From assembly GCA_013336275.1 (NCBI GenBank), contig JAAXUA010000003.1, forward strand, positions 2,698 to 66,697: a DNA stretch of 64,000 nt. The letters are read 5' to 3'. This document shows, piece by piece, positions 1 through 64,000 of the stretch. The notes below the pieces were generated by a model. The model made no database searches. It had not been told where the DNA came from and was given only the letters and a program-made list of their open reading frames with translations. The stretch is from Candidatus Falkowbacteria bacterium. GTDB lineage: Bacteria; Patescibacteriota; Patescibacteriia; Patescibacteriales; GWE2-39-37. The translations under genes and the position numbers were made by a program. Position 1 is the first letter of the stretch, and each line of letters begins with the position of its first letter.

Positions 1-245
1 GCACTATTGATGAAATGGGTGTCCTCCTGACCCTGAAGATCAACCCGGAAGACATGGGCTACATCATTGGCCGCCGCGGTCAGACCGCCCAGGCAATCCG
101 CACCCTGTTGCGCATTGTCGGTGCCAAGAACAATGCACGCGTCAACCTGAAGATTTATGAACCGGAAGGATCTCGCAGACCGGCTCGCAGCCAAGAACCA
201 GAAGAGCTGATCGATACATCAGCTATCGACGACCTCAAAATCTAA
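1..245 (+). CDS. KH-domain RNA-binding protein (YlqC/UPF0109-like), 5' end cut by the window edge
   Basis: The reading frame is open to nt 1. The translation ...DMGYIIGRRGQTAQAIRTLLRIV... carries the KH GxxG loop (GRRG). It lies upstream of trmD, as in the conserved rpsP-KH-rimM-trmD-rplS neighbourhood. Confidence 0.8.
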   Translation, partial: TIDEMGVLLTLKINPEDMGYIIGRRGQTAQAIRTLLRIVGAKNNARVNLKIYEPEGSRRPARSQEPEELIDTSAIDDLKI

Positions 246-264
246 ACGTACTCGTTTCGATATC

Positions 265-296
265 AAAAAAACCGCATCAATACTGCGGTTTTTTTG
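265..296 (+). terminator. rho-independent terminator
   Basis: An ACCGCA / TGCGGT stem is followed by a T-run directly after the stop codon. Confidence 0.7.
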
Positions 297-358
297 TTTT
301 CCAGAGCGTGCTATAATGGGCATAGGTTCTTTCCATCAACCCAAAGGAGGTGAACAGT

Positions 359-715
359 ATGCTGAATCACGAACAAGCGAAAGCAGTCCTGACACTGAAG
401 CACCTCAAAGCCCACTCGCTTTCCGACCTCGGCCCGCTTCATCAGCAGACCTACCACAGCTTCATCAGCTACATACAGAATCGGCACTGCAACAACCCGC
501 TCGCTCTTGTCAGCGTGCCTTTCAGGGATGACCTGGCAGCAAGGTTCGGTGTTGACGGCCTGGTGGTTTTGCTGACTGAGCGTTCCTGGAGCAATCTGCT
601 CTACATGGACCGAGCCATCTTCAAAAGCAGCCCGGCGGTGCATGTCGTCAACTCAATGATTCGCGATTCCTTCAATATCAGCCAATGCAGCATTTCCTGC
701 ATCAAATTCTGTTAA
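359..715 (+). CDS. hypothetical protein (about 118 aa)
   Basis: The ORF track starts at GTG 350. ATG 359 is preferred because AAGGAGG lies at 344-350. An extended -10 (TGCTATAAT, 309-317) lies upstream, and the gene is bracketed by terminators. I recognise no motif. Confidence 0.5.
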   Translation: MLNHEQAKAVLTLKHLKAHSLSDLGPLHQQTYHSFISYIQNRHCNNPLALVSVPFRDDLAARFGVDGLVVLLTERSWSNLLYMDRAIFKSSPAVHVVNSMIRDSFNISQCSISCIKFC

Positions 716-726
716 CCTCTACCTGC

Positions 727-757
727 ATGCGGCTGCTTTGGCGGCCGCATTTTTTTG
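727..757 (+). terminator. rho-independent terminator
   Basis: A 10-bp stem ATGCGGCTGC / GCGGCCGCAT is followed by T7. Confidence 0.75.
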
Positions 758-858
758 GCCAAAGATTTCTGCTTCCCGATTATCCAAAAAGCCTTTAGCC
801 AATTTGACTTGATTAAATCTGATTAATTGGTAAGATAAGACTCTTCAAACAAAAAACC

Positions 859-1527
859 ATGAAATTCAAAATTATCACCATATTCCCGGAAATATTCAGC
901 TCCTACATCAGCGAGAGCATCATTAAGCGCGCCCAAGAAAAAGGCATTGTCAGCATCAAACCCTACAATCTGCGTGACTGGACCGAGGACAACCACAAGA
1001 CCGTCGATGACACCCCCTATGGCGGCGGCGCTGGCATGGTCATGAAAATAGAGCCGATTTACAAGGCCCTGCAGGCGATCGACCCTCAAGGCAAGGGGGT
1101 AAAGAATAAGAAAATAGTTCTTATGTCCGCCAAGGGAAAAACATGGGACCAGCAAATGGCAAAGAAATATGCCAAGCTCGATGAGGTCATCTTTATCTGC
1201 GGCCGCTACGAGGGTGTCGATGAACGCGTGGCCAAACTGATAGACGAGGAAGTGTCTATCGGCGATTACGTCATGACTGGTGGCGAACTGGGCGCTTTGG
1301 TCATGATCGATTCCATCACTCGTCTCCTGCCCGGAGCTCTCGGCAATGCTGAGAGCGCGGTACAGGAATCCCACACGACGCCCGGCATCTTGGAATACCC
1401 GCAATACACCCGCCCTGAAGAATTCGAAATTAACGGCAAAAAATACAAAGTACCGGACGTGCTCTTGTCTGGAAATCATGCTGAAATAGAAAAATGGCGC
1501 AAAGCCGAAAGCCGAAACAAGAAATAA
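859..1527 (+). CDS. trmD: tRNA (guanine37-N1)-methyltransferase
   Basis: Full-length TrmD-like translation (FKIITIFPEIF..., DDTPYGGGAGMVM, CGRYEGVDERV, SIGDYVMTGGE). Confidence 0.95.
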   Translation: MKFKIITIFPEIFSSYISESIIKRAQEKGIVSIKPYNLRDWTEDNHKTVDDTPYGGGAGMVMKIEPIYKALQAIDPQGKGVKNKKIVLMSAKGKTWDQQMAKKYAKLDEVIFICGRYEGVDERVAKLIDEEVSIGDYVMTGGELGALVMIDSITRLLPGALGNAESAVQESHTTPGILEYPQYTRPEEFEINGKKYKVPDVLLSGNHAEIEKWRKAESRNKK

Positions 1528-1542
1528 CTTGATCCTACTCAT

Positions 1543-1577
1543 AAAAAATCATCCCTGAAATTCAGGGATGATTTTTT
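1543..1577. terminator. bidirectional-looking terminator hairpin
   Basis: Perfect palindrome AAAAAATCATCCCTGAA / TTCAGGGATGATTTTTT. Confidence 0.75.
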
Positions 1578-1629
1578 ATTGAACGCCGACACTGCAAATG
1601 TGCTATAATTATATAATTCACATATTGCT

Positions 1630-3768
1630 ATGAACTTCTTCGCGTTAACGGCCCTATGGAACTCGATCGCGCTTCTCGGCCTTGCGGCCTGGATTATCAC
1701 CAAGGGCTTTTCCAAACCAGCATATCGTAACATCGCCTACACAGTGCTCTGTGTCGCCTTGTGGTCTTTTGGCTACTTCTTGTGGCAGACTGCTCCGAAT
1801 ATCTACATGGCCGAGGCCTACCTCAGGCTGATGATGTTCTGGGTGATGTTCATACCGCTTTTCTTCATCAGATACATCCTTTTCTTGGTCGGCCAAATGC
1901 ATCAACGGCGGCTTGGCCTAGCTAGCACATACTTCTTTTCGGTGTTATTTTCCCTGGCTACGCTCGACGGACTTTTGAGCAACGGCGTGAACGCCGGCAC
2001 GGGCTACTTGCGCTACTACCCGATTCCAGGCCCGCTATTCGTTCCTTTCATAATTTATTTCATGGCTTACCTGGTTTATGCGATCGCAATAATGATCAAG
2101 GCCTCCGAAAATGCCAGCCCAATCGACCGCCTAAAAAACAGGTACGTTCTTATCGGCGTAGCGGTGGCCTATACTTTCAATATCACCAACTACATCAGCT
2201 GGTATACCCACGACTTCCCGCCAATAGGCAACCTTTTCATGGCAGCCTCTTTTTTTGTGGTGGTCTACGGTATCATTGCCAGGCACATCTTCGATATCCG
2301 GCTAATCGCTCGCCGCTCGACCATCAGGATCGTCTGGTTCACTTGCGTTCTGGCCATAGCCCTTTACATAAAAATGGCCATCTCCGAACTCTTCGGGAAT
2401 ACGCCTTGGGCCGACATCATAATGCTGCTTTCAGCTTTCGCACTTTATTCGCCTTTCAAAAAATATGCCGAAAAGATTGCCAGCACTTACCTATTCACCT
2501 CACTCTACAACCGAAGCCAACTATTGTCAGCCTTAAGCGACCGGCTTGCCGCCAACCTTGACGCCAGAGCGATTTCTAAGGAAGTCGAAGAATTGCTCGC
2601 ACCAGCTTTCTACCATGACGGCATGATCGTATTGGTCTTTGATTCCAACAGCAATCTATCAGTGGTCTACAACCGCCAACTCAACCCATCATCTGAAGCT
2701 CCGATCAGGCCGGACTCATCTCTTAACAAGATTTTGAAATCGAGCAAGCCGTTCCTGCTTGATGAGATGCTGTCTGACACCAGCAAAAAGCACCCTGCGC
2801 TACGGACGATAAAAAGCATGGGCGCAGAAATCATCATCCCCCTGAATTTGAAAAGCAAGCTGGTCGGCCTGATCGCCCTTGGACCCAAGAAAAGCCGCGA
2901 AGTTTATGACGACGACGATCTCTCCTTGCTGCGCACCGTCGGCGAACAAGTCGCTTTCGCCCTGGAAAACTCACGCCTTCACCAGGAAGTGGCCCAGTTC
3001 AACCAGACGCTGCAGCAACGGGTCAACGAGCAGACCAAAGACATAGTCGCCAAAGCCGAGCATCTCAAAAAATTGATGGAGATGCGAGGCGAATTTCTGG
3101 ATATCGCCTCCCATCAGCTCCGCACCCCCGTTTCGGTAATGAAAGGTGTTTTGAGCATGCTTGAGGAAGGTTCGGTGCCGGCCGCGAAAAGAAAAAGTTT
3201 CATCAGCGGCGCCATGGAAAAGGCCGTCAAACTTGGTGATGTTATCAACGATATTCTCAGGGCCTCTGAAATCGATAGCGACCATTTCACTTTCGACTTG
3301 ATGCCCGTCCAGCTGAACGCCATCATCAATAAGATAAGGCCGGACAAGGAGCGAGCGGCGGAGCTAAAAAAGATCAAACTCATATTCGACTTGCCGGCCA
3401 AACCTTTTCCTCCGGTCCTGGGAGACGAACGCTATCTTGAGCATGCCCTAGTCGATATGATAAACAACGGCATACAATACACGCAGCAAGGTCAGGTTAC
3501 GGTGTCGGCCAGACAAGAGAACGGCTGCATTATCATCCGTGTAATCGATACCGGCATCGGCATACCGGCAGAAGACCTGCCCAAACTATTCAAGAAGTTC
3601 AGCCGGGCCAAAAATGCTGTCGAAGCCCACGCCGATGGTACCGGATTGGGCCTATTTATCATTAAGAAGGTAGTGGATTTCATACCCGGAGCCTCGATCC
3701 TAGTGGAAAAAACCGGAATTAACGAAGGCACTACCGTTGCCTTAAAACTGCCTTTGGCTAAAAAATAA
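1630..3768 (+). CDS. sensor histidine kinase (multi-TM N-terminal sensor, GAF-like middle, HisKA and HATPase_c)
   Basis: About 7 or more hydrophobic helices occupy the first ~290 aa. The H-box is EFLDIASHQLRTPV. N/G boxes are DMINNGIQYT, IDTGIGIP and GTGLGLFI. No response regulator is adjacent. Confidence 0.85.
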   Translation: MNFFALTALWNSIALLGLAAWIITKGFSKPAYRNIAYTVLCVALWSFGYFLWQTAPNIYMAEAYLRLMMFWVMFIPLFFIRYILFLVGQMHQRRLGLASTYFFSVLFSLATLDGLLSNGVNAGTGYLRYYPIPGPLFVPFIIYFMAYLVYAIAIMIKASENASPIDRLKNRYVLIGVAVAYTFNITNYISWYTHDFPPIGNLFMAASFFVVVYGIIARHIFDIRLIARRSTIRIVWFTCVLAIALYIKMAISELFGNTPWADIIMLLSAFALYSPFKKYAEKIASTYLFTSLYNRSQLLSALSDRLAANLDARAISKEVEELLAPAFYHDGMIVLVFDSNSNLSVVYNRQLNPSSEAPIRPDSSLNKILKSSKPFLLDEMLSDTSKKHPALRTIKSMGAEIIIPLNLKSKLVGLIALGPKKSREVYDDDDLSLLRTVGEQVAFALENSRLHQEVAQFNQTLQQRVNEQTKDIVAKAEHLKKLMEMRGEFLDIASHQLRTPVSVMKGVLSMLEEGSVPAAKRKSFISGAMEKAVKLGDVINDILRASEIDSDHFTFDLMPVQLNAIINKIRPDKERAAELKKIKLIFDLPAKPFPPVLGDERYLEHALVDMINNGIQYTQQGQVTVSARQENGCIIIRVIDTGIGIPAEDLPKLFKKFSRAKNAVEAHADGTGLGLFIIKKVVDFIPGASILVEKTGINEGTTVALKLPLAKK

Positions 3769-3854
3769 GACCCTCCGGGGTAAGACGATTTTACACCCCT
3801 ACCGAAAGCAAAAACAAGAAATCCGGCCCGCTTGACCGAAATATCATTTTTTTC

Positions 3855-3889
3855 ATAAATAATGCCTAAATGGCATTATTTATTTTTTG
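3855..3889 (+). terminator. rho-independent terminator
   Basis: An ATAAATAATGCC / GGCATTATTTAT stem is followed by a T-run. Confidence 0.75.
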
Positions 3890-3919
3890 CTAAATTTAAA
3901 CAAAAAGAGCTAAAATATA

Positions 3920-3948
3920 TTGACAATATCCTATTTTTATGCTATATT
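3920..3948 (+). promoter_or_regulatory. sigma70-like promoter
   Basis: TTGACA (3920-3925), a 17-nt spacer, then TATATT (3943-3948). It lies about 150 nt upstream of ATG 4099. Confidence 0.65.
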
Positions 3949-4098
3949 GATACATTAAATTGGCCGTGATGTGCCCACACCACCCTCCCTTGAGGGTTTT
4001 CTGAATATAGCCGTTTTCCAGATCACGGTCCGATTCGGACCTTAAAAATTTAACGAAACCAAAGAAACTACCAGACTCGTCCTAAGGAGGGACACACC

Positions 4099-6036
4099 AT
4101 GGCCAAGATTATCGAATTTACCCAGATTGCAGCGACCAAACAGGGCCGCGAACACGAAGTTAAGGTGACCGTCAAGGTGACTGAAAACGGTAACCCGGTC
4201 GTAAACAAGCCGGTTACCAGATCAATCAACCAAGGGAGCCTCAGAAACCCGAAGATGACTAACGCGTCCGGCTTTCTTGAATTCGTTTTCAAGACAAGCG
4301 ACCGCCAAGTCAAATTCACTGTTGAGTGCGAAGGCGAGCAGTACAGCCAAGACATCGTGGTCAAAAACCACATTGCCAACGCTCCTGCAACTGCCCCAGC
4401 CACCAACCCAGCCCCCGCAACTTCACCCGCTTCATCGGCTGCCCCGACGACAACTCCTGCCCAACCGCAGAACATTCTCGGCGCCAAAGAGCATATCGAT
4501 GCCAAAGGCAACTGCAAAATCGTTGTCCGAGTCATCGATTCGACTGGCAAGGGCGTCAAGACCGACGCCACCATCGAAGCCGAAGGAACGCTTCACCAGA
4601 TCAAGACCGACAAGCAGGGTAATGTCACTTTCGACTACCCGCGCGTCATCAAGATCGGCGAATCGATCAAGGTGAACGTCTACGCTCCCGGCATCGTAGC
4701 AGCGAAGGAGCTCACGCTCGCTCGCGCAGCTGCCGTGCCACAGGCAAAGGCAACTCTCGAGGCCGATGTGTTGAACAACGGCCGAGGCAGGTTCTCCGTC
4801 AAAATCCGCATCACCGATGCGGCTGGCAACGGAGTTCCGACGTCAGCTTGGCTCTCAGCTGAAAACCAGCGCCACGAGGTCAAGACTGACAAGCATGGGG
4901 AAGCGATATTCAACTACCCCAGGCCAATCGCCGCCAACGAAGTCGTCCGCGCCATCGTTTCGGTGTCGGGAATAACTGAGCAAAAGTCTTTGACTCTCTC
5001 ACATGTTCCTCTGCCGAAAACCGATCCGGTAAACCTCGTCCTCCGCCAAAGCCATGACGGCAACGGCAACTTCACGGTCTTCGTCCGAGTTACCGACAGC
5101 ACCGGCAACGGCCTGGCAGAAGTAGTGACTCTCAGTTACTTCGACCGCCTGATTCCGATCAGGACCGATTGCCATGGCCAGGCATCCTGGCAGTGCCCGG
5201 ACAACATCCAGCCTGGCAATGAAGCCGTCGTAAACGCCGCGGTATCGGGAATCACCGACACTGCAACCATCAAGCTCTGCCGCCGCGATTCGCTGCCGCC
5301 GCTGCCTCCGAAATATCACTGGAGATGGTGGCTCTGCACCAACAACGGTCGCGCAGTCATCGGCCTGCTCGTCATGCTCATGCTCTGGGTCAAGTGCTTC
5401 TCAGCTATCTCCGAGGTGCCGATCATCCAAAAACCGACCCAAAAGACGGTAGCTGAACACAACTACGACGAAGTGACCAAGCTTGTCGAAGCTGCACGCA
5501 AGACCAAGCTGACTCCAGAACAAGCCGCGAAAATGGACATCAACCAGTTCGCGAAGGAACCGAACTTCATCAGCCAGCCGCTACCGCCGGACCCGAAGGT
5601 CAAAAAACCTGAAGGGCATGGTAAGCTTTATGTCTTCACTCTTCTCTGGACTTTGATCGCCCTAGCCTACGCCCCTCTTTCGATGAGGGAAGAATTCTGG
5701 GGTACGATCCAGGAAGTAAAAGACGAGCTCAGGCCCGATGAAACCAAGGCCGGAGATGGTCTAATGGACAAGGTGTCCAGCTGGCTCAACCCGCAACAAC
5801 CCAGCCAGCCAGCGCAACCCCCTGCGCCTCCCGCTCCCGCAGCTACGCCTGTAGTCTCCACAGCGCCCGCCCAACCCGCCCAGACGCAATCAGGCAATCA
5901 AGCAGAAGCTGAGGAACGGAAGGACGTAAAGGACATCAAGAAGAAAGTAAGTTTCATGGAGCAATTCAAGGTTGAGATTCTCGCAGAAATCCTTATGGCA
6001 GCAGTCCCCAAAATACTCTCGCGTTGGTTCCGATAG
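4099..6036 (+). CDS. membrane protein with four N-terminal Ig-like/beta-sandwich repeats, two TM helices and Pro/Ala-rich linkers
   Basis: AAGGAGG lies upstream of the ATG. Internal repeats: GNCKIVVRVIDSTGKGV..TDKQGNVTFDYP.., GRFSVKIRITDAAGNGV..TDKHGEAIFNYP.., GNFTVFVRVTDSTGNGL..TDCHGQASWQCP... TM helices are AVIGLLVMLMLWV and LYVFTLLWTLIALAY. There is no N-terminal signal peptide. Confidence 0.7.
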   Translation: MAKIIEFTQIAATKQGREHEVKVTVKVTENGNPVVNKPVTRSINQGSLRNPKMTNASGFLEFVFKTSDRQVKFTVECEGEQYSQDIVVKNHIANAPATAPATNPAPATSPASSAAPTTTPAQPQNILGAKEHIDAKGNCKIVVRVIDSTGKGVKTDATIEAEGTLHQIKTDKQGNVTFDYPRVIKIGESIKVNVYAPGIVAAKELTLARAAAVPQAKATLEADVLNNGRGRFSVKIRITDAAGNGVPTSAWLSAENQRHEVKTDKHGEAIFNYPRPIAANEVVRAIVSVSGITEQKSLTLSHVPLPKTDPVNLVLRQSHDGNGNFTVFVRVTDSTGNGLAEVVTLSYFDRLIPIRTDCHGQASWQCPDNIQPGNEAVVNAAVSGITDTATIKLCRRDSLPPLPPKYHWRWWLCTNNGRAVIGLLVMLMLWVKCFSAISEVPIIQKPTQKTVAEHNYDEVTKLVEAARKTKLTPEQAAKMDINQFAKEPNFISQPLPPDPKVKKPEGHGKLYVFTLLWTLIALAYAPLSMREEFWGTIQEVKDELRPDETKAGDGLMDKVSSWLNPQQPSQPAQPPAPPAPAATPVVSTAPAQPAQTQSGNQAEAEERKDVKDIKKKVSFMEQFKVEILAEILMAAVPKILSRWFR

Positions 6037-6045
6037 GAGGAAACC

Positions 6046-6885
6046 ATGAAGATGTTACCCGAACGCACCAAGCCCAGCGAAATCATCAAGCTTGCATTTC
6101 GCGCCACATTAGTCGGCATCCTGCTGGCAATAATCCTGCGCCTGACATTCGGCGTTCCGATGCTGATGGGCTTAACCGTCGTCATCACACTCGTCTTTCT
6201 CGACGGCTTCGTCGAAAGCTCGAAGTGGAAAGAGCGCCTCATCCGCGCCGGCATCGCGGTCTGTCTCATCGTAATAATGAACATTACAGTCTGGCCAATG
6301 GGAAAATCGCTTTTCGCTTCCTACTTCCCTATCGCCTCGGCAACGCTGGCAAGGGCCAAGATGGGCACCGAAATGTGGTTCGCCAAAAAGATCGACAGCC
6401 CCGCTGTCGAAGCCAAGAGCGAACTCTTCAGACACAACAAGGAATACGAGGAGAAAGATCTCACAAGAGAAGTTGGCATAAGACTCGCGGCCGGCGACAC
6501 CGAAGGCGCTGCGGAACTGATCCGCGCTCATCAAGAAAAACGGGCCAAGATCGAAGCCTCACTCAACCCGCAATCGAGCAGCAGTGCCGGTTCAAGCTTT
6601 ATGAACAAAACCAAAGGCTGGTTCGAAAGCAATAAACCAGCCAACATACCGCCGCTAAGAGGGCAAAATGTGCATCTGAGCCTAAAGGCCGGACAAGAAA
6701 CGAATTCGGCCAGCATACCGCTGGGCATGTTCTATGATTTTTATGCCTGCCCCAACTCCAAATTCATGCTCGTTTTACCTAGCGGGCAAGAACTTCACAT
6801 CGGACAGAAATGGCCCGAATTCCGTACATTCAAAATTATCGCATTGAGCGATGCCGAGATTGATCTCAAGCTTAAGGAAAGTTAA
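6046..6885 (+). CDS. membrane protein (3-4 N-terminal TM helices) with a C-terminal beta-domain shared with the next gene
   Basis: GGAGG precedes the ATG, 9 nt after the upstream stop. The C-terminus ...FKIIALSDAEIDLKLKES aligns with the C-terminus of 7071..8057. Confidence 0.65.
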   Translation: MKMLPERTKPSEIIKLAFRATLVGILLAIILRLTFGVPMLMGLTVVITLVFLDGFVESSKWKERLIRAGIAVCLIVIMNITVWPMGKSLFASYFPIASATLARAKMGTEMWFAKKIDSPAVEAKSELFRHNKEYEEKDLTREVGIRLAAGDTEGAAELIRAHQEKRAKIEASLNPQSSSSAGSSFMNKTKGWFESNKPANIPPLRGQNVHLSLKAGQETNSASIPLGMFYDFYACPNSKFMLVLPSGQELHIGQKWPEFRTFKIIALSDAEIDLKLKES

Positions 6886-6897
6886 AACACTTGAGCC

Positions 6898-6927
6898 GAG
6901 GGCGACACCCAGTCGCCCTCTTTTTTT
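6898..6927 (+). terminator. rho-independent terminator
   Basis: A GAGGGCGAC / GTCGCCCTC stem is followed by T7. Confidence 0.8.
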
Positions 6928-7070
6928 ATATTTCTTCAAAAAGCAAAACAAAGATAAACATTGACTTTTTTATATAAATATGTTTTATTTAAGATAATTT
7001 GCTCTATCTAAACCTCATAAACGGTTCATTAATCCAAAAAAAATAAAAAAACGAGAGGGAGGGTCTAGTC

Positions 7071-8057
7071 ATGAAAACGAGGTCGATTATCGTATCGGGA
7101 GTTTTCTTTTTTTTCGCCATTTTCTTTGGCACAACCGCTTCGGCAGCATCAATTAAGGATGCCGAGGGCTTCATGAAAGCCGGACAGTATCCCCAGGCCA
7201 TCGCCGTACTTGAAGGCATCACCGAAAAGAGTCCCACCAATGCCCTGGCCCAATATGAGCTTGGCAACTGCTACGCCATGACGAGAGACCTGAGGCGGGC
7301 TGAGGAGCGCTACAAGGCGGCCATCAAGCTTGATGCCAAATACGGTCAAAAAATCGCCAGCGTTTTCAAGCTGGCTGGCCGCGAGGCCTTAAATAATAAT
7401 CTTGCGCCAGAGGCCCAGGTTCTCTATTTTAAGGCAGTCGAATACCAGCCCTCTCTACGCCAGCCGCTGGCTGACGAACTTTACAAAGAAGGCGAGCGCC
7501 TAGTCATGAGTGGCCTGATCGGACTCGAAGACAGCAAATTTGCTGTTGCTGGATCACTCAGCCCCAAAACGGCAGACCAAATCTGCAAGCTTTATACGGG
7601 GATCGGGGACAAGGCTGACGATGACTCGTGTCCGCTCTTTTATCTTAAGGGGAGGAACTTCTGTCAGGGCTACAACGAAAAGACTGGTCAACGGTTAGTT
7701 GAAATCGCCAAAAGACTAGCCAAGCAGCCCGGACGAGAGGCGCAGACCAAGGTCTACAAGGATGTGGCCTCGATTTTTCTCGGCGACCGATATGTCGAAA
7801 AACAAGTGCCATCCATCTTAACGCTTGACCAAGACGGCTACCTCGGTTTTGAGCTAAAAGGAAATGAGCAATCTCCTTGGGTTAAGATCGGTTACGGTTC
7901 GTTCGAATTCAGCCATTCTCAGAACGCCGCTTACAAAATTGTTCTTGAAAATGGAAGTGAATATTCAATGAATGCTCCACTCCCCAAGATTGAGTGCAAC
8001 CTTAAGATCATAGCCCTTAAGGAAAGTGAGATATTCATCTCCTTCAAAAAAAAATAG
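7071..8057 (+). CDS. secreted TPR-repeat protein
   Basis: Signal peptide MKTRSIIVSGVFFFFAIFFGTTASAAS. TPR-like AGQYPQAIAVLEGI...ALAQYELGNCY...AEERYKAAIKLD. GAGGGAGGG lies upstream of the ATG. Confidence 0.7.
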   Translation: MKTRSIIVSGVFFFFAIFFGTTASAASIKDAEGFMKAGQYPQAIAVLEGITEKSPTNALAQYELGNCYAMTRDLRRAEERYKAAIKLDAKYGQKIASVFKLAGREALNNNLAPEAQVLYFKAVEYQPSLRQPLADELYKEGERLVMSGLIGLEDSKFAVAGSLSPKTADQICKLYTGIGDKADDDSCPLFYLKGRNFCQGYNEKTGQRLVEIAKRLAKQPGREAQTKVYKDVASIFLGDRYVEKQVPSILTLDQDGYLGFELKGNEQSPWVKIGYGSFEFSHSQNAAYKIVLENGSEYSMNAPLPKIECNLKIIALKESEIFISFKKK

Positions 8058-8082
8058 CCTCAACCTTTTTCAGAATGCATTT

Positions 8083-8115
8083 GCGCCCCGAGACATCGGG
8101 GCGCTTCTTTTTTTT
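8083..8115 (+). terminator. rho-independent terminator
   Basis: A GCGCCCCG / CGGGGCGC stem is followed by a long T-run. Confidence 0.85.
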
Positions 8116-8168
8116 AAAAAACTATGCTTTAATAATAAATAGGATACCTAAATTAAACGATAATCATT

Positions 8169-8597
8169 ATGGCGGAAAAAAAGTTTCTAAAAACCGCATT
8201 CGTCTTTATATCTTTTTTCTTTTTCGCCTTGGTTAGTACTGCCTCTGCTGCTACTTGCGCACCAGGCGTTCCGGTCGGCACCGGTGGTTGTACAGCCGCA
8301 GTAGTCGGCACAGGCGGGCAAGGAACAGGAGGAGCGGTATCCCTTACTCCCGCCGTCAATGTCGGAACGCCCCAACAGTTTATCGGCAAAATTATCAACA
8401 CTGCCTTGGGGGTTGTCGGCTCGCTGGCCTTGCTAATGTTCATCTATGGCGGCTTCACTTGGCTGACTAGCGCCGGCAGCGCTGACAAGGTCACTAAGGG
8501 CAAAAATATCCTAGTCTGGGCCGTTATCGGCTTAGTCGTCATCTTCATGTCCTACGGCGCAACCAAGTTCGTCTTGGACAAAATCACTGCAACCTAG
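8169..8597 (+). CDS. TrbC/VirB2-type pilin-like protein (paralog 1 of 8)
   Basis: Signal peptide, then a two-helix hairpin: ALGVVGSLALLMFIYGGFTWLTSAGSADKVTKGKNILVWAVIGLVVIF. The same core is present in seven other ORFs of the window. Confidence 0.75.
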   Translation: MAEKKFLKTAFVFISFFFFALVSTASAATCAPGVPVGTGGCTAAVVGTGGQGTGGAVSLTPAVNVGTPQQFIGKIINTALGVVGSLALLMFIYGGFTWLTSAGSADKVTKGKNILVWAVIGLVVIFMSYGATKFVLDKITAT

Positions 8598-8636
8598 TTT
8601 GCTTATATATATTCACTCTAGGCTTGGAATCCCGCA

Positions 8637-8678
8637 ACAAACAAAACGACCCATCTTTAAGTGGGTCGTTTTGTTTGT
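8637..8678. terminator. bidirectional terminator between convergent genes
   Basis: 17-bp perfect stem ACAAACAAAACGACCCA / TGGGTCGTTTTGTTTGT. Confidence 0.8.
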
Positions 8679-8689
8679 ATCGAGAATAC

Positions 8690-9559
8690 TTATTCTATCA
8701 GCAAGGCCGCTCCGATGGCTCCTGCCAGCTTGCCTAATTTGCTTTTGACCAGCTTGGCCTCTTTGGCCTGGGGACTTAATACTAACTCCCTGTAAACCTT
8801 CTTGGCCTTGGGCAGGAAAAGGTCGGCTGATTGGACAGCGCCACCGCCCACTACGATTATCTCAGGCTCGATCAAGTTGATGATATTGGTCAGTGCCGTG
8901 CCAAGAATCAAGCCGAATTCGCCGAATACTTCTTCGGCCAAGCGGTCGCCGCGATAGGCCTCCTCGGCCAGAATCGCTGGGTTGTTCTGGGTCAGTTTGT
9001 GATAAGCCGCTTCGAGCCTAATCCCGGTACGATAGTCAATTATCATACTTCCTGGCTCATTGGCAGAACCGAAAGCGCCAGTATACACATCGCCATTCAC
9101 CCACCAGCCGCCGCCGATACCCGTGCCGATAATCATGCCATAAATATTTTCATATTTTCTGCCAGCACCCAACTTCGCTTCAGCACGAACGAAACAGTTG
9201 GCATCATTGTCAATCTTAACGTTCAATTCGGAGTCAATTTTTTCCTTAATTAGCTCGACGATTTTCAAATTAACCAAAACAGGCGTGTTCGGTGCCGCCA
9301 GCACCTTCCCCTCCTTGAGATCAAGAGCGCCCGGCAAACCGATACCGATGCCCTTGATCCTGACCTTGTCTTTCTTTGCCCGATCGAACAACGGCTCCAC
9401 CAAAGCTTTGAGCATAGCTGTGAATTTAGCCAGATCATCCTTGGGCGTGGCCAGGGTATAATCAGCAATCACCCTGGTCCCATTCAACAAAATGGCACTC
9501 ATCTTGGTACCGCCGATGTCTATGCCGATGACATATTCGATTTTACTTTCCTTAAGCAT
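8690..9559 (-). CDS. ROK-family sugar kinase (glucokinase-like)
   Basis: IGIDIGGTKMSA N-terminal ATP motif, GIGLPGALD and IIGTGIGGG. The length is typical of the ROK family. Confidence 0.8.
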   Translation of the reverse strand: MLKESKIEYVIGIDIGGTKMSAILLNGTRVIADYTLATPKDDLAKFTAMLKALVEPLFDRAKKDKVRIKGIGIGLPGALDLKEGKVLAAPNTPVLVNLKIVELIKEKIDSELNVKIDNDANCFVRAEAKLGAGRKYENIYGMIIGTGIGGGWWVNGDVYTGAFGSANEPGSMIIDYRTGIRLEAAYHKLTQNNPAILAEEAYRGDRLAEEVFGEFGLILGTALTNIINLIEPEIIVVGGGAVQSADLFLPKAKKVYRELVLSPQAKEAKLVKSKLGKLAGAIGAALLIE

Positions 9560-9568
9560 AACCTTATC

Positions 9569-10603
9569 TTATTGTTTTGAAATCATATTGCGCCCATATA
9601 ACGCCTTGGCCTCTTGCCAGAAGTCCGGACGATTATTAGTCGTCTTTTCCCAATACCACCACTCAACTCCCCAGAGATAGAATTCCCTGAACCCAGCCTG
9701 CTGGGCGAAATCAAGAATTTCCGTGAATTTCTGGGGACTCATCGTTTTGTCACGCTCCGCTTGGCTGACGTTCTGATATGGCACTGGTGCCCAAGGCTCG
9801 GCCTGAAGTTCAATCACGATCCAATTCTTGGGTTTGGCAAACAGGCTAGCTAGATTGCGCTTGGCACGGAAGAAGCCCGGGGTGATGGGGTAATGCACGT
9901 AGCTATTTAAAAAGCTGGAATAGGTATCGCGATACATCGTGGTCCCGAAGATATCAGCCCGTCTAGCAGCCGGAATCCAGAACGACAACTCCCCCGAATC
10001 AGTCACCACAATAGGCTTGCCTGGCACCATGTGACGCACCAAGGCGATTTCTTGGTCCAGAAAATCAGGATCCAATTCGGGGCACTCGCCGAAGTGGGAC
10101 AAGAATGGTTCGTTCTCCACCTGCCAGGCCACGATCGACGGGTTGTCCTTATAGCGATTGACCACCTGAGCGATATAATTCAATATCTTCTCCTCCCGTT
10201 CGCTTTTTGTCAAACCCTTAGTCCAATCCGGGAGATGGCATTCCGGCCAACGAGGCAGCCTCGCCCCAACTGCCAATATTACATTATTGCTGCGCGACCC
10301 GCTTTGATCCAAAAGCCAATCCAGCTCTTCCCATGAAGACTGCCCGTTGGCCGGCTCGACTTCATCCCAATAAGCCGAAAGCCGCCAATTCTTGATTTTA
10401 AGATCGTCATTGGCGGCTAAAAATGTCTTTTGCCAGTCGAGTCCTAGCGCCCTAGCGTGTTTCGGCGAAAAGGTGGCGCCATAAGACAATTCATCGTGTC
10501 GATAGATCTTTCCGAAACTAAAAATCAACAAAACGACCAAGACTCCAAAAACTACTAGTCCGATATTCTTAAAAACCAAAAATCTATGCCACCATTTCAA
10601 CAT
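9569..10603 (-). CDS. membrane-anchored TIM-barrel glycoside hydrolase (clan GH-A, GH5-like)
   Basis: An N-terminal TM helix plus the catalytic-acid-type motif AWQVENEPF. Confidence 0.55.
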   Translation of the reverse strand: MLKWWHRFLVFKNIGLVVFGVLVVLLIFSFGKIYRHDELSYGATFSPKHARALGLDWQKTFLAANDDLKIKNWRLSAYWDEVEPANGQSSWEELDWLLDQSGSRSNNVILAVGARLPRWPECHLPDWTKGLTKSEREEKILNYIAQVVNRYKDNPSIVAWQVENEPFLSHFGECPELDPDFLDQEIALVRHMVPGKPIVVTDSGELSFWIPAARRADIFGTTMYRDTYSSFLNSYVHYPITPGFFRAKRNLASLFAKPKNWIVIELQAEPWAPVPYQNVSQAERDKTMSPQKFTEILDFAQQAGFREFYLWGVEWWYWEKTTNNRPDFWQEAKALYGRNMISKQ

Positions 10604-10604
10604 T

Positions 10605-11027
10605 TTAATGTCCAGGGCAGATCCAATTACCGGTATCTGACGTCACTTGCCAGACACAGCCAGTAACATAGGTGGACACGCCCCATGAGGCTAATATTAT
10701 TATCAAACCTATTACTCCGGCCGTAACTCGCTTCTTGGCTTCGCCGATTTTCGACGAATCTCCGCCCGAGGTCATCCATTGATAACCGGCATAAACCACT
10801 AAGACCGTAAAGATAATTCCCAGGAATCCGAGCAAGATATTGATCATCCTAGCTACGATTACCCTGATGTCCGTGGGGTCACCGCTTTGATTGTAAGCAT
10901 CATCACCGATCGTATCCAAACCGCCCTCCTTGACCGTATCAAGCAGGCCTCCGGCCTGGACTTGGTAGGCCAAAGAAAAACATAGCAAGATTAATAAAAA
11001 ACTGAGGGCGAATTTAGTTTTCCTCAT
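10605..11027 (-). CDS. TrbC/VirB2-type pilin-like protein (paralog 2 of 8)
   Basis: Signal peptide, then LLGFLGIIFTVLVVYAGYQWMTSGGDSSKIGEAKKRVTAGVIGLIIILASWG. It is closest to the 30247..30642 paralog. Confidence 0.75.
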   Translation of the reverse strand: MRKTKFALSFLLILLCFSLAYQVQAGGLLDTVKEGGLDTIGDDAYNQSGDPTDIRVIVARMINILLGFLGIIFTVLVVYAGYQWMTSGGDSSKIGEAKKRVTAGVIGLIIILASWGVSTYVTGCVWQVTSDTGNWICPGH

Positions 11028-11161
11028 ATCAGGAAGGTTATTAATAAGTATATTAATTATACCATAATCACCTTATTAAAAAAATGCTACAATAACCTCA
11101 GGTGGGTTGACCGCTAGCCCATAAATGCCTAAACTTAACATACTAATTCCACAGCCAATAC

Positions 11162-12577
11162 ATGAATTTAGCCTCTAAAGTTGCACTAAATACCATAATC
11201 CAGCTAATCAGCAAGATTATCTCGATCGCCCTCGGTTTGGCCACTATTGCCATTATGACCCGCTACCTGGGGCAAGAAGGCTTCGGACAGTACACCACAA
11301 TCATCACATTCCTCTCATTTTTCGCCGTGGCGGCAGACTTGGGCTTAACCTTGGTTACCGTCCAGATGATTAGCCAGCCAGATGCCGACCAAAACACGAT
11401 CCTGAGCAATCTTTTTAGTCTCCGGCTCTTTTCCGCCCTGGCCCTCCTGATTATCGCCCCACTTAGCATCTGGTTCCTGCCTTATGCTGATACCGTTAAA
11501 ATAGGCGTCGCTATTGCCACTGCGTCATTTCTTTTTCCAGCGCTCAACCAGATCCTAGTTGGACTGTTCCAAAAATCCTTGAGGCTCGACAAGGTCTCCT
11601 TGGCCGAAATCCTGAGCCGAGTCGTGCTGTTTGGCGGCACGATCATGTCGGCCCGGCTCGATTGGGGATTATACGGCATACTGTGGGCGAGCGTCGCCTC
11701 GGCTGCGGTCAGTTTCTTGCTTCACTACATCTTCTCCTTGAAGCTAGCCAAAATTACTATCAATTTCAATTGGGAAATCTGGCGAGACATTATCCGCCAC
11801 TCCTGGCCGATCGGCTTGACCATTGTCTTCAACCTTGTCTATCTGCGAGCCGACACTCTGATCCTATCGCTCTTCCGCAGCTCGAACGAAGTCGGCATCT
11901 ATGGCGCGACTTATAAAGTGATCGATGTCCTTATTACAATTCCCTTCATCTTTGCCGGGATAGTCTTGCCGATCATGACTTCCGGCTGGCGCAACGACAA
12001 ACGCCAATTTGAGCGGGTGCTGCAAAAATCATTCGACCTGATGGTTATCTTGGCTATACCGCTCTTCTTCGGCGCCCAATTCCTAGCCGATCGACTAATG
12101 ACCTTGGTGGCCGGCAATGATTTCTCGGCCTCCGGACCGGTTTTGCGCATCCTGATCCTGGCAGCCAGCATCATCTTCGTTGGAACCATGTTTTCACATG
12201 CCGTCATTGCCGTGGACAAACAGCGCAAAATCATCGGCGCCTACTTCTTCGTTGCCGTTACTGCCCTCATCGGCTACCTGATTCTGATCCCGAAGTATTC
12301 CTACTTCGGCGCTGCCTGGATGACGATTTACAGTGAGCTAAGCATCGCCTTGGCTTCAGGCTGGCTGGTCTGGAAGACAAGCTCTTTCCTGCCCGATCTG
12401 AAAATCGCCGGAAAAGTTTTTCTGGCCTGCCTGCCGATGAGCGCCTGGCTCTTTTACTCGACCGGGCTGAATCTATGGCTGACTATCCTTGTCGCCTGCG
12501 TAGTTTATACGATTTCGCTTTACCTTATAAAAGGCATCACCCGCCAAGACCTAATGACATTATTGGCCAGAGAATAA
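11162..12577 (+). CDS. polysaccharide/oligosaccharide flippase (MOP/Wzx-like)
   Basis: About 12-14 TM helices across 471 aa with typical Wzx-type organisation. It is followed by a glycosyltransferase. Confidence 0.7.
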   Translation: MNLASKVALNTIIQLISKIISIALGLATIAIMTRYLGQEGFGQYTTIITFLSFFAVAADLGLTLVTVQMISQPDADQNTILSNLFSLRLFSALALLIIAPLSIWFLPYADTVKIGVAIATASFLFPALNQILVGLFQKSLRLDKVSLAEILSRVVLFGGTIMSARLDWGLYGILWASVASAAVSFLLHYIFSLKLAKITINFNWEIWRDIIRHSWPIGLTIVFNLVYLRADTLILSLFRSSNEVGIYGATYKVIDVLITIPFIFAGIVLPIMTSGWRNDKRQFERVLQKSFDLMVILAIPLFFGAQFLADRLMTLVAGNDFSASGPVLRILILAASIIFVGTMFSHAVIAVDKQRKIIGAYFFVAVTALIGYLILIPKYSYFGAAWMTIYSELSIALASGWLVWKTSSFLPDLKIAGKVFLACLPMSAWLFYSTGLNLWLTILVACVVYTISLYLIKGITRQDLMTLLARE

Positions 12578-12581
12578 CCCT

Positions 12582-13706
12582 ATGTTCAAAAAAATAACCC
12601 TATATTCTTCCGTTAACAGCTCGTTGCAGCCCTTCAGCTATCTCTTGGAGGAGCTTAGCCAGCGCGACTTCGCTTTTGAGCTGCGCACCAATCAACCGGC
12701 TTGCGATCTTCTGAATACTTTCAATGAAAAGCACTGGCAAAGAAAGATCTCCTGGCTCGGTCCGAGGCCGGGCAGCAAGATTAGCGACCGCCTTTTCCGA
12801 TATCTGCTGCCCTTTGTGCGCCTGGGCGTCTACGCCAACTGGCAATGGAACAAAAGCAATCTGCCAGCAACGATTATCTGCTTCGGCTGGCCGGAGAAGC
12901 TATTGTTTACGGGCGTAGCGAAACGCTTCGGAGTCAAGACCATCTGGCTGGAGCTGCCCGACAATCAGATTCCGCGCGCCGGTTGGAAAAGCTATAAGAA
13001 ACTAAGCCGCCTTGCCACCATACTCACCCTGAACCACCACACCAAAGCCAAACTGGAAAAATCCGGCATCGACCCCGAAATCATCAAAGTCATGCAGCCT
13101 GGCATCAAACTTCAGCAATACACTCATCAGGATGACCTCTACCATAACTTGGCCGACCGCACGCGACCGGGCAAAAAATACTTTACCATCGGCACCGTGA
13201 CCGATCTCGACGAGCAGCAGAAGATCGAATCGCTCTTCCAGGCAGTTAAGAAATGTTTGACCATCATTCCCAATCTTCAGTTAATCGTCGTCGGCGAGGG
13301 CAAAGAGAAGAAGAATCTCCTCTGGCTGGCCAAAAAGATGGAAATCGATAACCTGGTCTGGCTAGTCGGCGGGCAGGCACATCTGCGGAAATGGATCGAA
13401 AGCTTCGATCTTTACATTGCGACTAATGAAAAGCTGGACCTGCAGGAACTGATAACCACGCTTTGCGTGATGTCCGCCGAGAGACCGGTCATCGGCCAGG
13501 CTGATTCCGGCCTCGAAGACCTGATTTTCGATGCCAAGACCGGTTATTTGATGAATCTGAGCGATAGCGAGTCGCTGGCAGAGAAAATAATGGTCCTGCA
13601 CCAGGACAAGGAAATCCGACGCCAGCTAGGCAAGCAAGCATTGGAAAGGGTTGAAAAATATTTCACTTCCGCTAAGATGCTTGAGCAGTTCGAAAAACTA
13701 TTATAA
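12582..13706 (+). CDS. GT-B glycosyltransferase (family 1/4-like)
   Basis: The C-terminal half shows the GT4-like pattern (VGEGKEKKNL...LYIATNEKLDLQELITTLCVMSAERPVIG...GYL). Confidence 0.65.
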   Translation: MFKKITLYSSVNSSLQPFSYLLEELSQRDFAFELRTNQPACDLLNTFNEKHWQRKISWLGPRPGSKISDRLFRYLLPFVRLGVYANWQWNKSNLPATIICFGWPEKLLFTGVAKRFGVKTIWLELPDNQIPRAGWKSYKKLSRLATILTLNHHTKAKLEKSGIDPEIIKVMQPGIKLQQYTHQDDLYHNLADRTRPGKKYFTIGTVTDLDEQQKIESLFQAVKKCLTIIPNLQLIVVGEGKEKKNLLWLAKKMEIDNLVWLVGGQAHLRKWIESFDLYIATNEKLDLQELITTLCVMSAERPVIGQADSGLEDLIFDAKTGYLMNLSDSESLAEKIMVLHQDKEIRRQLGKQALERVEKYFTSAKMLEQFEKLL

Positions 13707-13711
13707 AAACA

Positions 13712-14644
13712 ATGGAATACACAATCAGCCAAAACCAAGCCGGCAACCGCCTCGACAAATTCCTGACCGAAGCCGTCGGCGGAACCACGCGCAGCCAGCT
13801 GCAGAAATCGATCAAAGACGGCAGCGTCTTGGTCAATGGACAGCCCACCACTCCGCATCAGTTCTTGAAGACAGGTGATGTCGTGACGTTCGGCCGCACC
13901 AAAGAGAAAAAAACCAAAGAAAAACCAGCCGCTACAAAGACAAAGATGCCAGAAGTCGAAATAATCGGAGAAAGCGATGATTATATCGTTGTCAACAAAC
14001 CGAGCGGACTTCTGGTCCATGGTGATGAACACACGACCGAACCGACCTTGGCCACCTGGCTCTTGTCCAAATATCCGGATGTCGCCTCGGTCGGAGATGA
14101 TCCGTTCCGTCCAGGCATCGTTCACCGCCTGGACAAGGACGTCAGCGGCTTGATGGTGATCGCCAAGAACCAGAAATTCTTCAACAAGATCAAGAAGCAA
14201 TTCCAGAACCGTACCATCTTCAAACGCTACACCGCCCTGGCCTATGGCAAGGTCGCCCGAGACGAATTCACCATCAATTTCAACATCGAACGCGCTACCA
14301 GCGGTCACAAGATGGCCGCCAAACCGACCAACCAAGAAGGCAAAGAGGCCGAAAGCGAAGTGGCCGTAATCAAGCGCTATATCAATTACACCCTAGCCAA
14401 GGTCCGCATCAAGACTGGACGGACCCATCAGATTCGCGCCCATCTGGCGGCCTACGGCAACCCGATCGTCGGCGACCAGGTCTACGGCACCAGCACGGCC
14501 AAAAAAATGAATGCCAAGCTGAAAACCGACAGGATTTACCTAGTCTCCGACGAACTGACTTTCAAAGACGCCGCAAACAAGAAACAAAGCTTTACGATCG
14601 AGCTGCCCGAGGCTTTCGCCAAAATGCTTACAATCATCAAATAA
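13712..14644 (+). CDS. rluD: RluA-family pseudouridine synthase (RluD-like) with S4 domain
   Basis: S4-like N-terminus (RLDKFL...GSVLVNGQ) and catalytic motif HRLDKDVSGLMVIAKN. Confidence 0.85.
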   Translation: MEYTISQNQAGNRLDKFLTEAVGGTTRSQLQKSIKDGSVLVNGQPTTPHQFLKTGDVVTFGRTKEKKTKEKPAATKTKMPEVEIIGESDDYIVVNKPSGLLVHGDEHTTEPTLATWLLSKYPDVASVGDDPFRPGIVHRLDKDVSGLMVIAKNQKFFNKIKKQFQNRTIFKRYTALAYGKVARDEFTINFNIERATSGHKMAAKPTNQEGKEAESEVAVIKRYINYTLAKVRIKTGRTHQIRAHLAAYGNPIVGDQVYGTSTAKKMNAKLKTDRIYLVSDELTFKDAANKKQSFTIELPEAFAKMLTIIK

Positions 14645-14659
14645 ACACACCCATCGAAT

Positions 14660-15244
14660 ATGATCATCTCTTTCGGCGGCAACGCCGGCTCCGGAAAATC
14701 CACCATCGCCCAGATGCTTGCCGACAAATTAGGTTGGCCTCGCTATTATATCGGCGGCCTGCGCCGGGAAAAGGCGCGAGAACGCGGCCTGACCTTGGCT
14801 GAGTACAACAAGCTGGGTGAGACTGACCCGGCGACCGATTTCGAGGTTGATGAATACCAGAAGGAGCTGGCCGGCAAAGAAGACAACTTCGTCATCGAGG
14901 GCCGGACTTCTTGGTATTTTATCCCCCAGTCGCTCAAGATTTTCCTGACCGTCGATGAAAAGGTGGGGGCTGAGCGCATCCTGGCTGAGCTCAAACAGGC
15001 CAATAGCCGCAACGAAGCCGTAGTTGAGACCGTTGAGGAGATGATTGCCATCAACCGCGACCGCAAGGAGAGCGATGAGCGGCGCTACCGCAAATTCTAC
15101 CAAGATATTGAAGTTTATAATCCCAAAAACTTCAATTTCGTGGTTGATACGACAGATTTGACACCAGAGCAAGTTTTCAGCATAGTATATAACCATGTAC
15201 AGGACCAGCTATCCCAGGTTGACAAAACCCAGAGAATGTTATAA
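14660..15244 (+). CDS. cmk: cytidylate kinase-like P-loop kinase
   Basis: P-loop GNAGSGKSTIA followed by an archaeal-type CMP kinase-like sequence. Confidence 0.65.
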   Translation: MIISFGGNAGSGKSTIAQMLADKLGWPRYYIGGLRREKARERGLTLAEYNKLGETDPATDFEVDEYQKELAGKEDNFVIEGRTSWYFIPQSLKIFLTVDEKVGAERILAELKQANSRNEAVVETVEEMIAINRDRKESDERRYRKFYQDIEVYNPKNFNFVVDTTDLTPEQVFSIVYNHVQDQLSQVDKTQRML

Positions 15245-15281
15245 TATCTGGTAAGTAATATCCAAGCTAAAAATAGCCAAC

Positions 15282-15306
15282 AAATAGAACCTCGGTTCTA
15301 TTTTTA
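15282..15306 (+). terminator. rho-independent terminator
   Basis: An AAATAGAAC / GTTCTATTT stem is followed by a T-run. Confidence 0.65.
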
Positions 15307-15323
15307 TAATCTTAAGAATCCAT

Positions 15324-15719
15324 ATGGCCGAAAAGAAAAAGGTCCAAAAGAAGCCACGCGTTGAGAAGGTAATCACCACCGACCTTGAAGCGTTGAACGA
15401 GGCCCGAGCACAGTTGAAGCCGGGAATGACCGTCCGCATCCACCAAAAAATCAAAGAATTGAACATGAAGAACGAGGAAAAGGAACGTGTTCAATATTTT
15501 GAGGGCATCATCATCGCCAAGAAGAACAACAAGCTGACTGGCGGCACGATCACTGTCCGCAAGGTGACCGATGGCGTCGGCGTAGAGAAGATCTTCCCGA
15601 TCAACTTGCCAACCATCACCAAGATCGAGCTCAAAAAGCAGGCTGAAGTCCGCCGCGCCAAGCTCTATTTCTTGAAGCGCGACTACAAGAAGAAGCTCAA
15701 AGAGAAGAAGATTGCGTAA
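15324..15719 (+). CDS. rplS: 50S ribosomal protein L19
   Basis: The translation matches the L19 pattern (GMTVRIHQKIKE...ERVQYFEGIIIAKK...ITVRKV..GVGVEKIFPI..P). Confidence 0.95.
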   Translation: MAEKKKVQKKPRVEKVITTDLEALNEARAQLKPGMTVRIHQKIKELNMKNEEKERVQYFEGIIIAKKNNKLTGGTITVRKVTDGVGVEKIFPINLPTITKIELKKQAEVRRAKLYFLKRDYKKKLKEKKIA

Positions 15720-15743
15720 TAATATACGCGGCTCTGCCCTTTA

Positions 15744-15830
15744 GGGCAAGTGGTGAAACTGGTAGACACGCAAGCTTGAGGGGCTTGTGGCAGCAATGCC
15801 GTGGAGGTTCAAGTCCTCTCTTGCCCACCA
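15744..15830 (+). tRNA. tRNA-Leu (anticodon GAG), CCA encoded
   Basis: I folded the cloverleaf by hand: acceptor GGGCAAG/CTTGCCC, anticodon loop TTGAGGG, long variable arm, T-arm GGAGG-TTCAAGT-CCTCT. Confidence 0.85.
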
Positions 15831-15855
15831 GACGTTTGACGCAGGCAGAGTCCTT

Positions 15856-15929
15856 GGGCGCATAGCTCAGCTGGTTAGAGCACTTCGTTTACACCGAAGG
15901 GGTCCAGGGTTCGAATCCTTGTGCGCCCA
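15856..15929 (+). tRNA. tRNA-Val (anticodon TAC)
   Basis: Acceptor GGGCGCA/TGCGCCC, anticodon stem CTTCG/CGAAG with loop TTTACAC, T-loop TTCGAAT. Confidence 0.85.
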
Positions 15930-15933
15930 CATA

Positions 15934-15966
15934 AAAATAACGCCTAAATGGCGTTATTTTTTTATT
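15934..15966 (+). terminator. rho-independent terminator
   Basis: An AAATAACGCC / GGCGTTATTT stem is followed by a T-run. Confidence 0.8.
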
Positions 15967-16053
15967 TCTACGGCCATCTCGCTCGATTGACGGCTAGCCA
16001 GATAAATGATAATTTAAGCCTAGTTTGCACATTTCTTAAACCAGGAGGACACC

Positions 16054-16815
16054 ATGACCGAACTTTTCAGTTGTGACACTACCAGACAGCTTGTCCCTTT
16101 CCCAGACCAGGTCGGCAGTCTCGGAGTCGCCTTCGCGCTCTACGACCGGGCTCCTTCGATCTGGCAGGACACCAAGCTCCAGATGCCTTTCGCCACCAAC
16201 GCCGTTCACCAGCTGCTGGGCGGCACGCAGGTGCTGATCCAGGTCGGGCCGATCTACCCCGGAAGAGCTCCACACTTCGATAACACCGGGCCGGAACGTT
16301 ATTACTTGGCTGGCATCGATGACGGACCCTTCGTCACTCCAATAAGCAGCAAGAAGTTTGTTGCATTCCAAAAAGATGGGGAAGCCGCTTTCTACGACTC
16401 GCTCAAACCAGCGGAAATCAAACTGATAGAATCCGCCACTGCCAATCCTGCGCGGCGCCAAGGCGACATCTGGGCTATCAAGATCGGGGAAAGCTGGGAC
16501 AATCCTGGCAGTGAAATCCCCTACGCGATCCAAGCGGTGAAGAGCGCCAAGATGTTCGAATCTACCGGCCAATGGCTGTTCGAGTCGCGCCACTCGCTGC
16601 ACGGCAATCTGAACCGTCGGGTAATAATCGTCTACTCCTCGGAACCCAAAAAATCAAAAACCTCCCGTCCGAAGTTCAAGGTCAAAAGCATGGCCGCGAC
16701 GCTCGGCAGCGGTCTCATCAAAGCGCCTGATCACCCGCCGCTCGACATCTCCGATGGCGTTTACGTGCTAGCACGCACTAGCCGCCCGCGCAACTTCAGC
16801 CCCGGGATGGACTGA
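16054..16815 (+). CDS. hypothetical protein (253 aa), visibly GC-richer than its neighbours
   Basis: AGGAGG lies 6 nt upstream of the ATG. Motifs RQGDIWAIKIGE, ESRHSLHGNL and APDHPPLDISDGVYVLARTS. The long antisense ORF 16036..16602 is a by-product of the high GC. Confidence 0.6.
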   Translation: MTELFSCDTTRQLVPFPDQVGSLGVAFALYDRAPSIWQDTKLQMPFATNAVHQLLGGTQVLIQVGPIYPGRAPHFDNTGPERYYLAGIDDGPFVTPISSKKFVAFQKDGEAAFYDSLKPAEIKLIESATANPARRQGDIWAIKIGESWDNPGSEIPYAIQAVKSAKMFESTGQWLFESRHSLHGNLNRRVIIVYSSEPKKSKTSRPKFKVKSMAATLGSGLIKAPDHPPLDISDGVYVLARTSRPRNFSPGMD

Positions 16816-16951
16816 ATCTGATCGAACCGATTAATCGCACAAAAACGGCAGCCGACTCCAGGCTGCCTATTTTTATTCCTAACTCACCGGATATTTTATT
16901 ATGTTATTTTTCTCTGTGGTATAATAGGTACGCTAACCCTGAATCAAACCT

Positions 16952-17197
16952 ATGTGGCATGTATATATAATCCGTTGCGCCGATGGCACCCTGTACACCG
17001 GCATCACCAACGATCTTGAACGCCGAATTAAGGAGCACAACACCTCCGTTGTCGGCTCTAAGTACGTTAAGGCGCGGCGTCCGGTCAGCTTGGTTTACAG
17101 CCGGGAAGCGGCTGACCGGTCGGAAGCCTCCAAAGAAGAAAGCCGCATCAAGAAACTTTCCCGCCAAGAAAAACTATCACTCATCCAAAATGGCTAA
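16952..17197 (+). CDS. GIY-YIG nuclease-domain protein (YhbQ/UPF0213-like)
   Basis: WHVYIIRCADGTLYTGITNDLERRIKEHN... is the GIY-YIG core (Y..Y.G...R...H). Confidence 0.85.
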   Translation: MWHVYIIRCADGTLYTGITNDLERRIKEHNTSVVGSKYVKARRPVSLVYSREAADRSEASKEESRIKKLSRQEKLSLIQNG

Positions 17198-17549
17198 TCA
17201 GATAATCGACCCAATCTATTCGTCTTTTCTCAATCAAGTCGTGACCGTAACCATAGATCGGCCGCTCGGTTCGAAGCACCCCAAGCACGACTTAGTTTAT
17301 GGCCTCAATTACGGCTTCGTTCCCAATACTCTGGCTCCGGACGGAGAAGAAATCGACGCCTACGTCCTGGGCGTCGATCAGCCAGTCGAAAATTTTACCG
17401 GCAGGTGCATCGCCATCATCCACCGCTTGGACGATAACGATGACAAGCTGGTACTCGCATCCGATGGCGCGACCTTCACCGACGAGGAAATCCTCGCGTC
17501 GGCAAGCTTCCAGGAACGATTTTTCAACTCCATTGTCCTCAGAAAATAA
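17190..17549 (+). CDS. small inorganic pyrophosphatase-like protein
   Basis: Internal ATG of ORF 16983..17549, overlapping the GIY-YIG stop by 8 nt. DRPLGSKHPKH...YGFVPNTLAPDGEEIDAYVLG resembles short PPase-fold proteins. Confidence 0.55.
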   Translation: MANQIIDPIYSSFLNQVVTVTIDRPLGSKHPKHDLVYGLNYGFVPNTLAPDGEEIDAYVLGVDQPVENFTGRCIAIIHRLDDNDDKLVLASDGATFTDEEILASASFQERFFNSIVLRK

Positions 17550-17576
17550 AAAAAACAGCCAGGCGTTACCTGGCTG
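17548..17576 (-). terminator. rho-independent terminator (minus strand)
   Basis: A CAGCCAGG / CCTGGCTG stem. The T-run is on the minus strand (A8 on plus, 17548-17555). Confidence 0.7.
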
Positions 17577-17582
17577 GCTGGA

Positions 17583-18218
17583 TCAGTGTGCGCTGATCAA
17601 TTTGAAATAAACCGATTCGATGGCGAAGAGCTGGCGATCCATCTGGTCGTCGCCGCGATCGATCGTTTCGAGATAATTGCTCAGAAGCGCTTCGACCATC
17701 GGCTGATAGCCGAAAGGTACGTATTGGATCAGTTTGTACCTCGCGACGTTGATAGCTCCGGTAACCAGCTGGAACGCTTCGGCTTCGAATTCCAGGACTC
17801 CGTTCACCGCTTCTAGAGCGGCGGTAAAAAGGCAGTGGACCGATTCGTGGGGCGAAACCGCATTGTTGCTCATCATGATCATGATGTAGGCCAAGGCAAG
17901 GTTGCGCTCCGACGATGACAGGCAGCATTCATACCAGAAGCCGAAAGGATAGGAAAGATCGCTCTTCTCTCGCAGGAAGTCATAGATGGCTGCCAACGTA
18001 TCCTCAGGACTTCCGACCCCTCCGACCATCTCCTGATACTGTGCCAAGGCCTCCAAGTGCTCTTGCTCCAAAGGTTCGGTAAAATCGAAGCTCTCCTCTT
18101 CTTCTGCTTCGCCCTCTGATGGCGCCGGCACATCCTCAGTGAAGTAACGTTTAATCTCCTGTTCGGCGGGCAATAAATGACTGATGTAGCTGATAGCTTC
18201 GCTTGCAAAATTGGCCAT
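17583..18218 (-). CDS. hypothetical acidic protein (about 211 aa)
   Basis: The start is moved to MANFASE... because GAGGAGG lies upstream. It has its own promoter (TTTGCA-17-TAAGAT, 18257-18285, minus strand). I recognise no motif. Confidence 0.55.
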   Translation of the reverse strand: MANFASEAISYISHLLPAEQEIKRYFTEDVPAPSEGEAEEEESFDFTEPLEQEHLEALAQYQEMVGGVGSPEDTLAAIYDFLREKSDLSYPFGFWYECCLSSSERNLALAYIMIMMSNNAVSPHESVHCLFTAALEAVNGVLEFEAEAFQLVTGAINVARYKLIQYVPFGYQPMVEALLSNYLETIDRGDDQMDRQLFAIESVYFKLISAH

Positions 18219-18290
18219 GGCTCGCCTCCTCAAATAAGATAAAGACCATTTTTCATATCTTAGCAGACGCCGGCTAAAATGCAAACCAAG

Positions 18291-18316
18291 AAAAAAAGGC
18301 ATCTTTCGATGCCTTT
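18291..18316 (-). terminator. rho-independent terminator (minus strand)
   Basis: An AAAGGCATC / GATGCCTTT stem with the T-run on the minus strand. Confidence 0.7.
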
Positions 18317-18326
18317 TAGCTTGCTT

Positions 18327-18743
18327 TCAGAAGAACAAGCACATAAATATCCAGAGCAAGAGGAGGTGGAGCGTGTTATCTACAACCGTATAGACCACGC
18401 AGCCGAAGCTCAGACCGATGATCGTCGACGGCTCCACTTCGGCATACTTTTCGCCTGAGTAATAGATGGCGTACAGGTCGCGCCCGCCGATCATCCGCAG
18501 CCACTTGTCCCCGAGGCAGAAACGATCGATCGGCCAGTGGCTCAAGAATACCAGCAAGGCTACCGAAGGCCGGAAGTCCCACATCATCAGACAGACGCTG
18601 CCGGTGTAAAGCAGGCAGTGCCACAGCGACCAGGCCAATCCGATCAATCCGGGCTCGGTCTTGTTGATCGCCTGCTTTTTGCTCTGCAAAAGATAATCGC
18701 CGATCAGATGCCCTAGTATGATCCTGATGAATAAGTCTGCCAT
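18327..18743 (-). CDS. DUF3307-like membrane protein
   Basis: N-terminal ILGHLIGDYLLQS motif and 4 hydrophobic helices. It overlaps the upstream gene's end by 31 nt. Confidence 0.6.
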   Translation of the reverse strand: MADLFIRIILGHLIGDYLLQSKKQAINKTEPGLIGLAWSLWHCLLYTGSVCLMMWDFRPSVALLVFLSHWPIDRFCLGDKWLRMIGGRDLYAIYYSGEKYAEVEPSTIIGLSFGCVVYTVVDNTLHLLLLWIFMCLFF

Positions 18744-19786
18744 GACAATTCTCCTTTCATTATCGAATAGTTTAACTGCTCAGCGACCGCCGGCAGTTCC
18801 GGCAACCCGCAATCGGTCGAGATACGCGTCAGCTGCAGCCTGTTGGCAGCGGCGATCCGGATCGTTTCCCTCAAGTCGGGTATCCTCTCGATGAAGGCCG
18901 CCAACTCCGGCGTACCTCGTTTAAGGACTCGCTCGTGGTTGGTCTCGGCTCGCCCGCAACCGATATGAATGACTTTGCCGCCAACCAGACGGAACAAGGA
19001 TTTATCCGGCTGCAGTCCGTAGGGGATTTCCAGAAAAAGATTAGCGCCTTGGGGGGCGCGCTTGAGCGAATCCTTCAGAAGCTCGGTCCAGGGGCGACCG
19101 ACGGCTTCACGCAGCTCGTCCGGCTTTTCCAAGGCGACTCCGACCAAGTCTTCGGTTCCGAAATGCTCCCGTAGAAACGGTTTCAGCTCCTGGTTGAAAT
19201 CATCCGTATTGACGTGGACATTTCTTGCATCGACTGCCGACAACGACTTAAGGAAAGTCGACTTGCCGGAACCCGGACGCCCCACCACCATGAAGACGTT
19301 TTTGAGCCCGAGCGCTTTTTCCAGCAAAGCCGATATGACCAGAGGCGAAACGTGCTTCGCCAGCTCATGAAGCTCCAGAGCTGCGGCTGATCGGCGCACC
19401 AGGCTGGAAGAAGTCCCGGCCAAGCCGTCGTCGCTAAACAGATAGAAATACTTGTCGATCCCGAATTTGTCACGGTTCAGGCAAGCAACCTCCTGTTCGT
19501 GCGCCAAGTCGCTCTGGCCGCGAATGCCGCGTATCATCACGATCCGGGAAGTATCCGTGCGCAGATTCCTAAACTCCTCGATCGTCATCACGGTTACGTT
19601 TTTCGGCAGGGCGTAGGCGCTCCACAACTTTTTGGATTCTTCGGTGGTGAACCACGGATCTTTAGCGGCGTTGACCGAGCAGATTACCGTAACCTGCGGA
19701 AAGAGAGCGGCCGCCTTTCTGACGACGCCCAAGTGCCCATAGGTCGGTGGCGAAAAGGTACCGGGGTAACAATATGTCGTTTTCAT
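18713..19786 (-). CDS. coaD: phosphopantetheine adenylyltransferase (CoaD) fused to a CoaE-like P-loop kinase domain
   Basis: The start is set at MKTTYCYPGTF... because GGAGG lies 8 nt upstream. PPAT motifs are YPGTFSPPTYGHLGV, IRGIRGQSDLAHEQ and TSSSLVRR. The C-terminal half carries VVGRPGSGKSTFL, HVNTDDF, LFLEIPYGL and NHERVLKRG. Confidence 0.7.
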   Translation of the reverse strand: MKTTYCYPGTFSPPTYGHLGVVRKAAALFPQVTVICSVNAAKDPWFTTEESKKLWSAYALPKNVTVMTIEEFRNLRTDTSRIVMIRGIRGQSDLAHEQEVACLNRDKFGIDKYFYLFSDDGLAGTSSSLVRRSAAALELHELAKHVSPLVISALLEKALGLKNVFMVVGRPGSGKSTFLKSLSAVDARNVHVNTDDFNQELKPFLREHFGTEDLVGVALEKPDELREAVGRPWTELLKDSLKRAPQGANLFLEIPYGLQPDKSLFRLVGGKVIHIGCGRAETNHERVLKRGTPELAAFIERIPDLRETIRIAAANRLQLTRISTDCGLPELPAVAEQLNYSIMKGELSWQTYSSGSY

Positions 19787-19922
19787 ATCCATTTCCTCCC
19801 TCTTGATTGTAATGAGCTTTTCTTCATTATTATCCGAAACCGCAACACCCGCTTTGATTTGATGGATAAAATAATTATACCCTTGTTTTTTGACTAATTT
19901 TTGATAAAATAAACCTATAATC

Positions 19923-19940
19923 TGTCGAAATTTTTCGACA
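19923..19940. promoter_or_regulatory. perfect 18-bp palindrome (candidate operator)
   Basis: TGTCGAAA-TT-TTTCGACA lies between a TATAAT box (19916-19921) and the TrmB-like gene's ATG (19952). Confidence 0.5.
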
Positions 19941-19951
19941 ACAATAATCAT

Positions 19952-20710
19952 ATGCTATCAGAAATCAAAAAAAGCCTGGCCGAGCTAGGCTTCAATCACA
20001 ATGAAATCAAAGTCTACGTAGCGCTTACCCAGTTGGGCGAAGCACCGGCAGCACAGATCGCCAAAAAGGCCGGTCTGCCACGAACGACCGCCATCAGCAT
20101 CCTTGCGAAGCTAGCCGAAGAAAATTATCTGACCCAGCATCGCTACCGCGGCGTCACCTACTACTGGGTCGAGTCGCCCCAGGCCATTGCCAGCGCCTTC
20201 GAGACGAAAATAAAAGTCGCCAATGACCTGAACTCTCTTTTGACCGACCTTTACCGCAGCGAGACGCATTTCCCCTACGCCCAGGTCTACGACACCAAAA
20301 ACTCCATCCGCAACTTTATCGAGAAATTCATCGCCGCCCAGCCCAAGAAATCAACGATATATACTATCGATACGCCCAGTGCCGGCAACTACAGCAAGAT
20401 CTATTCGGAGCAGATCGGCTCCTCGATGCTTAGCAAAAAACAGGTGCGCGGCATATCGACCCGCACCCTGGTGCCGCACGGCAGCATAGGCACGATTAAC
20501 CCGGCCAAACTGGCGGCTCAAAAAATAGAATTGCGCGAATTGCCCAAAGAAATCGATTTCAAGGCTTCATTCTGGCTAGCGCAAAACCAGTTGGTCCACT
20601 TTTCAGGCAACCCGCCTTTTGCTGTGGTCATCAAACACCCCCTGATTGTTAAAAGCTTCGAGTCTATTTATGACTTTTTGTGGAAAACCTCTCGCCAGTC
20701 AACCCAGTGA
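19952..20710 (+). CDS. TrmB-family HTH transcriptional regulator
   Basis: The N-terminus LGFNHNEIKVYVALTQLGEAPAAQIAKKAGLPRTTAISILAKL is the TrmB-type winged helix. Confidence 0.75.
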   Translation: MLSEIKKSLAELGFNHNEIKVYVALTQLGEAPAAQIAKKAGLPRTTAISILAKLAEENYLTQHRYRGVTYYWVESPQAIASAFETKIKVANDLNSLLTDLYRSETHFPYAQVYDTKNSIRNFIEKFIAAQPKKSTIYTIDTPSAGNYSKIYSEQIGSSMLSKKQVRGISTRTLVPHGSIGTINPAKLAAQKIELRELPKEIDFKASFWLAQNQLVHFSGNPPFAVVIKHPLIVKSFESIYDFLWKTSRQSTQ

Positions 20711-20840
20711 TTTGGAGTTGACAAAAATCGTATTTTATGGAAGAATAAACTGATTTGCTCATTAAAAATCGCTATTCATAGCGAATTATTCGCATAAAGC
20801 ACTATACCATTTGAGTCAACTACCCCAAGGAGGTGGCAAA

Positions 20841-23249
20841 ATGCCCAAAAAGAAGAAAAACAGAGGCAAAAAGCAGAAAAAACAGGTCTCGCACGGCCAA
20901 TCCATGGCCCAGGCACTGGAGGAATTCCAACGCAAGCTGACGATTCCTGAGCTCTGGGAGGAGAGAAAGGAAAATTACAGGGAATCAGTCGAAGACAAGC
21001 TTTCCTTTAACTACAGGACCAAGGAACAGCTCATCATCAAAGAGGCGATGCTGCCGGCACTGACATTCTGGAAATTCATCAAGTCCCACGTCAGTGAGTA
21101 CGAACATTTCTGCTACGCTGACAACATCAACGAACGCCGAAGCTTCCTGCAGTCCTTTTTGTCCTCGGAAAACCGCTATGTCAGGCTCGTCGCCATGATC
21201 GAGCTGATGCCGATCGCCATCTGGCGCCGCATCCTGTGGCGCTCCAACATCGACTTCGTTTCCTACGAAAGCTTCTTGCGTCGCCTGCAGCCGGAACACT
21301 GGCTGGCAATCGAGTCTAACTTCGTCGATCTGTATAACGGACAGACACCCCGGATCCTCACCTCCAAGGAGGCGAGACTCCCGGAGTTCCAAGCCGAAAG
21401 CCTGTCCTCGGGCGAAGAGCGCGAACGCTGGCAGCGCCACATTTCCAAACCGGCCTGGACCAAGAACATGTTCAGCTTCGACTTCGGTTTCAACCGGTAC
21501 CCCGGAGGAGTCGACAACGACTCACCCGTCTTAAGCACGGTCGATCGACGCCGCCTGCACTCCAGCGACAACACCAAAGACTTCGTCGTCGACACCGAAT
21601 TCGGACGCTACATGAGGCTTTACCGCTCGGCACGATCGAACTACGTCGTCTTCCCGAACAAGACTGTCGAACTCAAGACGCACATCTGCCCCGGCTACTG
21701 GGCCACCATCCTGATCCATCTTATGTTCTGGATCGTCTCCCCGGCCATGACCGCCGGCCTGCTCGCCACCGCCTCGTCCAACCGTCTGCCGTGGTGGGCC
21801 AATGTCTTGCTGGCGATTCCTGCCGTCATCACGCCGCTGTGGCTATTCTGCGCTGGAGTCAAGTTTTCCTGGATCCGGTTCAATCGCTGGATCGACAACC
21901 GCGCCATCAAGTGGATCAAGTCGACAAGCATCAGCATCGAAACCTTCTGTAAGAAACACCCTCGCGGAACCGAATTGGCGGCGGGCACATTTTTCTCGCT
22001 CGCAATCGGCATTGCCGTCTTCGCCCTCTCCCAGCTTTGTCTGGGCGTCTACAATGGCGTCCTAGCAGGCGCAGCCGCCTCGGCCTACGTCGGCTACAAG
22101 ATCAGCCGTATCGGCGAAGAAAAAACGCCGATGCCGATGCACCTATTCATCCCGCTCTACACAGCTTGCCTCTACTTGGGCGGCTTGCTGGCGATCAAGT
22201 GGTCACCGTATCTGGTCAAAGGCTTGGCTTGGGTCGCAAAATACGCGGTCAAACTGTTCACCGAATGGATACCGTACGCCTGCGTCCAGATTTATGAATT
22301 CCTCTCCTGGTTGTGCATGCTAGCTGCCGGCGCCTTCATGAACTATGTCGTTCCGGCGCTCAAGTATCTCCTGATCGGCATGCTTTCCGTCGGTCTCTTC
22401 TGGCTCGTAGCACTGGTCCCGCTGGCGCTCATGGGCATACTTTATTTCGCCTATTGCCGGCTGCCGAAAGAAACGCAGACCAACCTCGACTATCTGATCG
22501 AAAAAGTCTGCTTCTACAGCATCTTCGTAATTTTCGGAGCAATGGCCCTGGGCTGTATCGTAATCTCTTTCCTGGAGGGCGGGTCGTTCTTGTCTGGCCA
22601 GACGCTGGCCGGCATCATGGTCATCGGCATCATTTCAGCTACCGCAGCTTTCTGGACCCGGATGATGGCCCAGGAAATGAATCCCGAAATCAAGCAGCTC
22701 AAAGAAGAGACCTACGCCATCCGCGGCAACATGCGGCTGAGCGGCCTCTTCAACTACCGCTACCTGGTCGAGAACCGCTGGTTCAGCCCGTTGACGCTTG
22801 AGCAGAAAACCGAGCTGGCCACCAAGATCGACCGCTTCGTCGTCAATGTCGTCCCGTCGCACCAAGAAGCTGCAGCCATCGCTTTGATCATGAGGAGTAT
22901 CAATAGCTTCGAGGCTCTGGACAAACTTGTCGCCGCCGAAGATTCCTTCCACAACCTCTACGAAGAGCACCGGTTACCGATCATCGAGATTATGCTCAAG
23001 AAATCGGTCGGCGTAAGAGAGGCTCAGGTCCTTTACCATAAGCAGCGGGAAAAATCGAAGAAGAATGCGGAACTTGGCATCATCATCGCCAAAACAGTAT
23101 TCTCTCCCATCTACTTCCCCTGCATGTTCCTGTGGTGGCTCGGCAGCAAGATCTGCACCGGCTTGCAGCACCTGCTCGACTTCCGTCGCATGGCCAAAGC
23201 TATCAGGGATTTCTGTCCCTACATCATCAAACCGGAGTATCTCGAATAA
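20841..23249 (+). CDS. large orphan polytopic membrane protein (about 802 aa)
   Basis: AAGGAGGT precedes ATG 20841. A Lys-rich N-terminus is followed by a ~290-aa soluble region, ~10 TM helices, a ~150-aa soluble region and a terminal TM helix. I recognise no motif. Confidence 0.65.
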   Translation: MPKKKKNRGKKQKKQVSHGQSMAQALEEFQRKLTIPELWEERKENYRESVEDKLSFNYRTKEQLIIKEAMLPALTFWKFIKSHVSEYEHFCYADNINERRSFLQSFLSSENRYVRLVAMIELMPIAIWRRILWRSNIDFVSYESFLRRLQPEHWLAIESNFVDLYNGQTPRILTSKEARLPEFQAESLSSGEERERWQRHISKPAWTKNMFSFDFGFNRYPGGVDNDSPVLSTVDRRRLHSSDNTKDFVVDTEFGRYMRLYRSARSNYVVFPNKTVELKTHICPGYWATILIHLMFWIVSPAMTAGLLATASSNRLPWWANVLLAIPAVITPLWLFCAGVKFSWIRFNRWIDNRAIKWIKSTSISIETFCKKHPRGTELAAGTFFSLAIGIAVFALSQLCLGVYNGVLAGAAASAYVGYKISRIGEEKTPMPMHLFIPLYTACLYLGGLLAIKWSPYLVKGLAWVAKYAVKLFTEWIPYACVQIYEFLSWLCMLAAGAFMNYVVPALKYLLIGMLSVGLFWLVALVPLALMGILYFAYCRLPKETQTNLDYLIEKVCFYSIFVIFGAMALGCIVISFLEGGSFLSGQTLAGIMVIGIISATAAFWTRMMAQEMNPEIKQLKEETYAIRGNMRLSGLFNYRYLVENRWFSPLTLEQKTELATKIDRFVVNVVPSHQEAAAIALIMRSINSFEALDKLVAAEDSFHNLYEEHRLPIIEIMLKKSVGVREAQVLYHKQREKSKKNAELGIIIAKTVFSPIYFPCMFLWWLGSKICTGLQHLLDFRRMAKAIRDFCPYIIKPEYLE

Positions 23250-23270
23250 CTGCTTTATGCGGACACCCTT

Positions 23271-23305
23271 AAAGCCCGCCGATCCTAATCGGCGGGCTTT
23301 TTTCA
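23271..23305 (+). terminator. rho-independent terminator
   Basis: An AAAGCCCGCC / GGCGGGCTTT stem is followed by a T-run. Confidence 0.85.
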
Positions 23306-23391
23306 TGGTCAAGGAATTTGATTTCCCAACCATACAAAAGACTTTTTCTTTTTTATATTGCCATAACATATTTTCCTGTTAAAATGAATTC

Positions 23392-23814
23392 ATGAAATAT
23401 ATTACTAACGACAACGAGGAGACCTTTGCTTTGGCAAAAAAAATGTCAGCTGAATTGAAGGGCGGAGACATAATCGGGCTAGTCGGAGATCTTGGCGCCG
23501 GTAAAACGGTATTCAGCCAAGGCGTGGCTGCCGGCCTCGGAGTCGAAGCACAGGTAACCAGCCCGACATTCGTAATTATGAAGATCTACGACTGTCATAA
23601 CCACCCCACTATCCGGCAGCTTTGCCATGTCGACGCCTACCGCCTTAAGGGAGCCGCCGACTTGTCCGCCCTGGGAATCGAAGATTACCTGGGGGAGAAG
23701 GCTACCCTGACGATAATCGAGTGGTCTGACCGGATTTCCGATATTTTACCCGAAGAAAGCCAGATTGTCAGGATTGAGATATTAGATGGACAAAGAAGCA
23801 TTGAAATTGGCTAG
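23392..23814 (+). CDS. tsaE: tRNA t6A37 biosynthesis ATPase TsaE
   Basis: LVGDLGAGKTVFSQG Walker A, SPTFVIM and HVDAYRL are typical of TsaE/YjeE. Confidence 0.85.
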   Translation: MKYITNDNEETFALAKKMSAELKGGDIIGLVGDLGAGKTVFSQGVAAGLGVEAQVTSPTFVIMKIYDCHNHPTIRQLCHVDAYRLKGAADLSALGIEDYLGEKATLTIIEWSDRISDILPEESQIVRIEILDGQRSIEIG

Positions 23815-23858
23815 ATATTGACAAATTATACAAAATATGCTATTGTATTAATCTACAC

Positions 23859-24791
23859 ATGAATATAGAAAAATCTTTAAGGCACCCCCTTGCCGCTGAA
23901 AACCTCCCAGAAATTGACGTCGAAGACCAGGCTGATAAGCTGCTGGCGACTTTTCCATCTGAATTACAGAGACAGTGGCGGACTTTTTTTGAAGAGAGCG
24001 AAGACCAGCAGGCCGCCTATGTGCGCATCTTGGAAATTGCGGGAAAAAGACAAAATGCCATTCAGCCAAAGAGCGAAGGCAAAACCTTCGACCTGAAACT
24101 AAGCAAGGAGGCTGCCAAAAGAAATGAAGAATGGCAAAAAGCCCTGATTGAGGATGTCGGCACCATAATTGAAAGGAATCCCGAACCTATCGGTGTCGGG
24201 CGAACCGCCAAGGTGCACAAAAGGGCGCTCAAGGACGGGTCAACCGCCAGCTACTGTCTGAAGATCATTATCAATACGAAAAAATCGGAATACTTGCGCG
24301 ACAACGATATTGGAACCGAATTCTCATTCCTTGAGAAGTTGGAATCACTAAATGTTGACGGCGCCAGGATTTCCCTGCCGTACGCCTGTATCCAAAACCA
24401 GGACAAGCATGTCTTGGTCATGGAAAACATCGACGGCGTCAGCATCCAGGACGTCTTGGATGACAAAGAAAAGTTACCAGATGGATTCGATCCTGATGTA
24501 TTTTTCACTAAGTTAGAGAACTTCATACGAAAAATGCATGAACGCAGCATCCATCATCGCGATCTACATGCCGGCAACGTCATGATTGACCGCAATACCC
24601 TCGATCCGCGCGTGATTGATTTCGGCATGGCCATAAAAATTATGGGCGATGAGGATCCCTATATCAGGCGCGATGAACGCAAGGAAAAGCTATGGGTATA
24701 TATAAACGATTTGGTGGGCCTGAAAGAGAATAAAAAATTATTGTTTGAACATTTGCATAATAAAAACCAGAAAGGAGGGCAGCCGACATGA
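23859..24791 (+). CDS. eukaryotic-like protein kinase fold protein
   Basis: G-loop IGVGRTAKVHK, Lys in YCLKII, catalytic loop HHRDLHAGNVMI and the DFG motif VIDFGMA. Confidence 0.75.
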   Translation: MNIEKSLRHPLAAENLPEIDVEDQADKLLATFPSELQRQWRTFFEESEDQQAAYVRILEIAGKRQNAIQPKSEGKTFDLKLSKEAAKRNEEWQKALIEDVGTIIERNPEPIGVGRTAKVHKRALKDGSTASYCLKIIINTKKSEYLRDNDIGTEFSFLEKLESLNVDGARISLPYACIQNQDKHVLVMENIDGVSIQDVLDDKEKLPDGFDPDVFFTKLENFIRKMHERSIHHRDLHAGNVMIDRNTLDPRVIDFGMAIKIMGDEDPYIRRDERKEKLWVYINDLVGLKENKKLLFEHLHNKNQKGGQPT

Positions 24792-24982
24792 AGACATCAG
24801 AACTGCTCAGAAACAAAGCTGCCCGCGCAGCCGGAGACATGATTGTTGAGGGGTTAACCCTCAAAAAAATCGACACCACGGATTTCTTCGTGGCTACTTC
24901 GGTGCCCGATGGGTACAGCTGCTGGGATCAATTCCAGCACAAAGACCAGACGGTTTTCATCGTCTGGGAAAAAGAGGAGTAG
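24788..24982 (+). CDS. small hypothetical protein (64 aa), translationally coupled to the kinase
   Basis: An ATGA start/stop overlap with the kinase gene. GGAGGG lies upstream. Confidence 0.45.
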   Translation: MKTSELLRNKAARAAGDMIVEGLTLKKIDTTDFFVATSVPDGYSCWDQFQHKDQTVFIVWEKEE

Positions 24983-25000
24983 CCTCCTCACAAGCCAAAA

Positions 25001-25029
25001 GCCGATCACCCAGTGGTCGGCCTTTTTTT
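25001..25029 (+). terminator. rho-independent terminator overlapping the 3' end of lspA
   Basis: A GCCGATCAC / GTGGTCGGC stem is followed by T7. Confidence 0.7.
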
Positions 25030-25458
25030 ATGGAAAAGTATTAATAGCCAGAGGACGCCGCAAAAGATCATCATATCTGCGACATTAAGGATACTGAAAT
25101 ATGCGACCTCCAGATAGTCGACGACAAAACCGTAACGCAGGCGATCGAACAAGTTGCTTATCGACCCGCCGATAATCAAAACATACGCGCTTACGAGAAA
25201 AAAATCTTGCTGCAAATAAGCCAGCCGAGCGAAGTGCGTCAGGATCAATATTATGCTTCCGACCAAAATCGGAAGCAGGTGCCCCGGGAAAGGCAAAGAA
25301 AAGGCGATGCCGAAATTCTTGCTGAAATCGAACACCAGGAGATATCCGATGATTTCCCTGCTAAAGCCAGCCATAGCTAACGACTTAAGCCAGCGGTCTG
25401 CCATAAATAAAAAGACAACAGCCAAAAATACTGCTGTTGTCTTGTATCTGATCTGCAT
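25006..25458 (-). CDS. lspA: lipoprotein signal peptidase II
   Basis: NFGIAFSL and ISNLFDRLRYGFVVDYL motifs. The start is moved to MQIRYK... to remove the overlap with the upstream gene. Confidence 0.85.
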   Translation of the reverse strand: MQIRYKTTAVFLAVVFLFMADRWLKSLAMAGFSREIIGYLLVFDFSKNFGIAFSLPFPGHLLPILVGSIILILTHFARLAYLQQDFFLVSAYVLIIGGSISNLFDRLRYGFVVDYLEVAYFSILNVADMMIFCGVLWLLILFHKKRPTTG

Positions 25459-25466
25459 AATTGTTT

Positions 25467-25820
25467 TTAGGCTCCGTTCTGCAGCTTGCTCTTGCAATCA
25501 ACGCAAGCGCTAGCCACCGGTCTGGCGATCAACCGTTTGGGATTGATGGGATTGCCGCAATACTTGCAAGTGCCATAGCTTCCGTCCTCGATCCTTTTCA
25601 GGGCATTGTCGATATCACGAAGGTTGTCGATCAAGATGCGCTCAGTTGCCAGATTGGTGGTGTAGCTATCGATTTCTTGGGCATTTTCATCAGGCTTATC
25701 GCCATATTCAGGAAAGACAGTTCCAGCCTCATCCCCGCCCAATTTGGCGAGTTCGGCCCTGATCTGTTCGCGTTCTTTCAATAAATCTTCCTTGATTGTG
25801 TTCAGTATATCTTTTTCCAT
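25467..25820 (-). CDS. DksA/TraR-family C4 zinc-finger protein
   Basis: CKYCGNPINPKRL...ACVDCK four-Cys finger preceded by a coiled-coil region. Confidence 0.8.
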   Translation of the reverse strand: MEKDILNTIKEDLLKEREQIRAELAKLGGDEAGTVFPEYGDKPDENAQEIDSYTTNLATERILIDNLRDIDNALKRIEDGSYGTCKYCGNPINPKRLIARPVASACVDCKSKLQNGA

Positions 25821-25841
25821 ATGATTGTTTTAATCACTCTT

Positions 25842-25870
25842 ATCTTACTTGATTAGTCTCAATTTGACAA
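25842..25870 (-). promoter_or_regulatory. sigma70-like promoter for the DksA/TraR-lspA unit
   Basis: Minus strand TTGTCA (25865-25870), 17 nt, TAAGAT (25842-25847). It is flanked by the 9-bp inverted repeat CTTGATTAG / CTAATCAAG (25848-25856 and 25880-25888). Confidence 0.55.
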
Positions 25871-25892
25871 GCATCTTGCCTAATCAAGCAAA

Positions 25893-25925
25893 AAAAAGAG
25901 GGGCCCAGTCGGGCCCCTCTTTGTA
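25893..25925 (-). terminator. strong rho-independent terminator (minus strand)
   Basis: An AGAGGGGCCC / GGGCCCCTCT stem is followed by T8 on the minus strand. No annotated gene ends here. Confidence 0.8.
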
Positions 25926-26238
25926 TATAACATACATTGAAATATAATAGGCCACTGAGCCCCATCCCTAAGAGATAAACGCCATTTCATCTTTCGATGA
26001 TTTAGAGTATTTCCGCTCTCAGGGCGAGCATTTCGCTTGCTTGTCAACTTCTGGCAAGCCGTGTTTTTTACCGATCTGCGGTAATAGTAATTTTATATAG
26101 TAATTATTACTACCTTTTTTCTTTTGTTTTTGTTTTGGTGCAATGTTGACTCTTGCGATAGATCAGTAGAAAACAAAGTTCTCTCTAAAATGTTTTTCAG
26201 AGAAAGCTTTCGGTGTTAAAGAACGATCATCTATAAAT

Positions 26239-26267
26239 AGTATAGCATAAATTTGACAACATGGCAA
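26239..26267 (-). promoter_or_regulatory. candidate promoter inside the ORF-free interval
   Basis: Minus strand TTGCCA (26262-26267), 17 nt, TATACT (26239-26244). Confidence 0.45.
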
Positions 26268-26436
26268 AGGGTTGGTCAAGTATATATTTCATACCTAGTC
26301 CTGACTTAATATTAGCAAAAAAATATATTTGAGTGGCAGGCTTAGTTATTTTTGTCCACAGTATCTTGGACATAAATATCATCTCCAAGAATATTTACCA
26401 ACAACTTATCCACAGATAAGTCCACGATTTAATGGA

Positions 26437-26466
26437 CAAAAAAACCAAGACTAAGCTTGGGGTTTT
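26437..26466 (-). terminator. terminator after tRNA-Cys
   Basis: A CCAAG / CTTGG stem flanked by A- and T-runs. Confidence 0.55.
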
Positions 26467-26540
26467 TGGAGGTCACGGTGGGAATCGAACCCACGATAAG
26501 AGTTTTGCAGACTCATGCCTTACCACTTGGCCACGTGACC
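26467..26540 (-). tRNA. tRNA-Cys (anticodon GCA), CCA encoded
   Basis: Reverse complement: GGTCACG acceptor, anticodon loop CTGCAAA, T-arm GTGGG-TTCGATT-CCCAC, discriminator U73 as expected for Cys. Confidence 0.85.
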
Positions 26541-26634
26541 TTGATCTTAAAAAAATAGATAGGACCGAATTAGCCCTAATCATCTTATTACAATATAGCA
26601 GATGTGTAAATCCCAAGCAACTCCGCCCAGTATC

Positions 26635-26664
26635 AAAAACGCCCCGGTTACCCGGGGCGTTTTC
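26635..26664 (-). terminator. rho-independent terminator
   Basis: An AAAACGCCCCGG / CCGGGGCGTTTT stem. Confidence 0.8.
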
Positions 26665-26669
26665 ATATG

Positions 26670-27287
26670 TTAGATCTCTTCAACTATCTCAATCTTAGCC
26701 TTTCTGACGCCAAATTTAAGGGCGTCTTGGCGATCTTTAAACCAGACATCAACCCGTTCCTGGTACCTTGAGTTCATCCTATCCCTTACTACAAAAACCC
26801 TATCACCAAACAGCTCTGGAATCCTCACCTTGGTGCCGAACTTCAAAAAATTAGCAGCAACGGTGTCTTCTTGGTTGTGTTTGCAGAGGTTAAAGCCGTT
26901 AGCCGTGGTGCAGGGGTCGCTATCTGTTTGCCCAACCTCCGAATTATAGGCAGTCATCGAATGATAGCCGTGATCCTTTACCTTTAACACTGTCTTGGCT
27001 ACGACGGGCTTTACCTCTTCTTTCTTGCTAATATTAGATAAAGTAACCGGGGTACTCTCTGAAACGGATGAATATCCGCTGGCCTGCCCCGCAACGGCCG
27101 TAACCGGCTGCAACTGTTTAGCTGATACCGCTTCCTTGGCTAATATTGGCAAAGGAAACATCAAATAGTCATAAACGACGATCGCAACCAGCAAATTGAC
27201 ATAAATTTTGTGTTTCCGGTTTTTTAACCGGTGACAACTACCACTTAAATCCATAGTAAACTTTAACAAATTAAAAAATCCCATCAT
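26670..27287 (-). CDS. 3D-domain (MltA/RlpA-like double-psi beta-barrel) cell-wall protein
   Basis: The C-terminus MTAYNSEVGQTDSDPCTTANG...VAANFLKFGTKVRIPE..GDRVFVVRDRM...VDVWF is the 3D-domain signature. An N-terminal TM helix is present. Confidence 0.8.
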   Translation of the reverse strand: MMGFFNLLKFTMDLSGSCHRLKNRKHKIYVNLLVAIVVYDYLMFPLPILAKEAVSAKQLQPVTAVAGQASGYSSVSESTPVTLSNISKKEEVKPVVAKTVLKVKDHGYHSMTAYNSEVGQTDSDPCTTANGFNLCKHNQEDTVAANFLKFGTKVRIPELFGDRVFVVRDRMNSRYQERVDVWFKDRQDALKFGVRKAKIEIVEEI

Positions 27288-27392
27288 ACGACAGGACCTC
27301 GCTTTGTTTTTCGTTTTGTTGTTGATTGACTATCGTAGCATATTTTTCGTAAAATGTCAATACCCATCCCCCGTGAACAGCAAACAAATAGC

Positions 27393-27421
27393 TTGACAAT
27401 TATCCAATAATATACTATATT
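27393..27421 (+). promoter_or_regulatory. sigma70-like promoter
   Basis: TTGACA, 17 nt, TATATT. Confidence 0.65.
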
Positions 27422-27469
27422 AACTAATCACCTTTTCAACAAAAAATATCCCACGAGGAGGATTATCTC

Positions 27470-27976
27470 ATGAAAACGGTACAGCTCTTTCTATTAACCC
27501 TTGCCCTGGCGGCACTCAACGGTTGTGCTCTCGTTACTCCGCCACCCTTCGTCAACTCAACCACGGAAATAACCCGTGACGCCAACGGCAACATCGTTTC
27601 TTCCCGCTACCACCGTGGCATCACCGGTTTCTCCTACTCAGGAGACAAAGAGTCGGTAGGCGACTGGGCCTATGCCGAGCAGATTGCCCGCAACGGTAAA
27701 TCAGGCTCTCTATCCGAGCACACCGGGGAATTCAAAGGCATCATTGCCTCAACCGACCGCGACGTTAACGTCGTAATAACCGGAAACGGCCTCAAGCGGA
27801 GTTTTTACGTCAAGGCCGGACAAGAAATTTCCGGCACCCTTCCCTCGGGCAAATACACTGCCACCACCTATTACCGAGGCAAAAGCCGCGGCTCCTGGGA
27901 CTTTGAAGTAAGGCCCCAGAACCTGCACAGTTATGCCGGGAAAGAAGTGCATTGGTACACCGTTTACAATCGGTAG
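27470..27976 (+). CDS. lipoprotein, function unknown
   Basis: Lipobox LAALNGC after a hydrophobic signal. GAGGAGG lies upstream. Confidence 0.7.
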   Translation: MKTVQLFLLTLALAALNGCALVTPPPFVNSTTEITRDANGNIVSSRYHRGITGFSYSGDKESVGDWAYAEQIARNGKSGSLSEHTGEFKGIIASTDRDVNVVITGNGLKRSFYVKAGQEISGTLPSGKYTATTYYRGKSRGSWDFEVRPQNLHSYAGKEVHWYTVYNR

Positions 27977-27993
27977 CGCACCAAAAAGCGCAA

Positions 27994-28037
27994 CAAAAAA
28001 AGAGGCCATACGATCGTATGGCCTCGCTTTATTTTTT
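27994..28037. terminator. bidirectional terminator
   Basis: 24-nt perfect palindrome GAGGCCATACGATCGTATGGCCTC flanked by A7 and a T-run. Confidence 0.85.
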
Positions 28038-28051
28038 ACGAAAACTGACTA

Positions 28052-28492
28052 CTACGGCGAACCGGTCATACCGCCACCTCCGCTATCAACAACTGAATCC
28101 AGGTTAGAGAAAACGAAATAGGTGATCGAATAGGCCGCCAAGACTATGATCAGGCCGATCACTGCTCGCGAAATGGTATTTTTGGCTTTGGTAATCTTAG
28201 TCTCATCACCACCGGCTGTCATCCAACTATAACCTGAATAAACGATCAATACGACAAAAATTATACCCAGAAGACCGATGAAGGCCTTGATGGCTGTGGC
28301 TACGATTGTCGCTACGCCATCCTTGGTTGTTGATTCATAGCCAGCCGTCTCGCGCAGGGCCTTCTGCTGGTTGAACATACCGCTCTTGGCTTGGTCGGAA
28401 ATAAGACTAAGAGCATTGGCGCTGGCAGAGTTGAATAATATGCAGCCCCAGATAAGCAAAAAAACGATTTTTTTGTTAAGAATATTTTTCAT
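28052..28492 (-). CDS. TrbC/VirB2-type pilin-like protein (array gene 6)
   Basis: The start is set at MKNILNKK... Core: FIGLLGIIFVVLIVYSGYSWMTAGGDETKITKAKNTISRAVIGLIIVLAAYSI. Confidence 0.75.
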   Translation of the reverse strand: MKNILNKKIVFLLIWGCILFNSASANALSLISDQAKSGMFNQQKALRETAGYESTTKDGVATIVATAIKAFIGLLGIIFVVLIVYSGYSWMTAGGDETKITKAKNTISRAVIGLIIVLAAYSITYFVFSNLDSVVDSGGGGMTGSP

Positions 28493-28494
28493 AA

Positions 28495-28875
28495 TCAGAT
28501 CATAGCGGCTGAAATCCAGACCCAGATCGCATATGCACCGACCGTGATAATCAAGCCGATAACTGCCCGCCACAGAGTCTCTTTCGCCTTATCGACTTTG
28601 CCGCTGTCGCCAGCAGCGGTCATCCAATTGTAGCCTGAATAGACGATCAAAACGATAAAGATGATGCCTAATAGGCTCAAAAATGCGCTTATAACTTGCC
28701 CAATAAACCTGGCCATGGTGAACTTGTCAGCAACTTCATAACCACCCGACAATGCGACATTGTCCATCCTGCCGAACAGGGATCTTGTTTCAGCTGCTAT
28801 AGCCTTGCTGGCGACAGAAAAACTTAACAATATTGCGGCCAAAGAAAATCCTAGTTTTTTTATGGAATTGGTCAT
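28495..28875 (-). CDS. TrbC/VirB2-type pilin-like protein (array gene 5)
   Basis: Core: LSLLGIIFIVLIVYSGYNWMTAAGDSGKVDKAKETLWRAVIGLIITVGAYAI. Confidence 0.75.
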   Translation of the reverse strand: MTNSIKKLGFSLAAILLSFSVASKAIAAETRSLFGRMDNVALSGGYEVADKFTMARFIGQVISAFLSLLGIIFIVLIVYSGYNWMTAAGDSGKVDKAKETLWRAVIGLIITVGAYAIWVWISAAMI

Positions 28876-28876
28876 T

Positions 28877-29320
28877 TTATTGAATGTCTCCTTTTAACGT
28901 TTTTTCGGCCAGAGTCCTGACGACAAAGTAGCTGATGGCATAAGCAGCGAGCACCACGATCAGCCCGATCGTGGCCCGTGTTATGGTATTTTTGGCCGTA
29001 TCCACCTTGCCACTATCGCCAGCGGCAGTCATCCAATTATAACCGCCGTAGATGATCAGAAGCAAAAAGATGACTCCGATAAATTCGAGCGCCGTCTGGA
29101 TTATCGTAGCGATAATCGGATCAAGGCTTTCGTTCTCTGTTTCAATATTATACCCCGATTTGTCCGCCACTTCATCAAGGGGGGTTCTGCCGTCTCCGCT
29201 AGTGCTGTCTGTCGTACCGAAAGCATCTTTCAGATTAGCGCCCAGAACCAAGCTAGGAGCAAATGCCAAAAAAGACAAGAATAAAAACGCGATTACATTG
29301 TTTATCAGCCGTCTTTTCAT
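28877..29320 (-). CDS. TrbC/VirB2-type pilin-like protein (array gene 4)
   Basis: The start is set at MKRRLINN... Core: LEFIGVIFLLLIIYGGYNWMTAAGDSGKVDTAKNTITRATIGLIVVLAAYAI. Confidence 0.75.
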   Translation of the reverse strand: MKRRLINNVIAFLFLSFLAFAPSLVLGANLKDAFGTTDSTSGDGRTPLDEVADKSGYNIETENESLDPIIATIIQTALEFIGVIFLLLIIYGGYNWMTAAGDSGKVDTAKNTITRATIGLIVVLAAYAISYFVVRTLAEKTLKGDIQ

Positions 29321-29324
29321 ATAT

Positions 29325-29714
29325 TTATTGGACCAAGTTACCTTTAAGATTATTTGCAACGAAAGCAGTAATGGAGTAAGCCGCCAACACCACAACCAAC
29401 CCGACAAGGGCGCGAGTTATGATTTTCTTGGCCAGCACGACTTCTGAGTCGTTGCCGTTGGCCATCATCCAGCGATAACCGCCGTATATCATTAGCCCTA
29501 AAAACAATACGCCGACAAAGCTGATTATAATGCTGATGACCTGTGCGACCCTTTGAGACAGGGTTTCTTCCGGGTTGGCCGCTGTCGTATCATAACCGCT
29601 AGGAGTGGCTGTCTTGTTCAACCCAGTACTTTCAGCGAAACTGTAAGCCAATACGCTATTGCCGACTGTTAGCATCGCTAGTCCTACAAGAAAAAAAGCT
29701 AAAAACTTTTTCAT
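29325..29714 (-). CDS. TrbC/VirB2-type pilin-like protein (array gene 3)
   Basis: Core: ISFVGVLFLGLMIYGGYRWMMANGNDSEVVLAKKIITRALVGLVVVLAAYSI. Confidence 0.75.
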   Translation of the reverse strand: MKKFLAFFLVGLAMLTVGNSVLAYSFAESTGLNKTATPSGYDTTAANPEETLSQRVAQVISIIISFVGVLFLGLMIYGGYRWMMANGNDSEVVLAKKIITRALVGLVVVLAAYSITAFVANNLKGNLVQ

Positions 29715-29718
29715 AGCG

Positions 29719-30138
29719 TTATTCCGGCGTAGCGGTTAGCGATCCACCCACAAAAGAAGTGATGGCATAAGCGCTTAAAACAATGATTAAGCCGATAGTA
29801 GCGTTGATTATCAGCTCTTTGGCCTTGGCCACTTTCTGATCATTGCCCTGGGCCGTCATCCACATCAAGCCGCCGTAAACGATCAATACAAAAAATATGA
29901 CGCCGACGTAGGATAAGACTATGCCTATTACGCTACCCACCCTGGTGGAAATGTCCTCTTTATTTTGTTGTGACTGCGGGTTAAAAGAATCTCCCCCGTT
30001 TGGTATGGCCGTAGCAGTCTCGTTCAGCCCACCATCGAACGCCAAGGCAGGCAATACAGCGAAAAACAAGGAATAAGCCAACAAAAATAAAACGGCCAAC
30101 TTATTCGCATGCCTCGATATTGAAGTCGCAAAAATCAT
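29719..30138 (-). CDS. TrbC/VirB2-type pilin-like protein (array gene 2)
   Basis: Core: LSYVGVIFFVLIVYGGLMWMTAQGNDQKVAKAKELIINATIGLIIVLSAYAI. Confidence 0.75.
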   Translation of the reverse strand: MIFATSISRHANKLAVLFLLAYSLFFAVLPALAFDGGLNETATAIPNGGDSFNPQSQQNKEDISTRVGSVIGIVLSYVGVIFFVLIVYGGLMWMTAQGNDQKVAKAKELIINATIGLIIVLSAYAITSFVGGSLTATPE

Positions 30139-30167
30139 AAATGAGTGAAGGAATTAGTTCGATTATC

Positions 30168-30210
30168 CTGCATTGGTGCGGCCGCAAATCTTGCGGGCGC
30201 GCCAATGCAG
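30168..30210 (-). other. GC-rich intercistronic stem-loop
   Basis: CTGCATTGGTGCGGCCGC-AAATCTT-GCGGGCGCGCCAATGCAG forms about 17 bp with one mismatch. It lies in the only sizeable gap (108 nt) of the pilin array. No T-run follows on the minus strand. Confidence 0.7.
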
Positions 30211-30246
30211 AGTAAAAACTCTGCATTGAACGTATATTCCAAAAAA

Positions 30247-30642
30247 CTATGTGGACATAGTTGCGTTAGAAATAGACGAGATGACGAAGCGGGAGATACC
30301 CCAGCTTGCCAAAATGATGATCAGACCGATAACGCCGGCTGCCATCAACTTCTTGGCTTCGCCAATCTTATCTTCGCTGCCACCAGAGGTCATCCATTTG
30401 AAACCACCGGCTACGATGATAACAACAGCAATGATACCCAAGAAACCGAGGGTAACGTTGATGATGCGAGCAACAATCACCTGAGGAGAATTGTTGGTCA
30501 AACCAATGCCGGCATTAACTGCTGCCTGCTGACCGCCCCACAAATCTGTGGTTGGGGCAAAGGCGCCTGCGTTGGCGGCTACTGCTGGCAGTAATACTAC
30601 TGCCCAAGCAGCCACGATAGCTAATTTTCGCAATGTTTTCAT
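30247..30642 (-). CDS. TrbC/VirB2-type pilin-like protein (array gene 1, promoter-proximal)
   Basis: Signal peptide ending AANAGA. Core: LGFLGIIAVVIIVAGGFKWMTSGGSEDKIGEAKKLMAAGVIGLIIILASWGI. SD GGGGGTG is present. Confidence 0.8.
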   Translation of the reverse strand: MKTLRKLAIVAAWAVVLLPAVAANAGAFAPTTDLWGGQQAAVNAGIGLTNNSPQVIVARIINVTLGFLGIIAVVIIVAGGFKWMTSGGSEDKIGEAKKLMAAGVIGLIIILASWGISRFVISSISNATMST

Positions 30643-30783
30643 AATTCACCCCCTCTCTGGTGGCGCAGAGCGGCAAAGCCGTCGGCACGCTTATTTCTCA
30701 TGTTGTTTGAACAATTCAGTCCACTAGGCCTAGCGGACTAAACTGCTTACGCTCCACGGAAAGTGTTTATTAACATTAGTAAT

Positions 30784-30813
30784 ATTTTAGCATATTTTGG
30801 CCAGAAGGAACAA
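30784..30813 (-). promoter_or_regulatory. candidate promoter of the pilin array
   Basis: Minus strand TTGTTC, 18 nt, TGCTAAAAT (extended -10). It gives a leader of about 135 nt containing the hairpin 30718-30739 (AGTCCACTAGG/CCTAGCGGACT). Confidence 0.5.
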
Positions 30814-30824
30814 CAGGGCCGAAA

Positions 30825-31553
30825 TTATTTACCTGAATCCAGTCTCCGACGCAGTTTCAGGAAGTTGCGCATGAATCTCGTGGCATCGCGAAAAACCCTG
30901 ACTTTGCTCTTGCGACGGTCATAGCGCTCTTCTGACCAATCGACCGGCAATTCCCGCACTCTCAGTCCAGCCAGCCCGGCGAAGACCGCGAGTTCGGTGT
31001 CAAAAAACCAACCGGCGTCAATCACCTTTGGGGCGATTAAAAGGAATGAAGAGCGCCTGATCGCCTTAAACCCGCACTGAAGATCAGAAAACTTGTGACC
31101 TAAGATCAAGCGGGAGAGCAGGTGGCAGCTTTGCGAAGTGAATTCCCTGACGAAGGATCGCTCTATTTTCGAGCCGACCAAAAGACGTGATCCAACTACT
31201 AGGTCGCACTCGTTTGCAATGATCGGTCCAACCAAGGCTGGAATATCATCTAGCGAAACTGCCAAGTCGAGGTCCATATAGGCCAAAATATCCGCATCGC
31301 TCTGCAGCCAATAGTTTTTCAAAGCGCGGCCGCGGCCGGGCTGAGCGCTCTCGATAGCCGCAAATTCACCAGGGTTTTCCGAAACTAACTCCTGGGCAAT
31401 GGCAAAAGACCGGTCAATCGACCCGTTTACGACCAAGACTATCTGCCAATCGAAGCCGAAATTGGCCTGGCGGCAATAATTCAAAAGTCTCAAGGCATTT
31501 TCCCTGAGCATCTGTTCTTCGTTGTAGATCGGCAGACAAAAATCAACCTTCAT
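30825..31553 (-). CDS. GT2-family glycosyltransferase (polyprenol-phosphate sugar synthase-like)
   Basis: The N-terminus CLPIYNEE..., then DADILAYMDLDL (DxD) and the typical GT-A layout. Confidence 0.75.
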   Translation of the reverse strand: MKVDFCLPIYNEEQMLRENALRLLNYCRQANFGFDWQIVLVVNGSIDRSFAIAQELVSENPGEFAAIESAQPGRGRALKNYWLQSDADILAYMDLDLAVSLDDIPALVGPIIANECDLVVGSRLLVGSKIERSFVREFTSQSCHLLSRLILGHKFSDLQCGFKAIRRSSFLLIAPKVIDAGWFFDTELAVFAGLAGLRVRELPVDWSEERYDRRKSKVRVFRDATRFMRNFLKLRRRLDSGK

Positions 31554-32292
31554 ATTTTTGAGCTGCGCCGTATATGGTCAAGCCGAACGGCAAACCCTTC
31601 CTATTAAACAAATACTTTTCACTATTCAATATCAACAGCAGCAAGGCGTTAAGCGGCCGAGGCAGGTTGATTGCCTCCGTCGAAAGTTCGTTTCGGCCTT
31701 TGCCTCGGTTAAACAACTTCTTAGTCAGCCGCATTACAGCTACGGGCAAAAATACCCAGACATTCCAATATCCCAGGCGCGCGTTTCCGTAACCGGCGCG
31801 TGATAATTGCTCGGCAATGCCGCTTCTTTCATAACGGCGGAAATGTCCCATGGCCCGGTCATGCTGGCTGAAGATGGCACCGAAGGCTGGCACGGTAAAC
31901 ACTAGCCAGCCGCCTGGCTTTAGGCTCTTAAAAATCTTATCAAGTGTCGTTTGATCATTTTCCAAGTGTTCTAAAACGTCGAAAGCGCATACCACGTCAT
32001 ACAGCCCTTCGCCCAAGCTTTCATTATCCATATCGACCAGCAATGTCTTGAAACCTTTGCCCGCCACCATTTTCAAAGCTTCTGCGTTATTATCCAGCCC
32101 CACGACATCTCCGAACTCAGCCAAAACCGGCAGCTCCGTACCCGTACCGCACCCGATATCCAAAATTACCCGGGAGCGGTCCTTGTCTTCGCAAATAGAA
32201 GCAAGCAGCCTCTGGATCAAGCCTTTTCTTGCAATGTACCAAAAGTGATCGGTTTCGATTTTTTGCTGGGTCAGATAATCCTTATAATCCAT
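31543..32292 (-). CDS. class I SAM-dependent methyltransferase
   Basis: ILDIGCGTGTE motif I and DVVCAFDVLEHL. Confidence 0.75.
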   Translation of the reverse strand: MDYKDYLTQQKIETDHFWYIARKGLIQRLLASICEDKDRSRVILDIGCGTGTELPVLAEFGDVVGLDNNAEALKMVAGKGFKTLLVDMDNESLGEGLYDVVCAFDVLEHLENDQTTLDKIFKSLKPGGWLVFTVPAFGAIFSQHDRAMGHFRRYERSGIAEQLSRAGYGNARLGYWNVWVFLPVAVMRLTKKLFNRGKGRNELSTEAINLPRPLNALLLLILNSEKYLFNRKGLPFGLTIYGAAQKYEG

Positions 32293-32307
32293 GAGTTTTC
32301 TTTGACC

Positions 32308-34014
32308 CTATTTTACCAGATTAAAAAACAAATTAATACTGTCATTCAAAGTGCCCGCCACGATCTGTTCTGCCTTCGGAGAAGTCCCGTCTTGAGCGGT
32401 CTTGGTGATTTTTCCCTGTTTCAAATTGAACGAATACCTATCAGTCTGATCCATCCATACGAGAAACCGGTCCGAGTACGGCTGAATCAACAAGATGCTT
32501 TTCCCCTTTTCTGCTGGATTCTGCCCTTCCAGCACGGAAGCATACGAGCGCCTGAAACGGGTAGTGGGCAACGGCTGGCCTACGAGCTCCATTATCGTCG
32601 GCAAAGTGTCCATATGGCTATAGCTCCCTGAGTCTATCGTCCTGCCCACTTTGCGCCCGCCTACGAAAACCGCCAGCGAGGTCAGAAAATTCTCATCCAG
32701 GGCACCGCGTTGGTTGAAATAATTGTCTGACTGGATGGCAGCCGGCCAGCTATGGTCGCCGAAGACGAACAAAACATAATCCTTCTCCGGATAGACACTG
32801 TCTAAACCGCTGATCAGCTCACCCAAATACTCATCCTGTTTCGCCATACTGCCAGAAAGCCGGTCACTGAATTTGAGCTCGGCGGAGTTAGTTGCGGATG
32901 CATTATTGAACGGCCAGTGATTCGTGGCCTCAAAGGTGATGTAGGCCAAGCTCTTGCTTTCATCGCCATCCCTTTTCATCGACTCGAAAGTTCTCTCCAA
33001 AAAAACGCCTTCTTGCCGCCCCCACATGAATTGCGGGTCGCCCGGCTTCATCGTGTCATAACCATGGACCTGGTCAAAACCGATCTCTGACATGAACTTG
33101 CCCGTCTGCTCGAATTCCAAGCGGCTGCTCGCGTAAAAGCTGCTCTTATAGCCCAGCGGCTTCAACAGTTTTGGCAAACACCGGACCTCGATGCTGCGGC
33201 CGTCAGAAACCAAGTCTTTCGCGAATGAGCTTGGTAAAGAGCACAGGATATTCTCTTGGGCCAAAATCGTCTGGACGCTGTTGCTATAAAACCCGGGGAA
33301 ATAAAATCCTTGGCTGGCGATTTTCAAAAAATTTGGAGTCGTGCTCGGGCTGGCCAAGCGGGCGTTGAAGCTCTCCATCTGAAGCATGACGATATGTTTC
33401 AGATTGCTCTCTATGCTCTGCCCGTCCAAAGGCTTGGCTGACAGCGGCTTCAGCCTGACTGACTCCTCTACCAAGGGATCATAAATCCGCTCCTGATAAA
33501 AATCGACGCCCTTGTTGCCGTTCGCCACTTGCTTAACGAAAGCGAACAGCTCGTTGTCTGCTATCCGCAAACTGGCGATCACGACAACAAACAAGATAAC
33601 CGATGTTCTTATGCTGGCTTTCTTGAACCTTGAAAATATAAGTGCATTTAAACTGGCTGTGACCAAAAGCAGCAAAACCAACCACATGTAGCTTCGCCCC
33701 AAGTAGACGAACTCCTGCCAGCGGCGAGCAGCTAACAGCATGTCGAGCGGCGCGCCAACCACGGCCGAGTAGGAAACCAAGAAATAATAAGCGAAAAGCA
33801 CCGTAGCCGAGGTGATTGAACCAAGCGCTGCTGGACGAAGAGAAGCTGCCAGATACCAAAACAGAAAAAATTGAGCTGCCCCGAAGATGGCCTTGAAGTG
33901 GCCTGCCCCGACTTCAAATGACAACGCAAAAAAAATCCCGTTGGATAGCAAAAACAAGGCCACACCATAATAGGCAGCGTATTCTTTAATATGATTTGCT
34001 AATTTATTTTTCAT
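32308..34014 (-). CDS. LTA-synthase/sulfatase-family transferase (membrane N-terminus plus alkaline-phosphatase-fold domain)
   Basis: Five N-terminal TM helices, then MLQMESFNARL... and GDHSWP, typical of LtaS or phosphoglycerol/phosphoethanolamine transferases. Confidence 0.7.
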   Translation of the reverse strand: MKNKLANHIKEYAAYYGVALFLLSNGIFFALSFEVGAGHFKAIFGAAQFFLFWYLAASLRPAALGSITSATVLFAYYFLVSYSAVVGAPLDMLLAARRWQEFVYLGRSYMWLVLLLLVTASLNALIFSRFKKASIRTSVILFVVVIASLRIADNELFAFVKQVANGNKGVDFYQERIYDPLVEESVRLKPLSAKPLDGQSIESNLKHIVMLQMESFNARLASPSTTPNFLKIASQGFYFPGFYSNSVQTILAQENILCSLPSSFAKDLVSDGRSIEVRCLPKLLKPLGYKSSFYASSRLEFEQTGKFMSEIGFDQVHGYDTMKPGDPQFMWGRQEGVFLERTFESMKRDGDESKSLAYITFEATNHWPFNNASATNSAELKFSDRLSGSMAKQDEYLGELISGLDSVYPEKDYVLFVFGDHSWPAAIQSDNYFNQRGALDENFLTSLAVFVGGRKVGRTIDSGSYSHMDTLPTIMELVGQPLPTTRFRRSYASVLEGQNPAEKGKSILLIQPYSDRFLVWMDQTDRYSFNLKQGKITKTAQDGTSPKAEQIVAGTLNDSINLFFNLVK

Positions 34015-34032
34015 TATTGCCCGCCGGAGAGC

Positions 34033-35649
34033 TTAATTTTTACAGAAGGCGATTGCCAAGCCATCTTCAAAACAGTTGCGCCATTCTTTGGCCGACTTCA
34101 AATAATCGATCAGATGACTATCGGCCCTAAGGTCGCTCTCTGTTATTCCGAAAAGCAGCCTGTTAAACCAAGTAATCTCTGGGTCACGCGGTTTGCTCAG
34201 CATGACCATATCGATCCGATGCTTCTTAAGATATTTGTCTGCCTCGCCCTCTTTGAAAAAACGATGATACTCTTCAAGAATCGTGTGGTCTTCGTATCCG
34301 TGTTGCGGCTGTCGTCCGTCAACGAACAAGGGAAGACCGGGCCACTGCCACAACAGGTAACCGCCCCAGTTGAAATCATTAAGCACCCTGGCCGGCGCAG
34401 GAACAGACGATTTCAACTCGGCCACAGCGGCGCAAGGGAAATAGCCGCAATAATAATCGAATGGGCTGTTCGTAAAACTAACCTTCGTAAAACAGAATGC
34501 GGCGAGGCTGAAAAATACTGCGGAGCCCGTGCCGATAATGATTCTAGCCCTCTTTGAAACGAGCCATTGGCGGACATTGGCAACGACAAATTCTTTTGAA
34601 AATATATCAACCAGCCAAGGAAGACTGACAACGGCCAAAAGAGGCGTGTGTCGGCGCGACTTGAGCGACATCACCCAAAAAAGGAGCACTAAGCTCAGCC
34701 ACCACAAATCAATTTTGAATCCACGGCTCCTGTTGATTACTTTGACCAAGACCAAAATCAAGGCAGTCGCGACCAAGCAAAGATAGAGGACGACTAACGG
34801 TTGCTGCGGGAAAAAGTAAAATGGCATCCACTCGCTAATCGCAGTCAAATAATAGGTGTTTCCGAAAGAAAAAAAGAAATCATACATTTTCCAGCCATAA
34901 GGATTGACCAGCGTAGAAGCGGCCGCTAAGACAGCCCATAGCCCGAAGACTCTCACCCTCTCGAGTGGCAAGGTTTGAGAAAAATCGATAAATTTAAGCC
35001 TGTCTTGCCATCTCCTGCCAAAATCAAGAAGCGCCATCAGGACGAAATAGCCCAAGAGCAGAGCCAGACCGACCAAAAAACCTGCGTGGAGGTTGGCCCA
35101 GATCAGAAAAAGCGGCACCAGCCAATACAAGTCCTTGCTTCTGCGGCTTTTCTGAAAATTATCAATCACAGAGAGCTCAAGCAAAAGTCCTAATAAAGTC
35201 ACTTCCTGCATTCTGACTCCTAGGCTATGTCTGGCCGCAAAATACGCCAAGAAGCCGAGCGCGAAAAACCAAAATACGCTTTTTTCCAATCTTGCAAACT
35301 GGCGACGATAAAGAATGATAAAAACCGCCAAAATGATAGCGGCAAAAAATATAGATACAGTGATATACCCGAGCCTATCATACAAAAAATAAGTCACAGC
35401 ATCGATCAACCACTCGTGGTCGACCCAGGCTGCTCCAGGCAAAGTGTGGCTGTAATCGGCGACTTGAGGGACCTGGCCATTTTTCAGAATCTCTTTGCCA
35501 GCCAACAAATGCCAGCCAAAATCATTATCAAGATAGCTGAATGAATTGCCAAGCAGTAAAACAACAAATAAGCTGACTAGGCTAAGTGACAGGATTTTAA
35601 GATGTATATTCTTGATTGATTCCATAACAACCCCATTATAACACATCAA
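34033..35649 (-). CDS. large polytopic membrane protein, possibly a GT-C-type glycosyltransferase
   Basis: About 12 TM helices with an early loop motif DNDFGWHLLAG...VDHEWL and a ~130-aa C-terminal soluble domain. The true start may be MESIKN (35625). Confidence 0.4.
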   Translation of the reverse strand: MMCYNGVVMESIKNIHLKILSLSLVSLFVVLLLGNSFSYLDNDFGWHLLAGKEILKNGQVPQVADYSHTLPGAAWVDHEWLIDAVTYFLYDRLGYITVSIFFAAIILAVFIILYRRQFARLEKSVFWFFALGFLAYFAARHSLGVRMQEVTLLGLLLELSVIDNFQKSRRSKDLYWLVPLFLIWANLHAGFLVGLALLLGYFVLMALLDFGRRWQDRLKFIDFSQTLPLERVRVFGLWAVLAAASTLVNPYGWKMYDFFFSFGNTYYLTAISEWMPFYFFPQQPLVVLYLCLVATALILVLVKVINRSRGFKIDLWWLSLVLLFWVMSLKSRRHTPLLAVVSLPWLVDIFSKEFVVANVRQWLVSKRARIIIGTGSAVFFSLAAFCFTKVSFTNSPFDYYCGYFPCAAVAELKSSVPAPARVLNDFNWGGYLLWQWPGLPLFVDGRQPQHGYEDHTILEEYHRFFKEGEADKYLKKHRIDMVMLSKPRDPEITWFNRLLFGITESDLRADSHLIDYLKSAKEWRNCFEDGLAIAFCKN

Positions 35650-35712
35650 GCGCCCGCGTGGACAACCGGCTGCGGTTGGCTTGATGGAATATTTTTATGC
35701 TATATTAAAGAA

Positions 35713-36888
35713 ATGAGCAATCAAAACTCGACCCTCAATCAAGCCATCAGCAGCGCATCCCCCTTCTTGAAAGGCCTGGCCATAATCGGCATCATCCTTC
35801 ATCACTACTACCGCGGCCTTTACGGCATCACCCAGAATGTCCAGTGGATTTATTCGCAAAATTTTCTTGAAACTTTTTTGAAGAGCTTCTTCTCTGGCCT
35901 ATCCGAGGCATTCATCGCCTCTTTCTACTACCTCGGCTACATGGGGGTGAGCATTTTCTTCGTTTTGAGCGGCTGGGGACTGGCCATGTCCGCCCTGAAA
36001 AGAGGGCCTGAAAAATTCGCCTTATCCGGATATTTTAAAAGCCGGGCCCAAAAGATTTTCCCTCTTTTCCTGGCTAGCTTGTTTTTTTTCGGACTTCTGT
36101 TTTACGGCCAAGGGGGCAAAGGGCTTGCTGACGAGCTTCTTGGTTCCCTGGCAAAGCTTCTACTCCTGACAAACTACTCCCCCTCGGCGATATTTACAAT
36201 CAATCCTTCTTATTGGTTCCTGGGGACAATTGCAATATTGTACATACTTTTCCCGATCATTTTTTTGGCGACCCTTAAAAGCCCTAAAATCACCCTGCTC
36301 ACAACCATATCAATCGCTTACCTGGCAACCATTGCCATCCAACTATCCCCCTTGCAGCAATGGCACCCCTTTTTCGCCATGGGAGGTTTTCCCTTGGCTA
36401 AAATAGGCGAGTTCTCCCTCGGAGTGTTCGCTGCCATAATCATCAATGAACAAAAAACTGATTCAGCTTCATTTTTTAAGGACTACAAATACACCGTCAT
36501 CGCCATTCTTCTGCTACTTCTGGGGCTGTATTCTTTCAGCAATCCATTTGCCTATCCGTTGCATCCGATCTTGATGGTTATCCCAATCATCTTCTTCTCC
36601 ATAAAAACCTTTCGTTTTGCCAATTTCTGGCCAAAATTACTGAAACCGATAACTTATGCCGGGCTTTACAGCTACTCTGCTTTCCTGTTGCACCGCCCGT
36701 TTGTCGATGCCTGGGTCAATATCAACGATCAAAACTCAGCCCCTATTTTTTACGGCCTGCTTTTTCTGCTTGCATCGGTAGTTTTGCCCTCATTATTCGA
36801 AATAACTTGCAACAAAACCACAACTCCGCTTTTGAGCTCCGGAATCGGCAAAGCTTTTGATCATTTTTCCCATAAAAATCATTTCTAG
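35713..36888 (+). CDS. acyltransferase family 3 (OafA/YrhL-like) membrane protein
   Basis: About 10 TM helices, with a conserved early His (IILHHYY) typical of acyltransferase_3. Confidence 0.65.
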   Translation: MSNQNSTLNQAISSASPFLKGLAIIGIILHHYYRGLYGITQNVQWIYSQNFLETFLKSFFSGLSEAFIASFYYLGYMGVSIFFVLSGWGLAMSALKRGPEKFALSGYFKSRAQKIFPLFLASLFFFGLLFYGQGGKGLADELLGSLAKLLLLTNYSPSAIFTINPSYWFLGTIAILYILFPIIFLATLKSPKITLLTTISIAYLATIAIQLSPLQQWHPFFAMGGFPLAKIGEFSLGVFAAIIINEQKTDSASFFKDYKYTVIAILLLLLGLYSFSNPFAYPLHPILMVIPIIFFSIKTFRFANFWPKLLKPITYAGLYSYSAFLLHRPFVDAWVNINDQNSAPIFYGLLFLLASVVLPSLFEITCNKTTTPLLSSGIGKAFDHFSHKNHF

Positions 36889-36996
36889 GCTTGGCGAGTT
36901 TACCATGCACCAAGCCCGTTTCACCTTGACTTTTGGCCATTTTTATTGTAAATTTAAATAAATTTACGGCGCATTGTCGTTTTTATTATTTACACT

Positions 36997-38964
36997 ATGA
37001 ATGTCAGCGAACTAGCCCGCATACTAAAACTAACCCCTCAAGAATTGCGCGACAAATTGCCGCAACTCGGTTTTCATATTGGCCAAAAAGCCATCAAAAT
37101 CGACCACCGCATCGCCAATAAAATCATTAACCAATGGCCAACTTTAAGCAAAAAGTTGGCAACTCCACAATCTTTCAAAGATAGGCAATCTGCCAGGGAA
37201 AACCAAGTGCCTACGGTCAAAAAGGTAGTTTCTCTTCCAAGCTTCATAACGGTCAGGGATTTTGCAGCCCTGGCCAACTTACCGGTCAATAAAGTCCTTG
37301 GCGAGCTGATGAAAAACGGCATTTTCGCTTCTTTGAACGAAAGGATCGATTTTGAAACAGCAGCCGTTGTCGGAACCGACCTCGGACTTGAAATCAAGGC
37401 CGATGCCGACACTTCGGAAACGACTGAACAGGAAGTCAGCAAGCTGACAACCATCATCCAAAAAGAAAAAAGCGAGGACATGCTAGAACGGGCTCCGGTC
37501 ATCGTTGTTATGGGCCATGTCGACCACGGCAAGACCAAGCTTCTGGATGCCATCCGCTCGACGGATGTAGTGGCCGGTGAGGCTGGCGGCATCACACAGC
37601 ATATCGGTGCCTACCAAGTCACTCGCAAAAATCAGCGCTTAACCTTTATCGATACCCCCGGACACGAAGCCTTTACGGCCATGCGTAGCCGTGGCGCCAA
37701 AATCGCCGATATCGCCATCTTGGTCGTAGCGGCCGACGACGGCGTCAAGCCGCAAACGATCGAAGCTTTCCGCATCATCGAAGCGGCCAAACTGCCCTTC
37801 ATCGTGGCGATCAACAAGATTGATAAGCCCGAGGCCAATCTGGACAAGACCAAGCAAGAGCTTTCCGGACAGCTCGGCATCGTCCCTGAAGACTGGGGCG
37901 GCAAAACCGTTTGCGTCCCTATCTCCGCACGCGAAGGCACGGGCATCGAAGACCTTTTAGACATGATTCTTCTTACTGCTGAAGTCGAGCAATCAAATAT
38001 CAAAGCCAACCCTCAGGCTCCGGCCGTCGGCACCATCATTGACTCACGCATCGACAAAGGCGAAGGCCCGGTCGCGACAGTCCTGATACAGAACGGCACC
38101 CTGAAAATCGCCGACCAACTCCTGTTTGACGGAAAAGTTTTCGGCAAAGTCCGAGCCCTGAAGAACTACCGCGGCGAAAGCATCGATGAGGCCGGACCCT
38201 CTACTCCGGTCAAAATCATCGGTCTGAAAGTTGCCCCCCTAGTCGGAGACATCCTGGAAACCGGAGAGGGCGAAAAGGTCAAATTTAAGAACATCAAAAC
38301 CGGCCTGAATAAGCCCGAAAGCGCTGTTGCCTCCCAAGCCGACGATTCAGGCGCCAAAAAGATAAACCTCATCATCAAAAGCGATGTGCTTGGATCAGCA
38401 GAAGCTATCGAAGAATCCCTAGAAAAAATCGGCAACCAGGACATCAAGGTAAAAATAATCAATAAGGGTCTAGGCAATATCGGCGAAGGCGATGTCGTCA
38501 GGGCCGATGCGGCGAAGGCCCAGATCGTCGGCTTCCACGTCAAAGCTGCTCCGCAAGCCGAGGACTTGGCACGCGAAAAAGGCGTATCGATCAAGCTTTA
38601 CCAGATCATTTACGATTTGATCGATGACGTTAAACAGCAGATGCAAGACCTGCTTGAGCCGGAAATCCGTCGCGTCGAGCTAGGCAAGCTCCACGTGAAA
38701 GCCATTTTCCGCTCGGACGCCAACGAACAGATTTTCGGAGGCAAAGTCGTAGCTGGCAAGATAGAGAAGGACAGCTTGATTGAAATCGAACGTGGCGGAT
38801 TGATTATCGGGCAAGGCAAGATTACCGAACTCCAATCCGGCAAGCAGACAGTGAGCTCGGTCGAAGTGGGCGAGGAGTGCGGCATCAAATACCAGGGCGA
38901 CTCGGTCAAGGAAAATGATATACTCTACTTCTACAAAGAAGAAAAGATTGCCAAAAAATTATAG
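36997..38964 (+). CDS. infB: translation initiation factor IF-2
   Basis: G-domain VMGHVDHGKTKLLD, DTPGHEAF and NKID, with a conserved C-terminal half. Confidence 0.95.
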   Translation: MNVSELARILKLTPQELRDKLPQLGFHIGQKAIKIDHRIANKIINQWPTLSKKLATPQSFKDRQSARENQVPTVKKVVSLPSFITVRDFAALANLPVNKVLGELMKNGIFASLNERIDFETAAVVGTDLGLEIKADADTSETTEQEVSKLTTIIQKEKSEDMLERAPVIVVMGHVDHGKTKLLDAIRSTDVVAGEAGGITQHIGAYQVTRKNQRLTFIDTPGHEAFTAMRSRGAKIADIAILVVAADDGVKPQTIEAFRIIEAAKLPFIVAINKIDKPEANLDKTKQELSGQLGIVPEDWGGKTVCVPISAREGTGIEDLLDMILLTAEVEQSNIKANPQAPAVGTIIDSRIDKGEGPVATVLIQNGTLKIADQLLFDGKVFGKVRALKNYRGESIDEAGPSTPVKIIGLKVAPLVGDILETGEGEKVKFKNIKTGLNKPESAVASQADDSGAKKINLIIKSDVLGSAEAIEESLEKIGNQDIKVKIINKGLGNIGEGDVVRADAAKAQIVGFHVKAAPQAEDLAREKGVSIKLYQIIYDLIDDVKQQMQDLLEPEIRRVELGKLHVKAIFRSDANEQIFGGKVVAGKIEKDSLIEIERGGLIIGQGKITELQSGKQTVSSVEVGEECGIKYQGDSVKENDILYFYKEEKIAKKL

Positions 38965-38970
38965 CCGATT

Positions 38971-39309
38971 ATGCATAAGACTGAACAAATAAACGACCTG
39001 CTTCGTTTCGAGCTTGCCAAGCTGATCGAAGAGCATGTCAATCTCGACGGCGCTTTGATAACCATTTCTTTCGTAGACTGCTCGCCCGACTTACGCTACG
39101 CCCGCATATCCGTATCTGTCCTACCGGAAAAGTTCTTCGGCTCAGCCATAGCGGAACTCCGAAAGCACAGCGGCTCATTCAGCAAATATCTGCGCAAGCA
39201 TACCCGGCTGCGCCAGATCCCGAAGCTGGTCTGGGCCGTAGACGACACCGAAGTCAAGGCAGCTGAAATCGATGAGATTCTCAAAACGATAAACCAGCAA
39301 CAACAATAA
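38971..39309 (+). CDS. rbfA: ribosome-binding factor A
   Basis: Its position after infB, plus the RbfA-like sequence (ITISFVDCSPDLRYARISVS..., IPKLVWAVDD). Confidence 0.85.
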   Translation: MHKTEQINDLLRFELAKLIEEHVNLDGALITISFVDCSPDLRYARISVSVLPEKFFGSAIAELRKHSGSFSKYLRKHTRLRQIPKLVWAVDDTEVKAAEIDEILKTINQQQQ

Positions 39310-39310
39310 T

Positions 39311-39341
39311 GAAAACCGCCTTAGGGCGGTTTTCTTTTTTT
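39311..39341 (+). terminator. rho-independent terminator
   Basis: A GAAAACCGCC / GGCGGTTTTC stem is followed by a T-run. Confidence 0.85.
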
Positions 39342-39411
39342 AAGGGCAGGCTTGTAATCTGGCTCCGGTTATGATAATTTTCTTAATTACCATTAAAAAA
39401 ACCTTCAATCG

Positions 39412-40395
39412 ATGCAAAACCAAGAAATAGCAAAATACCAATCCATTCTAGAATCAATCGATTCAGCTCAAAACATTCTACTGATAACGCATTTCAATCC
39501 TGATGGTGATGGAATCTCGAGCCTCTGTTCAATGATGAATTGGCTGCTCTCAATCGGAAAAATGGCAGAAGGTTATTGCCTGCACCAGCCGCCAGCCATG
39601 CTGGGCTATCTTCCCGGAATCGAAAAAATCAAGTTCGGCTCCATCGAGACGCTTGGCCTTGATTTTGAAAAATATGACATTTTCATAGTGCTCGACTGCG
39701 GCAGCCTCAGCCGGACCGGAATAGCGGACATGCTTAAGGCCAAGCAGCCGAGACAAAAAATTATAGAAATCGATCATCATCCCAAAATTGACGACTACGC
39801 CGACATTGAATTGCGCAGCACCGAGGCGGCCGCTACGGCCGAATTGGTTTACCAATTTTACAAGATCAACCATATCAAAATTACGAAAGATATGGCTATG
39901 TGCCTGCTTACGGGCATACTCACCGACACGGCCAATTTTTTCTACCCTTCAACCTCTATCGCAACAGTTTCGATCGCTGCTGACCTGATCCTGCGAGGAG
40001 CTCGGCTGCCGCAGATTACCGAAAACACCCTCAGAAACAAAAGTCTCAACGGATTGAAACTCTGGGGGCAGATCATGGCCAATATCCGCATCAATCCTAA
40101 ATATGACTTCGCCGTAACCATCCTGCCGCAAGAAGAGCGGGAAAAAAGCACCGTCCCCAAAGAAGAATTGGATGGGATTTCCGGTTTTTTAAGCAACCTT
40201 TACGGAGTCAAAGGCATCCTCTTCCTGCAGGAAGAGGCGGACGGCTCAATACGCGGCAATTTGCGGACAGCCTCTCCGCTGATCGACATTTCCAAACTGG
40301 CCCGCCTTCTGGGAGGAGGAGGGCACCCTAAGGCAGCGGGTTTTTCTATCAAGGGCCGCCTTGTCGATCGTGGCGGCGAATGGCAGATAGCCTGA
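39412..40395 (+). CDS. nrnA: DHH/DHHA1 phosphoesterase (NrnA-like)
   Basis: HFNPDGDGISS, IDHHP and GGGGHPKAAG motifs. Confidence 0.8.
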   Translation: MQNQEIAKYQSILESIDSAQNILLITHFNPDGDGISSLCSMMNWLLSIGKMAEGYCLHQPPAMLGYLPGIEKIKFGSIETLGLDFEKYDIFIVLDCGSLSRTGIADMLKAKQPRQKIIEIDHHPKIDDYADIELRSTEAAATAELVYQFYKINHIKITKDMAMCLLTGILTDTANFFYPSTSIATVSIAADLILRGARLPQITENTLRNKSLNGLKLWGQIMANIRINPKYDFAVTILPQEEREKSTVPKEELDGISGFLSNLYGVKGILFLQEEADGSIRGNLRTASPLIDISKLARLLGGGGHPKAAGFSIKGRLVDRGGEWQIA

Positions 40396-40465
40396 TTTGC
40401 TTTTTGCCCGATTTACTCTTAAAATACATGCATAATTCACTAACCATAATTATTAAAATAAACAC

Positions 40466-41047
40466 ATGCCTTTAATACCTACTGTCATTGAGAAGTCGAC
40501 TTACGGCGAAAGGGCCTATGACATATATTCACGCTTGCTCAAGGACCGGATCATCTTTCTCGGTGAACCGATCAATGATCACGTGGCCAACATCGTCATT
40601 GCCCAATTCCTTTTCCTTGATGCCGAAAACAAGGATAAGGATATAAAATTCTATATCAACAGCCCGGGCGGATCGGTCAGCGCCGGTTTGGCCATCTATG
40701 ACACGATGCAATACATCAAAGCTGATGTCTCGACCATCTGCGTCGGCATGGCAGCCAGCATGGCAGCCGTTCTGCTGGCATCAGGAGCTAAGGGCAAGCG
40801 CCTAGCCCTGCCGAACAGCGAAATAATGATTCATCAGGTCATGGGCGGCGCCGAGGGACAGGCAACCGATATCAAAATCATGGCGGAACACATACTCAAA
40901 ACCAAGGATAAGCTCAATCAGATCCTATCGCTTCATACCGGTCAAAAAGTCCAGAACATTGAAAAGGATACCGACCGCGACAACTTCATGAATCCCGAAG
41001 AGGCCAAGAAATACGGCCTGATCGACAAGATTATCAGACAGCAATAA
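40466..41047 (+). CDS. clpP: ATP-dependent Clp protease proteolytic subunit
   Basis: Full-length ClpP ([31 protein letters not shown]). Confidence 0.95.
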
Positions 41048-41051
41048 TAAG

Positions 41052-41082
41052 AAAAGCCCCGCTAAAAACGGGGCTTTTGCTT
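41052..41082 (+). terminator. rho-independent terminator
   Basis: An AAAAGCCCCG / CGGGGCTTTT stem. Confidence 0.8.
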
Positions 41083-41355
41083 GGCACGATAACGGAACAC
41101 AATCTTGTCAAAAACAGATAATAATGGTAAGGTAATTTTGGATTTAATAATTAAACACCAACCACCTGTTGCCTTGTAGTTACGAAAGTTGCGGTAGTCG
41201 CGAAAAAGACTAACATTAAACAAACTAATCGTTCACTCGTGATTCTTTGCCCCCTCTCTTCCAACACGCACTCATCCGTGATCGCCTCCGCCTAAACGCG
41301 GGCCGGTTTGTTTTATAACGCATTACTCTCCAACGCAACAGGCGGATATCTGCCT

Positions 41356-42870
41356 ATGAATTTTGCAATTTATGTCCTCCTCCTGGCAGTGGGTCTATTT
41401 TTAGGTTTTTTGGTCAGCAAACTGCAAGCCGACCGCAAAACTAAAAATGCCGAAGCCAAAGCGGAGAAGATCATCAGCGAGGCCAAAACCAAACAATCCG
41501 ACCTTCTACTGGAGACCCAGAACAAAGCCTTAAGAATCATCGACGAAGCCAAGCGGGAAGAATCTCGCCGGCGCAAGGAAATCAATGAGCTCCAATCACG
41601 CCTTGAAAAGCGCGAGACGGTCTTTTCGCAGAAGTTGCTGGAACTCCAAGACAAACAGCAGCAGCTCTATGACAAGGTCAACAAAATTGAGGAAATCAAG
41701 GAAAAGATCAAGCAGATAAAAGAAGAGCAGCTGGCCAAACTCGAGACTGTCGCCCAAATGTCAAAAGAAGAGGCCAAGCAGGTCCTTCTGAACAATGTCG
41801 AGACAGAAATCAAGGAAGATCTGCTATCAAGAATCAACAAGCTGGAAAAACAGTCAGTAGACGAACTTGAAGAAAAATCCCGTGACCTGCTCGCCAGCAC
41901 CATGCAGCGACTAGTTTCGAACTACACAGCCGAAATCACGACGACTGCCGTTGAGTTGCCAAGCGACGAGATGAAGGGACGTATCATCGGCCGCGAAGGC
42001 AGGAATATCAAAGTAATAGAGCAGCTGACCGGTACGGAAATCATCGTCGATGACACCCCGAACGTCATCACCATTTCCGGCTTTTCTCCGATCCGCCGGC
42101 ACATTGCTAAACGCGCTCTCGACCGCTTGATCCTGGATGGACGGATCCATCCGACCAAGATCGAAGACGCCATCGAGCAAGCCAAAAAAGAACTGGCTGT
42201 CGACATCAAGAAAGCTGGCGAAGAATCGATGTATGAACTGGGCATTGCCGGTTTCGACACCAAGCTAGTCCAGATTATCGGCCGCTTGAAATACCGCACC
42301 AGCTATGGCCAGAACGCCTTGCGCCACTCTGTGGAGGTTGCCCATCTTTCCGGACTTCTGGCCGAAGAGCTTGGTGCTGACGTCACTTTGGCTAAAAAGG
42401 CCGGATTACTCCACGATATCGGCAAGGCCGTAGACCACGAAGTGCAAGGCACTCACCCGGAAATCGGCGCTAATATCGCTAAAAAATTCAATCTTTCCGA
42501 AGACATAATCGCCCCGATCGAAACCCATCATGATGACCGCCCACGAGGTTTGATCTCTGTCATCGTCAAGGTCGCTGATGCCATCTCGGCAGCCAGGCCC
42601 GGTGCTCGCCACGATTCATTCGAGCAGTACATCTACCGCCTAGAGGAGCTTGAAAAAATTGCCACCTCCTTCGATGGAGTAGAGAAGGCCTATGCCATCC
42701 AGGCCGGTCGCGAAGTCCGCGTCTTCGCCGAAGCTGACAAGCTCGATGATCTCGCTGCCCATCAGCTGGCCCGCGATGTCGCCAAGAAAATTGAACAAGA
42801 ACTCAAATACCCAGGAGAAATCAAGGTTAACGTTATCCGTGAGATGCGCGTAACCGAATACGCTCGCTAG
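41356..42870 (+). CDS. rny: ribonuclease Y
   Basis: The start is set at MNFAIYVLLL (N-terminal TM helix). A coiled coil follows, then KH (RIIGREGRNIKVIE) and HD (LLHDIGKA...HH) domains. Confidence 0.9.
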   Translation: MNFAIYVLLLAVGLFLGFLVSKLQADRKTKNAEAKAEKIISEAKTKQSDLLLETQNKALRIIDEAKREESRRRKEINELQSRLEKRETVFSQKLLELQDKQQQLYDKVNKIEEIKEKIKQIKEEQLAKLETVAQMSKEEAKQVLLNNVETEIKEDLLSRINKLEKQSVDELEEKSRDLLASTMQRLVSNYTAEITTTAVELPSDEMKGRIIGREGRNIKVIEQLTGTEIIVDDTPNVITISGFSPIRRHIAKRALDRLILDGRIHPTKIEDAIEQAKKELAVDIKKAGEESMYELGIAGFDTKLVQIIGRLKYRTSYGQNALRHSVEVAHLSGLLAEELGADVTLAKKAGLLHDIGKAVDHEVQGTHPEIGANIAKKFNLSEDIIAPIETHHDDRPRGLISVIVKVADAISAARPGARHDSFEQYIYRLEELEKIATSFDGVEKAYAIQAGREVRVFAEADKLDDLAAHQLARDVAKKIEQELKYPGEIKVNVIREMRVTEYAR

Positions 42871-42891
42871 CTACAGATTTTTTCAACACCT

Positions 42892-42931
42892 AAAGACGCT
42901 CGACCTCGGCAAGAGGCGAGCGTCTTTGCTT
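42892..42931 (+). terminator. long terminator hairpin
   Basis: An AAAGACGCTCG...CGAGCGTCTTT stem of about 15 bp. Confidence 0.7.
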
Positions 42932-43059
42932 ATAGGCCGAGTTACTATATTTTATTGATTATTGGCTAAAATATTAAAATTTGATATAATTTATTCAGGT
43001 ATTGCCAAGAAGCTAGTAATCAAATATACTAATATTAAATAATAACTAAGCGTACTCCT

Positions 43060-43344
43060 ATGAATAAAGCTGCCTTAATCGACCGGATTGCTGCCGAGGC
43101 CAAAGTTTCCAAGAAGCAAGCGACTGACATGCTGGAAAAATTGGTCGACATCATTATCGGCGAGCTCAAAAGCGGTAATGAGGTAACTATTACCGGTTTT
43201 GGCACCTTTATGGCCAAGTCACGACACGCTCGCGGCGGTGTTAATCCTCAGAAGCCGACCGAGCGCATCCAGATTCCTCAAGTAACGGTCGCCAAATTCA
43301 AAACCGGCAAGACTCTCAAAGACGCCCTCAAAGGCAAAGAATAA
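43060..43344 (+). CDS. hup: HU-family DNA-binding protein
   Basis: MNKAALIDRIA...ITGFGTF...R.ARGGVNPQ. A TTGGCT-17-TATAAT promoter lies at 42962-42990. Confidence 0.9.
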   Translation: MNKAALIDRIAAEAKVSKKQATDMLEKLVDIIIGELKSGNEVTITGFGTFMAKSRHARGGVNPQKPTERIQIPQVTVAKFKTGKTLKDALKGKE

Positions 43345-43348
43345 TCTT

Positions 43349-43376
43349 AAAAACCCTCTTTTTTGAGGGTTTTTTG
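43349..43376 (+). terminator. rho-independent terminator
   Basis: An AACCCTC / GAGGGTT stem is followed by a T-run. Confidence 0.75.
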
Positions 43377-43497
43377 ATATTCCGGCCAAAGTCTTGCCTT
43401 TTTCGTGCTTTTGTGTTAACCTATTAAAAGCTCTCGAGAGGGAGTTTTTTGTATCAAGATCAGCATCCTAGCCCTAAAGGACTCTCCTGCCTAAAGT

Positions 43498-43571
43498 GTG
43501 CCCATAGCTCAACCGGATAGAGCGTCTGGCTTCGGACCAGAAGGTTGTGGGTTCAAGTCCTGCTGGGCACA
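43498..43571 (+). tRNA. tRNA-Arg (anticodon TCG)
   Basis: Acceptor GTGCCCA/TGGGCAC and anticodon stem TCTGG/CCAGA with loop CTTCGGA. The T-stem has two G-U pairs. Confidence 0.75.
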
Positions 43572-43622
43572 CTTTGAGCAGGATATCCTGCCGCCTGTCT
43601 GCAGGCAAGGGTGCGCTGGCGA

Positions 43623-43696
43623 GGCTGGGTAGCTCAGTTGGTTAGAGCGCGGCACTCATAACGCCGAGGTCGAGAGTTCGAGCCTCTCTCCAGCCA
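43623..43696 (+). tRNA. tRNA with CAU anticodon (elongator Met or lysidine-modified Ile2)
   Basis: Acceptor GGCTGGG/TCCAGCC, loop CTCATAA, T-arm GAGAG-TTCGAGC-CTCTC. It lacks initiator features. Confidence 0.8.
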
Positions 43697-43707
43697 CTTT
43701 ACAATAT

Positions 43708-43780
43708 GCGCTGTTAGCTCAGCTGGTAGAGCAGTTGCCTCTTAAGCAAACGGTCGCAGGTTCGAATCCTGCACGGCGCA
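43708..43780 (+). tRNA. tRNA-Lys (anticodon CTT)
   Basis: Acceptor GCGCTGT/ACGGCGC, loop CTCTTAA, T-arm GCAGG-TTCGAAT-CCTGC. Confidence 0.85.
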
Positions 43781-43894
43781 CAAATTTAAGGCCACCCAAC
43801 AAGGGTGGTTTTAAATTTGTTTGCATACGTGCAGGATGAGAAGTTTATGCTCCGGAGCGACAGCGTAGGGGTAAATCCTGCACGGCGCACAAAT
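43765..43894 (+). repeat. 21-bp direct repeat of the tRNA-Lys 3' end (att-like)
   Basis: AATCCTGCACGGCGCACAAAT occurs at 43765-43785 (T-loop to 5 nt past the tRNA end) and again at 43874-43894. Confidence 0.85.
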
Positions 43895-43937
43895 AATAAA
43901 ACCACTCTTTACGGAGTGGTTTTATTATTATATCTAT

Positions 43938-46900
43938 CTATTTTTCCAGATCGACTAACAACTGTCTTATAACCGAGAAGTGCTTGATACAAATCTTACT
44001 GCCGACAGTTAGATTTTGGCACTCTGCTGGCAATGGCTGCCCCTTCTCGTCTTTGTTCCAAAATGCCGGCCAGTCAGTGACCCTATACTTCAAGTTAGTC
44101 GGGTCAGAGGCAAATGACTTATACATCTCCATAATCGCTTCTCGCAACTCCAGGACATGGGTAGCCCTGATTCTAGTATTAGGAGTCATGGGATTGAGGC
44201 CTTGGCCGACGATTTGCGTGTCGGTATCACCGCTGGCATTTGAGTTGTGGAAGGAAAAATAACCGACGCTTGAACCCATGTTTGCACGACAAACATTGAT
44301 GCGCTGTCTTATCTCGTTGACCATGGACGCACTAAGAGCCTGGCCGGGGGTGGAGGTCGGATTGGCAAAACTGATATTCAGGCAAGCGGCACGCCAGATA
44401 ACCGTATCATTCTTGTACATCCAGATAGTGGTACCCTTAGGACGGACCCTGATGAATCTTTGGTACTTACCATCAACGCTAGTCAAGCCGGTCAGGTGTA
44501 TGGAGCAGTTGCCGCTTGTGCAGACCGCCTCAGCTGGACTCGAGTCGACCCAACCGCTGGTTGGCGCCGGACTGTCGCTTTGCTGGATTTCATATAATGT
44601 CGGCCCAGACTTCGTATAGTTATATTCAATTGTCAGGTAAGCCTCCCACTCATTGAAGTTACCGTCAGAATCGCCATAGTCGACTTTCAGGGTTACCATC
44701 GAAGGAAAGTCTTTGAGACCGGTGATTTTATTTGACTCAACGTAAGTTGTTGAAGCGATGGTCAGGGGCGATGTTCCGGAGTTGTTCCAATCTACCCAAT
44801 TATCAACCCAGTCGATGGTCTGATATTTTGGCGGAGGGGCAACGGTAAGATACTGGTTGACCACATTAGCCCTCAAATAAGTATCAGCTCCGCCCGATCT
44901 GTCGATAAAATAATAATCCAAGCTGTTTGGGTATTCTAATTCCCCATTGTTGTCTCCCAGCGATAAATTGCTCGGAGTGATATATTTATCATCAGCAATC
45001 AGGATACCTGTTGGTTGCCAATTACTCTGGTCATGGCTCATTTGGATCTGGTTCCAGTGGACTCTTGGTATCGGATTTGTCCAGCCATCATCGTCGGTGT
45101 ATAACCAATGATCCCAACGGCGATCGGTGACCTGATAACCATTGGGCAAAGTATCATATGAATTAATCATACGGTAAAGCGGGGGCAATGACGCTTGGTA
45201 AGTGTAATCCATTTTTAGCTTAACTAAGTTACTGCCGATGTCATCGCTCAAGACATCAACCGCATCTGGCGGGTTTATCTCCCCCGACAATGACGGCAGT
45301 GTCGTAACTTGGCCCATGGGGTAAATTTCATCGACAAGCATGGAATAGGGAGTATATCCTTCGCCATAAACGCTTAATGCCACATCATATGTTTCATTTG
45401 GCGCCAAATTTTCGGTTGGGATACTGTAGCATTCACGACTCTTAGTGCACTTGCCAGAGGCATACAACGAAGAGTCCTCATAGCGATGATCCCAGGATGT
45501 AGCAAACCAGCCACCCCACTCCCAGGTTGAATCTGCTGGTTTTTTATACCTTACATCAAAATATAATACTGGGTAATTAATGCTATACGAAGCTTCCGAC
45601 TTATAGCGGTTAATCCAAGCGATTAGGTCTGGCGCAAAGCGGACATGCAAGTCGAAGCAGCCGGAACCGAAACAGGCACGCGGCACGATAATCGGTTCGG
45701 TCGGCATGCCGGCTACCCTATATTTTAAAGCTTCAATTGGGGAGGATGTCGCCCAGTTGCTATTGATCGCTGGGGTGGCGGCATAAACCCGAACCCGATA
45801 AGCATAAGTCGATGAGGGGGTCAGGTTGCTGTATGACTGGACATAGCATGTGTTGGGGGTCGCGCATCCGGGGGGCGAGGTCGTTGCGCCGCTCGTGCTT
45901 GTGTAGGTATTTTCAAGGGTCCAAGCCCCTCCATTAACTTGTCTTTCGATACGATATCCGTATAACCCGTCCCATCCGCCGGTGTATTTGAAGGCTACAT
46001 TTACCTTGCTCTTGGTATATGTCGATGTTGCCGTCAATATTGGAGTTGTCGGATCCGGTGTCGGCACCAGCGCCGGGGCCATGATCGGAGTCGAGGTTAC
46101 CCAGGCCGGGTCAGAACTACAAAAATTACCGTTACTCGTGCAAAGCCTGACTAAATAACGATAAGTACTGGAAGGAATTATGGGGTTTGTTGAGGTATTG
46201 GCATGGCCCACCTGATAACATCTGTTAGCAATATTGCAAGTAGCGCCATTAAACGGCGGGCTAGTACTTTCAACCTCGCTATTATTGAGTGACGTGTTCT
46301 GGGTGCTTGTTCCATTATAGGCCCAGCCGGAATTGGCCCAATTCCAGCCGCTGCCGTTCCAGGTTCCACGTTGCTCCACTATTTCATAGCGATTAAAGCC
46401 GTTCCAATTGTTCGGCTGATTGAAGTTGATCTTCACCTGTGAAATCGAGTGATTGGACGAGGTACTGAAGACTATCGGACTTGCAATATTAGGGATAGAG
46501 CCGGAGCCTGCCTTAATATAGCCATCCCACTGATTATTAAGCTTGCCTATCGGTATTACGCGGAAATACCAGTCAAAACCAGGGTCCAGTCCATAAACAT
46601 AGAGGTGGCAAGCCAGAGGCGTGGTACACTGGACATCGTCCTGTCTGACCGTGCTCCAGCCCGGGTCTGATGCGTCTTGGACGGTGTTCCACTGGACGTA
46701 AAACGCTGTCGGCCCGGAGTTGGCAAAGTCAAAAAGGAAACTGACATCGTAATTAGTGACATCATAGCGGTTGACCTGGACGTTGTTGGCGTCAGGCAAG
46801 GGATTCATATTTATCTGATTGCTCTGAGTGTACGCACTGTCTTGGCCGACCACATATTTGTTTACGGATTTTGCCTGGAAAAAATAGGAGTGATTCGGAT

Positions 46901-48908
46901 CGACATAAAAATAAGTCAGAGGCGTCGAAGTCGGAGAAATTTCGGCCGGTTGATCGCCGATTGTCTGGTTGGCATTGCTTATATACGTGCCGCTAGCCGC
47001 CTGGACGTAGCTTGCACCCGACATAAACGGGCTCCAGATCGGCGTCGAGGTTGTACGATACTGTATCTGATCGATACTGGAAAAACGGTTAATCTCATAG
47101 CCGGTCAAGGTGCTATAACCGGGAATGGTCTTAACCAACGCCAAGAATGTCGGGTCATAAACATAATCCAAGGCCAAGGCGATAAGATTAGAGCCAAGCA
47201 CCTGCGGCCTCACCGCCAATGGCGCATTCAGGGTAATCGGCAGTAAAGCAGCTGCAGTCACTTGAGCAGATTCTATCCACTCGCTGTAAGCGTTGTTGTA
47301 AGGCGATGAACCGAGATAGGCCAAACGGACGCGGAAGACGTAGTTATTGCCTGGGGTTATCCTGTAATTAATACTTGAAGCATTGGCACTGAAAGTTGTC
47401 GGGATAAAACAGCGATAATTGCCTGTGCAGTTGCCAGCCCCGAAGAAAGTATCTCCCGCTGCGTTGCCTGTTGTCGAGGCAATGACAGGTATCTCAGTTC
47501 TCGGAGTGCCGTTCTCCACCACCTGAAGCTGGTAGTGGGTTACTGGCAGGCTCGTGAGCGCTACGTCGCTACGAAAATGGACCCTGATCGTACTATCAGC
47601 AGGCGTAGACGTCGGCGCTTCAGTGCCGATGGCCGTGGCTTTCGGGACGGCAAGATAATTTGCGGCCATCAACGCCGATGAAGTGGCCCAGGCGTCAGCG
47701 CAGCGGGACTGTCCGTCATCCACAACACAGGGTCGGACAAGATATTGATAGGTGACTCCTGGTACGACCAGGTCGTCAATGCTATAGCACTGGTAAAGGC
47801 TAGGACAAGAGAAGAACGGAGAAGAAAAAGTGTCGTATTCATCGATGCCGAAAGACTGGACTCCCAAAGACACGCCATCCACGATTTTTTCGCCTTCATA
47901 ATAATCGAAGCCGGGATTGCCATCATTGGAATACGAATCTAACGGTGCGGGAGCATGGAAATAAAGCCTCATCGAAGAAGAGGCATGGGTCGACGTTGCG
48001 ACCATATTGAAGGCATCGAAGGTGGGTATATCAACCAAGCTTGCGGAAGTGCTAGACGCCTTGCCACCGTCCTGAGGAGCGATTACCGGGTCTGATGGCG
48101 ATGCCCGATAAGCTAGCCTGATCCGATATTGATAAACGACATTCGGCTCGACAGCACTAGGATCATCCAAGGAAAAACACACTCGTCCTGACTGGCACTC
48201 ACCGTCAGGAAACATTATTTGATTAGGGTGGCCCAACGTCACCCGGTTGTCATCGTAGGTATAAAAAGTTGCGCCCTCAACCCAGGTCGGCTCGCCTAAT
48301 ATTTTTCTGTCTATAATATAACCGTTAACGCCCGTCCAAGCATCTAAAAACTTGAAACTGACATTATTATAAGCATGGACCATATTCGCCGACGAGGCGA
48401 TGTATATATTATCGTCATCGACTGTCGGCTTAGTTGATTGGGGCGGAAAACCCGATCCAGGAACGATCGCATTTTCCAGGGTCGGAGCCGTAGTAGTTAC
48501 GCCGCTATCATTGACCACCCAAGCGGTATACCTATATTTCCTGATCGGATCAAGCTTGACCGGCAAAGTGCTGGTGCCGAACTCATGCGGAATATTCGAA
48601 TCGATAGAATCGACCCAGCTGCCGAAACCTCCGTTATCCAATGCCACGGGCGTCGAAGACGCATCGTCGATCACTTGCAGATACATCCTGACTTGATTGC
48701 CCGCGCCAGGCTCATTCGCATAAACAGAGAAGTTTACCGTAACCGTGCCGTCGCCGTTGGACACGAAATAATCCCCCTCCATCGGGCTCAGCCACTCTGG
48801 CGCATCATACAATGCCAAACCGGACTTGATATTAAAAAATATCAAGAAACCAGCGGCAATCAATAAGGCTGTTGCCAAATACGATAGGGGTGCTTTTGGC
48901 CTTCGCAT
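43938..48908 (-). CDS. giant membrane-anchored surface protein (about 1656 aa) built of Cys-bridged FN3/Ig-like modules
   Basis: The start is set at MRRPKAP (ATG 48908, 7 nt after the upstream stop). TM anchor LSYLATALLIAAGFLIFF. Eight repeats of the motif C-x5-7-C-[YFH]...Y-x-[YF]-x-[VI]-R. Confidence 0.8.
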   Translation of the reverse strand: MRRPKAPLSYLATALLIAAGFLIFFNIKSGLALYDAPEWLSPMEGDYFVSNGDGTVTVNFSVYANEPGAGNQVRMYLQVIDDASSTPVALDNGGFGSWVDSIDSNIPHEFGTSTLPVKLDPIRKYRYTAWVVNDSGVTTTAPTLENAIVPGSGFPPQSTKPTVDDDNIYIASSANMVHAYNNVSFKFLDAWTGVNGYIIDRKILGEPTWVEGATFYTYDDNRVTLGHPNQIMFPDGECQSGRVCFSLDDPSAVEPNVVYQYRIRLAYRASPSDPVIAPQDGGKASSTSASLVDIPTFDAFNMVATSTHASSSMRLYFHAPAPLDSYSNDGNPGFDYYEGEKIVDGVSLGVQSFGIDEYDTFSSPFFSCPSLYQCYSIDDLVVPGVTYQYLVRPCVVDDGQSRCADAWATSSALMAANYLAVPKATAIGTEAPTSTPADSTIRVHFRSDVALTSLPVTHYQLQVVENGTPRTEIPVIASTTGNAAGDTFFGAGNCTGNYRCFIPTTFSANASSINYRITPGNNYVFRVRLAYLGSSPYNNAYSEWIESAQVTAAALLPITLNAPLAVRPQVLGSNLIALALDYVYDPTFLALVKTIPGYSTLTGYEINRFSSIDQIQYRTTSTPIWSPFMSGASYVQAASGTYISNANQTIGDQPAEISPTSTPLTYFYVDPNHSYFFQAKSVNKYVVGQDSAYTQSNQINMNPLPDANNVQVNRYDVTNYDVSFLFDFANSGPTAFYVQWNTVQDASDPGWSTVRQDDVQCTTPLACHLYVYGLDPGFDWYFRVIPIGKLNNQWDGYIKAGSGSIPNIASPIVFSTSSNHSISQVKINFNQPNNWNGFNRYEIVEQRGTWNGSGWNWANSGWAYNGTSTQNTSLNNSEVESTSPPFNGATCNIANRCYQVGHANTSTNPIIPSSTYRYLVRLCTSNGNFCSSDPAWVTSTPIMAPALVPTPDPTTPILTATSTYTKSKVNVAFKYTGGWDGLYGYRIERQVNGGAWTLENTYTSTSGATTSPPGCATPNTCYVQSYSNLTPSSTYAYRVRVYAATPAINSNWATSSPIEALKYRVAGMPTEPIIVPRACFGSGCFDLHVRFAPDLIAWINRYKSEASYSINYPVLYFDVRYKKPADSTWEWGGWFATSWDHRYEDSSLYASGKCTKSRECYSIPTENLAPNETYDVALSVYGEGYTPYSMLVDEIYPMGQVTTLPSLSGEINPPDAVDVLSDDIGSNLVKLKMDYTYQASLPPLYRMINSYDTLPNGYQVTDRRWDHWLYTDDDGWTNPIPRVHWNQIQMSHDQSNWQPTGILIADDKYITPSNLSLGDNNGELEYPNSLDYYFIDRSGGADTYLRANVVNQYLTVAPPPKYQTIDWVDNWVDWNNSGTSPLTIASTTYVESNKITGLKDFPSMVTLKVDYGDSDGNFNEWEAYLTIEYNYTKSGPTLYEIQQSDSPAPTSGWVDSSPAEAVCTSGNCSIHLTGLTSVDGKYQRFIRVRPKGTTIWMYKNDTVIWRAACLNISFANPTSTPGQALSASMVNEIRQRINVCRANMGSSVGYFSFHNSNASGDTDTQIVGQGLNPMTPNTRIRATHVLELREAIMEMYKSFASDPTNLKYRVTDWPAFWNKDEKGQPLPAECQNLTVGSKICIKHFSVIRQLLVDLEK

Positions 48909-48915
48909 ATCCGAA

Positions 48916-49503
48916 TTATTTCGAAAAATCCTTAATACACTTGAGACTGAATGGGCGATCCTTAATCCTGCCGCAATACGTCTTAGCGTTTGCTGGATCG
49001 TTTTTAGCCTTATAATAGTAAATTTCCGAGGTGCAAGAAATGGCCGATTGCGCACTAGACAGCTGGAAGCAATAATTTTCATCGACGTTTTCTATCGCCA
49101 GCCGGCGCAGGATGCCGTCAATGCAAATCTGCTGTTTTCGCATATCGTCTATGAGGGTGCAGACCCTGACATCCTTGTCTGACATCGCCCTATTCATATA
49201 ATAAGCCAAGCTGCCGCCTGTACAAATCTGCTGCTCTTCCTTGGTGAGTTCGCTCTTTTCGCAGGTAGTTTTCTCATCGGCCCTGACCTTGTCTGCCTCT
49301 TCTTTGCTCAAAGTCGTTATTTCATACTTGGTCGTAGTAGCCTGTTCTGATGCAACCGGCTTAGAACCCGCCTTGTTTTCAGGAAGTTTGACCTGTTTGA
49401 TGGCAAGATCCTTAGACAGGAGGACAAAAATAATAGCAACGCAAATAATCAAGCCTAACGCCAATGCGGCAATAATAAGCTTGGTGGAGTTTTTTTCTTC
49501 CAT
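48916..49503 (-). CDS. membrane-anchored Cys-repeat protein
   Basis: N-terminal TM helix LIIAALALGLIICVAIIFVLL, then paired-Cys units (VCTLIDDMRKQQIC, YCFQLSSAQSAISC, YCGRIKDRPFSLKC). Confidence 0.6.
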   Translation of the reverse strand: MEEKNSTKLIIAALALGLIICVAIIFVLLSKDLAIKQVKLPENKAGSKPVASEQATTTKYEITTLSKEEADKVRADEKTTCEKSELTKEEQQICTGGSLAYYMNRAMSDKDVRVCTLIDDMRKQQICIDGILRRLAIENVDENYCFQLSSAQSAISCTSEIYYYKAKNDPANAKTYCGRIKDRPFSLKCIKDFSK

Positions 49504-49521
49504 ATTGATTTGTTATTTATA

Positions 49522-50001
49522 TTATGGACCGTAGGTTAAGCCATTTGAGCAGCCGACTCCTGTTGGCGAGGTGCTGGAAGCGATAAGAATCTCGTCCGGA
49601 TTGCAATTTATCAGCTTGGTGCCGTTGGAGTAGATGATTCCGCTCTCATCAACGGCAAAGACCTGGCTATTGCTGCCATTATTCACTTGAAAAGTCGCGT
49701 TATCCGGGTTAACCGCCTGGTCGCTATCGATCCTCACCTGCGCACCCTTTGACGTATCGACATAAAAATGATTTTGGGCGGTATCAGAATATAGTCTGTC
49801 CAAACCAAGACCGCCAGCGACTCCGGGCTTATACTGGGCGTTTACGCTGGTGTTAACTGGAGCTTCGACATTATTGCCTGGCGGATTGGCCGTTGGCGCA
49901 TCCCAGGCGGCCAAAATAGATTGCCAAGATAAAAACAAGCTTAGCGAGAGCACTACGCCCATAACTAAGCCCAAAGGAAATAACATTTTTTTTGAGTCCA
50001 T
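49522..50001 (-). CDS. small secreted/anchored protein with AWDAPTANPPGNNVEAPVN motif
   Basis: N-terminal hydrophobic segment LFPLGLVMGVVLSLSLFL. First gene of the three-gene minus-strand unit. Confidence 0.6.
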   Translation of the reverse strand: MDSKKMLFPLGLVMGVVLSLSLFLSWQSILAAWDAPTANPPGNNVEAPVNTSVNAQYKPGVAGGLGLDRLYSDTAQNHFYVDTSKGAQVRIDSDQAVNPDNATFQVNNGSNSQVFAVDESGIIYSNGTKLINCNPDEILIASSTSPTGVGCSNGLTYGP

Positions 50002-50004
50002 ACT

Positions 50005-50065
50005 ATTTGTTTGGCAAACTTATTAACTTTGTTTATTATAACATTTTTCACTGTGCCAAACAAAT
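50005..50065. promoter_or_regulatory. 12-bp perfect inverted repeat bracketing the operon promoter
   Basis: ATTTGTTTGGCA (50005-50016) and TGCCAAACAAAT (50054-50065). The minus-strand promoter TTGTTT-17-TGTTATAAT lies between and overlaps the distal arm. Confidence 0.55.
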
Positions 50066-50073
50066 AACCGCCC

Positions 50074-50772
50074 CTATTTTTTTCTCAGAACCGCGTAGTA
50101 ATTCTTTTTATCAGAAATAAATTCCTCTATTTCCGCATTTTCGATAATCATAGCCTTCCTGAAGCCCCGTTCGGTATATGCGTGATAATAGCGTGGACAT
50201 TTTTGGTTAAAACCGTTGAAAACGACATCACCGAAATCTAATCCATTCAGACCCAGCAGCTTCAATAGGAAATTTTTTACAACAAGTTTCCTAAACAATG
50301 GTGCCTGCCACATTGACCAAGCCGAAATGACAACTCTGCCGCCTGGCTTGACCTGCTCAAGCAATAACCTTAACGCTTGGCGTCGCATATCCTTTCCGGG
50401 CAGATGGTGTATTACCGCTATGCAGAACACTTCATCGAACAGCCCCAGGTCAAGTCGATTCAAATCAATAATATCACCAGAAAGCAGCTTCTGCCCTGGG
50501 AGCTGCCAGGAAGCATTATTTTTGGCTAAAAAAAGCAAATTATTACTTGGCTCGATGCCTACATATTCTACATTTCTACCCAGCCAAGCCTGGCGCAAGC
50601 GCCCGTTACCGCAACCGACATCCAGAACTTTGGCGCCAGTAGGGGTTTTTGATGCGATAGCTGCTAATGTCGGCCAAAGCTTCCGTTGGCGCGTCTGATC
50701 AAAGTCATCAGCGATATTTTCATAATTCTGTCTTACCAGGTCTAGTAATTCAGACTCTTTCTGCTTGTTCAT
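50074..50772 (-). CDS. class I SAM-dependent methyltransferase
   Basis: VLDVGCGNGRL motif I. 4-nt overlap with recQ. Confidence 0.75.
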   Translation of the reverse strand: MNKQKESELLDLVRQNYENIADDFDQTRQRKLWPTLAAIASKTPTGAKVLDVGCGNGRLRQAWLGRNVEYVGIEPSNNLLFLAKNNASWQLPGQKLLSGDIIDLNRLDLGLFDEVFCIAVIHHLPGKDMRRQALRLLLEQVKPGGRVVISAWSMWQAPLFRKLVVKNFLLKLLGLNGLDFGDVVFNGFNQKCPRYYHAYTERGFRKAMIIENAEIEEFISDKKNYYAVLRKK

Positions 50773-52862
50773 TTTTTTGACTTGAGTGACGATAAAACCA
50801 GCTTGATATCATTCCAGCTGAAGTTCTCTCCCAGTTTTTCTTTTATCAACCCCAACTTCGAACCTCCGACAGATTCCACCGCTTCCATGATGAGGCGGCG
50901 GCTATCTTCCGAAACGAAATCACCGACATTTACCTTCATGCCTTTTTCCAACAAAAAACAGAAATGATCAACAATCGTCGCCGGTTTCAAATTTCTTGTT
51001 TGAGCGATTTCATCTAAGCCCAGACCCTTCTGATAAAGCTCCAGCGTTTCGAGCTGGGTCAGTTTAGTGCCCAAACTGGGGCTCGATGCCTCATGCTTGT
51101 CCGTAGCATCGCTGAAAGGCTGGAAGTCCGGCTCTTCGGGCAATTCATCACTTTGGCTGTTGACGCAATTGTCACACTTACCGCAGCGTAAAGTCCCCTG
51201 GCTGCCGAAATAGTCCAAAATATAATGTTGGCGGCAGCCCAGGTGATAGACATAATCTTCCATCTGATCAAGCTTCTCATAGGCGTGACTTAGTTTCACC
51301 TTGAGGGCGGTAACGTCGATATTCAAATGCTGCCGATCAAGGCGTTTCAATATGTGGATTTCCGTACCCTTGAAGGGCGGCTGATAATCCAAGCAGCCTT
51401 CGTCCTGAATCTTTTTGATCACACGCCGAAGTGACTCTTTTTTTACCCCCAACACGCCGGCCAACTCTTCCAGGTTGAAGTTGAAACCGGCATCTAGCTC
51501 ATGGCCGTGCTTGGCCAAAAGCTGATCCAAGATGACCTGGCTATTTTTTGAGCGAGGGCCAAAAACTTTTCTAGCCTCACTGGCAGGTTTGAGCAATTTC
51601 AAATAGGCGTTGGCCGACTTCTCTTGACTGCGCCTGATCAGACCCTCTCGTTCTAATATCTTAATGGCCGTACCGATCGCCATATCCGGGGCATTATCCG
51701 ACATAAGACCCATCAATTCGCTATAGGTTACCAAGACGCTATCCGAATCATAGGACAATAACACCTCATAAAGTTCGAAAATCATTTCAGGCGATGGGTT
51801 GTCGCCTTTTATAAAGAATTCCTGCAACGCTCGGTCGCGTGAATTATAAAGCATCAGGCAGAAGCTGGGCTGCCCATCGCGTCCAGCACGTCCAGCTTCC
51901 TGGTAATACGCTTCGATCGTGCCAGGCATATCATAATGAACCACAAACCTGATATCAGGCTTGTCTATGCCTAAACCGAAAGCGTTTGTCGCAACGATAA
52001 CCCTTGCCTTATTCTTCATAAAGCTTTCCTGGACCCACTTGCGCTCATTCGGTTCCATTCCGCCGTGATACATAATGGCTTCAACGCCGCTATCCAGCAA
52101 AGCTTGCATCAGCTGTTCGGCACGTGAACGGGTGCCGACATAAATTATGCCTGCTCCATCCGGGGCATTCTGCACGGCCTCCAGCACGATGCCGGGTTTT
52201 TGGCCTTCATTAGCTCGAACCACGGCGAAAGTCAGATTAGGCCGGGCAAAACCGGTAACGACTTGGCGCGGATTACTGAGAGCGAGCTGTTTTACGATGT
52301 CGTCCCGCACCTGAGGGGTGGCCGTAGCGGTCAAAGCAACGACTGGCGGGTTGCCTAAAAATTCTACCGCTTGGCGCAACCTCAAATAGCTCGGACGGAA
52401 GTCATGCCCCCAAGAACTGATACAGTGGGCCTCATCCACGGCGAACAGGCTAACCTTGATCTGCGACAAGGCGTCGATGAACTCCTTGCTATAGAAACGC
52501 TCAGGCGCGATGTATAATAGCTTGAAGCGGCCTTCTTTGATTTCAGCCAATCTGTTCGAAGTCTCATTCGCCGAGATGGATGAATTGATGAAAGTCGCGG
52601 GTATGCCGATGCGGTTAAGGTTATCGACTTGATCTTTCATCAAGGCAATAAGCGGGGAGACTACGATCGTTACCCCCTCCCAAATCAAGGCTGGCAGCTG
52701 ATAGCACAAAGATTTGCCGCCGCCAGTGGGCATGATGACCAAAGTGGATTCGCCGTCGAGCAGATTGTCTATCACCTGTTCTTGGCCGGCTCGAAAATCA
52801 TCGTAACCGTAATGGATTTTCAACAATTCGCGCAAAGCTTGTTTTTGTTCCTGTATAGTCAC
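50769..52862 (-). CDS. recQ: ATP-dependent DNA helicase RecQ
   Basis: MPTGGGKSLCYQLPA, VDEAHCISSWGHDFRPSY, the Zn-binding Cys cluster CGKCDNC and a C-terminal HTH-type extension. Confidence 0.9.
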   Translation of the reverse strand: MTIQEQKQALRELLKIHYGYDDFRAGQEQVIDNLLDGESTLVIMPTGGGKSLCYQLPALIWEGVTIVVSPLIALMKDQVDNLNRIGIPATFINSSISANETSNRLAEIKEGRFKLLYIAPERFYSKEFIDALSQIKVSLFAVDEAHCISSWGHDFRPSYLRLRQAVEFLGNPPVVALTATATPQVRDDIVKQLALSNPRQVVTGFARPNLTFAVVRANEGQKPGIVLEAVQNAPDGAGIIYVGTRSRAEQLMQALLDSGVEAIMYHGGMEPNERKWVQESFMKNKARVIVATNAFGLGIDKPDIRFVVHYDMPGTIEAYYQEAGRAGRDGQPSFCLMLYNSRDRALQEFFIKGDNPSPEMIFELYEVLLSYDSDSVLVTYSELMGLMSDNAPDMAIGTAIKILEREGLIRRSQEKSANAYLKLLKPASEARKVFGPRSKNSQVILDQLLAKHGHELDAGFNFNLEELAGVLGVKKESLRRVIKKIQDEGCLDYQPPFKGTEIHILKRLDRQHLNIDVTALKVKLSHAYEKLDQMEDYVYHLGCRQHYILDYFGSQGTLRCGKCDNCVNSQSDELPEEPDFQPFSDATDKHEASSPSLGTKLTQLETLELYQKGLGLDEIAQTRNLKPATIVDHFCFLLEKGMKVNVGDFVSEDSRRLIMEAVESVGGSKLGLIKEKLGENFSWNDIKLVLSSLKSKK

Positions 52863-52870
52863 TGATATAG

Positions 52871-53716
52871 CTAATTGCCAAGATGTCTCTTTTTATAGAG
52901 TTCTAGAGTATTTTTAAAAGCCAATGCGATGGTCATCGGACCGACGCCACCTGGCACTGGGGTGACGTACCCTGTTTTTTCTGACATCGCTTTATAGTCG
53001 ATGTCGCCGCAAACCGATCCATCTGCCGTGGGGGTGATGCCGACATCTATCAATACGGCCCCATCCTTAACCATGCCTGCAGTCACCAACTTGGGGCGCC
53101 CTATGGCGGAAATCAATAGGTCTGCCTCAATCGTGCTTTCTTTCAGATTCGTCTCAGCACCAGTAAGCAGCCTCACCTTCGCTCCACGGCACTCCAGCAC
53201 GTGCTTGATTGAGGCACCCAAAATTGGCGAGTTGACCAAGGCTAGGGCATTTTTGCCAGAAAGATTCATCTTGATGCTCTCCAAAATAGACAAAACCACC
53301 CCGATCAAAGGCGGCTCAATCTCAAGCTCGCAACTAGAAAGCAGTTTTTGCAGGCTCTTAGGATGGAAGCCATCAACATCTTTCTCCGGGTTCATCCTGG
53401 CAATAATCTTATCGGTATCAAGCCCTTCGGGCAGGGGTAGCTGGATCAAGATTCCGTCAATCGATTCATCATTATTCAGAAAATCGATTGTCGCCAGGAG
53501 GTCTCCTTCGGTGATGTTGGCGTCACACCTATATAGGTGCGTATCGATGCCGACAGATTTCGCCTGCTTTTCCTTCAACGACACGTACAATTTCGAATCT
53601 TCGCGTTCACCGACCAATATGATGGCCAGATTGGGATGCACACCCAGGGCAAGTATTTCTTTGACTAACTGGTCCTTTATCGACTCTGCCAAGGCTTTGC
53701 CGTCAATATTTTCCAT
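52871..53716 (-). CDS. folD: bifunctional methylenetetrahydrofolate dehydrogenase/cyclohydrolase
   Basis: The start is set at MENIDGKALA. The FolD pattern is present (ILVGEREDSKLYV, DGILIQLPLP, VTPVPGGVGPMT). Confidence 0.9.
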   Translation of the reverse strand: MENIDGKALAESIKDQLVKEILALGVHPNLAIILVGEREDSKLYVSLKEKQAKSVGIDTHLYRCDANITEGDLLATIDFLNNDESIDGILIQLPLPEGLDTDKIIARMNPEKDVDGFHPKSLQKLLSSCELEIEPPLIGVVLSILESIKMNLSGKNALALVNSPILGASIKHVLECRGAKVRLLTGAETNLKESTIEADLLISAIGRPKLVTAGMVKDGAVLIDVGITPTADGSVCGDIDYKAMSEKTGYVTPVPGGVGPMTIALAFKNTLELYKKRHLGN

Positions 53717-53797
53717 AAAATAACTTAAGAATAACGGAGTTATTCTGCCACAAAAAGAGCAAAAAAGCAACCGTTTGGGCGATTGCTTTCGTGATGG

Positions 53798-55744
53798 CTA
53801 ACTTGCCCCTCCACCACCTCCACCACCTCCACCACCGGCCCCTCCACCGCCTGCGCCGCCACTGGCGCCAGAAGAAGCGAAGGCGCTGGAAAACGAAGCG
53901 CCAAAACTCGAGCTGAATGAAGAAGGGGAAAAGTTGGTAGCCGAAGAGCTGTTGTGATAGTGACTGCCGACATACCAGGCCGGGGCAGCGACTGTTATTC
54001 CCGCAAAAGCCTTGGCCCACTGTTTTTCGACTTTAAAAACGATTGCGTAGGGTAGGTACTTTTCGAAGATGTCCGGAGTCAGGTTCTGCATCCGATATCT
54101 CTCTGCTACCTCTAGGTACATCTTGAAGCCTAGCCAATCTTCTCGCAGAATCCTGCCTTTTTCATTCAGTCTGGCTTCGTACTTTACGAAAGCGAACAAG
54201 CAAGCGGCCGAAATAACTAAAGCCCCCAAAAGGTCGAAGGTCTGATTGGCAAACAGATTGATTTCGGCCTTGTCAGAAAAATACAAGGCGACGAATAACG
54301 CGATAAAAACTCCCTTGAATATATTACGGCCTTTCTTTTCCAAAGAAACTCCGCGCTCATAAGCTCCCGTATCCATTTCAGTTTCCCTGTACAGTGATTG
54401 TTTGAAGCCGTCAAGGAGTTCTTTGAAATCTTTTTTGGTCTGATTGCCGCTATTTCTCAATTTTTTGGTCGAAAACTTGCCATCAAAAATAAGCAGCAAA
54501 CGAAGATATTTTTTCTCATATTTTTCCAGGTCCTCTGCCTGCTCATAATCCTTGATCGGCGTAACTATATAATCGGTGGTCCCTACCAAGGCCAAGACCA
54601 GCAAAAAAGCGAAGCATGCGGGCAGCAGTAGCATAAACCAGACTTGGTCTAATTGGACGGCCAAGACTGCTGCGGCAACAAGAAATAGAAAGGTCAAGGG
54701 CACCGCCGACTTGAGCGATGCTTTGGAGGCAATTTTTTTCAACCACCAGATTCTCGATGGTTCCTCCTCGATTTTTAGATACCCCCTGACCGCCAAATCG
54801 ATAATAGTCGCAGCTAACCCCTTATCAGTCACCTCCTCTTTGACAAGCACCTCGGCCATAGCCGGTCGAATATTTTCAGGTGGGGCATATTGAGGAACAA
54901 TGGTTCCGCGTCCTTTTTTTGACCCTTCGGTGGAGTACCAATATGCTAACCCCGCTATCAAGCTGATAAGCAAGATTAGTCCGGAACCGACATATCCATA
55001 ATTTAGCCCCAACCAGCTTATCCAGAAATCAAATTTGCTGACATGGCCTGCCGGGAACCCAGCGTCGATAGTAAAGGCCTCTTTGGGCGCGAAATCCTTA
55101 GCGATAAATTGGGCTGTCCAAAAATTCATGTCCTTGGACACCTCGACGTTCTTGCCCGCCGCTCCTCTGTAGGCGAAAAGACGCTCTTTTCCGGCGTCGC
55201 CCCCAGTAGGCAGGCTCAATCTGACGACAACCTCTTTGATCGGAACGACATACTTATCAGTAAAAACGTTCCAATAAAGGCGGTCTTCTTTCTGACCGAA
55301 ACTTACAGCGCCTATTATCCTGTATTTGATAATCCAGCCATGAGTCGTGTCCGTTTCATTATAATACCAGATAATATTAGTCGCATTGTCTGTATCTTCA
55401 TATGTAAACTTTCCCCAGCTCGATGGAGCCAATTTGTCCAATTTGCCATTTACATATTGGAGCGGGCGCTTCGTTTCGCCGTCAAAAACCTGCACATCGG
55501 TAATTCCTGAAATCTTTTCGTGAGGAATAGTGCGCCAAGCTTCATGGTATGAACCGACAAAATTAAAGGTCTGTGTTTCAGTGACCTCCAGGGACGAGTC
55601 TTGCTTAGCCACTATATCGGCTTCAATCCTATCATAACTATAAGACCGGGCATCTTGCGCTGAAGCTGTCTTGTTGTAAAAAATAAAAAGCACTACCAAA
55701 AACAGGCGTGCACACGAACGCATGAGCGATTTTTTGTTGAGCAT
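53798..55744 (-). CDS. DUF2207-like membrane protein with C-terminal poly-Gly tail
   Basis: The start is set at MLNKKSL (signal peptide). A large N-terminal ectodomain is followed by several TM helices, ending GGAGGGGAGGGGGGGGGGAS, encoded partly by (CCTCCACCA)x3 at 53808-53834. Confidence 0.6.
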   Translation of the reverse strand: MLNKKSLMRSCARLFLVVLFIFYNKTASAQDARSYSYDRIEADIVAKQDSSLEVTETQTFNFVGSYHEAWRTIPHEKISGITDVQVFDGETKRPLQYVNGKLDKLAPSSWGKFTYEDTDNATNIIWYYNETDTTHGWIIKYRIIGAVSFGQKEDRLYWNVFTDKYVVPIKEVVVRLSLPTGGDAGKERLFAYRGAAGKNVEVSKDMNFWTAQFIAKDFAPKEAFTIDAGFPAGHVSKFDFWISWLGLNYGYVGSGLILLISLIAGLAYWYSTEGSKKGRGTIVPQYAPPENIRPAMAEVLVKEEVTDKGLAATIIDLAVRGYLKIEEEPSRIWWLKKIASKASLKSAVPLTFLFLVAAAVLAVQLDQVWFMLLLPACFAFLLVLALVGTTDYIVTPIKDYEQAEDLEKYEKKYLRLLLIFDGKFSTKKLRNSGNQTKKDFKELLDGFKQSLYRETEMDTGAYERGVSLEKKGRNIFKGVFIALFVALYFSDKAEINLFANQTFDLLGALVISAACLFAFVKYEARLNEKGRILREDWLGFKMYLEVAERYRMQNLTPDIFEKYLPYAIVFKVEKQWAKAFAGITVAAPAWYVGSHYHNSSSATNFSPSSFSSSFGASFSSAFASSGASGGAGGGGAGGGGGGGGGGAS

Positions 55745-55758
55745 ATTTCGAAGCTTAA

Positions 55759-57003
55759 TCAAAAGCTGGGATTGGGAAAACGCGAGCAGAGCGCCTTGAC
55801 CTCTTCTCTCAGTGACTCGAGCTTTGATTCGTCGTTGCGTGCCGCTAGGGCAGCAACGATCCATCCTGCGATCCTGCGAGCCTCATCTTCCTTCATTCCG
55901 CGCGTGGTTATGGCAGGTGTGCCTAGGCGGATACCAGAGGGATTCATCGGCGGATTCGGGTCAAAAGGAACTGTGGAGCGAGAGGTTGAGACGCCGATTT
56001 TATCAAGAATAATTTCGGCTTCTTTGCCGGCCAGGCCCTGGTTCGTCAGATTAACCACCATCAGGTGATTATCTGTGCCGCCTGACACTATTTCAAGTCC
56101 ACGAGTCATCAGCTCATCAGCCATCGCACGGGCATTGGCGATCACTTGTTTGGAATATTGTTCGAACTCGGGCTGCAATGCCTCAGCAAATGCCACTGCC
56201 TTAGCCGCCGTATTATTGTCATGCGGACCGCCTTGCATTCCCGGAAAAACTGCCCGGTCGATCTGCTTGGCGAATTGCTCTTTGCACATGATCATGGCCC
56301 CGCGCGGACCGCGCAAGGTTTTGTGCGTCGTGGTCGAGACGACATCGAAAATCGGCACGGGGTTTTCCAGCTGCTTACCGGCAATCAGTCCGGCAATGTG
56401 AGCGATGTCAGCAAAGGTGTAGGCGCCGACCTCGTCGGCTATTTCCTTGAATCTCTTCCAATCGAGGTTGCGAGAATAAGCGGAAAAGCCCGCTAAAATC
56501 ATTTTCGGTTTCTCTCGCAAAGCGATTTCCCGAACCATGTCCATATCGATGCGCCCCGACTCCTTATCGACCTCATACTGCACGAAATTATATAGCATGC
56601 CGGAAAAATTTACCGGGTGACCGTGAGACAAGTGTCCGCCGTGGTCAAGCTTCAGGCCCAATACCGTATCGCCTGGCTTAAGCAAGGCAAAATATACTGC
56701 CGCATTGGCTGGCGAACCGGATAACGGTTGCACGTTGACATGTTCGGCGCCGAACAACTCTTTGGCTCGAGCAATGGCCAGTTCTTCGATCGTATCGACA
56801 TTTTCGTTGCCTGAATAATAGCGCTTTCCCGAATAGCCCTCGCTGTATTTGTTGGTGAATATGGAGCCCAAAGCTTCTTGTACGGCCACCGAAACGTAAT
56901 TTTCACTAGCGATCAGTTCGACTCCGTTCGTTTGCCGCTCGACTTCTTTGGCTAGAGCCCCATAGACGGCCGGGTCCTGTTCGGCCAAGATTTTATACTC
57001 CAT
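55759..57003 (-). CDS. glyA: serine hydroxymethyltransferase
   Basis: Full-length SHMT (ELIASENY, TTTHKTLRGPRG). Confidence 0.95.
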   Translation of the reverse strand: MEYKILAEQDPAVYGALAKEVERQTNGVELIASENYVSVAVQEALGSIFTNKYSEGYSGKRYYSGNENVDTIEELAIARAKELFGAEHVNVQPLSGSPANAAVYFALLKPGDTVLGLKLDHGGHLSHGHPVNFSGMLYNFVQYEVDKESGRIDMDMVREIALREKPKMILAGFSAYSRNLDWKRFKEIADEVGAYTFADIAHIAGLIAGKQLENPVPIFDVVSTTTHKTLRGPRGAMIMCKEQFAKQIDRAVFPGMQGGPHDNNTAAKAVAFAEALQPEFEQYSKQVIANARAMADELMTRGLEIVSGGTDNHLMVVNLTNQGLAGKEAEIILDKIGVSTSRSTVPFDPNPPMNPSGIRLGTPAITTRGMKEDEARRIAGWIVAALAARNDESKLESLREEVKALCSRFPNPSF

Positions 57004-57123
57004 ATTTTGGCTAAAATTAATATAATTATCTATATGGTATCGCGATTCGTCGCCTTTGTCAAAAAGAAAGGAGCAGTGGTGTTCTGCTCCTGTTAAGAGA
57101 AATCATTTAAGCTGTTCCTGGAT

Positions 57124-58641
57124 TTACAGCGCGTTTTCCATTTCATTGGCCGCCAAAATGACGGCGTCCCCGATATACTCGGTCGGGTTTTCCATGATGC
57201 GCAGGATGTTTTCCGGCAGGTTTGCTGAAATCCCCGGCTTGAAAAGTTCTGCCGCTGTTCCGAGCGAGCTGTTGTCCAGCAAGGCCCGCGGCACGACTTG
57301 TTCGTTGACGAATTTGTGCGCATCGGGCAGGCCGTTGCGCTGCAACGCCAGGTGCAGCAGTTCGGCCGGCATTACCTTGGCATCTTCCAGGAGGTTTCTG
57401 AGGCAGCGGTCGGGGTCGACCCTGAGATTCTTGAACCACCTCTCAGTGTTTTGCAGCTGCTGATACAGATAAACGATCATTGCGGAGTAACCTCGCATGA
57501 CGCAGCTGCCGCTGATGTCTCGGCCGAAGTCGCTGATGCCATTCATCAGCAGCTTGGTGTACTCGCCCACCATTATGCGGTGCATGCCGTACATGTTTTC
57601 GGCAGTAACCGGATTCGACCGTTTGTGCGACATGGTCGAGGACTTCGAGCCGACGCTTTCCAGCTCCCGGTAAGCCGAGCTCTGCAGCTGCCGCGCATCG
57701 TCACCCAGGTTGCCCAGGGAAATAGAGGTGTACACCAGCTCGTGATATGCCCGCCCGAGACTTTCCGGCTGGACGATCTGCGTACTGATCGGACACTTGA
57801 CCAACCCGAGCCGGGAGAGGACCATATCCTCGCCTTCGGTCGTGCTGAGCAATTCAAGTTGAGCTGCCCTGGTTCCGACGGCACCGGAAAACTTTCCTTC
57901 AACCAGAAAGGCCATGTCCTGAGCTCTGCCGCAGTTGCTAGCGAAACGGTTATGCCGCTCGGCCAGCCAGAAACCGAATGTGATCGGCAGCGCGTTCATC
58001 AAGTGGGTTCGTCCGGTTTGCGGCGTATCCGTGTGCTCGCCGATAGCCATGCGCCAATGATAACTGACTTGCTGCATCTTCGGATAGACGACATCCAGGA
58101 AGCACGCTTGGTACTGCAATGCATAGGCGCAACAGATCTTGTCGTACGAGGTGGCGGCGAAATGGCGCCAGCGCCGCAAAGGCTCGGGCAGCAGCTGATC
58201 CATCAGGAAGAGTAGTGCGTTGATATCGTGCCCTGTTCCTTCGCCCTGATACGCCCCGATGCCTTTTTCCTTGTCATCCATCATCTTGGTGGTGATGCTC
58301 TTCAACAGCAAATGGAGCAGCTCGGGTGTGAGGAGGGCGATAGTGCTGTCCGGCATGCGATCTTGCGGCCGGTCATACATACCCTCCAAGGACATCTGGG
58401 CCAGCGTCTCAAGCCAAGCCCACTCAACCAGAATGAGCCACCCGGCCCACTGGTCATACCCCAGATACGGCTTGAGCTCTTTCGGCTGATAACGCCCGCC
58501 TTCGCCTGGCATCGTCAGATTCCGCCCCTTCAAATCCATGGTTGTCAGAAATTTAATGCCATCGTTGATTGATGCGCCTCTTTTCGCCGTCATGACTTTT
58601 TGCGGGTTGATTTCCGGCACCTTGACCAATTCCTGTTTCAT
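57124..58641 (-). CDS. fumarate-lyase superfamily protein, adenylosuccinate lyase-like (divergent)
   Basis: The start is set at MKQELVKV (AGGAGG upstream). GRTHLMNALPITFG, GKFSGAVGT, ISTQIV and the signature-loop region GSKSSTMSHKRSNPVTAEN. Confidence 0.65.
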   Translation of the reverse strand: MKQELVKVPEINPQKVMTAKRGASINDGIKFLTTMDLKGRNLTMPGEGGRYQPKELKPYLGYDQWAGWLILVEWAWLETLAQMSLEGMYDRPQDRMPDSTIALLTPELLHLLLKSITTKMMDDKEKGIGAYQGEGTGHDINALLFLMDQLLPEPLRRWRHFAATSYDKICCAYALQYQACFLDVVYPKMQQVSYHWRMAIGEHTDTPQTGRTHLMNALPITFGFWLAERHNRFASNCGRAQDMAFLVEGKFSGAVGTRAAQLELLSTTEGEDMVLSRLGLVKCPISTQIVQPESLGRAYHELVYTSISLGNLGDDARQLQSSAYRELESVGSKSSTMSHKRSNPVTAENMYGMHRIMVGEYTKLLMNGISDFGRDISGSCVMRGYSAMIVYLYQQLQNTERWFKNLRVDPDRCLRNLLEDAKVMPAELLHLALQRNGLPDAHKFVNEQVVPRALLDNSSLGTAAELFKPGISANLPENILRIMENPTEYIGDAVILAANEMENAL

Positions 58642-58710
58642 CGATTGATTCCTCCTGTTTGGATAATGTGCAAAATTACCCAAACCTTACGGTAAAAACG
58701 CCTTTTTGTC

Positions 58711-58746
58711 AAAAAAGAAAAAGAGGAGTTTGCATCCTCTTTTTTT
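58711..58746 (-). terminator. rho-independent terminator
   Basis: An AGAGGA / TCCTCT stem flanked by long A- and T-runs. It is followed on the minus strand by a TTGACA-17-TAAGGT promoter (58684-58712). Confidence 0.65.
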
Positions 58747-58782
58747 ATATTGCCGACCTAAAATTTCTACCACTTCCCTGAA

Positions 58783-59379
58783 TCAACGAGGGCTTTTAAG
58801 CTTGCTGTATGTCATCCGCTTCAACCCGGCCCACCAATCATAAAAATTAGTCTTTTTCATCTGTCTTACCAGCAATTTGGCCGATTTAGTTTCGACGGCT
58901 CGTTCGACGTTCTTGATCCAGTCAACCGCTGAAACATGGCCGGTATCACAATACTCTTTGGCCTGGAATGCCGTCTCAAGCCAGTCGGCGTCTTTGGCAA
59001 CGACACCTTCCTTGGTCGTTCTCTCTTCAAATTCTTCAAAATATTCTAACCATTTTTTCTCGATTTCTTTACCCAGCCCCTCAAGCTGATCCTTAAAAGC
59101 TTTGAACTCACCCTCTTTTTTAGAAAAATATCTAGCTGACACTTTATTTTGGTCCCCAGTTCTGGCCTCCGCGTTATCATGTATCAAAAGCATGCAAGCC
59201 ACCTTCTCCGGGTCAGCACCCTCTAATACTGCCAGGATATACCCAATCTGGGCAGCGCGCAGCTGATGTTCAGCAACTGACGGCGGCTGAGCAATACCGG
59301 CCAAAAACCAGCCAGAATGCCGCTGGCGCTTCAGTTGATTCAACTCGAAAATGAAATTCACGACCTTCTTTTCATTCAT
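58783..59379 (-). CDS. HD-domain phosphohydrolase (YfbR-like 5'-nucleotidase)
   Basis: SVAEHQLRAA and LIHDNAEARTGD (H...HD...D). Confidence 0.75.
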   Translation of the reverse strand: MNEKKVVNFIFELNQLKRQRHSGWFLAGIAQPPSVAEHQLRAAQIGYILAVLEGADPEKVACMLLIHDNAEARTGDQNKVSARYFSKKEGEFKAFKDQLEGLGKEIEKKWLEYFEEFEERTTKEGVVAKDADWLETAFQAKEYCDTGHVSAVDWIKNVERAVETKSAKLLVRQMKKTNFYDWWAGLKRMTYSKLKSPR

Positions 59380-59444
59380 ATTTTTAGCTTATTTGATTTC
59401 TTATCTCCTTTTTGCAGTATAGCACACCGTAAACCCCTGAAAAA

Positions 59445-61034
59445 TCAAGCCGGCAACCTTTTCACCATATAACTTCTTCTCAAGCGATAACCGGTTTTGC
59501 GATAGTAACCGCGGACGCCGACTCCAGCAATCACGGCCATGTTCTTGAAACCGCCAGCCGACGCGTCGGCCTCAGCCTTTTCAAGGAGCCTGCGACCCAA
59601 TCCGCTGTGTTGCGTTTTTTGCTTGCCCCCGATCGGCACGAGCTCTCCATATACGTGCAGCTCGCGAACAATGGCAGTGTCCGGTAAAAAACCGCCGCCG
59701 GTGCCTTCTTTTGCTGGTAAAAACAGTCGGCAAAAGCCGTGCAGCGTCTTGCGGTCCTGGCTTGCGAATTCAATAAACTCTTCCTTGCCTCCGGTAACAT
59801 CATATGACTCCATGCTGAGATTCACGGGGCCATCCGACTGGTCACGGACCTCTCGGCAGCGGATGCAATTGCATGCTACGCCGCGTTGCTGCATCACCTG
59901 TCTCAAATTAGTCACAGTATTACCTGCGATTATCGACTCTCCAGGAATGTCCCGAACAAGCCGGATAATCCTGACATAGTGAGGAATAGCCGCCTTGCAG
60001 TCGACAATCAATCTCTGTAAAACCTTATCGCTGTACGGCTTATACTTCCCTTGGCGCCACCAATCATAAAGCAAGCTTCCCTTTGTCACGACCGTCGGAT
60101 AGAACTTGATCTGATCAGGCTGAAAGCGTTCATCAGAAAAAAGCTGCTTGAACATTTTCAGGTCTTTAGCCGGAGTAGATCCTGGCAGTCCAGGCATCAA
60201 ATGATAAGTTATCTTGAAGCCGAAGCGCCGCAGCAAGGCTGTCGCTGCCGTGACGGCAGCCAAGTCATGTCCTCGCTTGTTCATCTCCAGTATCTTGTCG
60301 TCGATAGCCTGCACGCCCAGCTCGACTCGCGTGCAGCCGAACTCCCGCATTTCTTGAAGCTCGCGCTCATCGATATAGTCCGGCCGCGTTTCTAGAGTCA
60401 GTCCGATGATCCTGTGTTTGGCCGTTTCGTTGCGCCGCTGCTCCACGACAAGCCGTTCCTTCATCCGCCCCAGAGATAATTTCGCCCCACATCTCGCATG
60501 TTGCGTTTTCCGACCGGCCAGACTGAAATTATTAGCCGCCGCATAGCAGTTGAGAATATACCAGTATTTGTACTCGACCGGCAAAACGCTCCAGGTGCCT
60601 CCGATAACTATCAATTCTATCTTGTCCGGCTCATGCCCGTTGGCCATCAAGGCCCTCAGGCGATATTGCACCTGTTTATACGGATCATAGCCGCAATGGA
60701 TGGCGCGCATGACCGCCGGTTCATTGGATAGATAGCTCTGAGGAACGTCCTTTTCCGTCGGGCAATAGGCGCATTTGCCTGGGCAGGCGAAGGGCTTGGT
60801 CAGGACAGCCACCGGCGCGATGCCGGACATAGTCCTGATTGACCGTCGCCGCAACAAGCGCTGTAACTGCTGCGTGTCGGCGTTTCTGGGCAACTCAGCT
60901 AACAGCTCGGTGTTAGTTGGCAGCTCCTTTCCGAATTTCTTGGCCAACCGCCGCTTGAGCGCCATCAACTCTTCTCTGGTCTTTATCTCAGAAGCAAGCA
61001 ATTCATTAACTATCTTTTTATTCAAATTTTCCAT
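59445..61034 (-). CDS. elp3: Elp3-like radical-SAM plus GNAT acetyltransferase
   Basis: The FACPGKCAYCP radical-SAM cluster motif, ELIVIGGTW, and a C-terminal GNAT (HSGLGRRLLEKAE). Length 529 aa, colinear with Elongator subunit 3. Confidence 0.8.
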   Translation of the reverse strand: MENLNKKIVNELLASEIKTREELMALKRRLAKKFGKELPTNTELLAELPRNADTQQLQRLLRRRSIRTMSGIAPVAVLTKPFACPGKCAYCPTEKDVPQSYLSNEPAVMRAIHCGYDPYKQVQYRLRALMANGHEPDKIELIVIGGTWSVLPVEYKYWYILNCYAAANNFSLAGRKTQHARCGAKLSLGRMKERLVVEQRRNETAKHRIIGLTLETRPDYIDERELQEMREFGCTRVELGVQAIDDKILEMNKRGHDLAAVTAATALLRRFGFKITYHLMPGLPGSTPAKDLKMFKQLFSDERFQPDQIKFYPTVVTKGSLLYDWWRQGKYKPYSDKVLQRLIVDCKAAIPHYVRIIRLVRDIPGESIIAGNTVTNLRQVMQQRGVACNCIRCREVRDQSDGPVNLSMESYDVTGGKEEFIEFASQDRKTLHGFCRLFLPAKEGTGGGFLPDTAIVRELHVYGELVPIGGKQKTQHSGLGRRLLEKAEADASAGGFKNMAVIAGVGVRGYYRKTGYRLRRSYMVKRLPA

Positions 61035-61102
61035 GTTTGACTTTTAGCTTTGCTATGATAGGCTTATATTAAGCAAATACTAACCTATTTAACCATAAAA
61101 GC

Positions 61103-62245
61103 ATGACAAAAACAAGCAAAATCATACTGTTTTTGCTCCTAGGACTCTTGGCCTGGCCGGTAACCGCCCTGGCTTTCACCGCCAAGGCGGGCGACTCGGT
61201 CAACCTAGCCAAGGGAGAGGTCATCGACGGCAATCTCTATCTGGCTGGAGCCAACCTGAACATCGAAGGCAAGGTTACCGGCGATGTCATCTGCGCTGGA
61301 CAGACCATCAACATCACCGGCACCGTCCTGGGCGATGTCATCTGCGCTGGACAGACCATCAACATCGGCGGCCAGGTTGCCGGTAACCTGCGCGTCCTAG
61401 CAAGCTCAATCAATCTTACTGGGCAGATCAACAAGAACGCGAATATGGCGGCTGCCTCGATCAACACCAGCGCCAGTTCTTCGATCGGCTGGGAAATGCT
61501 TTTCGCAGCCAGCGTGGCTGAACTGAAAGGGAGTGTTGCTTACGACCTGACCGGTGCAGCCAATTCTGTTACGATTTCTGGGCGAGTAGGCAAAGATGTC
61601 AAACTCAAAATAGACACCCAGCACAACAATAATCCTGGCCTTAAAATAGCAAGCGGAGCGATCATCGACGGCAAAGTATCATACACCGACAAGCAGGATG
61701 CCGTCATAGAGCAGGGCTCAAAAATATCTGGGGAAGTCACCAGAAATCCTGCAAAAATCAGGCAGATCGATCGAAAAAGCATTTTCTTGGCTTGGCTTTG
61801 GGAAAGGTCCATCAGCCTATTCACAGCCATCGCTCTCGGCCTTCTCTTGATCGGACTCTGGCCCAAAGGAATCAACGGCGTAAAAGAACAGCTCATGAAA
61901 TACTACGGCAAGTCATTCGGCTGGGGTTTTGTCGCCCTCTTCCTGACTCCGGTCGCTATCCTCATTCTCCTTGTGTCGATGGTCGGACTCTGGCTAGCGC
62001 TATTGCTGTTCATGGCCTGGTTCATCTCATTGTCCCTAGCAAAAATTCTGGTCATGATCGGCGTCGGCCAATACCTAGTTGAACGCTACGCCAAAAAATA
62101 CGCGCATCGCCCGATGATTACTATGCTTTCGGGCATAGTCGTCTGTTGGCTCATCTTCAGCATTCCGATATTGGGCGGCTTCCTTGCTTTCCTGACCACT
62201 ATTTTCGGCCTTGGCGCAGCTGTCATGCACCTGAAAAATGCTTAA
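61103..62245 (+). CDS. secreted beta-helix (bactofilin/polymer-forming-like repeats) fused to a 4-TM C-terminal domain
   Basis: Signal peptide ...WPVTALAF. Repeats GKVTGDVICAGQTINITGTVLGDVICAGQTINIGGQVAGNL. C-terminal TM helices. Confidence 0.6.
   Translation: MTKTSKIILFLLLGLLAWPVTALAFTAKAGDSVNLAKGEVIDGNLYLAGANLNIEGKVTGDVICAGQTINITGTVLGDVICAGQTINIGGQVAGNLRVLASSINLTGQINKNANMAAASINTSASSSIGWEMLFAASVAELKGSVAYDLTGAANSVTISGRVGKDVKLKIDTQHNNNPGLKIASGAIIDGKVSYTDKQDAVIEQGSKISGEVTRNPAKIRQIDRKSIFLAWLWERSISLFTAIALGLLLIGLWPKGINGVKEQLMKYYGKSFGWGFVALFLTPVAILILLVSMVGLWLALLLFMAWFISLSLAKILVMIGVGQYLVERYAKKYAHRPMITMLSGIVVCWLIFSIPILGGFLAFLTTIFGLGAAVMHLKNA
61280..61366 (+). repeat. exact 36-bp direct duplication, 51-bp period, in frame
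   Basis: GGCGATGTCATCTGCGCTGGACAGACCATCAACATC occurs at 61280-61315 and 61331-61366. Confidence 0.9.
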
Positions 62246-62270
62246 CAAATAACATCTTGCTGCTATAATT

Positions 62271-62296
62271 AAAAGAGGGCGGCTCGCCCTCTTTTA
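62271..62296 (+). terminator. rho-independent terminator
   Basis: An AGAGGGCG / CGCCCTCT stem is followed by a short T-run. Confidence 0.65.
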
Positions 62297-62307
62297 TAAT
62301 TGAACAT

Positions 62308-63669
62308 ATGAACATCAACCCAGGAATCTTCAAGGCCTACGACATCCGCGGCATCTATGGCAAGGACTTCGATGAAAAACATGCCTACCAGATAGCTCAA
62401 GCCTATATCAAGGTCATTAAACCCAAGGGCACCGTCGCCGTCGGCATGGACGTCCGCCTCTCGTCTTCTAAAATAAAAAGGTCCGTTATCAAAGGCCTGA
62501 CAGATGCGGGCATAAATGTACTGGATATCGGCTTAAGCTCGACCGAGATGTATTACTTCGCTGTCGGCTACTACAAGCTCGCCGGCGGCATCCAAGTCAC
62601 TGCCTCCCATAACCCCAAAGAATATAACGGGTTCAAAATGGTCAAGCGCGATGTCGAGCCGATCCATAAGGACAACGGCATCCATCAGATCCGCGATCTA
62701 GTCGCGGCCAAGCCCCAGCCAGTCATCAGGTCTCGAAAAGGTTCAGTCAAGAAAATCAATGTTCTCGATGATTTCTGCCGCTTCGCTATCGCCTTTCTCG
62801 ATCAAGACAAAACCCAGCCAAAAACAATCGTTATCAATCCGAACTTCGGCTACGAGGGCGAAGTCGTCAAGCGCTTCGTTAAATTGCACAAGCTGCCCTG
62901 GAAGCTGATCGGTCTGAACGACAAGCCAGATGGAACCTTCCCCAAGGGTCGGCCTGACCCATTCGTACCGGAAAACCGACCTGAATTCGAAGCCTTGACC
63001 AAATCATCCGGAGCCGATCTGGGCGTAGCCTGGGACGCCGACGCCGACCGCGTTTTTTTCTGCGATGACAAGGGGCGCTTTATTGAGTCGTATTACACCA
63101 ACCACCTCCTGATCCGCTCGCTCCTTGAAAAGCGCAAAGGCGAAAAAATCGTTTACGATCCTCGCTACACCTGGGCATTGACCGATGCCGCCAAAGAGAT
63201 GAAAGGCAAGGCTGTCCTTGAGCGGGTCGGTCACTCATACATCAAGGAGCGCATGCGCAAAGAAAATGCCATATTCTCCGGTGAATCAAGCGGACACACC
63301 TATTTCCGAGATTTCTGGTTTGCTGACACGGGTCTGTTGCCGGTGCTCGTGCTGATGAATCTGCTCAACCACACAGGCAAGAAGATGTCCCAGCTGATCG
63401 AACCGGTCATGAAAAAATATCCGATGTCCGGAGAGATAAATTCAATTGTCGAAGACCCTAAAAAGGTTACATTAAACATCGAGAAACTTTACAAGAAAGG
63501 CGGAAAAATCAACAAACTCGACGGCCTGTCCATCGAATTCAAGGATTGGCGCTTCAATCTGCGAGAATCCAACACCGAACCGCTTTTACGGCTTAACGTC
63601 GAAGGCAAGAACAAAGCAATTGTAAGCCAAAAAACCAAGGAACTGCTGAAGATTATCCGCTCAAAATAG
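62308..63669 (+). CDS. phosphomannomutase/phosphoglucomutase family protein
   Basis: Active-site loop GIQVTASHNPKEYNGFK, metal site DADADR and GESSGH. Confidence 0.9.
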   Translation: MNINPGIFKAYDIRGIYGKDFDEKHAYQIAQAYIKVIKPKGTVAVGMDVRLSSSKIKRSVIKGLTDAGINVLDIGLSSTEMYYFAVGYYKLAGGIQVTASHNPKEYNGFKMVKRDVEPIHKDNGIHQIRDLVAAKPQPVIRSRKGSVKKINVLDDFCRFAIAFLDQDKTQPKTIVINPNFGYEGEVVKRFVKLHKLPWKLIGLNDKPDGTFPKGRPDPFVPENRPEFEALTKSSGADLGVAWDADADRVFFCDDKGRFIESYYTNHLLIRSLLEKRKGEKIVYDPRYTWALTDAAKEMKGKAVLERVGHSYIKERMRKENAIFSGESSGHTYFRDFWFADTGLLPVLVLMNLLNHTGKKMSQLIEPVMKKYPMSGEINSIVEDPKKVTLNIEKLYKKGGKINKLDGLSIEFKDWRFNLRESNTEPLLRLNVEGKNKAIVSQKTKELLKIIRSK

Positions 63670-63674
63670 CTCTC

Positions 63675-63703
63675 TTGACCTGCTGATAACATTCTGTTAT
63701 GAT
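63675..63703 (+). promoter_or_regulatory. sigma70-like promoter
   Basis: TTGACC, 17 nt, TATGAT. An 11-bp hairpin at 63714-63740 follows almost immediately. Confidence 0.5.
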
Positions 63704-63805
63704 ACAGTCAAATAAAAATAGTCGTTTTTCGGCTATTTTTGTTTGACACTGTCCGTCCTCAGACGGCCCCTCGGGTGCCCCGGGTCAAGATCGGGCACAT
63801 TTATT

Positions 63806-63879
63806 GGAGCGGTAGTTCAGTTGGTTAGAACGCTGCCCTGTCACGGCAGAGGTCGCGAGTTCGAGTCTCGTCCGCTCCG
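63806..63879 (+). tRNA. tRNA-Asp (anticodon GTC)
   Basis: Acceptor GGAGCGG/CCGCTCC, anticodon stem CTGCC/GGCAG with loop CTGTCAC, discriminator G. Confidence 0.85.
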
Positions 63880-63882
63880 CAC

Positions 63883-63916
63883 AAAAAAACACCCGCTAAT
63901 TTAGCGGGTGTTTTTA
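63883..63916 (+). terminator. rho-independent terminator
   Basis: An ACACCCGCTAA / TTAGCGGGTGT stem is followed by a T-run. Confidence 0.8.
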
Positions 63917-64000
63917 GCTATCAAGCTTATTTTATTTAAATGTTAAAAAGTATATAATAACCGCAGACCGATAAACATCAATTATGACTTATAAAAACCA

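What the first reader, a model, noticed from the sequence alone, without database searches (positions are those of the whole stretch)
3920..8057. Orphan three-gene envelope locus with strong promoter and unusual topology
A near-consensus promoter (TTGACA-17-TATATT) and a leader of about 150 nt drive two tightly linked genes, 4099..6036 and 6046..6885. After a terminator and an AT-rich gap comes 7071..8057.

Gene 1 has four ~75-85-aa beta-sandwich-like repeats (aa ~18-88, 131-207, 219-300, 311-393; nt 4150-4362 and 4489-5277). Their conserved core is G-x-F/C-x-V-x-[VI]-R-[VI]-[TI]-D-[SA]-x-G-x-G...[TK]-D-x-x-G-x-[AV]-x-[FW]-x-[YC]-P. It has no signal peptide. These repeats are followed by PPLPP, two TM helices, Pro/Ala/Gln-rich low-complexity linkers and a terminal amphipathic helix.

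Putting ~400 aa of Ig-like repeats at a signal-less N-terminus is odd. Either they are cytoplasmic or they are exported by a non-Sec route.

Gene 2 is a multi-TM protein and gene 3 is a Sec-exported TPR protein. I recognise none of the three as a known family. This is the best candidate in the window for an undescribed envelope-associated complex.
Basis: partly seen in the sequence, partly recalled or inferred. Interest (0 to 1): 0.6.

Follow-up and report, generated by a model that had tools for sequence, protein, structure and literature searches.

The report
Pilin-linked membrane gene pair in Patescibacteria
Two uncharacterised membrane proteins, one carrying a chain of antibody-like domains that most likely hangs inside the cell, are always encoded next to one particular conjugation-type pilin gene in ultra-small (CPR) bacteria, which suggests an undescribed part of their surface-filament machinery.

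Summary
The window comes from a Candidatus Falkowbacteria (CPR/Patescibacteria) genome.

- **Gene 1 is not an orphan.** An exhaustive profile search found about 80 sequence clusters with one architecture. It has no signal peptide, roughly two to four Big_1/macroglobulin-like beta-sandwiches, a two-helix membrane hairpin and a conserved C-terminal helix. The membrane part matches no Pfam, NCBIfam or PDB entry.
- **The domain array is probably cytoplasmic.** Across the family, charge bias around the first membrane helix favours an N-terminus inside (48 members against 4). Four clusters carry zinc-finger-like motifs at the extreme N-terminus.
- **The conserved unit is gene 1, gene 2 and a pilin, not genes 1-3.** In six other lineages and three genomic contexts, a gene 1 homolog is followed by a gene 2 homolog. 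A terminator and a promoter follow, and then one highly conserved VirB2-like pilin (window 8169-8597).
- **Gene 3 is a lineage-specific insertion.** It is an exported TPR protein. Its C-terminal beta domain is homologous to that of gene 2.
- **The promoter is conserved.** A near-perfect promoter and a long leader precede gene 1 in every lineage.

My best reading is an undescribed membrane module dedicated to this pilin. Its function is inferred, not shown.

The parts
3920..3948 (+). Sigma-70-type promoter TTGACA-17-TATATT with a TG extension, driving genes 1 and 2
   Evidence: 11 of 12 positions. Invariant in L001 and L003. 11-12/12 equivalents precede the gene 1 homologs in L010, L012, L014, L015 and L016.
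3949..4098 (+). Leader of about 145-150 nt, with AGGAGG at 4085-4090
   Evidence: No Rfam match. The fold is not exceptional (z -1.77). Long leaders of 87-159 nt are conserved across lineages. The transcription start is not determined.
4099..6036 (+). Gene 1 (645 aa): four beta-sandwiches without a signal peptide, a two-helix membrane hairpin and a C-terminal tail
4105..4359 (+). Gene 1 beta-sandwich 1 (aa 3-87). It passes Pfam Big_1 and is the fastest-evolving part (28% identity to close homologs).
4471..5280 (+). Gene 1 beta-sandwiches 2-4 (aa 125-208, 219-301, 312-394). They are mutually homologous, and conservation rises toward the membrane (41-52%, 63-65%, 71-73%).
5347..5685 (+). Gene 1 membrane hairpin: TM1 (aa 417-443, preceded by W..NNGRA), a conserved ~66-aa loop and TM2 (aa 510-529, followed by LS.REE)
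5899..6033 (+). Gene 1 C-terminal helix (aa 601-645), ending in the family motif P.I..R.FR
6046..6885 (+). Gene 2 (279 aa): three N-terminal membrane helices (aa ~11-88), a helical region and a C-terminal beta domain (aa ~204-279; nt 6655-6882)
6898..6920 (+). Intrinsic-terminator-like hairpin with a T-run after gene 2
   Evidence: 9 pairs, 7 of them G-C.
7071..8057 (+). Gene 3 (328 aa): signal-peptide-like N-terminus, TPR-like helical solenoid (aa 28-245) and a beta domain (aa 249-327; nt 7815-8051) homologous to that of gene 2. Lineage-specific insertion.
8083..8104 (+). Intrinsic-terminator-like hairpin with a T-run after gene 3
   Evidence: 9 pairs, 8 of them G-C. The weak Rfam ncS54 hit at 8055-8112 is this hairpin.
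8125..8133 (+). Extended -10 promoter-like element TGCTTTAAT for the pilin gene
   Evidence: Aligns with TGnTATAAT in nine loci, each time just after a terminator. Read from the sequence. Not tested.
8169..8597 (+). VirB2-like pilin (142 aa, PF18895), the conserved third member of the module
   Evidence: 41.3 bits against a cut-off of 26.6. Signal peptide plus two hydrophobic helices. Its ortholog follows the gene 2 homolog in every lineage. The core is 58-63% identical where genes 1 and 2 are 22-28% identical.

Best explanation
Genes 1 and 2 encode a conserved pair of cytoplasmic-membrane proteins that belong functionally with one particular VirB2-like (type IV secretion-type) pilin.

**Shown**
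- The order gene 1, gene 2, terminator, promoter, pilin is kept across deep divergence and different genomic contexts.
- Strong promoters precede both transcription units.

**Inferred topology**
- Gene 1 has its N-terminus inside. Its two to four macroglobulin/Ig-like beta-sandwiches and its C-terminal tail are cytoplasmic. Only a conserved loop of about 50-70 residues is outside.
- Gene 2 has its N-terminus inside, crosses the membrane three times, and displays a helical region and a small beta domain outside.
- Gene 3, found only in this lineage, is secreted. It carries the same beta domain on a TPR scaffold, so it probably docks at the same external site as gene 2.

**Inferred function**
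- The five membrane helices of genes 1 and 2 form a platform that holds, matures or feeds the Sec-inserted two-helix pilin into a surface filament or conduit.
- The cytoplasmic beta-sandwich stalk acts as a spacer or docking arm for a cytoplasmic partner such as a VirB4/VirD4-type ATPase.
For: **Family**
- 83 cluster representatives at E <= 1e-3 share the gene 1 architecture, and 60 reach E <= 1e-10.

**Synteny**
- A gene 1 homolog is followed 9-39 nt later by a 267-283-aa protein, then by PF18895 pilin gene(s).
- This holds in L010/L011, L012, L013, L015 and L016, in three genomic contexts: the window's, downstream of trmD; gyrB-epimerase-TIM; and recG...cysS.
- L016 has a VirD4/TraG-like coupling protein about 2.5 kb downstream of the pilin.
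- A profile built only from the five distant downstream proteins hits the window's gene 2 alone among all window ORFs (E 3.4e-12).
- There is one gene 1 and one gene 2 per locus.

**Pilin**
- The adjacent pilin is one ortholog group. Its core is 58-63% identical between the window and distant loci, where genes 1 and 2 are 22-28% identical.
- The window's other pilin at 10605-11027 is only 28% identical to it.

**Topology**
- None of the 61 full-length members analysed has a hydrophobic segment in its first ~60 residues, so none carries a classical N-terminal signal peptide; the N-termini are polar.
- K+R counts in the 15 residues flanking TM1 are 3.38 on the N side against 1.48 on the C side. 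The N side is higher in 48 members and lower in 4.
- Four clusters have a CCCC or CCCH motif in the first 25-40 residues.
- The beta domain shared by genes 2 and 3 (hhalign probability 98%, E 7.5e-14) comes out on the outside in both. In gene 3 this follows from the signal peptide. In gene 2 it follows from three helices with a basic N-terminus.

**Expression signals**
- 11-12/12 consensus promoters precede gene 1 in all lineages.
- A terminator plus an extended -10 element precede the pilin in nine loci.

**Literature context**
- VirB2-like pilins are peculiar to Patescibacteria among monoderms and are essential in the one species tested (PMC12102498, PMC12857230, PMC10633639).
Against: - There is no direct evidence of any physical or functional interaction. 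The pilin is a separate transcription unit.
- The window holds no VirB4/VirD4 among the ORFs scanned.
- The window has seven other PF18895 pilin genes that lack such neighbours.
- Genes 1 and 2 evolve far faster than the pilin core. That is not what tight intramembrane contact would predict.
- Big_1 and macroglobulin folds are normally extracytoplasmic.
- The domain furthest from the membrane evolves fastest, and an Ala/Pro/Thr-rich linker follows it. Both resemble surface adhesins.
- TM2 shows no charge bias (2.13 against 2.11).
- The topology rests on hydropathy and charge counts, not on a dedicated predictor or an experiment.
- The taxonomy of the distant loci could not be established.
Confidence: 0.4

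Rival explanations
1. The gene 1 beta-sandwich array is extracellular. It is exported without a classical signal peptide, either by reverse signal-anchor insertion or by a T4SS-related or other non-Sec route. It then forms a membrane-anchored adhesin or S-layer-like stalk with a variable tip.
For: - Big_1/macroglobulin-type folds are typically extracytoplasmic.
- Identity rises from the distal to the proximal domain: 28%, 41-52%, 63-65%, 71-73%.
- An Ala/Pro/Thr-rich linker follows domain 1.
- All neighbouring gene products are envelope proteins.
- Very strong promoters are typical of abundant surface proteins.
- The conserved basic C-terminus could be imagined as a secretion signal.
Against: - None of the 61 full-length members analysed has a hydrophobic segment in its first ~60 residues.
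- Charge bias at TM1 favours N-in, 48 members to 4.
- Four clusters carry zinc-finger-like CCCC/CCCH motifs at the extreme N-terminus.
- To my knowledge, no mechanism is known for translocating 200-400 residues N-terminal to a membrane helix without a signal peptide in bacteria.
Confidence: 0.13
2. Genes 1 and 2 (plus gene 3 here) form an envelope complex whose job is unrelated to the pilin, such as membrane organisation, cell-wall or polysaccharide handling, or division. They merely sit next to the pilin because of an old, slowly decaying gene order among highly expressed genes.
For: - The pilin has its own terminator-promoter boundary.
- The module is bracketed by tRNA genes in several lineages, i.e. 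a region of highly expressed genes.
- Polysaccharide and glycosyl-transfer genes are nearby in the window.
- Genes 1 and 2 diverge far faster than the pilin.
Against: - Adjacency survives in three otherwise different genomic contexts and at 22-28% identity of genes 1 and 2.
- Adjacency is always to the same pilin ortholog, although these genomes carry many pilin paralogs.
- When gene 3 was inserted, it went between gene 2 and the pilin's own upstream region, leaving that region intact.
Confidence: 0.22
3. One reading: a self-contained, orphan three-protein complex made of genes 1, 2 and 3.
For: - The three genes are adjacent in the window and in close relatives L001, L002 and L003.
- Genes 2 and 3 share a homologous beta domain.
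Against: - Gene 3 is absent from between gene 2 and the pilin in L010, L012, L013, L015 and L016.
- The distant gene 3 homolog in L005 has no gene 1 or gene 2 nearby.
- Gene 1 has about 80 homologous clusters.
Confidence: 0.08
4. The cytoplasmic stalk of gene 1 is a tether. Its tip is a zinc finger or an Asn/Gln/Gly/Pro/Lys-rich disordered tail. The tip binds nucleic acid or another cytoplasmic cargo and holds it at a pilin-based conduit.
For: - N-terminal CCCC/CCCH motifs occur in four clusters, and polar, Lys-containing disordered N-termini occur in most others.
- The number of beta-sandwiches varies, as expected for a spacer.
- A VirD4-like coupling protein lies near the module in L016.
Against: - The window protein itself has neither a tail nor a zinc finger; it starts directly with the first strand.
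- No nucleic-acid-binding domain was detected by Pfam.
- This reading is purely speculative.
Confidence: 0.07

Closest known systems
Accessory and platform proteins of VirB2/TraA/TrbC-type pilins in type IV secretion systems (TraQ, TraX, TraF, VirB6)
   Same: These are small or polytopic cytoplasmic-membrane proteins encoded next to a two-helix, Sec-inserted pilin. They are needed to mature it or feed it into a filament (my knowledge of F, RP4 and R388 systems). Here two membrane proteins are likewise fixed next to a PF18895/TrbC-like pilin.
   Different: No sequence relationship was detected to any of them or to any T4SS structure in the PDB. None of the known factors carries a cytoplasmic array of Ig-like domains. 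The module lies away from any VirB4 locus in the window.
Big_1 (invasin/intimin) and macroglobulin (alpha-2-macroglobulin, complement C3) tandem beta-sandwich arrays
   Same: Same fold class and the same beads-on-a-string arrangement. Big_1 passes its Pfam cut-off for repeat 1. Foldseek matches C3/A2M macroglobulin arrays at E 7.6e-12.
   Different: Those arrays are exported and have signal peptides, beta-barrel or lipid anchors, and thioester or bait regions. Here there is no signal peptide, and the inferred location is cytoplasmic. There is also a C-terminal two-helix membrane module, and no A2M or thioester domains. Global TM-scores are low (0.14-0.18).
Inner-membrane scaffold proteins of secretion machines with cytoplasmic beta-sandwich (FHA-type) domains, such as T3SS SctD (PrgH/YscD) and T7SS EssC/EccC
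   Same: A works-like analogy from my own knowledge: an N-terminal cytoplasmic beta-sandwich next to membrane helices, serving as a docking point for cytoplasmic components.
   Different: The fold family differs (macroglobulin/Ig-like, not FHA), no homology was detected, and the copy number varies. This was not tested beyond Pfam and PDB searches.
TPR accessory proteins of pili and envelope machines (PilW/PilF, BamD)
   Same: Gene 3 is an exported TPR solenoid. Foldseek lists PilW (2vq2), PilF (2ho1) and BamD (3qky) among many generic TPR hits.
   Different: These are generic TPR similarities with TM-scores of about 0.25. NCBIfam scores are far below cut-off (PilW 24.6 against 154). The signal sequence has no lipobox cysteine. 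Gene 3 also has an extra C-terminal beta domain shared with gene 2.
The Patescibacterial T4SS with VirB2-like pilin arrays (Southlakia epibionticum; Quinonero-Coronel et al. 2025)
   Same: Same phylum and the same pilin family, PF18895. The window also has a six-gene pilin array (PMC12102498, PMC10633639).
   Different: In the passages of the T4SS papers I read, the component lists do not name the gene 1 and gene 2 families. Here the pilin is a single, highly conserved ortholog with its own dedicated neighbours.

Membership tests
Pfam Big_1 (PF02369), bacterial Ig-like domain group 1 | Profile score above the gathering cut-off | tested here: met
   39.2 bits against a cut-off of 34.9, aa 20-77 of gene 1. 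11 of 52 family members match at E <= 0.01.
Invasin/intimin-type adhesins | Signal peptide, an N-terminal beta-barrel anchor and an exported Ig-like array | tested here: not met
   No signal peptide. No barrel domain by Pfam. NCBIfam intimin scores 9.6 bits against a cut-off of 1400.
Alpha-2-macroglobulin / complement C3 superfamily | Macroglobulin domains scoring above cut-off, plus bait and thioester domains | tested here: not met
   MG4 scores 23.4 against 24.7, and bMG3 22.2 against 34.9. No thioester or A2M domains were found. The fold-level match covers only the beta-sandwich array.
VirB2/TrbC-like T4SS pilin (PF18895), for ORF 8169-8597 | Profile score above cut-off, with a signal peptide followed by two hydrophobic helices separated by a short basic loop | tested here: met
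   41.3 bits against a cut-off of 26.6. Hydrophobic segments at aa 4-31, 71-100 and 108-137. Orthologs are aligned.
Known T4SS membrane subunits (VirB3, VirB6, VirB8, VirB10, PrgH/I/L, TraQ), for genes 1 and 2 | Detectable homology to family profiles or to solved subunits | tested here: not met
   No Pfam or NCBIfam hit. No PDB hit with the profiles A3, A6, A2 or A9. CONJScan profiles and HHpred were not available.
TPR repeat proteins (PF14559 TPR_19), for gene 3 | Profile score above cut-off and a helical-repeat fold | tested here: met
   35.6 bits against a cut-off of 25. The AlphaFold model has pLDDT 87 with 13 helices over aa 28-245.
PilW/PilF-type type IV pilus TPR lipoproteins, for gene 3 | Family-specific profile score and a lipoprotein signal with a lipobox cysteine | tested here: not met
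   TIGR02521 scores 24.6 bits against a cut-off of 154. The signal region ...FFGTTASAAS... contains no cysteine.
Sec-exported protein, for gene 1 | N-terminal signal peptide: basic n-region, hydrophobic h-region and a cleavage site | tested here: not met
   The N-terminus is MAKIIEFTQIAATKQGREHE. No hydrophobic segment occurs before aa 417. An in-frame stop at 4051 excludes an upstream start. None of the 61 full-length homologs analysed has a hydrophobic segment in its first ~60 residues. SignalP and DeepTMHMM were not available.
New family proposed here: 'beta-sandwich array + NNGRA-TM1 / TM2-LS.REE hairpin' proteins | No signal peptide; beta-sandwich(es); W..(T)NNGRA before TM1; LS.REE after TM2; C-terminal helix ending P.I..K.F; followed by a gene 2-like gene and a PF18895 pilin | tested here: met
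   In the window protein, NNGRA is at aa 415, LSMREE at 527 and ...VPKILSRWFR at the C-terminus. Alignment A6. Synteny.

The most novel reading that the evidence does not exclude
The 200-400-residue Ig-like array of gene 1 and its family really is displayed outside the cell, despite lacking any signal peptide. That would mean these bacteria translocate a large folded-domain region N-terminal to a membrane helix by a route not yet described. The route might be linked to the VirB2-type pilin or T4SS encoded alongside. The array would then be the variable adhesin of that filament.
Probability: 0.1. Interest if true: 0.85.

Novelty: new variant of a known kind. Interest (0 to 1): 0.6.

Why it matters
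VirB2-like pilins set Patescibacteria apart from all other single-membrane bacteria. They are essential in the one species tested genetically (PMC10633639, PMC12857230). How a conjugation-type pilin is handled without an outer membrane, often far from virB4, is unknown.

A two-gene membrane module is fixed next to one highly conserved pilin ortholog and driven by a near-perfect promoter. This gives concrete, testable candidates for the missing handling or anchoring machinery. If the inferred topology holds, it would also be an unusual case of macroglobulin/Ig-like domains, normally surface folds, used as a cytoplasmic array on a membrane protein. Both gene families are currently unannotated 'hypothetical proteins'.

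Tried and rejected
- **Riboswitch or known RNA in the leader.** No Rfam match was found in the window or in four distant loci. The fold is not exceptional (z -1.77). The consensus structure across lineages is weak.
- **Phage origin.** There are no PHROG hits for genes 1 and 2, and only TPR-type hits of unknown function for gene 3.
- **Upstream start hiding a signal peptide.** This is excluded by an in-frame stop at 4051 and by conserved 'MA...' N-termini.
- **Homology between genes 1 and 2.** None was found (hhalign probability 0.4%).
- **Solved-structure relatives.**
  - For gene 1, only low-complexity or marginal Ig-like hits appeared.
  - For gene 2 there was nothing significant. Three Gram-positive pilin backbone proteins appear at E 0.02-0.9 for the beta domain. 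This is a lead only.
- **Collection scans.** The genome scan returned only the relative already in hand. Two metagenome scans returned nothing.
- **Taxonomy of the distant loci.** It could not be obtained from cluster names.
- **T4SS ATPase genes.** None was found among the window ORFs scanned.

Full report
**What is in the sequence**

- The promoter TTGACA-17-TATATT at 3920-3948 matches 11 of 12 consensus positions and has a TG extension.
- The region as a whole has no excess of promoter-like sites: 5 against 4.0 +/- 2.1 in shuffles.
- The ATG at 4099 follows AGGAGG by 8 nt. An in-frame stop at 4051 excludes a longer N-terminus.
- Terminator-like hairpins with T-runs follow gene 2 (6898-6920) and gene 3 (8083-8104).
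- The gene 1 product is 100% identical to a 'hypothetical protein' of a Candidatus Falkowbacteria MAG. The window is therefore from a CPR/Patescibacteria genome.

**The three proteins**

Gene 1:
- It passes Pfam Big_1 at aa 20-77 (39.2 bits against a cut-off of 34.9). It has sub-threshold matches to CarboxypepD_reg, MG4 and bMG3.
- AlphaFold2, run with only three sequences, gives four beta-sandwiches at aa 3-87, 125-208, 219-301 and 312-394. Their pLDDT is about 70-82. The membrane and tail parts are poorly modelled.
- Foldseek matches the array to the macroglobulin-domain arrays of complement C3 and alpha-2-macroglobulin. The best E-value is 7.6e-12, with low global TM-scores.
- Repeats 2-4 are clearly homologous to each other (E 1e-12 to 4e-20). 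Repeat 1 is not significantly similar to them.
- Hydrophobic helices lie at aa 417-443 and 510-529. There is no N-terminal hydrophobic segment.

Gene 2:
- It has three hydrophobic helices in its first ~90 residues and no family match.

Gene 3:
- It has a signal-peptide-like N-terminus and passes TPR_19.
- Its model is confident (pLDDT 87, pTM 0.70): a helical solenoid at aa 28-245 followed by an eight-stranded beta domain at aa 249-327.
- Its structural matches are generic TPR proteins.

- The C-terminal ~75 residues of gene 2 and gene 3 are homologous. BLASTP gives E 8e-5. The profile-profile comparison gives probability 98% and E 7.5e-14.

**Gene 1 is not an orphan**

- The word-indexed search found only two relatives besides the protein itself.
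- An exhaustive HMMER search with the three-sequence profile found 83 cluster representatives at E <= 1e-3 and 60 at E <= 1e-10.
- Apart from fragments and a few repeat-only hits, they share one architecture:
  - an N-terminus that usually starts 'MA' and is rich in Asn/Pro/Ala/Thr/Gln/Gly/Lys, without a hydrophobic signal;
  - beta-sandwiches, about two to four judged from the length before TM1;
  - 'W..(T)NNGRA' running into TM1;
  - a loop of median 51 residues;
  - TM2 followed by 'LS.REE';
  - a helical acidic segment and a low-complexity stretch;
  - a C-terminal helix ending 'P.I..K.F'.
- The membrane module matches nothing in Pfam or among solved structures.

**Which side of the membrane?**

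Three family-wide observations favour a cytoplasmic N-terminus.
- None of the 61 full-length members analysed has a hydrophobic segment in its first ~60 residues, and the N-termini are polar.
- The 15 residues before TM1 carry 3.38 Lys+Arg on average, against 1.48 after it. The N side is richer in 48 members and poorer in 4.
- Four clusters (P0053, P0062, P0071, P0089) begin with C-x4-9-C-x10-22-C-x2-[CH]. This is a zinc-finger-like motif of the kind normally found inside cells.

With two helices, the C-terminal tail would also be inside.

Gene 2 gives an independent consistency check. A basic N-terminus plus three helices puts its C-terminal beta domain outside. That is the same side as the homologous domain of the signal-peptide-bearing gene 3.

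Several observations point the other way:
- TM2 shows no charge bias.
- The fold class is usually extracytoplasmic.
- Against close homologs, identity rises from 28% in repeat 1 to 71-73% in repeat 4. That pattern resembles surface adhesins.

I rate 'cytoplasmic' at roughly 0.7. It is an inference.

**The conserved unit**

- Close relatives (L001, L002, L003) keep genes 1, 2 and 3 followed by a PF18895 pilin. They also share the whole neighbourhood, so they say little on their own.
- L007 keeps gene 3 and the pilin. Its gene 3 is cut off at the contig end, so whether genes 1 and 2 lie upstream cannot be seen there.
- The informative loci are distant. Around P0032, P0049, P0024, P0059 and P0084, the gene 1 homolog is 23-28% identical to the window's.
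- In each, it is followed 12-39 nt later by a 267-283-aa protein, and about 100-110 nt after that by PF18895 pilin gene(s).
- This holds in two further genomic contexts: gyrB-epimerase-TIM and recG...cysS.
- L016 has a VirD4/TraG-like coupling protein about 2.5 kb downstream of the pilin.
- A profile built only from those five downstream proteins picks out the window's gene 2 alone among all window ORFs (E 3.4e-12).
- Every locus has exactly one copy of each gene.
- Gene 3 is absent from these loci. A different, membrane-anchored TPR protein sits a few genes upstream in three of them.
- The only distant gene 3 homolog (35% identity, L005) has no gene 1, gene 2 or pilin nearby.

**The pilin**

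- ORF 8169-8597 passes PF18895 (41.3 bits against a cut-off of 26.6). It has a signal peptide and two hydrophobic helices.
- The pilins that follow gene 2 (or gene 3) in all lineages form one ortholog group. The core is 58-63% identical between the window and the distant loci, while genes 1 and 2 are 22-28% identical.
- The window's other nearby pilin (10605-11027, minus strand) is only 28% identical to it.
- The window holds eight PF18895 genes in all, including a six-gene tandem array at 28052-30642 on the minus strand. Only one of the eight has these neighbours.

**Expression signals**

- A TTGACA-17-(TG)-TATAAT promoter matching 11-12 of 12 positions precedes the gene 1 homolog in every lineage examined. 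Leaders are 87-159 nt.
- In the window's relatives the promoter is invariant.
- In nine loci the stretch before the pilin has the same layout: a terminator hairpin with a T-run, then an extended -10 'TGnTAtAAT', then an AT-rich leader without an obvious Shine-Dalgarno sequence.
- Genes 1-2 and the pilin are therefore separate, strongly promoted units whose order is nonetheless preserved.
- Gene 3 appears to have been inserted upstream of the pilin's own control region.

**Interpretation**

Shown:
- a conserved module of gene 1, gene 2 and one pilin ortholog;
- a new protein family for gene 1 and another for gene 2;
- a shared external beta domain in genes 2 and 3.

Inferred:
- the topology;
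- that genes 1 and 2 form a membrane platform dedicated to this pilin (holding, maturing, assembling or anchoring it);
- that the cytoplasmic beta-sandwich stalk serves as a spacer or docking arm.

The literature I could search describes VirB2-like pilins as a peculiarity of the Patescibacterial T4SS and as essential in Southlakia. In the passages I read, the component lists do not name these two families (PMC12102498, PMC12857230, PMC10633639).

I put the pilin-module reading at about 0.4. The main rival, at about 0.2, is an unrelated envelope function with inherited adjacency. An exported array is at about 0.1-0.15.

**Verdict**

This is an undescribed envelope module. It is not orphan, it is not the trio as drawn, and its third conserved member lies just outside the reported coordinates.
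- Novelty: a new variant within the known world of T4SS-type pilin systems.
- Interest: 0.6.

Noticed in passing
window 28052-30642 (minus strand): A tandem array of six PF18895 VirB2-like pilin genes, all above the Pfam cut-off. A glycosyltransferase and a methyltransferase lie next to it on the high-coordinate side. With 8169-8597 and 10605-11027, the window holds eight pilin genes.
   Followed up: partly
window 8105-8171, and the equivalent stretch in L001, L002, L007, L010, L012, L013, L015, L016: The region upstream of the conserved pilin has the same layout in nine loci: a terminator hairpin with a T-run, an extended -10 TGnTAtAAT, then an AT-rich leader with no visible Shine-Dalgarno sequence before 'TATG'.
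   Followed up: partly
L010 6884-7003, L012 6841-7003, L015 6855-7003 (leaders of gene 1 homologs): These leaders share the motif AGGTGTnnnnGGCAAnnGTTGTTCATTAACAA, which includes a small hairpin. There is no Rfam match, and covariation support from five sequences is weak.
   Followed up: partly
window 1630-3768: A histidine kinase with a 7TM sensor, GAF, HisKA and HATPase domains sits between trmD and gene 1 only in the window. Relatives L001 and L003 have a 182-aa minus-strand gene there instead. No response regulator was looked for.
   Followed up: no
L001/L004 (GCA_964443495.1, contig CAYUCS010000003.1): The record title says 'uncultured Gammaproteobacteria bacterium'. Yet the contig is syntenic with the Falkowbacteria window over more than 10 genes, at about 53-70% protein identity for genes 1-3 and the pilin. 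The label looks wrong.
   Followed up: no
L010, L012, L015, L016: The module of gene 1, gene 2 and pilin is bracketed by tRNA genes in these lineages. Examples are L015 6677-6749 upstream with 10118-10201 downstream, and L016 9630-9703 with 9787-9859 downstream. This is not so in the window.
   Followed up: no
window 43938-49082 (-), 20811-23249 (+), 34033-35649 (-): Large ORFs of 1714, 812 and 538 aa have no Pfam match at E <= 1e-5.
   Followed up: no
P0086 (4021 aa) and P0097 (1837 aa): Giant proteins without a signal peptide or membrane helix carry up to 28 stretches matching the gene 1 beta-sandwich profile. Both end in a similar C-terminal motif (...FTDIEQ[VF]I).
   Followed up: no
gene 2 aa ~198-271 (window 6637-6858): The profile of the beta domain shared by genes 2 and 3 gives weak, non-significant hits to three Gram-positive sortase-pilin backbone proteins (6bbw E 0.024; 7f7y; 4s3l). 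The domain could not be fold-searched on its own.
   Followed up: partly
gene 1 aa 358-366 (window 5170-5196): 'DCHGQASWQCPDN' in beta-sandwich 4 is invariant among the close homologs. It has two cysteines and a histidine. A disulfide or a metal site is possible, and either would bear on the localisation question.
   Followed up: no
L010 and L015, position 1 to ~2600 (minus strand): The gyrB genes next to the distant modules carry an intein (Pfam Intein_splicing).
   Followed up: no

What the first reader, a model, noticed from the sequence alone, without database searches (positions are those of the whole stretch)
28052..30824. Tandem array of six VirB2/TrbC-type pilin-like paralogs, with two more elsewhere and no secretion machinery in 64 kb
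Six consecutive minus-strand genes of 126-147 aa each have a signal peptide, a variable ~40-60-aa region and a conserved two-helix hairpin. The consensus is roughly G-[IV]-I-F-x-V-L-I-V-Y-[GS]-G-Y-x-W-M-T-A-x-G-[DN]-x-x-K-[VI]-x-x-A-K-x-x-I-x-x-A-x-I-G-L-I-[IV]-V-L-x-A-Y-[AS]-I.

The gaps between genes 2-6 are only 1-4 nt. Two further paralogs lie at 8169..8597 and 10605..11027. The latter is most similar to the promoter-proximal array gene (both have GEAKK...AGVIGLIIILASWG).

This fold class is known from conjugative or T4SS pili and is reported as expanded in CPR bacteria. However, no VirB4/VirD4/VirB6-like gene is in this window. That raises the question of what assembles these proteins. 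It also raises whether the variable ectodomains make up a repertoire: major plus minor subunits, or antigenic or host-range variants.
Basis: partly seen in the sequence, partly recalled or inferred. Interest (0 to 1): 0.6.

Follow-up and report, generated by a model that had tools for sequence, protein, structure and literature searches.

The report
Six-gene VirB2-like pilin array, Falkowbacteria
This is a real operon of six small secreted pilin-like genes in an ultrasmall (CPR/Patescibacteria) bacterium, an already described kind of "VirB2-like pilin array", here a fixed ordered set of six ancient gene types rather than a pool of interchangeable variants.

Summary
Six co-oriented minus-strand genes (28052-30642) and two singletons (8169-8597, 10605-11027) all pass Pfam's cutoff for T4SS_pilin (PF18895). 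No VirB4/VirB6/VirD4 is detectable in the 64 kb. The window is from a Candidatus Falkowbacteria MAG (class ABY1).

Such arrays are already published: 441 "VirB2 arrays" of 2-11 genes in Patescibacteria, and an essential six-pilin array in Southlakia epibionticum. Pilins lie far from virB4 in about 40% of assemblies. So the "assembly puzzle" is mostly expected, but I could not reach the rest of this genome to show its T4SS.

New here:
- In 79 ABY1 loci the arrays have a modal size of 6 and a conserved order A1-A6, and none lies within 10 kb of a VirB4. This favours a fixed major-plus-minor subunit set over an antigenic repertoire.
- The common neighbours are a GT2 gene, a GT-C glycosyltransferase with no Pfam family, or a solute-binding-protein gene.
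- The lead gene A1 has its own promoter and a conserved structured 5' leader. It has the strongest codon bias and about 6-10 times lower dS than its neighbours. A conserved structured RNA separates it from A2.

Verdict: new member of a known kind, modest interest.

The parts
30247..30642 (-). A1, promoter-proximal pilin (131 aa); proposed major or most highly expressed subunit
   Evidence: PF18895 at 35.6 bits. Strong SD GAGGGGGTG. Lowest ENC of the genes tested, 41.1. Signal-peptide plus core dS is 0.12-0.33 where neighbours are saturated. A1-type is first in the arrays of 57 of 79 ABY1 loci.
29719..30138 (-). A2 pilin paralog (139 aa)
   Evidence: PF18895 at 38.8 bits. 1:1 orthologues in L004 and L010.
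29325..29714 (-). A3 pilin paralog (129 aa)
   Evidence: PF18895 at 35.5 bits. Lies 4 nt after A2.
28877..29320 (-). A4 pilin paralog (147 aa)
   Evidence: PF18895 at 33.2 bits. Ectodomain motif ANLKDAF...PLD.VA..[SA]GY recurs in other ABY1 loci.
28495..28875 (-). A5 pilin paralog (126 aa)
   Evidence: PF18895 at 30.0 bits. Lies 1 nt after A4.
28052..28492 (-). A6, last pilin paralog (146 aa), with a conserved C-terminal tail SNLDSVVDSGGGGMTGSP
   Evidence: PF18895 at 40.7 bits. Tail identity 17-18 of 19 between orthologues, omega 0.02-0.05. A6-type is confidently assigned in 47 ABY1 loci and closes most of those arrays.
28002..28025 (.). Bidirectional intrinsic-terminator-like hairpin closing the operon
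   Evidence: 10-bp stem with 6 GC pairs and T-runs on both strands, 27 nt after the A6 stop.
30643..30800 (-). Putative promoter (TTGTTC, 18-nt spacer, extended -10 TGCTAAAAT) and a structured 5' leader of about 130 nt for A1
   Evidence: 95% identical to L004 and 91% to L010 over the whole intergenic region. The block from the putative -35 to the ATG is 100% identical to L004, while flanking coding genes are 68-77% identical. The RNAalifold consensus has 47 pairs, 5 with compensatory changes. No Rfam family matches.
30139..30246 (-). Structured A1-A2 intergenic RNA with two mutually exclusive conserved hairpins
   Evidence: MFE -36.8 kcal/mol, z = -5.66. 28 consensus pairs, 7 with compensatory changes across 5 variants. 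No T-run follows.
8169..8597 (+). B, singleton pilin paralog (142 aa)
   Evidence: PF18895 at 41.3 bits. B-type copies head the arrays in Magasanikbacteria-type loci.
10605..11027 (-). C, singleton pilin paralog (140 aa), 1 nt upstream of a GH-like gene (9569-10603) and a ROK kinase gene (8690-9559)
   Evidence: PF18895 at 35.9 bits; TrbC at 23.5 bits. The unit flippase <- -> pilin, GH5-like, ROK ... <- pilin is conserved in distant relatives L006-L009.
30825..35649 (-). Co-oriented upstream gene block: GT-C glycosyltransferase (34033-35649), sulfatase-family protein (32308-34014), methyltransferase (31543-32292), GT2 (30825-31553). It is a conserved neighbour of ABY1 pilin arrays; a functional link is unproven.
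   Evidence: Pfam annotations. ORF538 AlphaFold pLDDT 92.9; Foldseek hits DPY19, STT3, AglB and PglB at E 2e-6 to 2e-3. GT2 occurs in 37 of 79 loci, and the GT-C-type membrane protein in 27 plus 12 of 79.

Best explanation
The locus is the ABY1/Falkowbacteria version of the Patescibacterial 'VirB2-like pilin array'. It is one operon of six Sec-exported, signal-peptidase-I-processed small proteins of Pfam family T4SS_pilin (PF18895).

Each protein has a divergent ectodomain of about 24-36 aa, a conserved two-helix hairpin with the loop W-M-T-A-x-G-D-x-x-K, and a short C-terminal tail.

**Shown**
- The family membership.
- The operon anatomy: tiny gaps and a terminator after A6.
- 1:1 orthology and conserved gene order A1 to A6 across related genomes and across class ABY1.
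- Strong purifying selection on the hairpin.
- The special status of A1: its own conserved promoter and leader, the strongest codon bias, and the slowest synonymous rate.

**Inferred**
- The six are non-redundant subunits of one surface filament or envelope-spanning structure. A1 would be the abundant major subunit and A2-A6 the minor or specialised ones (base, tip or adaptor).
- The structured leader and the A1-A2 intergenic RNA would set a high A1 to A2-A6 expression ratio.
- After membrane insertion the pilins would be extracted and polymerised by the MPF-FATA-like T4SS (VirB4, TrsD, PrgI/VirB3, VirB6) that nearly all Patescibacteria encode elsewhere on the chromosome. This would serve host attachment or exchange in an epibiotic lifestyle.
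For: - **Family.** PF18895 passes its cutoff for all 8. NCBIfam 'Mbov_0395 pilin-like conjugal transfer protein' gives E 5e-9 to 1e-5 for all 8.
- **Link to a real T4SS.** Two tandem homologues sit inside a Firmicutes T4SS cluster next to a CD1110-type VirB4. They detect all 8 window paralogs by phmmer at E 2e-9 to 2e-5.
- **Fold.** The AlphaFold model has a helical hairpin at pLDDT 88-96.
- **Operon.** Gaps of 1-4 nt and a terminator at 28002-28025.
- **Orthology.** 1:1 orthologous six-gene arrays with the same flanks in L004 and L010. Pooled core omega is 0.05-0.06. Ectodomain dN is about 4 times core dN.
- **Breadth.** 79 ABY1 loci have a modal array size of 6 and collinear A1-A6 order.
- **A1.** ENC 41.1; dS 0.12-0.33 against pS 0.60-0.83 (dS 1.2 or above, mostly saturated) in the neighbouring genes, including IF-2. 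The leader and intergenic RNA show covariation.
- **Literature.** Arrays of 2-11 pilins occur in 383 assemblies. A six-pilin array is essential in S. epibionticum. virB4 is widespread, and pilins are often unlinked to it (PMC12102498, PMC10633639, PMC12857230). T4SS pilins are among the most highly expressed secreted proteins in Minisyncoccaceae (PMC10936435).
Against: - No T4SS gene was found in the window or within 10 kb of any of 79 ABY1 arrays. I could not examine the rest of this genome.
- The classical TrbC/VirB2 Pfam model is below threshold (best 23.5 against 27.9 bits).
- No solved pilin is detectable by sequence or by Foldseek. A two-helix hairpin is too simple to discriminate.
- No pilus made of PF18895 proteins has been visualised in any organism, as far as the papers I read say.
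- A1 as major subunit rests on expression proxies, not on expression data.
Confidence: 0.62

Rival explanations
1. The six genes are a repertoire of interchangeable variants, used for antigenic variation or to match different hosts. One variant would be used at a time, with the variable ectodomains under diversifying selection.
For: - Ectodomains diverge much faster than cores: pooled dN is 0.32-0.47 against 0.08-0.11.
- Identity within the array is only 23-42%.
- PMC12102498 suggests this by analogy with Bartonella and Anaplasma.
- A1-type and B-type copies are duplicated in some lineages.
Against: - Every paralog has a 1:1 orthologue at the same array position in related genomes. The A1 to A6 order is kept across ABY1 at 40-65% identity.
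- Paralog-specific ectodomain motifs are conserved across families, for example ANLKDAF..PLD.VA..AGY.
- Where dS is measurable (A1), ectodomain omega is 0.12-0.24, not above 1.
- All six sit in one operon with 1-4 nt gaps, so they are probably co-expressed.
- No silent partial cassettes were seen.
Confidence: 0.1
2. In ABY1 these PF18895 proteins work independently of a T4SS. They would form, or belong to, a different envelope structure that depends on the conserved neighbours. Either the GT2 plus GT-C pair glycosylates them or builds a glycan they associate with, or the solute-binding protein encoded just upstream in other lineages works with them.
For: - 0 of 79 arrays lie within 10 kb of a VirB4.
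- GT2 occurs in 37 of 79 loci. The GT-C membrane protein is the gene immediately upstream in 24 loci, in varying orientations.
- The GT-C fold is closest to protein-glycosylating enzymes: DPY19, STT3, AglB and PglB.
- An SBP_bac_1 gene lies directly upstream and co-oriented in 20 loci.
Against: - Adjacency may be inherited synteny. The block dnaA-dnaN-PBP1-GT2-GT-C-array recurs.
- GT-C homologues also occur in Nitrospira and Kazan, so the enzyme is not confined to Patescibacteria; whether those genomes carry PF18895 pilins was not checked.
- N-x-S/T sequons are not enriched in 412 ectodomains: 134 observed against 124.9 +/- 9.7 in shuffles.
- Homologues in Saccharibacteria and Firmicutes sit inside T4SS clusters.
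Confidence: 0.15
3. They are not filament subunits. They would be small integral membrane proteins that stay in the cytoplasmic membrane, for example as a hetero-oligomeric channel or scaffold. 'Pilin' would then be a misleading family name.
For: - No structure or micrograph of a PF18895 filament exists in the literature I read.
- The fold search is uninformative. The nearest generic matches are membrane helical hairpins such as ATP synthase subunit c and respiratory supercomplex subunits.
- Gram-positive T4SSs are generally described as lacking pili.
Against: - Cleavable signal peptide plus hairpin is exactly the VirB2/TraA propilin layout.
- Sub-threshold TrbC and VirB2 hits exist: E 6e-5 and 0.058 for C.
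- Very high expression is reported for family members, and A1 shows strong codon bias. Both fit a polymer subunit better than a channel.
Confidence: 0.1

Closest known systems
Patescibacterial 'VirB2 arrays' (Quinonero-Coronel et al. 2025, Microb Genom 11:001409), including the essential six-pilin array in the T4SS locus SEML1_0006-0019 of Southlakia epibionticum ML1 (Wang et al. 2023, Cell 186:4803)
   Same: - Same Pfam family (PF18895).
- Tandem arrays of sequence-divergent, structurally similar pilins. Here identity is 23-42%; the published mean is 25% and the maximum 54%.
- Also six genes.
- Monoderm CPR host.
   Different: - Here, and in all 79 ABY1 loci I examined, the array is not in or near the T4SS cluster.
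- It lies next to a GT2/GT-C glycosyltransferase block instead.
- Two extra singletons sit in a glycan-gene context.
- The paper names Microgenomatia and Saccharimonadia as the classes richest in arrays. It does not describe the collinear six-class ABY1 arrangement in the parts I read.
VirB2/TrbC conjugative pilins of diderm T4SS (Pfam PF04956; Agrobacterium VirB2, RP4 TrbC)
   Same: - Small propilin with a long signal peptide.
- Two hydrophobic helices joined by a short basic loop.
- Weak sequence similarity (sub-threshold PF04956 and PRK13857 hits).
   Different: - Below the family's gathering score in all eight.
- Longer variable N-terminal ectodomain.
- No evidence of cyclisation.
- No adjacent virB3-virB11 genes.
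- The host is a monoderm.
Mbov_0395 / ICE_MMCAP2_0565 family pilin-like conjugal transfer proteins of Mollicutes ICEs and Firmicutes T4SS clusters (NCBIfam NF045849)
   Same: Best non-CPR sequence relatives: E 5e-9 to 1e-5 by HMM, and phmmer E down to 2e-9 with the Pontibacillus pair. In Pontibacillus they are also present as a tandem pair.
   Different: - All eight window proteins score below the NCBIfam cutoff (25-36 against 40 bits).
- Those proteins lie inside a conjugation cluster beside VirB4. The window genes do not.
Multi-copy virB2 paralogs of Bartonella and Anaplasma T4SS
   Same: Tandem amplification and divergence of T4SS pilin genes.
   Different: Those are interpreted as antigenic or host-interaction variants. 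Here conserved order and 1:1 orthology argue for fixed, distinct roles.

Membership tests
Pfam PF18895 T4SS_pilin | Whole-protein score at or above the curated gathering score (26.6 bits) | tested here: met
   All eight score 30.0-41.3 bits. The precomputed Pfam annotation of the same genes in Logan contigs agrees.
Pfam PF04956 TrbC/VirB2 pilin | Whole-protein score at or above the gathering score (27.9 bits) | tested here: not met
   Best is C at 23.5 bits (E 6e-5), then A2 at 16.9 and A1 at 12.1. The others are not reported.
NCBIfam NF045849 Mbov_0395 family pilin-like conjugal transfer protein | Score at or above the curated cutoff (40 bits) | tested here: not met
   Scores are 24.7-35.7 bits at E 5e-9 to 1e-5. 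This indicates homology but not membership of the equivalog.
VirB2-type propilin architecture | Cleavable N-terminal signal peptide followed by two hydrophobic helices joined by a short loop carrying basic residues | tested here: met
   Sequences show K/R n-regions, h-regions and AxA-like sites. The AlphaFold model has helices 2-22, 53-84 and 90-129. The loop is WMTxxGxxxK(I/V)xxAK. Cleavage itself was not tested.
VirB2-type pilin (structural homology to solved T4SS pilins) | Significant fold or sequence match to a solved VirB2, TraA or TrbC pilin | tested here: inconclusive
   Foldseek against PDB gave no hit with E below 1. A profile search of PDB sequences gave only spurious hits. A two-helix hairpin carries too little signal.
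T4SS pilin (functional definition) | Encoded with, or assembled by, a VirB4-containing T4SS | tested here: not met
   No VirB4, VirB6 or VirD4 in the 64-kb window, nor within 10 kb of 79 related arrays. Presence elsewhere in the genome is not testable with these tools.
Patescibacterial VirB2 array (sensu Quinonero-Coronel 2025) | Two or more PF18895/PF04956 genes in tandem or separated by one non-pilin gene, with high sequence divergence between members, in a Patescibacteria genome | tested here: met
   Six in tandem with mean pairwise identity 35% (23-42%). The genome is Candidatus Falkowbacteria, HGA34 locus tags.
GT-C glycosyltransferase (for neighbour ORF 34033-35649) | Polytopic membrane fold matching solved GT-C enzymes, with conserved acidic residues in the first extracytoplasmic loop | tested here: met
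   pLDDT 92.9. Foldseek probability 1.00 to DPY19, STT3, AglB and PglB with TM 0.47-0.55. D35 is invariant within a conserved LDxDFGWH motif just after TM1. No Pfam model matches.
Type IV (T4P/T2SS) pilins | Class III signal peptide with G/FTLIE N-methylation motif (PF07963) | tested here: not met
   No N_methyl hit in any of the eight. The N-termini are Sec/SPase I type.

The most novel reading that the evidence does not exclude
In class ABY1 the PF18895 array has become a self-contained surface-filament operon that is unlinked from the T4SS.
- It would be a fixed, collinear set of six subunit classes.
- Its lead gene would be controlled by a conserved structured leader and an A1-A2 RNA switch with two exclusive hairpins.
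- Its products would be modified or assembled with the help of the conserved adjacent GT2 plus DPY19/STT3-like GT-C pair. That would make them glycosylated T4SS-type pilins, which have not been described.
Probability: 0.15. Interest if true: 0.6.

Novelty: new member of a known kind. Interest (0 to 1): 0.3.

Why it matters
T4SS-type pilin arrays are essential for epibiotic growth in the only genetically tractable Patescibacterium, and they are unique among monoderm T4SSs. What they build remains unknown.

This locus adds no new kind of system. It does show the following for the large ABY1 class:
- The array is an ancient ordered six-member set, which argues for a hetero-oligomeric structure rather than antigenic variation.
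- The array is routinely separated from virB4 and travels with glycosyltransferase or solute-binding-protein genes.
- One member, A1, carries marks of very high, RNA-regulated expression.

These points give concrete targets for antibodies, cryo-ET and glycoproteomics in CPR enrichment cultures.

Tried and rejected
- **Fold and PDB searches for the pilin.** Foldseek of the A1 model against PDB and a profile search of PDB sequences gave nothing meaningful. A helical hairpin is too simple for these methods.
- **Reaching the rest of the genome.** I tried look-up of encoding contigs on edge genes, A1, A6 and the NCBI form of ORF538. Only short Logan contigs identical to the window were returned, and the 195-kb NCBI contig is not indexed. 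The window's genome is not a GTDB representative, so it was absent from the genome-contig scan. The paper's supplement does not contain the HGA34 tag.
- **Locus search with all eight paralogs.** The search for related loci failed because no stretch was conserved enough. It was redone with A4-A6 and their orthologues.
- **VirB4 candidate in two loci.** Cluster 68 (840-851 aa, Walker A at about residue 445) has an FtsK-type N-terminus and is not VirB4.
- **N-glycosylation sequon enrichment.** It was tested in 412 ectodomains and rejected.
- **Known RNA family for the conserved leader.** None was found.
- **Recent sweep or HGT as the cause of A1's low dS.** This is not favoured. dS rises with phylogenetic distance (0.2-0.3 within the clade, 0.8-1.1 to L015), and the ectodomain segment is diverged. 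It is not excluded.
- **ORF812 (20811-23249) as a divergent VirB6.** There is no Pfam or NCBIfam support, and it is absent from the syntenic locus L010. This was left open.
- **Metagenome scan for the leader.** It found only two more contigs, both of the L004 type.

Full report
**Observation.** The window holds six consecutive minus-strand ORFs:
- A1 30247-30642 (131 aa)
- A2 29719-30138 (139 aa)
- A3 29325-29714 (129 aa)
- A4 28877-29320 (147 aa)
- A5 28495-28875 (126 aa)
- A6 28052-28492 (146 aa)

The gaps from A2 to A6 are 4, 4, 1 and 2 nt. A 108-nt gap separates A1 from A2. Two more paralogs lie at 8169-8597 (+, 'B') and 10605-11027 (-, 'C'). All eight pass the Pfam gathering score for PF18895 T4SS_pilin at 30-41 bits against 26.6. 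The classical TrbC/VirB2 model PF04956 is sub-threshold (best 23.5 against 27.9). NCBIfam's Mbov_0395 pilin-like conjugal transfer model gives E 5e-9 to 1e-5 but stays below its cutoff of 40 bits.

Each protein has a Sec-type signal peptide, a divergent ectodomain of about 24-36 aa, a conserved two-helix hairpin and a short tail. The AlphaFold model of A1, built with a 71-sequence alignment, gives helices 53-84 and 90-129 at pLDDT 88-96. The operon ends in a strong bidirectional terminator-like hairpin at 28002-28025.

**Context in the window.** Pfam scans of about 45 ORFs of 150 aa or more show housekeeping genes: IF-2, RNase Y, SHMT, FolD, RecQ, LspA and a histidine kinase. They also show envelope-glycan genes. 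No VirB4, VirD4 or VirB6 family appears. Relaxed Pfam and NCBIfam scans of the unannotated ORFs add nothing related to a T4SS.

Directly upstream and co-oriented with the array are four genes:
- a 538-aa polytopic protein (34033-35649);
- a sulfatase-family protein;
- a methyltransferase;
- a GT2 glycosyltransferase.

C sits 1 nt upstream of a GH-like gene and a ROK kinase gene, and it is divergent from a polysaccharide flippase gene.

**Origin.** Homologue names identify the window as a Candidatus Falkowbacteria MAG. The locus tags are HGA34_02860, HGA34_02990 and HGA34_03005, on a 195-kb contig. Falkowbacteria belong to GTDB class ABY1.

**What is already known.** Quinonero-Coronel et al. 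2025 (PMC12102498) used PF18895 and PF04956 to call VirB2-like pilins in Patescibacteria.
- Of 1,948 VirB4-containing assemblies with pilin genes, the pilins lay near virB4 in only 1,135.
- They describe 441 arrays of 2-11 pilin genes, with mean identity 25% and maximum 54%.
- These include the essential array of Southlakia epibionticum.

Wang et al. 2023 (PMC10633639) showed that the T4SS locus and its pilins are essential for epibiotic growth. A 2025 review counts six divergent VirB2-like pilins there (PMC12857230). A metatranscriptome study lists T4SS pilins among the most highly expressed secreted proteins of Minisyncoccaceae (PMC10936435). The finding is therefore a member of a known kind. 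Separation from virB4 is common rather than paradoxical.

**Comparative analysis.** Two related genomes carry the same six-gene array with the same flanks. They are L004 (identical to L011; GCA_964443495.1) and L010 (a JGI metagenome contig). Every gene has a 1:1 orthologue at the same position. Pooled Nei-Gojobori estimates give core omega of 0.05-0.06. Ectodomain dN is about four times core dN, and ectodomain dS is saturated.

A scan of GTDB representative genomes with an A4-A6 profile returned 79 loci, apparently all of ABY1 type (record titles name Falkowbacteria, Magasanikbacteria, Buchananbacteria, Uhrbacteria and Veblenbacteria, among generic 'Patescibacteria' and mislabelled titles). 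A pilin HMM finds 519 pilins in them. The largest tandem array per locus has a mode of 6 (29 of 79 loci) and a range of 1-13. I assigned each pilin to its best-matching window paralog. The arrays are collinear A1-A2-A3-A4-A5-A6. An A1-type gene is confidently assigned in 57 loci and an A6-type gene in 47, and they sit first and last in most of those arrays. Expansions arise mainly by duplication of A1-type or B-type genes.

This argues for six ancient, non-redundant classes, that is, a fixed major-plus-minor subunit set. It argues against an antigenic or host-range cassette repertoire.

One caveat applies. The loci were ascertained with A4-A6-like probes, so arrays lacking these types are under-sampled.

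**Neighbours.** Clustering the flanking ORFs and annotating cluster representatives gave these counts:

| Neighbour | Loci (of 79) |
|---|---|
| GT2 | 37 |
| 521-aa membrane protein homologous to window ORF538 | 27 |
| related 547-aa membrane protein | 12 |
| SBP_bac_1 | 26 (directly upstream and co-oriented in 20) |
| PBP1 | 19 |
| DnaA or DnaN | 6-9 |

- No VirB4 appears in any locus. The only large Walker-A ORFs are FtsK, UvrA and similar.
- ORF538 has no Pfam family. Its AlphaFold model has pLDDT 92.9 and matches GT-C enzymes: DPY19, STT3, AglB, PglB and AftA, at E 2e-6 to 3e-3.
- ORF538 homologues also occur in Kazan and Nitrospira.
- A test for N-x-S/T sequon enrichment in 412 ectodomains was negative, with 134 observed against 124.9 +/- 9.7 in shuffles.

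Pilin glycosylation therefore remains an adjacency-based speculation.

**Link to real T4SS clusters.** A tblastn search of C against plasmids gave one weak hit. It is annotated 'Mbov_0395 family pilin-like conjugal transfer protein' on a Pontibacillus megaplasmid. That gene is followed by a second pilin-like gene, a 779-aa protein, a CD1110-family VirB4-like ATPase and a large peptidoglycan hydrolase.
- phmmer with the two Pontibacillus pilin-like proteins hits all eight window paralogs at E 2e-9 to 2e-5, and about 500 ABY1 pilins.
- The Pontibacillus VirB4 and its other cluster partners hit nothing in the window or the 79 loci.

This supports the family's T4SS ancestry. It also suggests that monoderm T4SS clusters can carry such pilin-like genes themselves.

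**A1 is special.** The 182-nt non-coding region upstream of A1 is 95% identical to L004 and 91% identical to L010. From the putative -35 element to the ATG it is 100% identical to L004. Flanking coding genes are only 68-77% identical. The conserved block begins at a putative -35 element and an extended -10 (TGCTAAAAT). It folds into a structured leader whose long hairpin keeps pairing through compensatory changes in L010 and L015 (47 consensus pairs, 5 compensated). No Rfam family matches.

| Measure | A1 | Comparison |
|---|---|---|
| dS within the clade (signal peptide plus core) | 0.12-0.33 | neighbours have pS 0.60-0.83 (dS 1.2 or above, mostly saturated); IF-2 (95% aa identity) has dS about 1.7 |
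| dS to the more distant L015 | 0.7-1.1 | not applicable |
| ENC | 41.1 | IF-2 44.8; A2-A6 52-57 |

Only the roughly 75 nt of A1 that encode the ectodomain are diverged. The A1-A2 spacer folds strongly (z = -5.66). Across five variants it keeps 28 pairs, 7 of them compensated. Two mutually exclusive conserved hairpins share the segment CUCUGCAUUG.

I read these features as marks of a very highly expressed, RNA-regulated lead gene, which is the usual layout of major-subunit-first pilus operons. That reading is an inference. Recent recombination of an A1 cassette is not fully excluded.

**Verdict.** 'No machinery in the window' is correct but expected. I could not test whether this genome has a T4SS elsewhere. 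The locus is a new member of a known kind. It adds some unreported detail for class ABY1: collinear six-class arrays, systematic separation from virB4, GT2/GT-C and SBP neighbours, and conserved RNA elements around A1.

Noticed in passing
window 30643-30824 (minus strand), upstream of A1: This 182-nt non-coding region is 91-100% identical between genomes whose neighbouring coding genes are only 68-77% identical. It contains a putative extended -10 promoter and a structured leader with compensatory base changes. The Shine-Dalgarno sequence sits in a small hairpin, CACC-AGAGAGGG-GGUG. No Rfam family matches.
   Followed up: partly
window 30139-30246 (minus strand), between A1 and A2: A conserved structured RNA (z = -5.66) with two mutually exclusive hairpins: CAAUGCAGAG/CUCUGCAUUG, or CUCUGCAUUG...CAAUGCAGG enclosing a covarying stem. 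Seven pairs are compensated across five variants, and no T-run follows. It may be a processing, stability or attenuation element that sets the A1 to A2-A6 ratio.
   Followed up: partly
window 30247-30642 (A1 coding sequence): Synonymous divergence of the signal-peptide and core codons is about 6-10 times lower than in IF-2 and all other neighbours. The roughly 75-nt ectodomain segment is diverged. A1 also has the lowest ENC (41.1). Strong codon or RNA-level selection is favoured. Recombination is not excluded.
   Followed up: partly
window 34033-35649 (minus strand): A 538-aa polytopic protein with no Pfam or NCBIfam family. It is confidently predicted (pLDDT 92.9) as a GT-C glycosyltransferase closest to DPY19, STT3, AglB and PglB. 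It has an invariant D35 within a conserved LDxDFGWH motif after TM1. Homologues occur in Falkowbacteria, Kazan and Nitrospira. It is the commonest immediate neighbour of ABY1 pilin arrays.
   Followed up: yes
window 8169-12577; loci L006-L009: The unit polysaccharide flippase <- -> pilin C, GH5/GH42-like hydrolase (1-nt gap), ROK kinase ... <- pilin B is conserved in a distant Parcubacteria/Falkowbacteria relative. This suggests a second, separate conserved pilin context tied to glycan genes.
   Followed up: partly
L092 (Pontibacillus plasmid NZ_CP062975.1, record 351801-361354): A Firmicutes T4SS cluster (CD1110-type VirB4 plus a peptidoglycan hydrolase) carries two tandem PF18895-like pilin-like genes. 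This sits awkwardly with statements that monoderm MPF-FATA systems lack VirB2-like pilins. It hints that the CPR pilins came with the monoderm T4SS.
   Followed up: partly
loci L038, L046, L050-L053, L057, L059, L065, L075, L078, L081, L084-L086 and others: In Magasanikbacteria-, Buchananbacteria- and Uhrbacteria-type genomes an SBP_bac_1 solute-binding-protein gene lies immediately upstream of the pilin array and co-oriented with it (20 of 79 loci). Arrays reach 13 genes there. Type IV pilin-like (N_methyl) genes lie a few genes further upstream.
   Followed up: no
loci L013, L020, L021, L028, L030, L037, L039, L047, L066: Many ABY1 arrays lie within 3-5 genes of dnaA or dnaN, in the block dnaA-dnaN-PBP1-GT2-GT-C-array. 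Part of the published 'T4SS genes near the origin' signal could come from pilin arrays rather than from virB4.
   Followed up: no
window 43938-50001 (minus strand): A 1714-aa secreted or anchored protein with no Pfam or NCBIfam match, followed by two small membrane-anchored proteins (195 and 159 aa). The 159-aa protein carries the motif AWDAPTANPPGNNV just after its anchor helix. This is a candidate giant surface protein cluster.
   Followed up: no
window 20811-23249 (+): An 812-aa protein with a roughly 290-aa cytoplasmic N-terminus and at least 8 TM segments, and no family match. It is conserved in L004/L011 (66% identity) but absent from the syntenic position in L010.
   Followed up: partly
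window 26670-27287 (minus strand) and 27470-27976 (+): A 205-aa membrane-anchored protein of unknown family is a recurrent downstream neighbour of the arrays (21 of 79 loci). A lipoprotein gene (lipobox LNGC) converges on the array and shares its terminator.
   Followed up: partly
window 28052-28108 (C-terminus of A6): The A6 tail SNLDSVVDSGGGGMTGSP is almost invariant between orthologues (omega 0.02-0.05), unlike the tails of the other five. It may be a specific interaction or processing motif.
   Followed up: no
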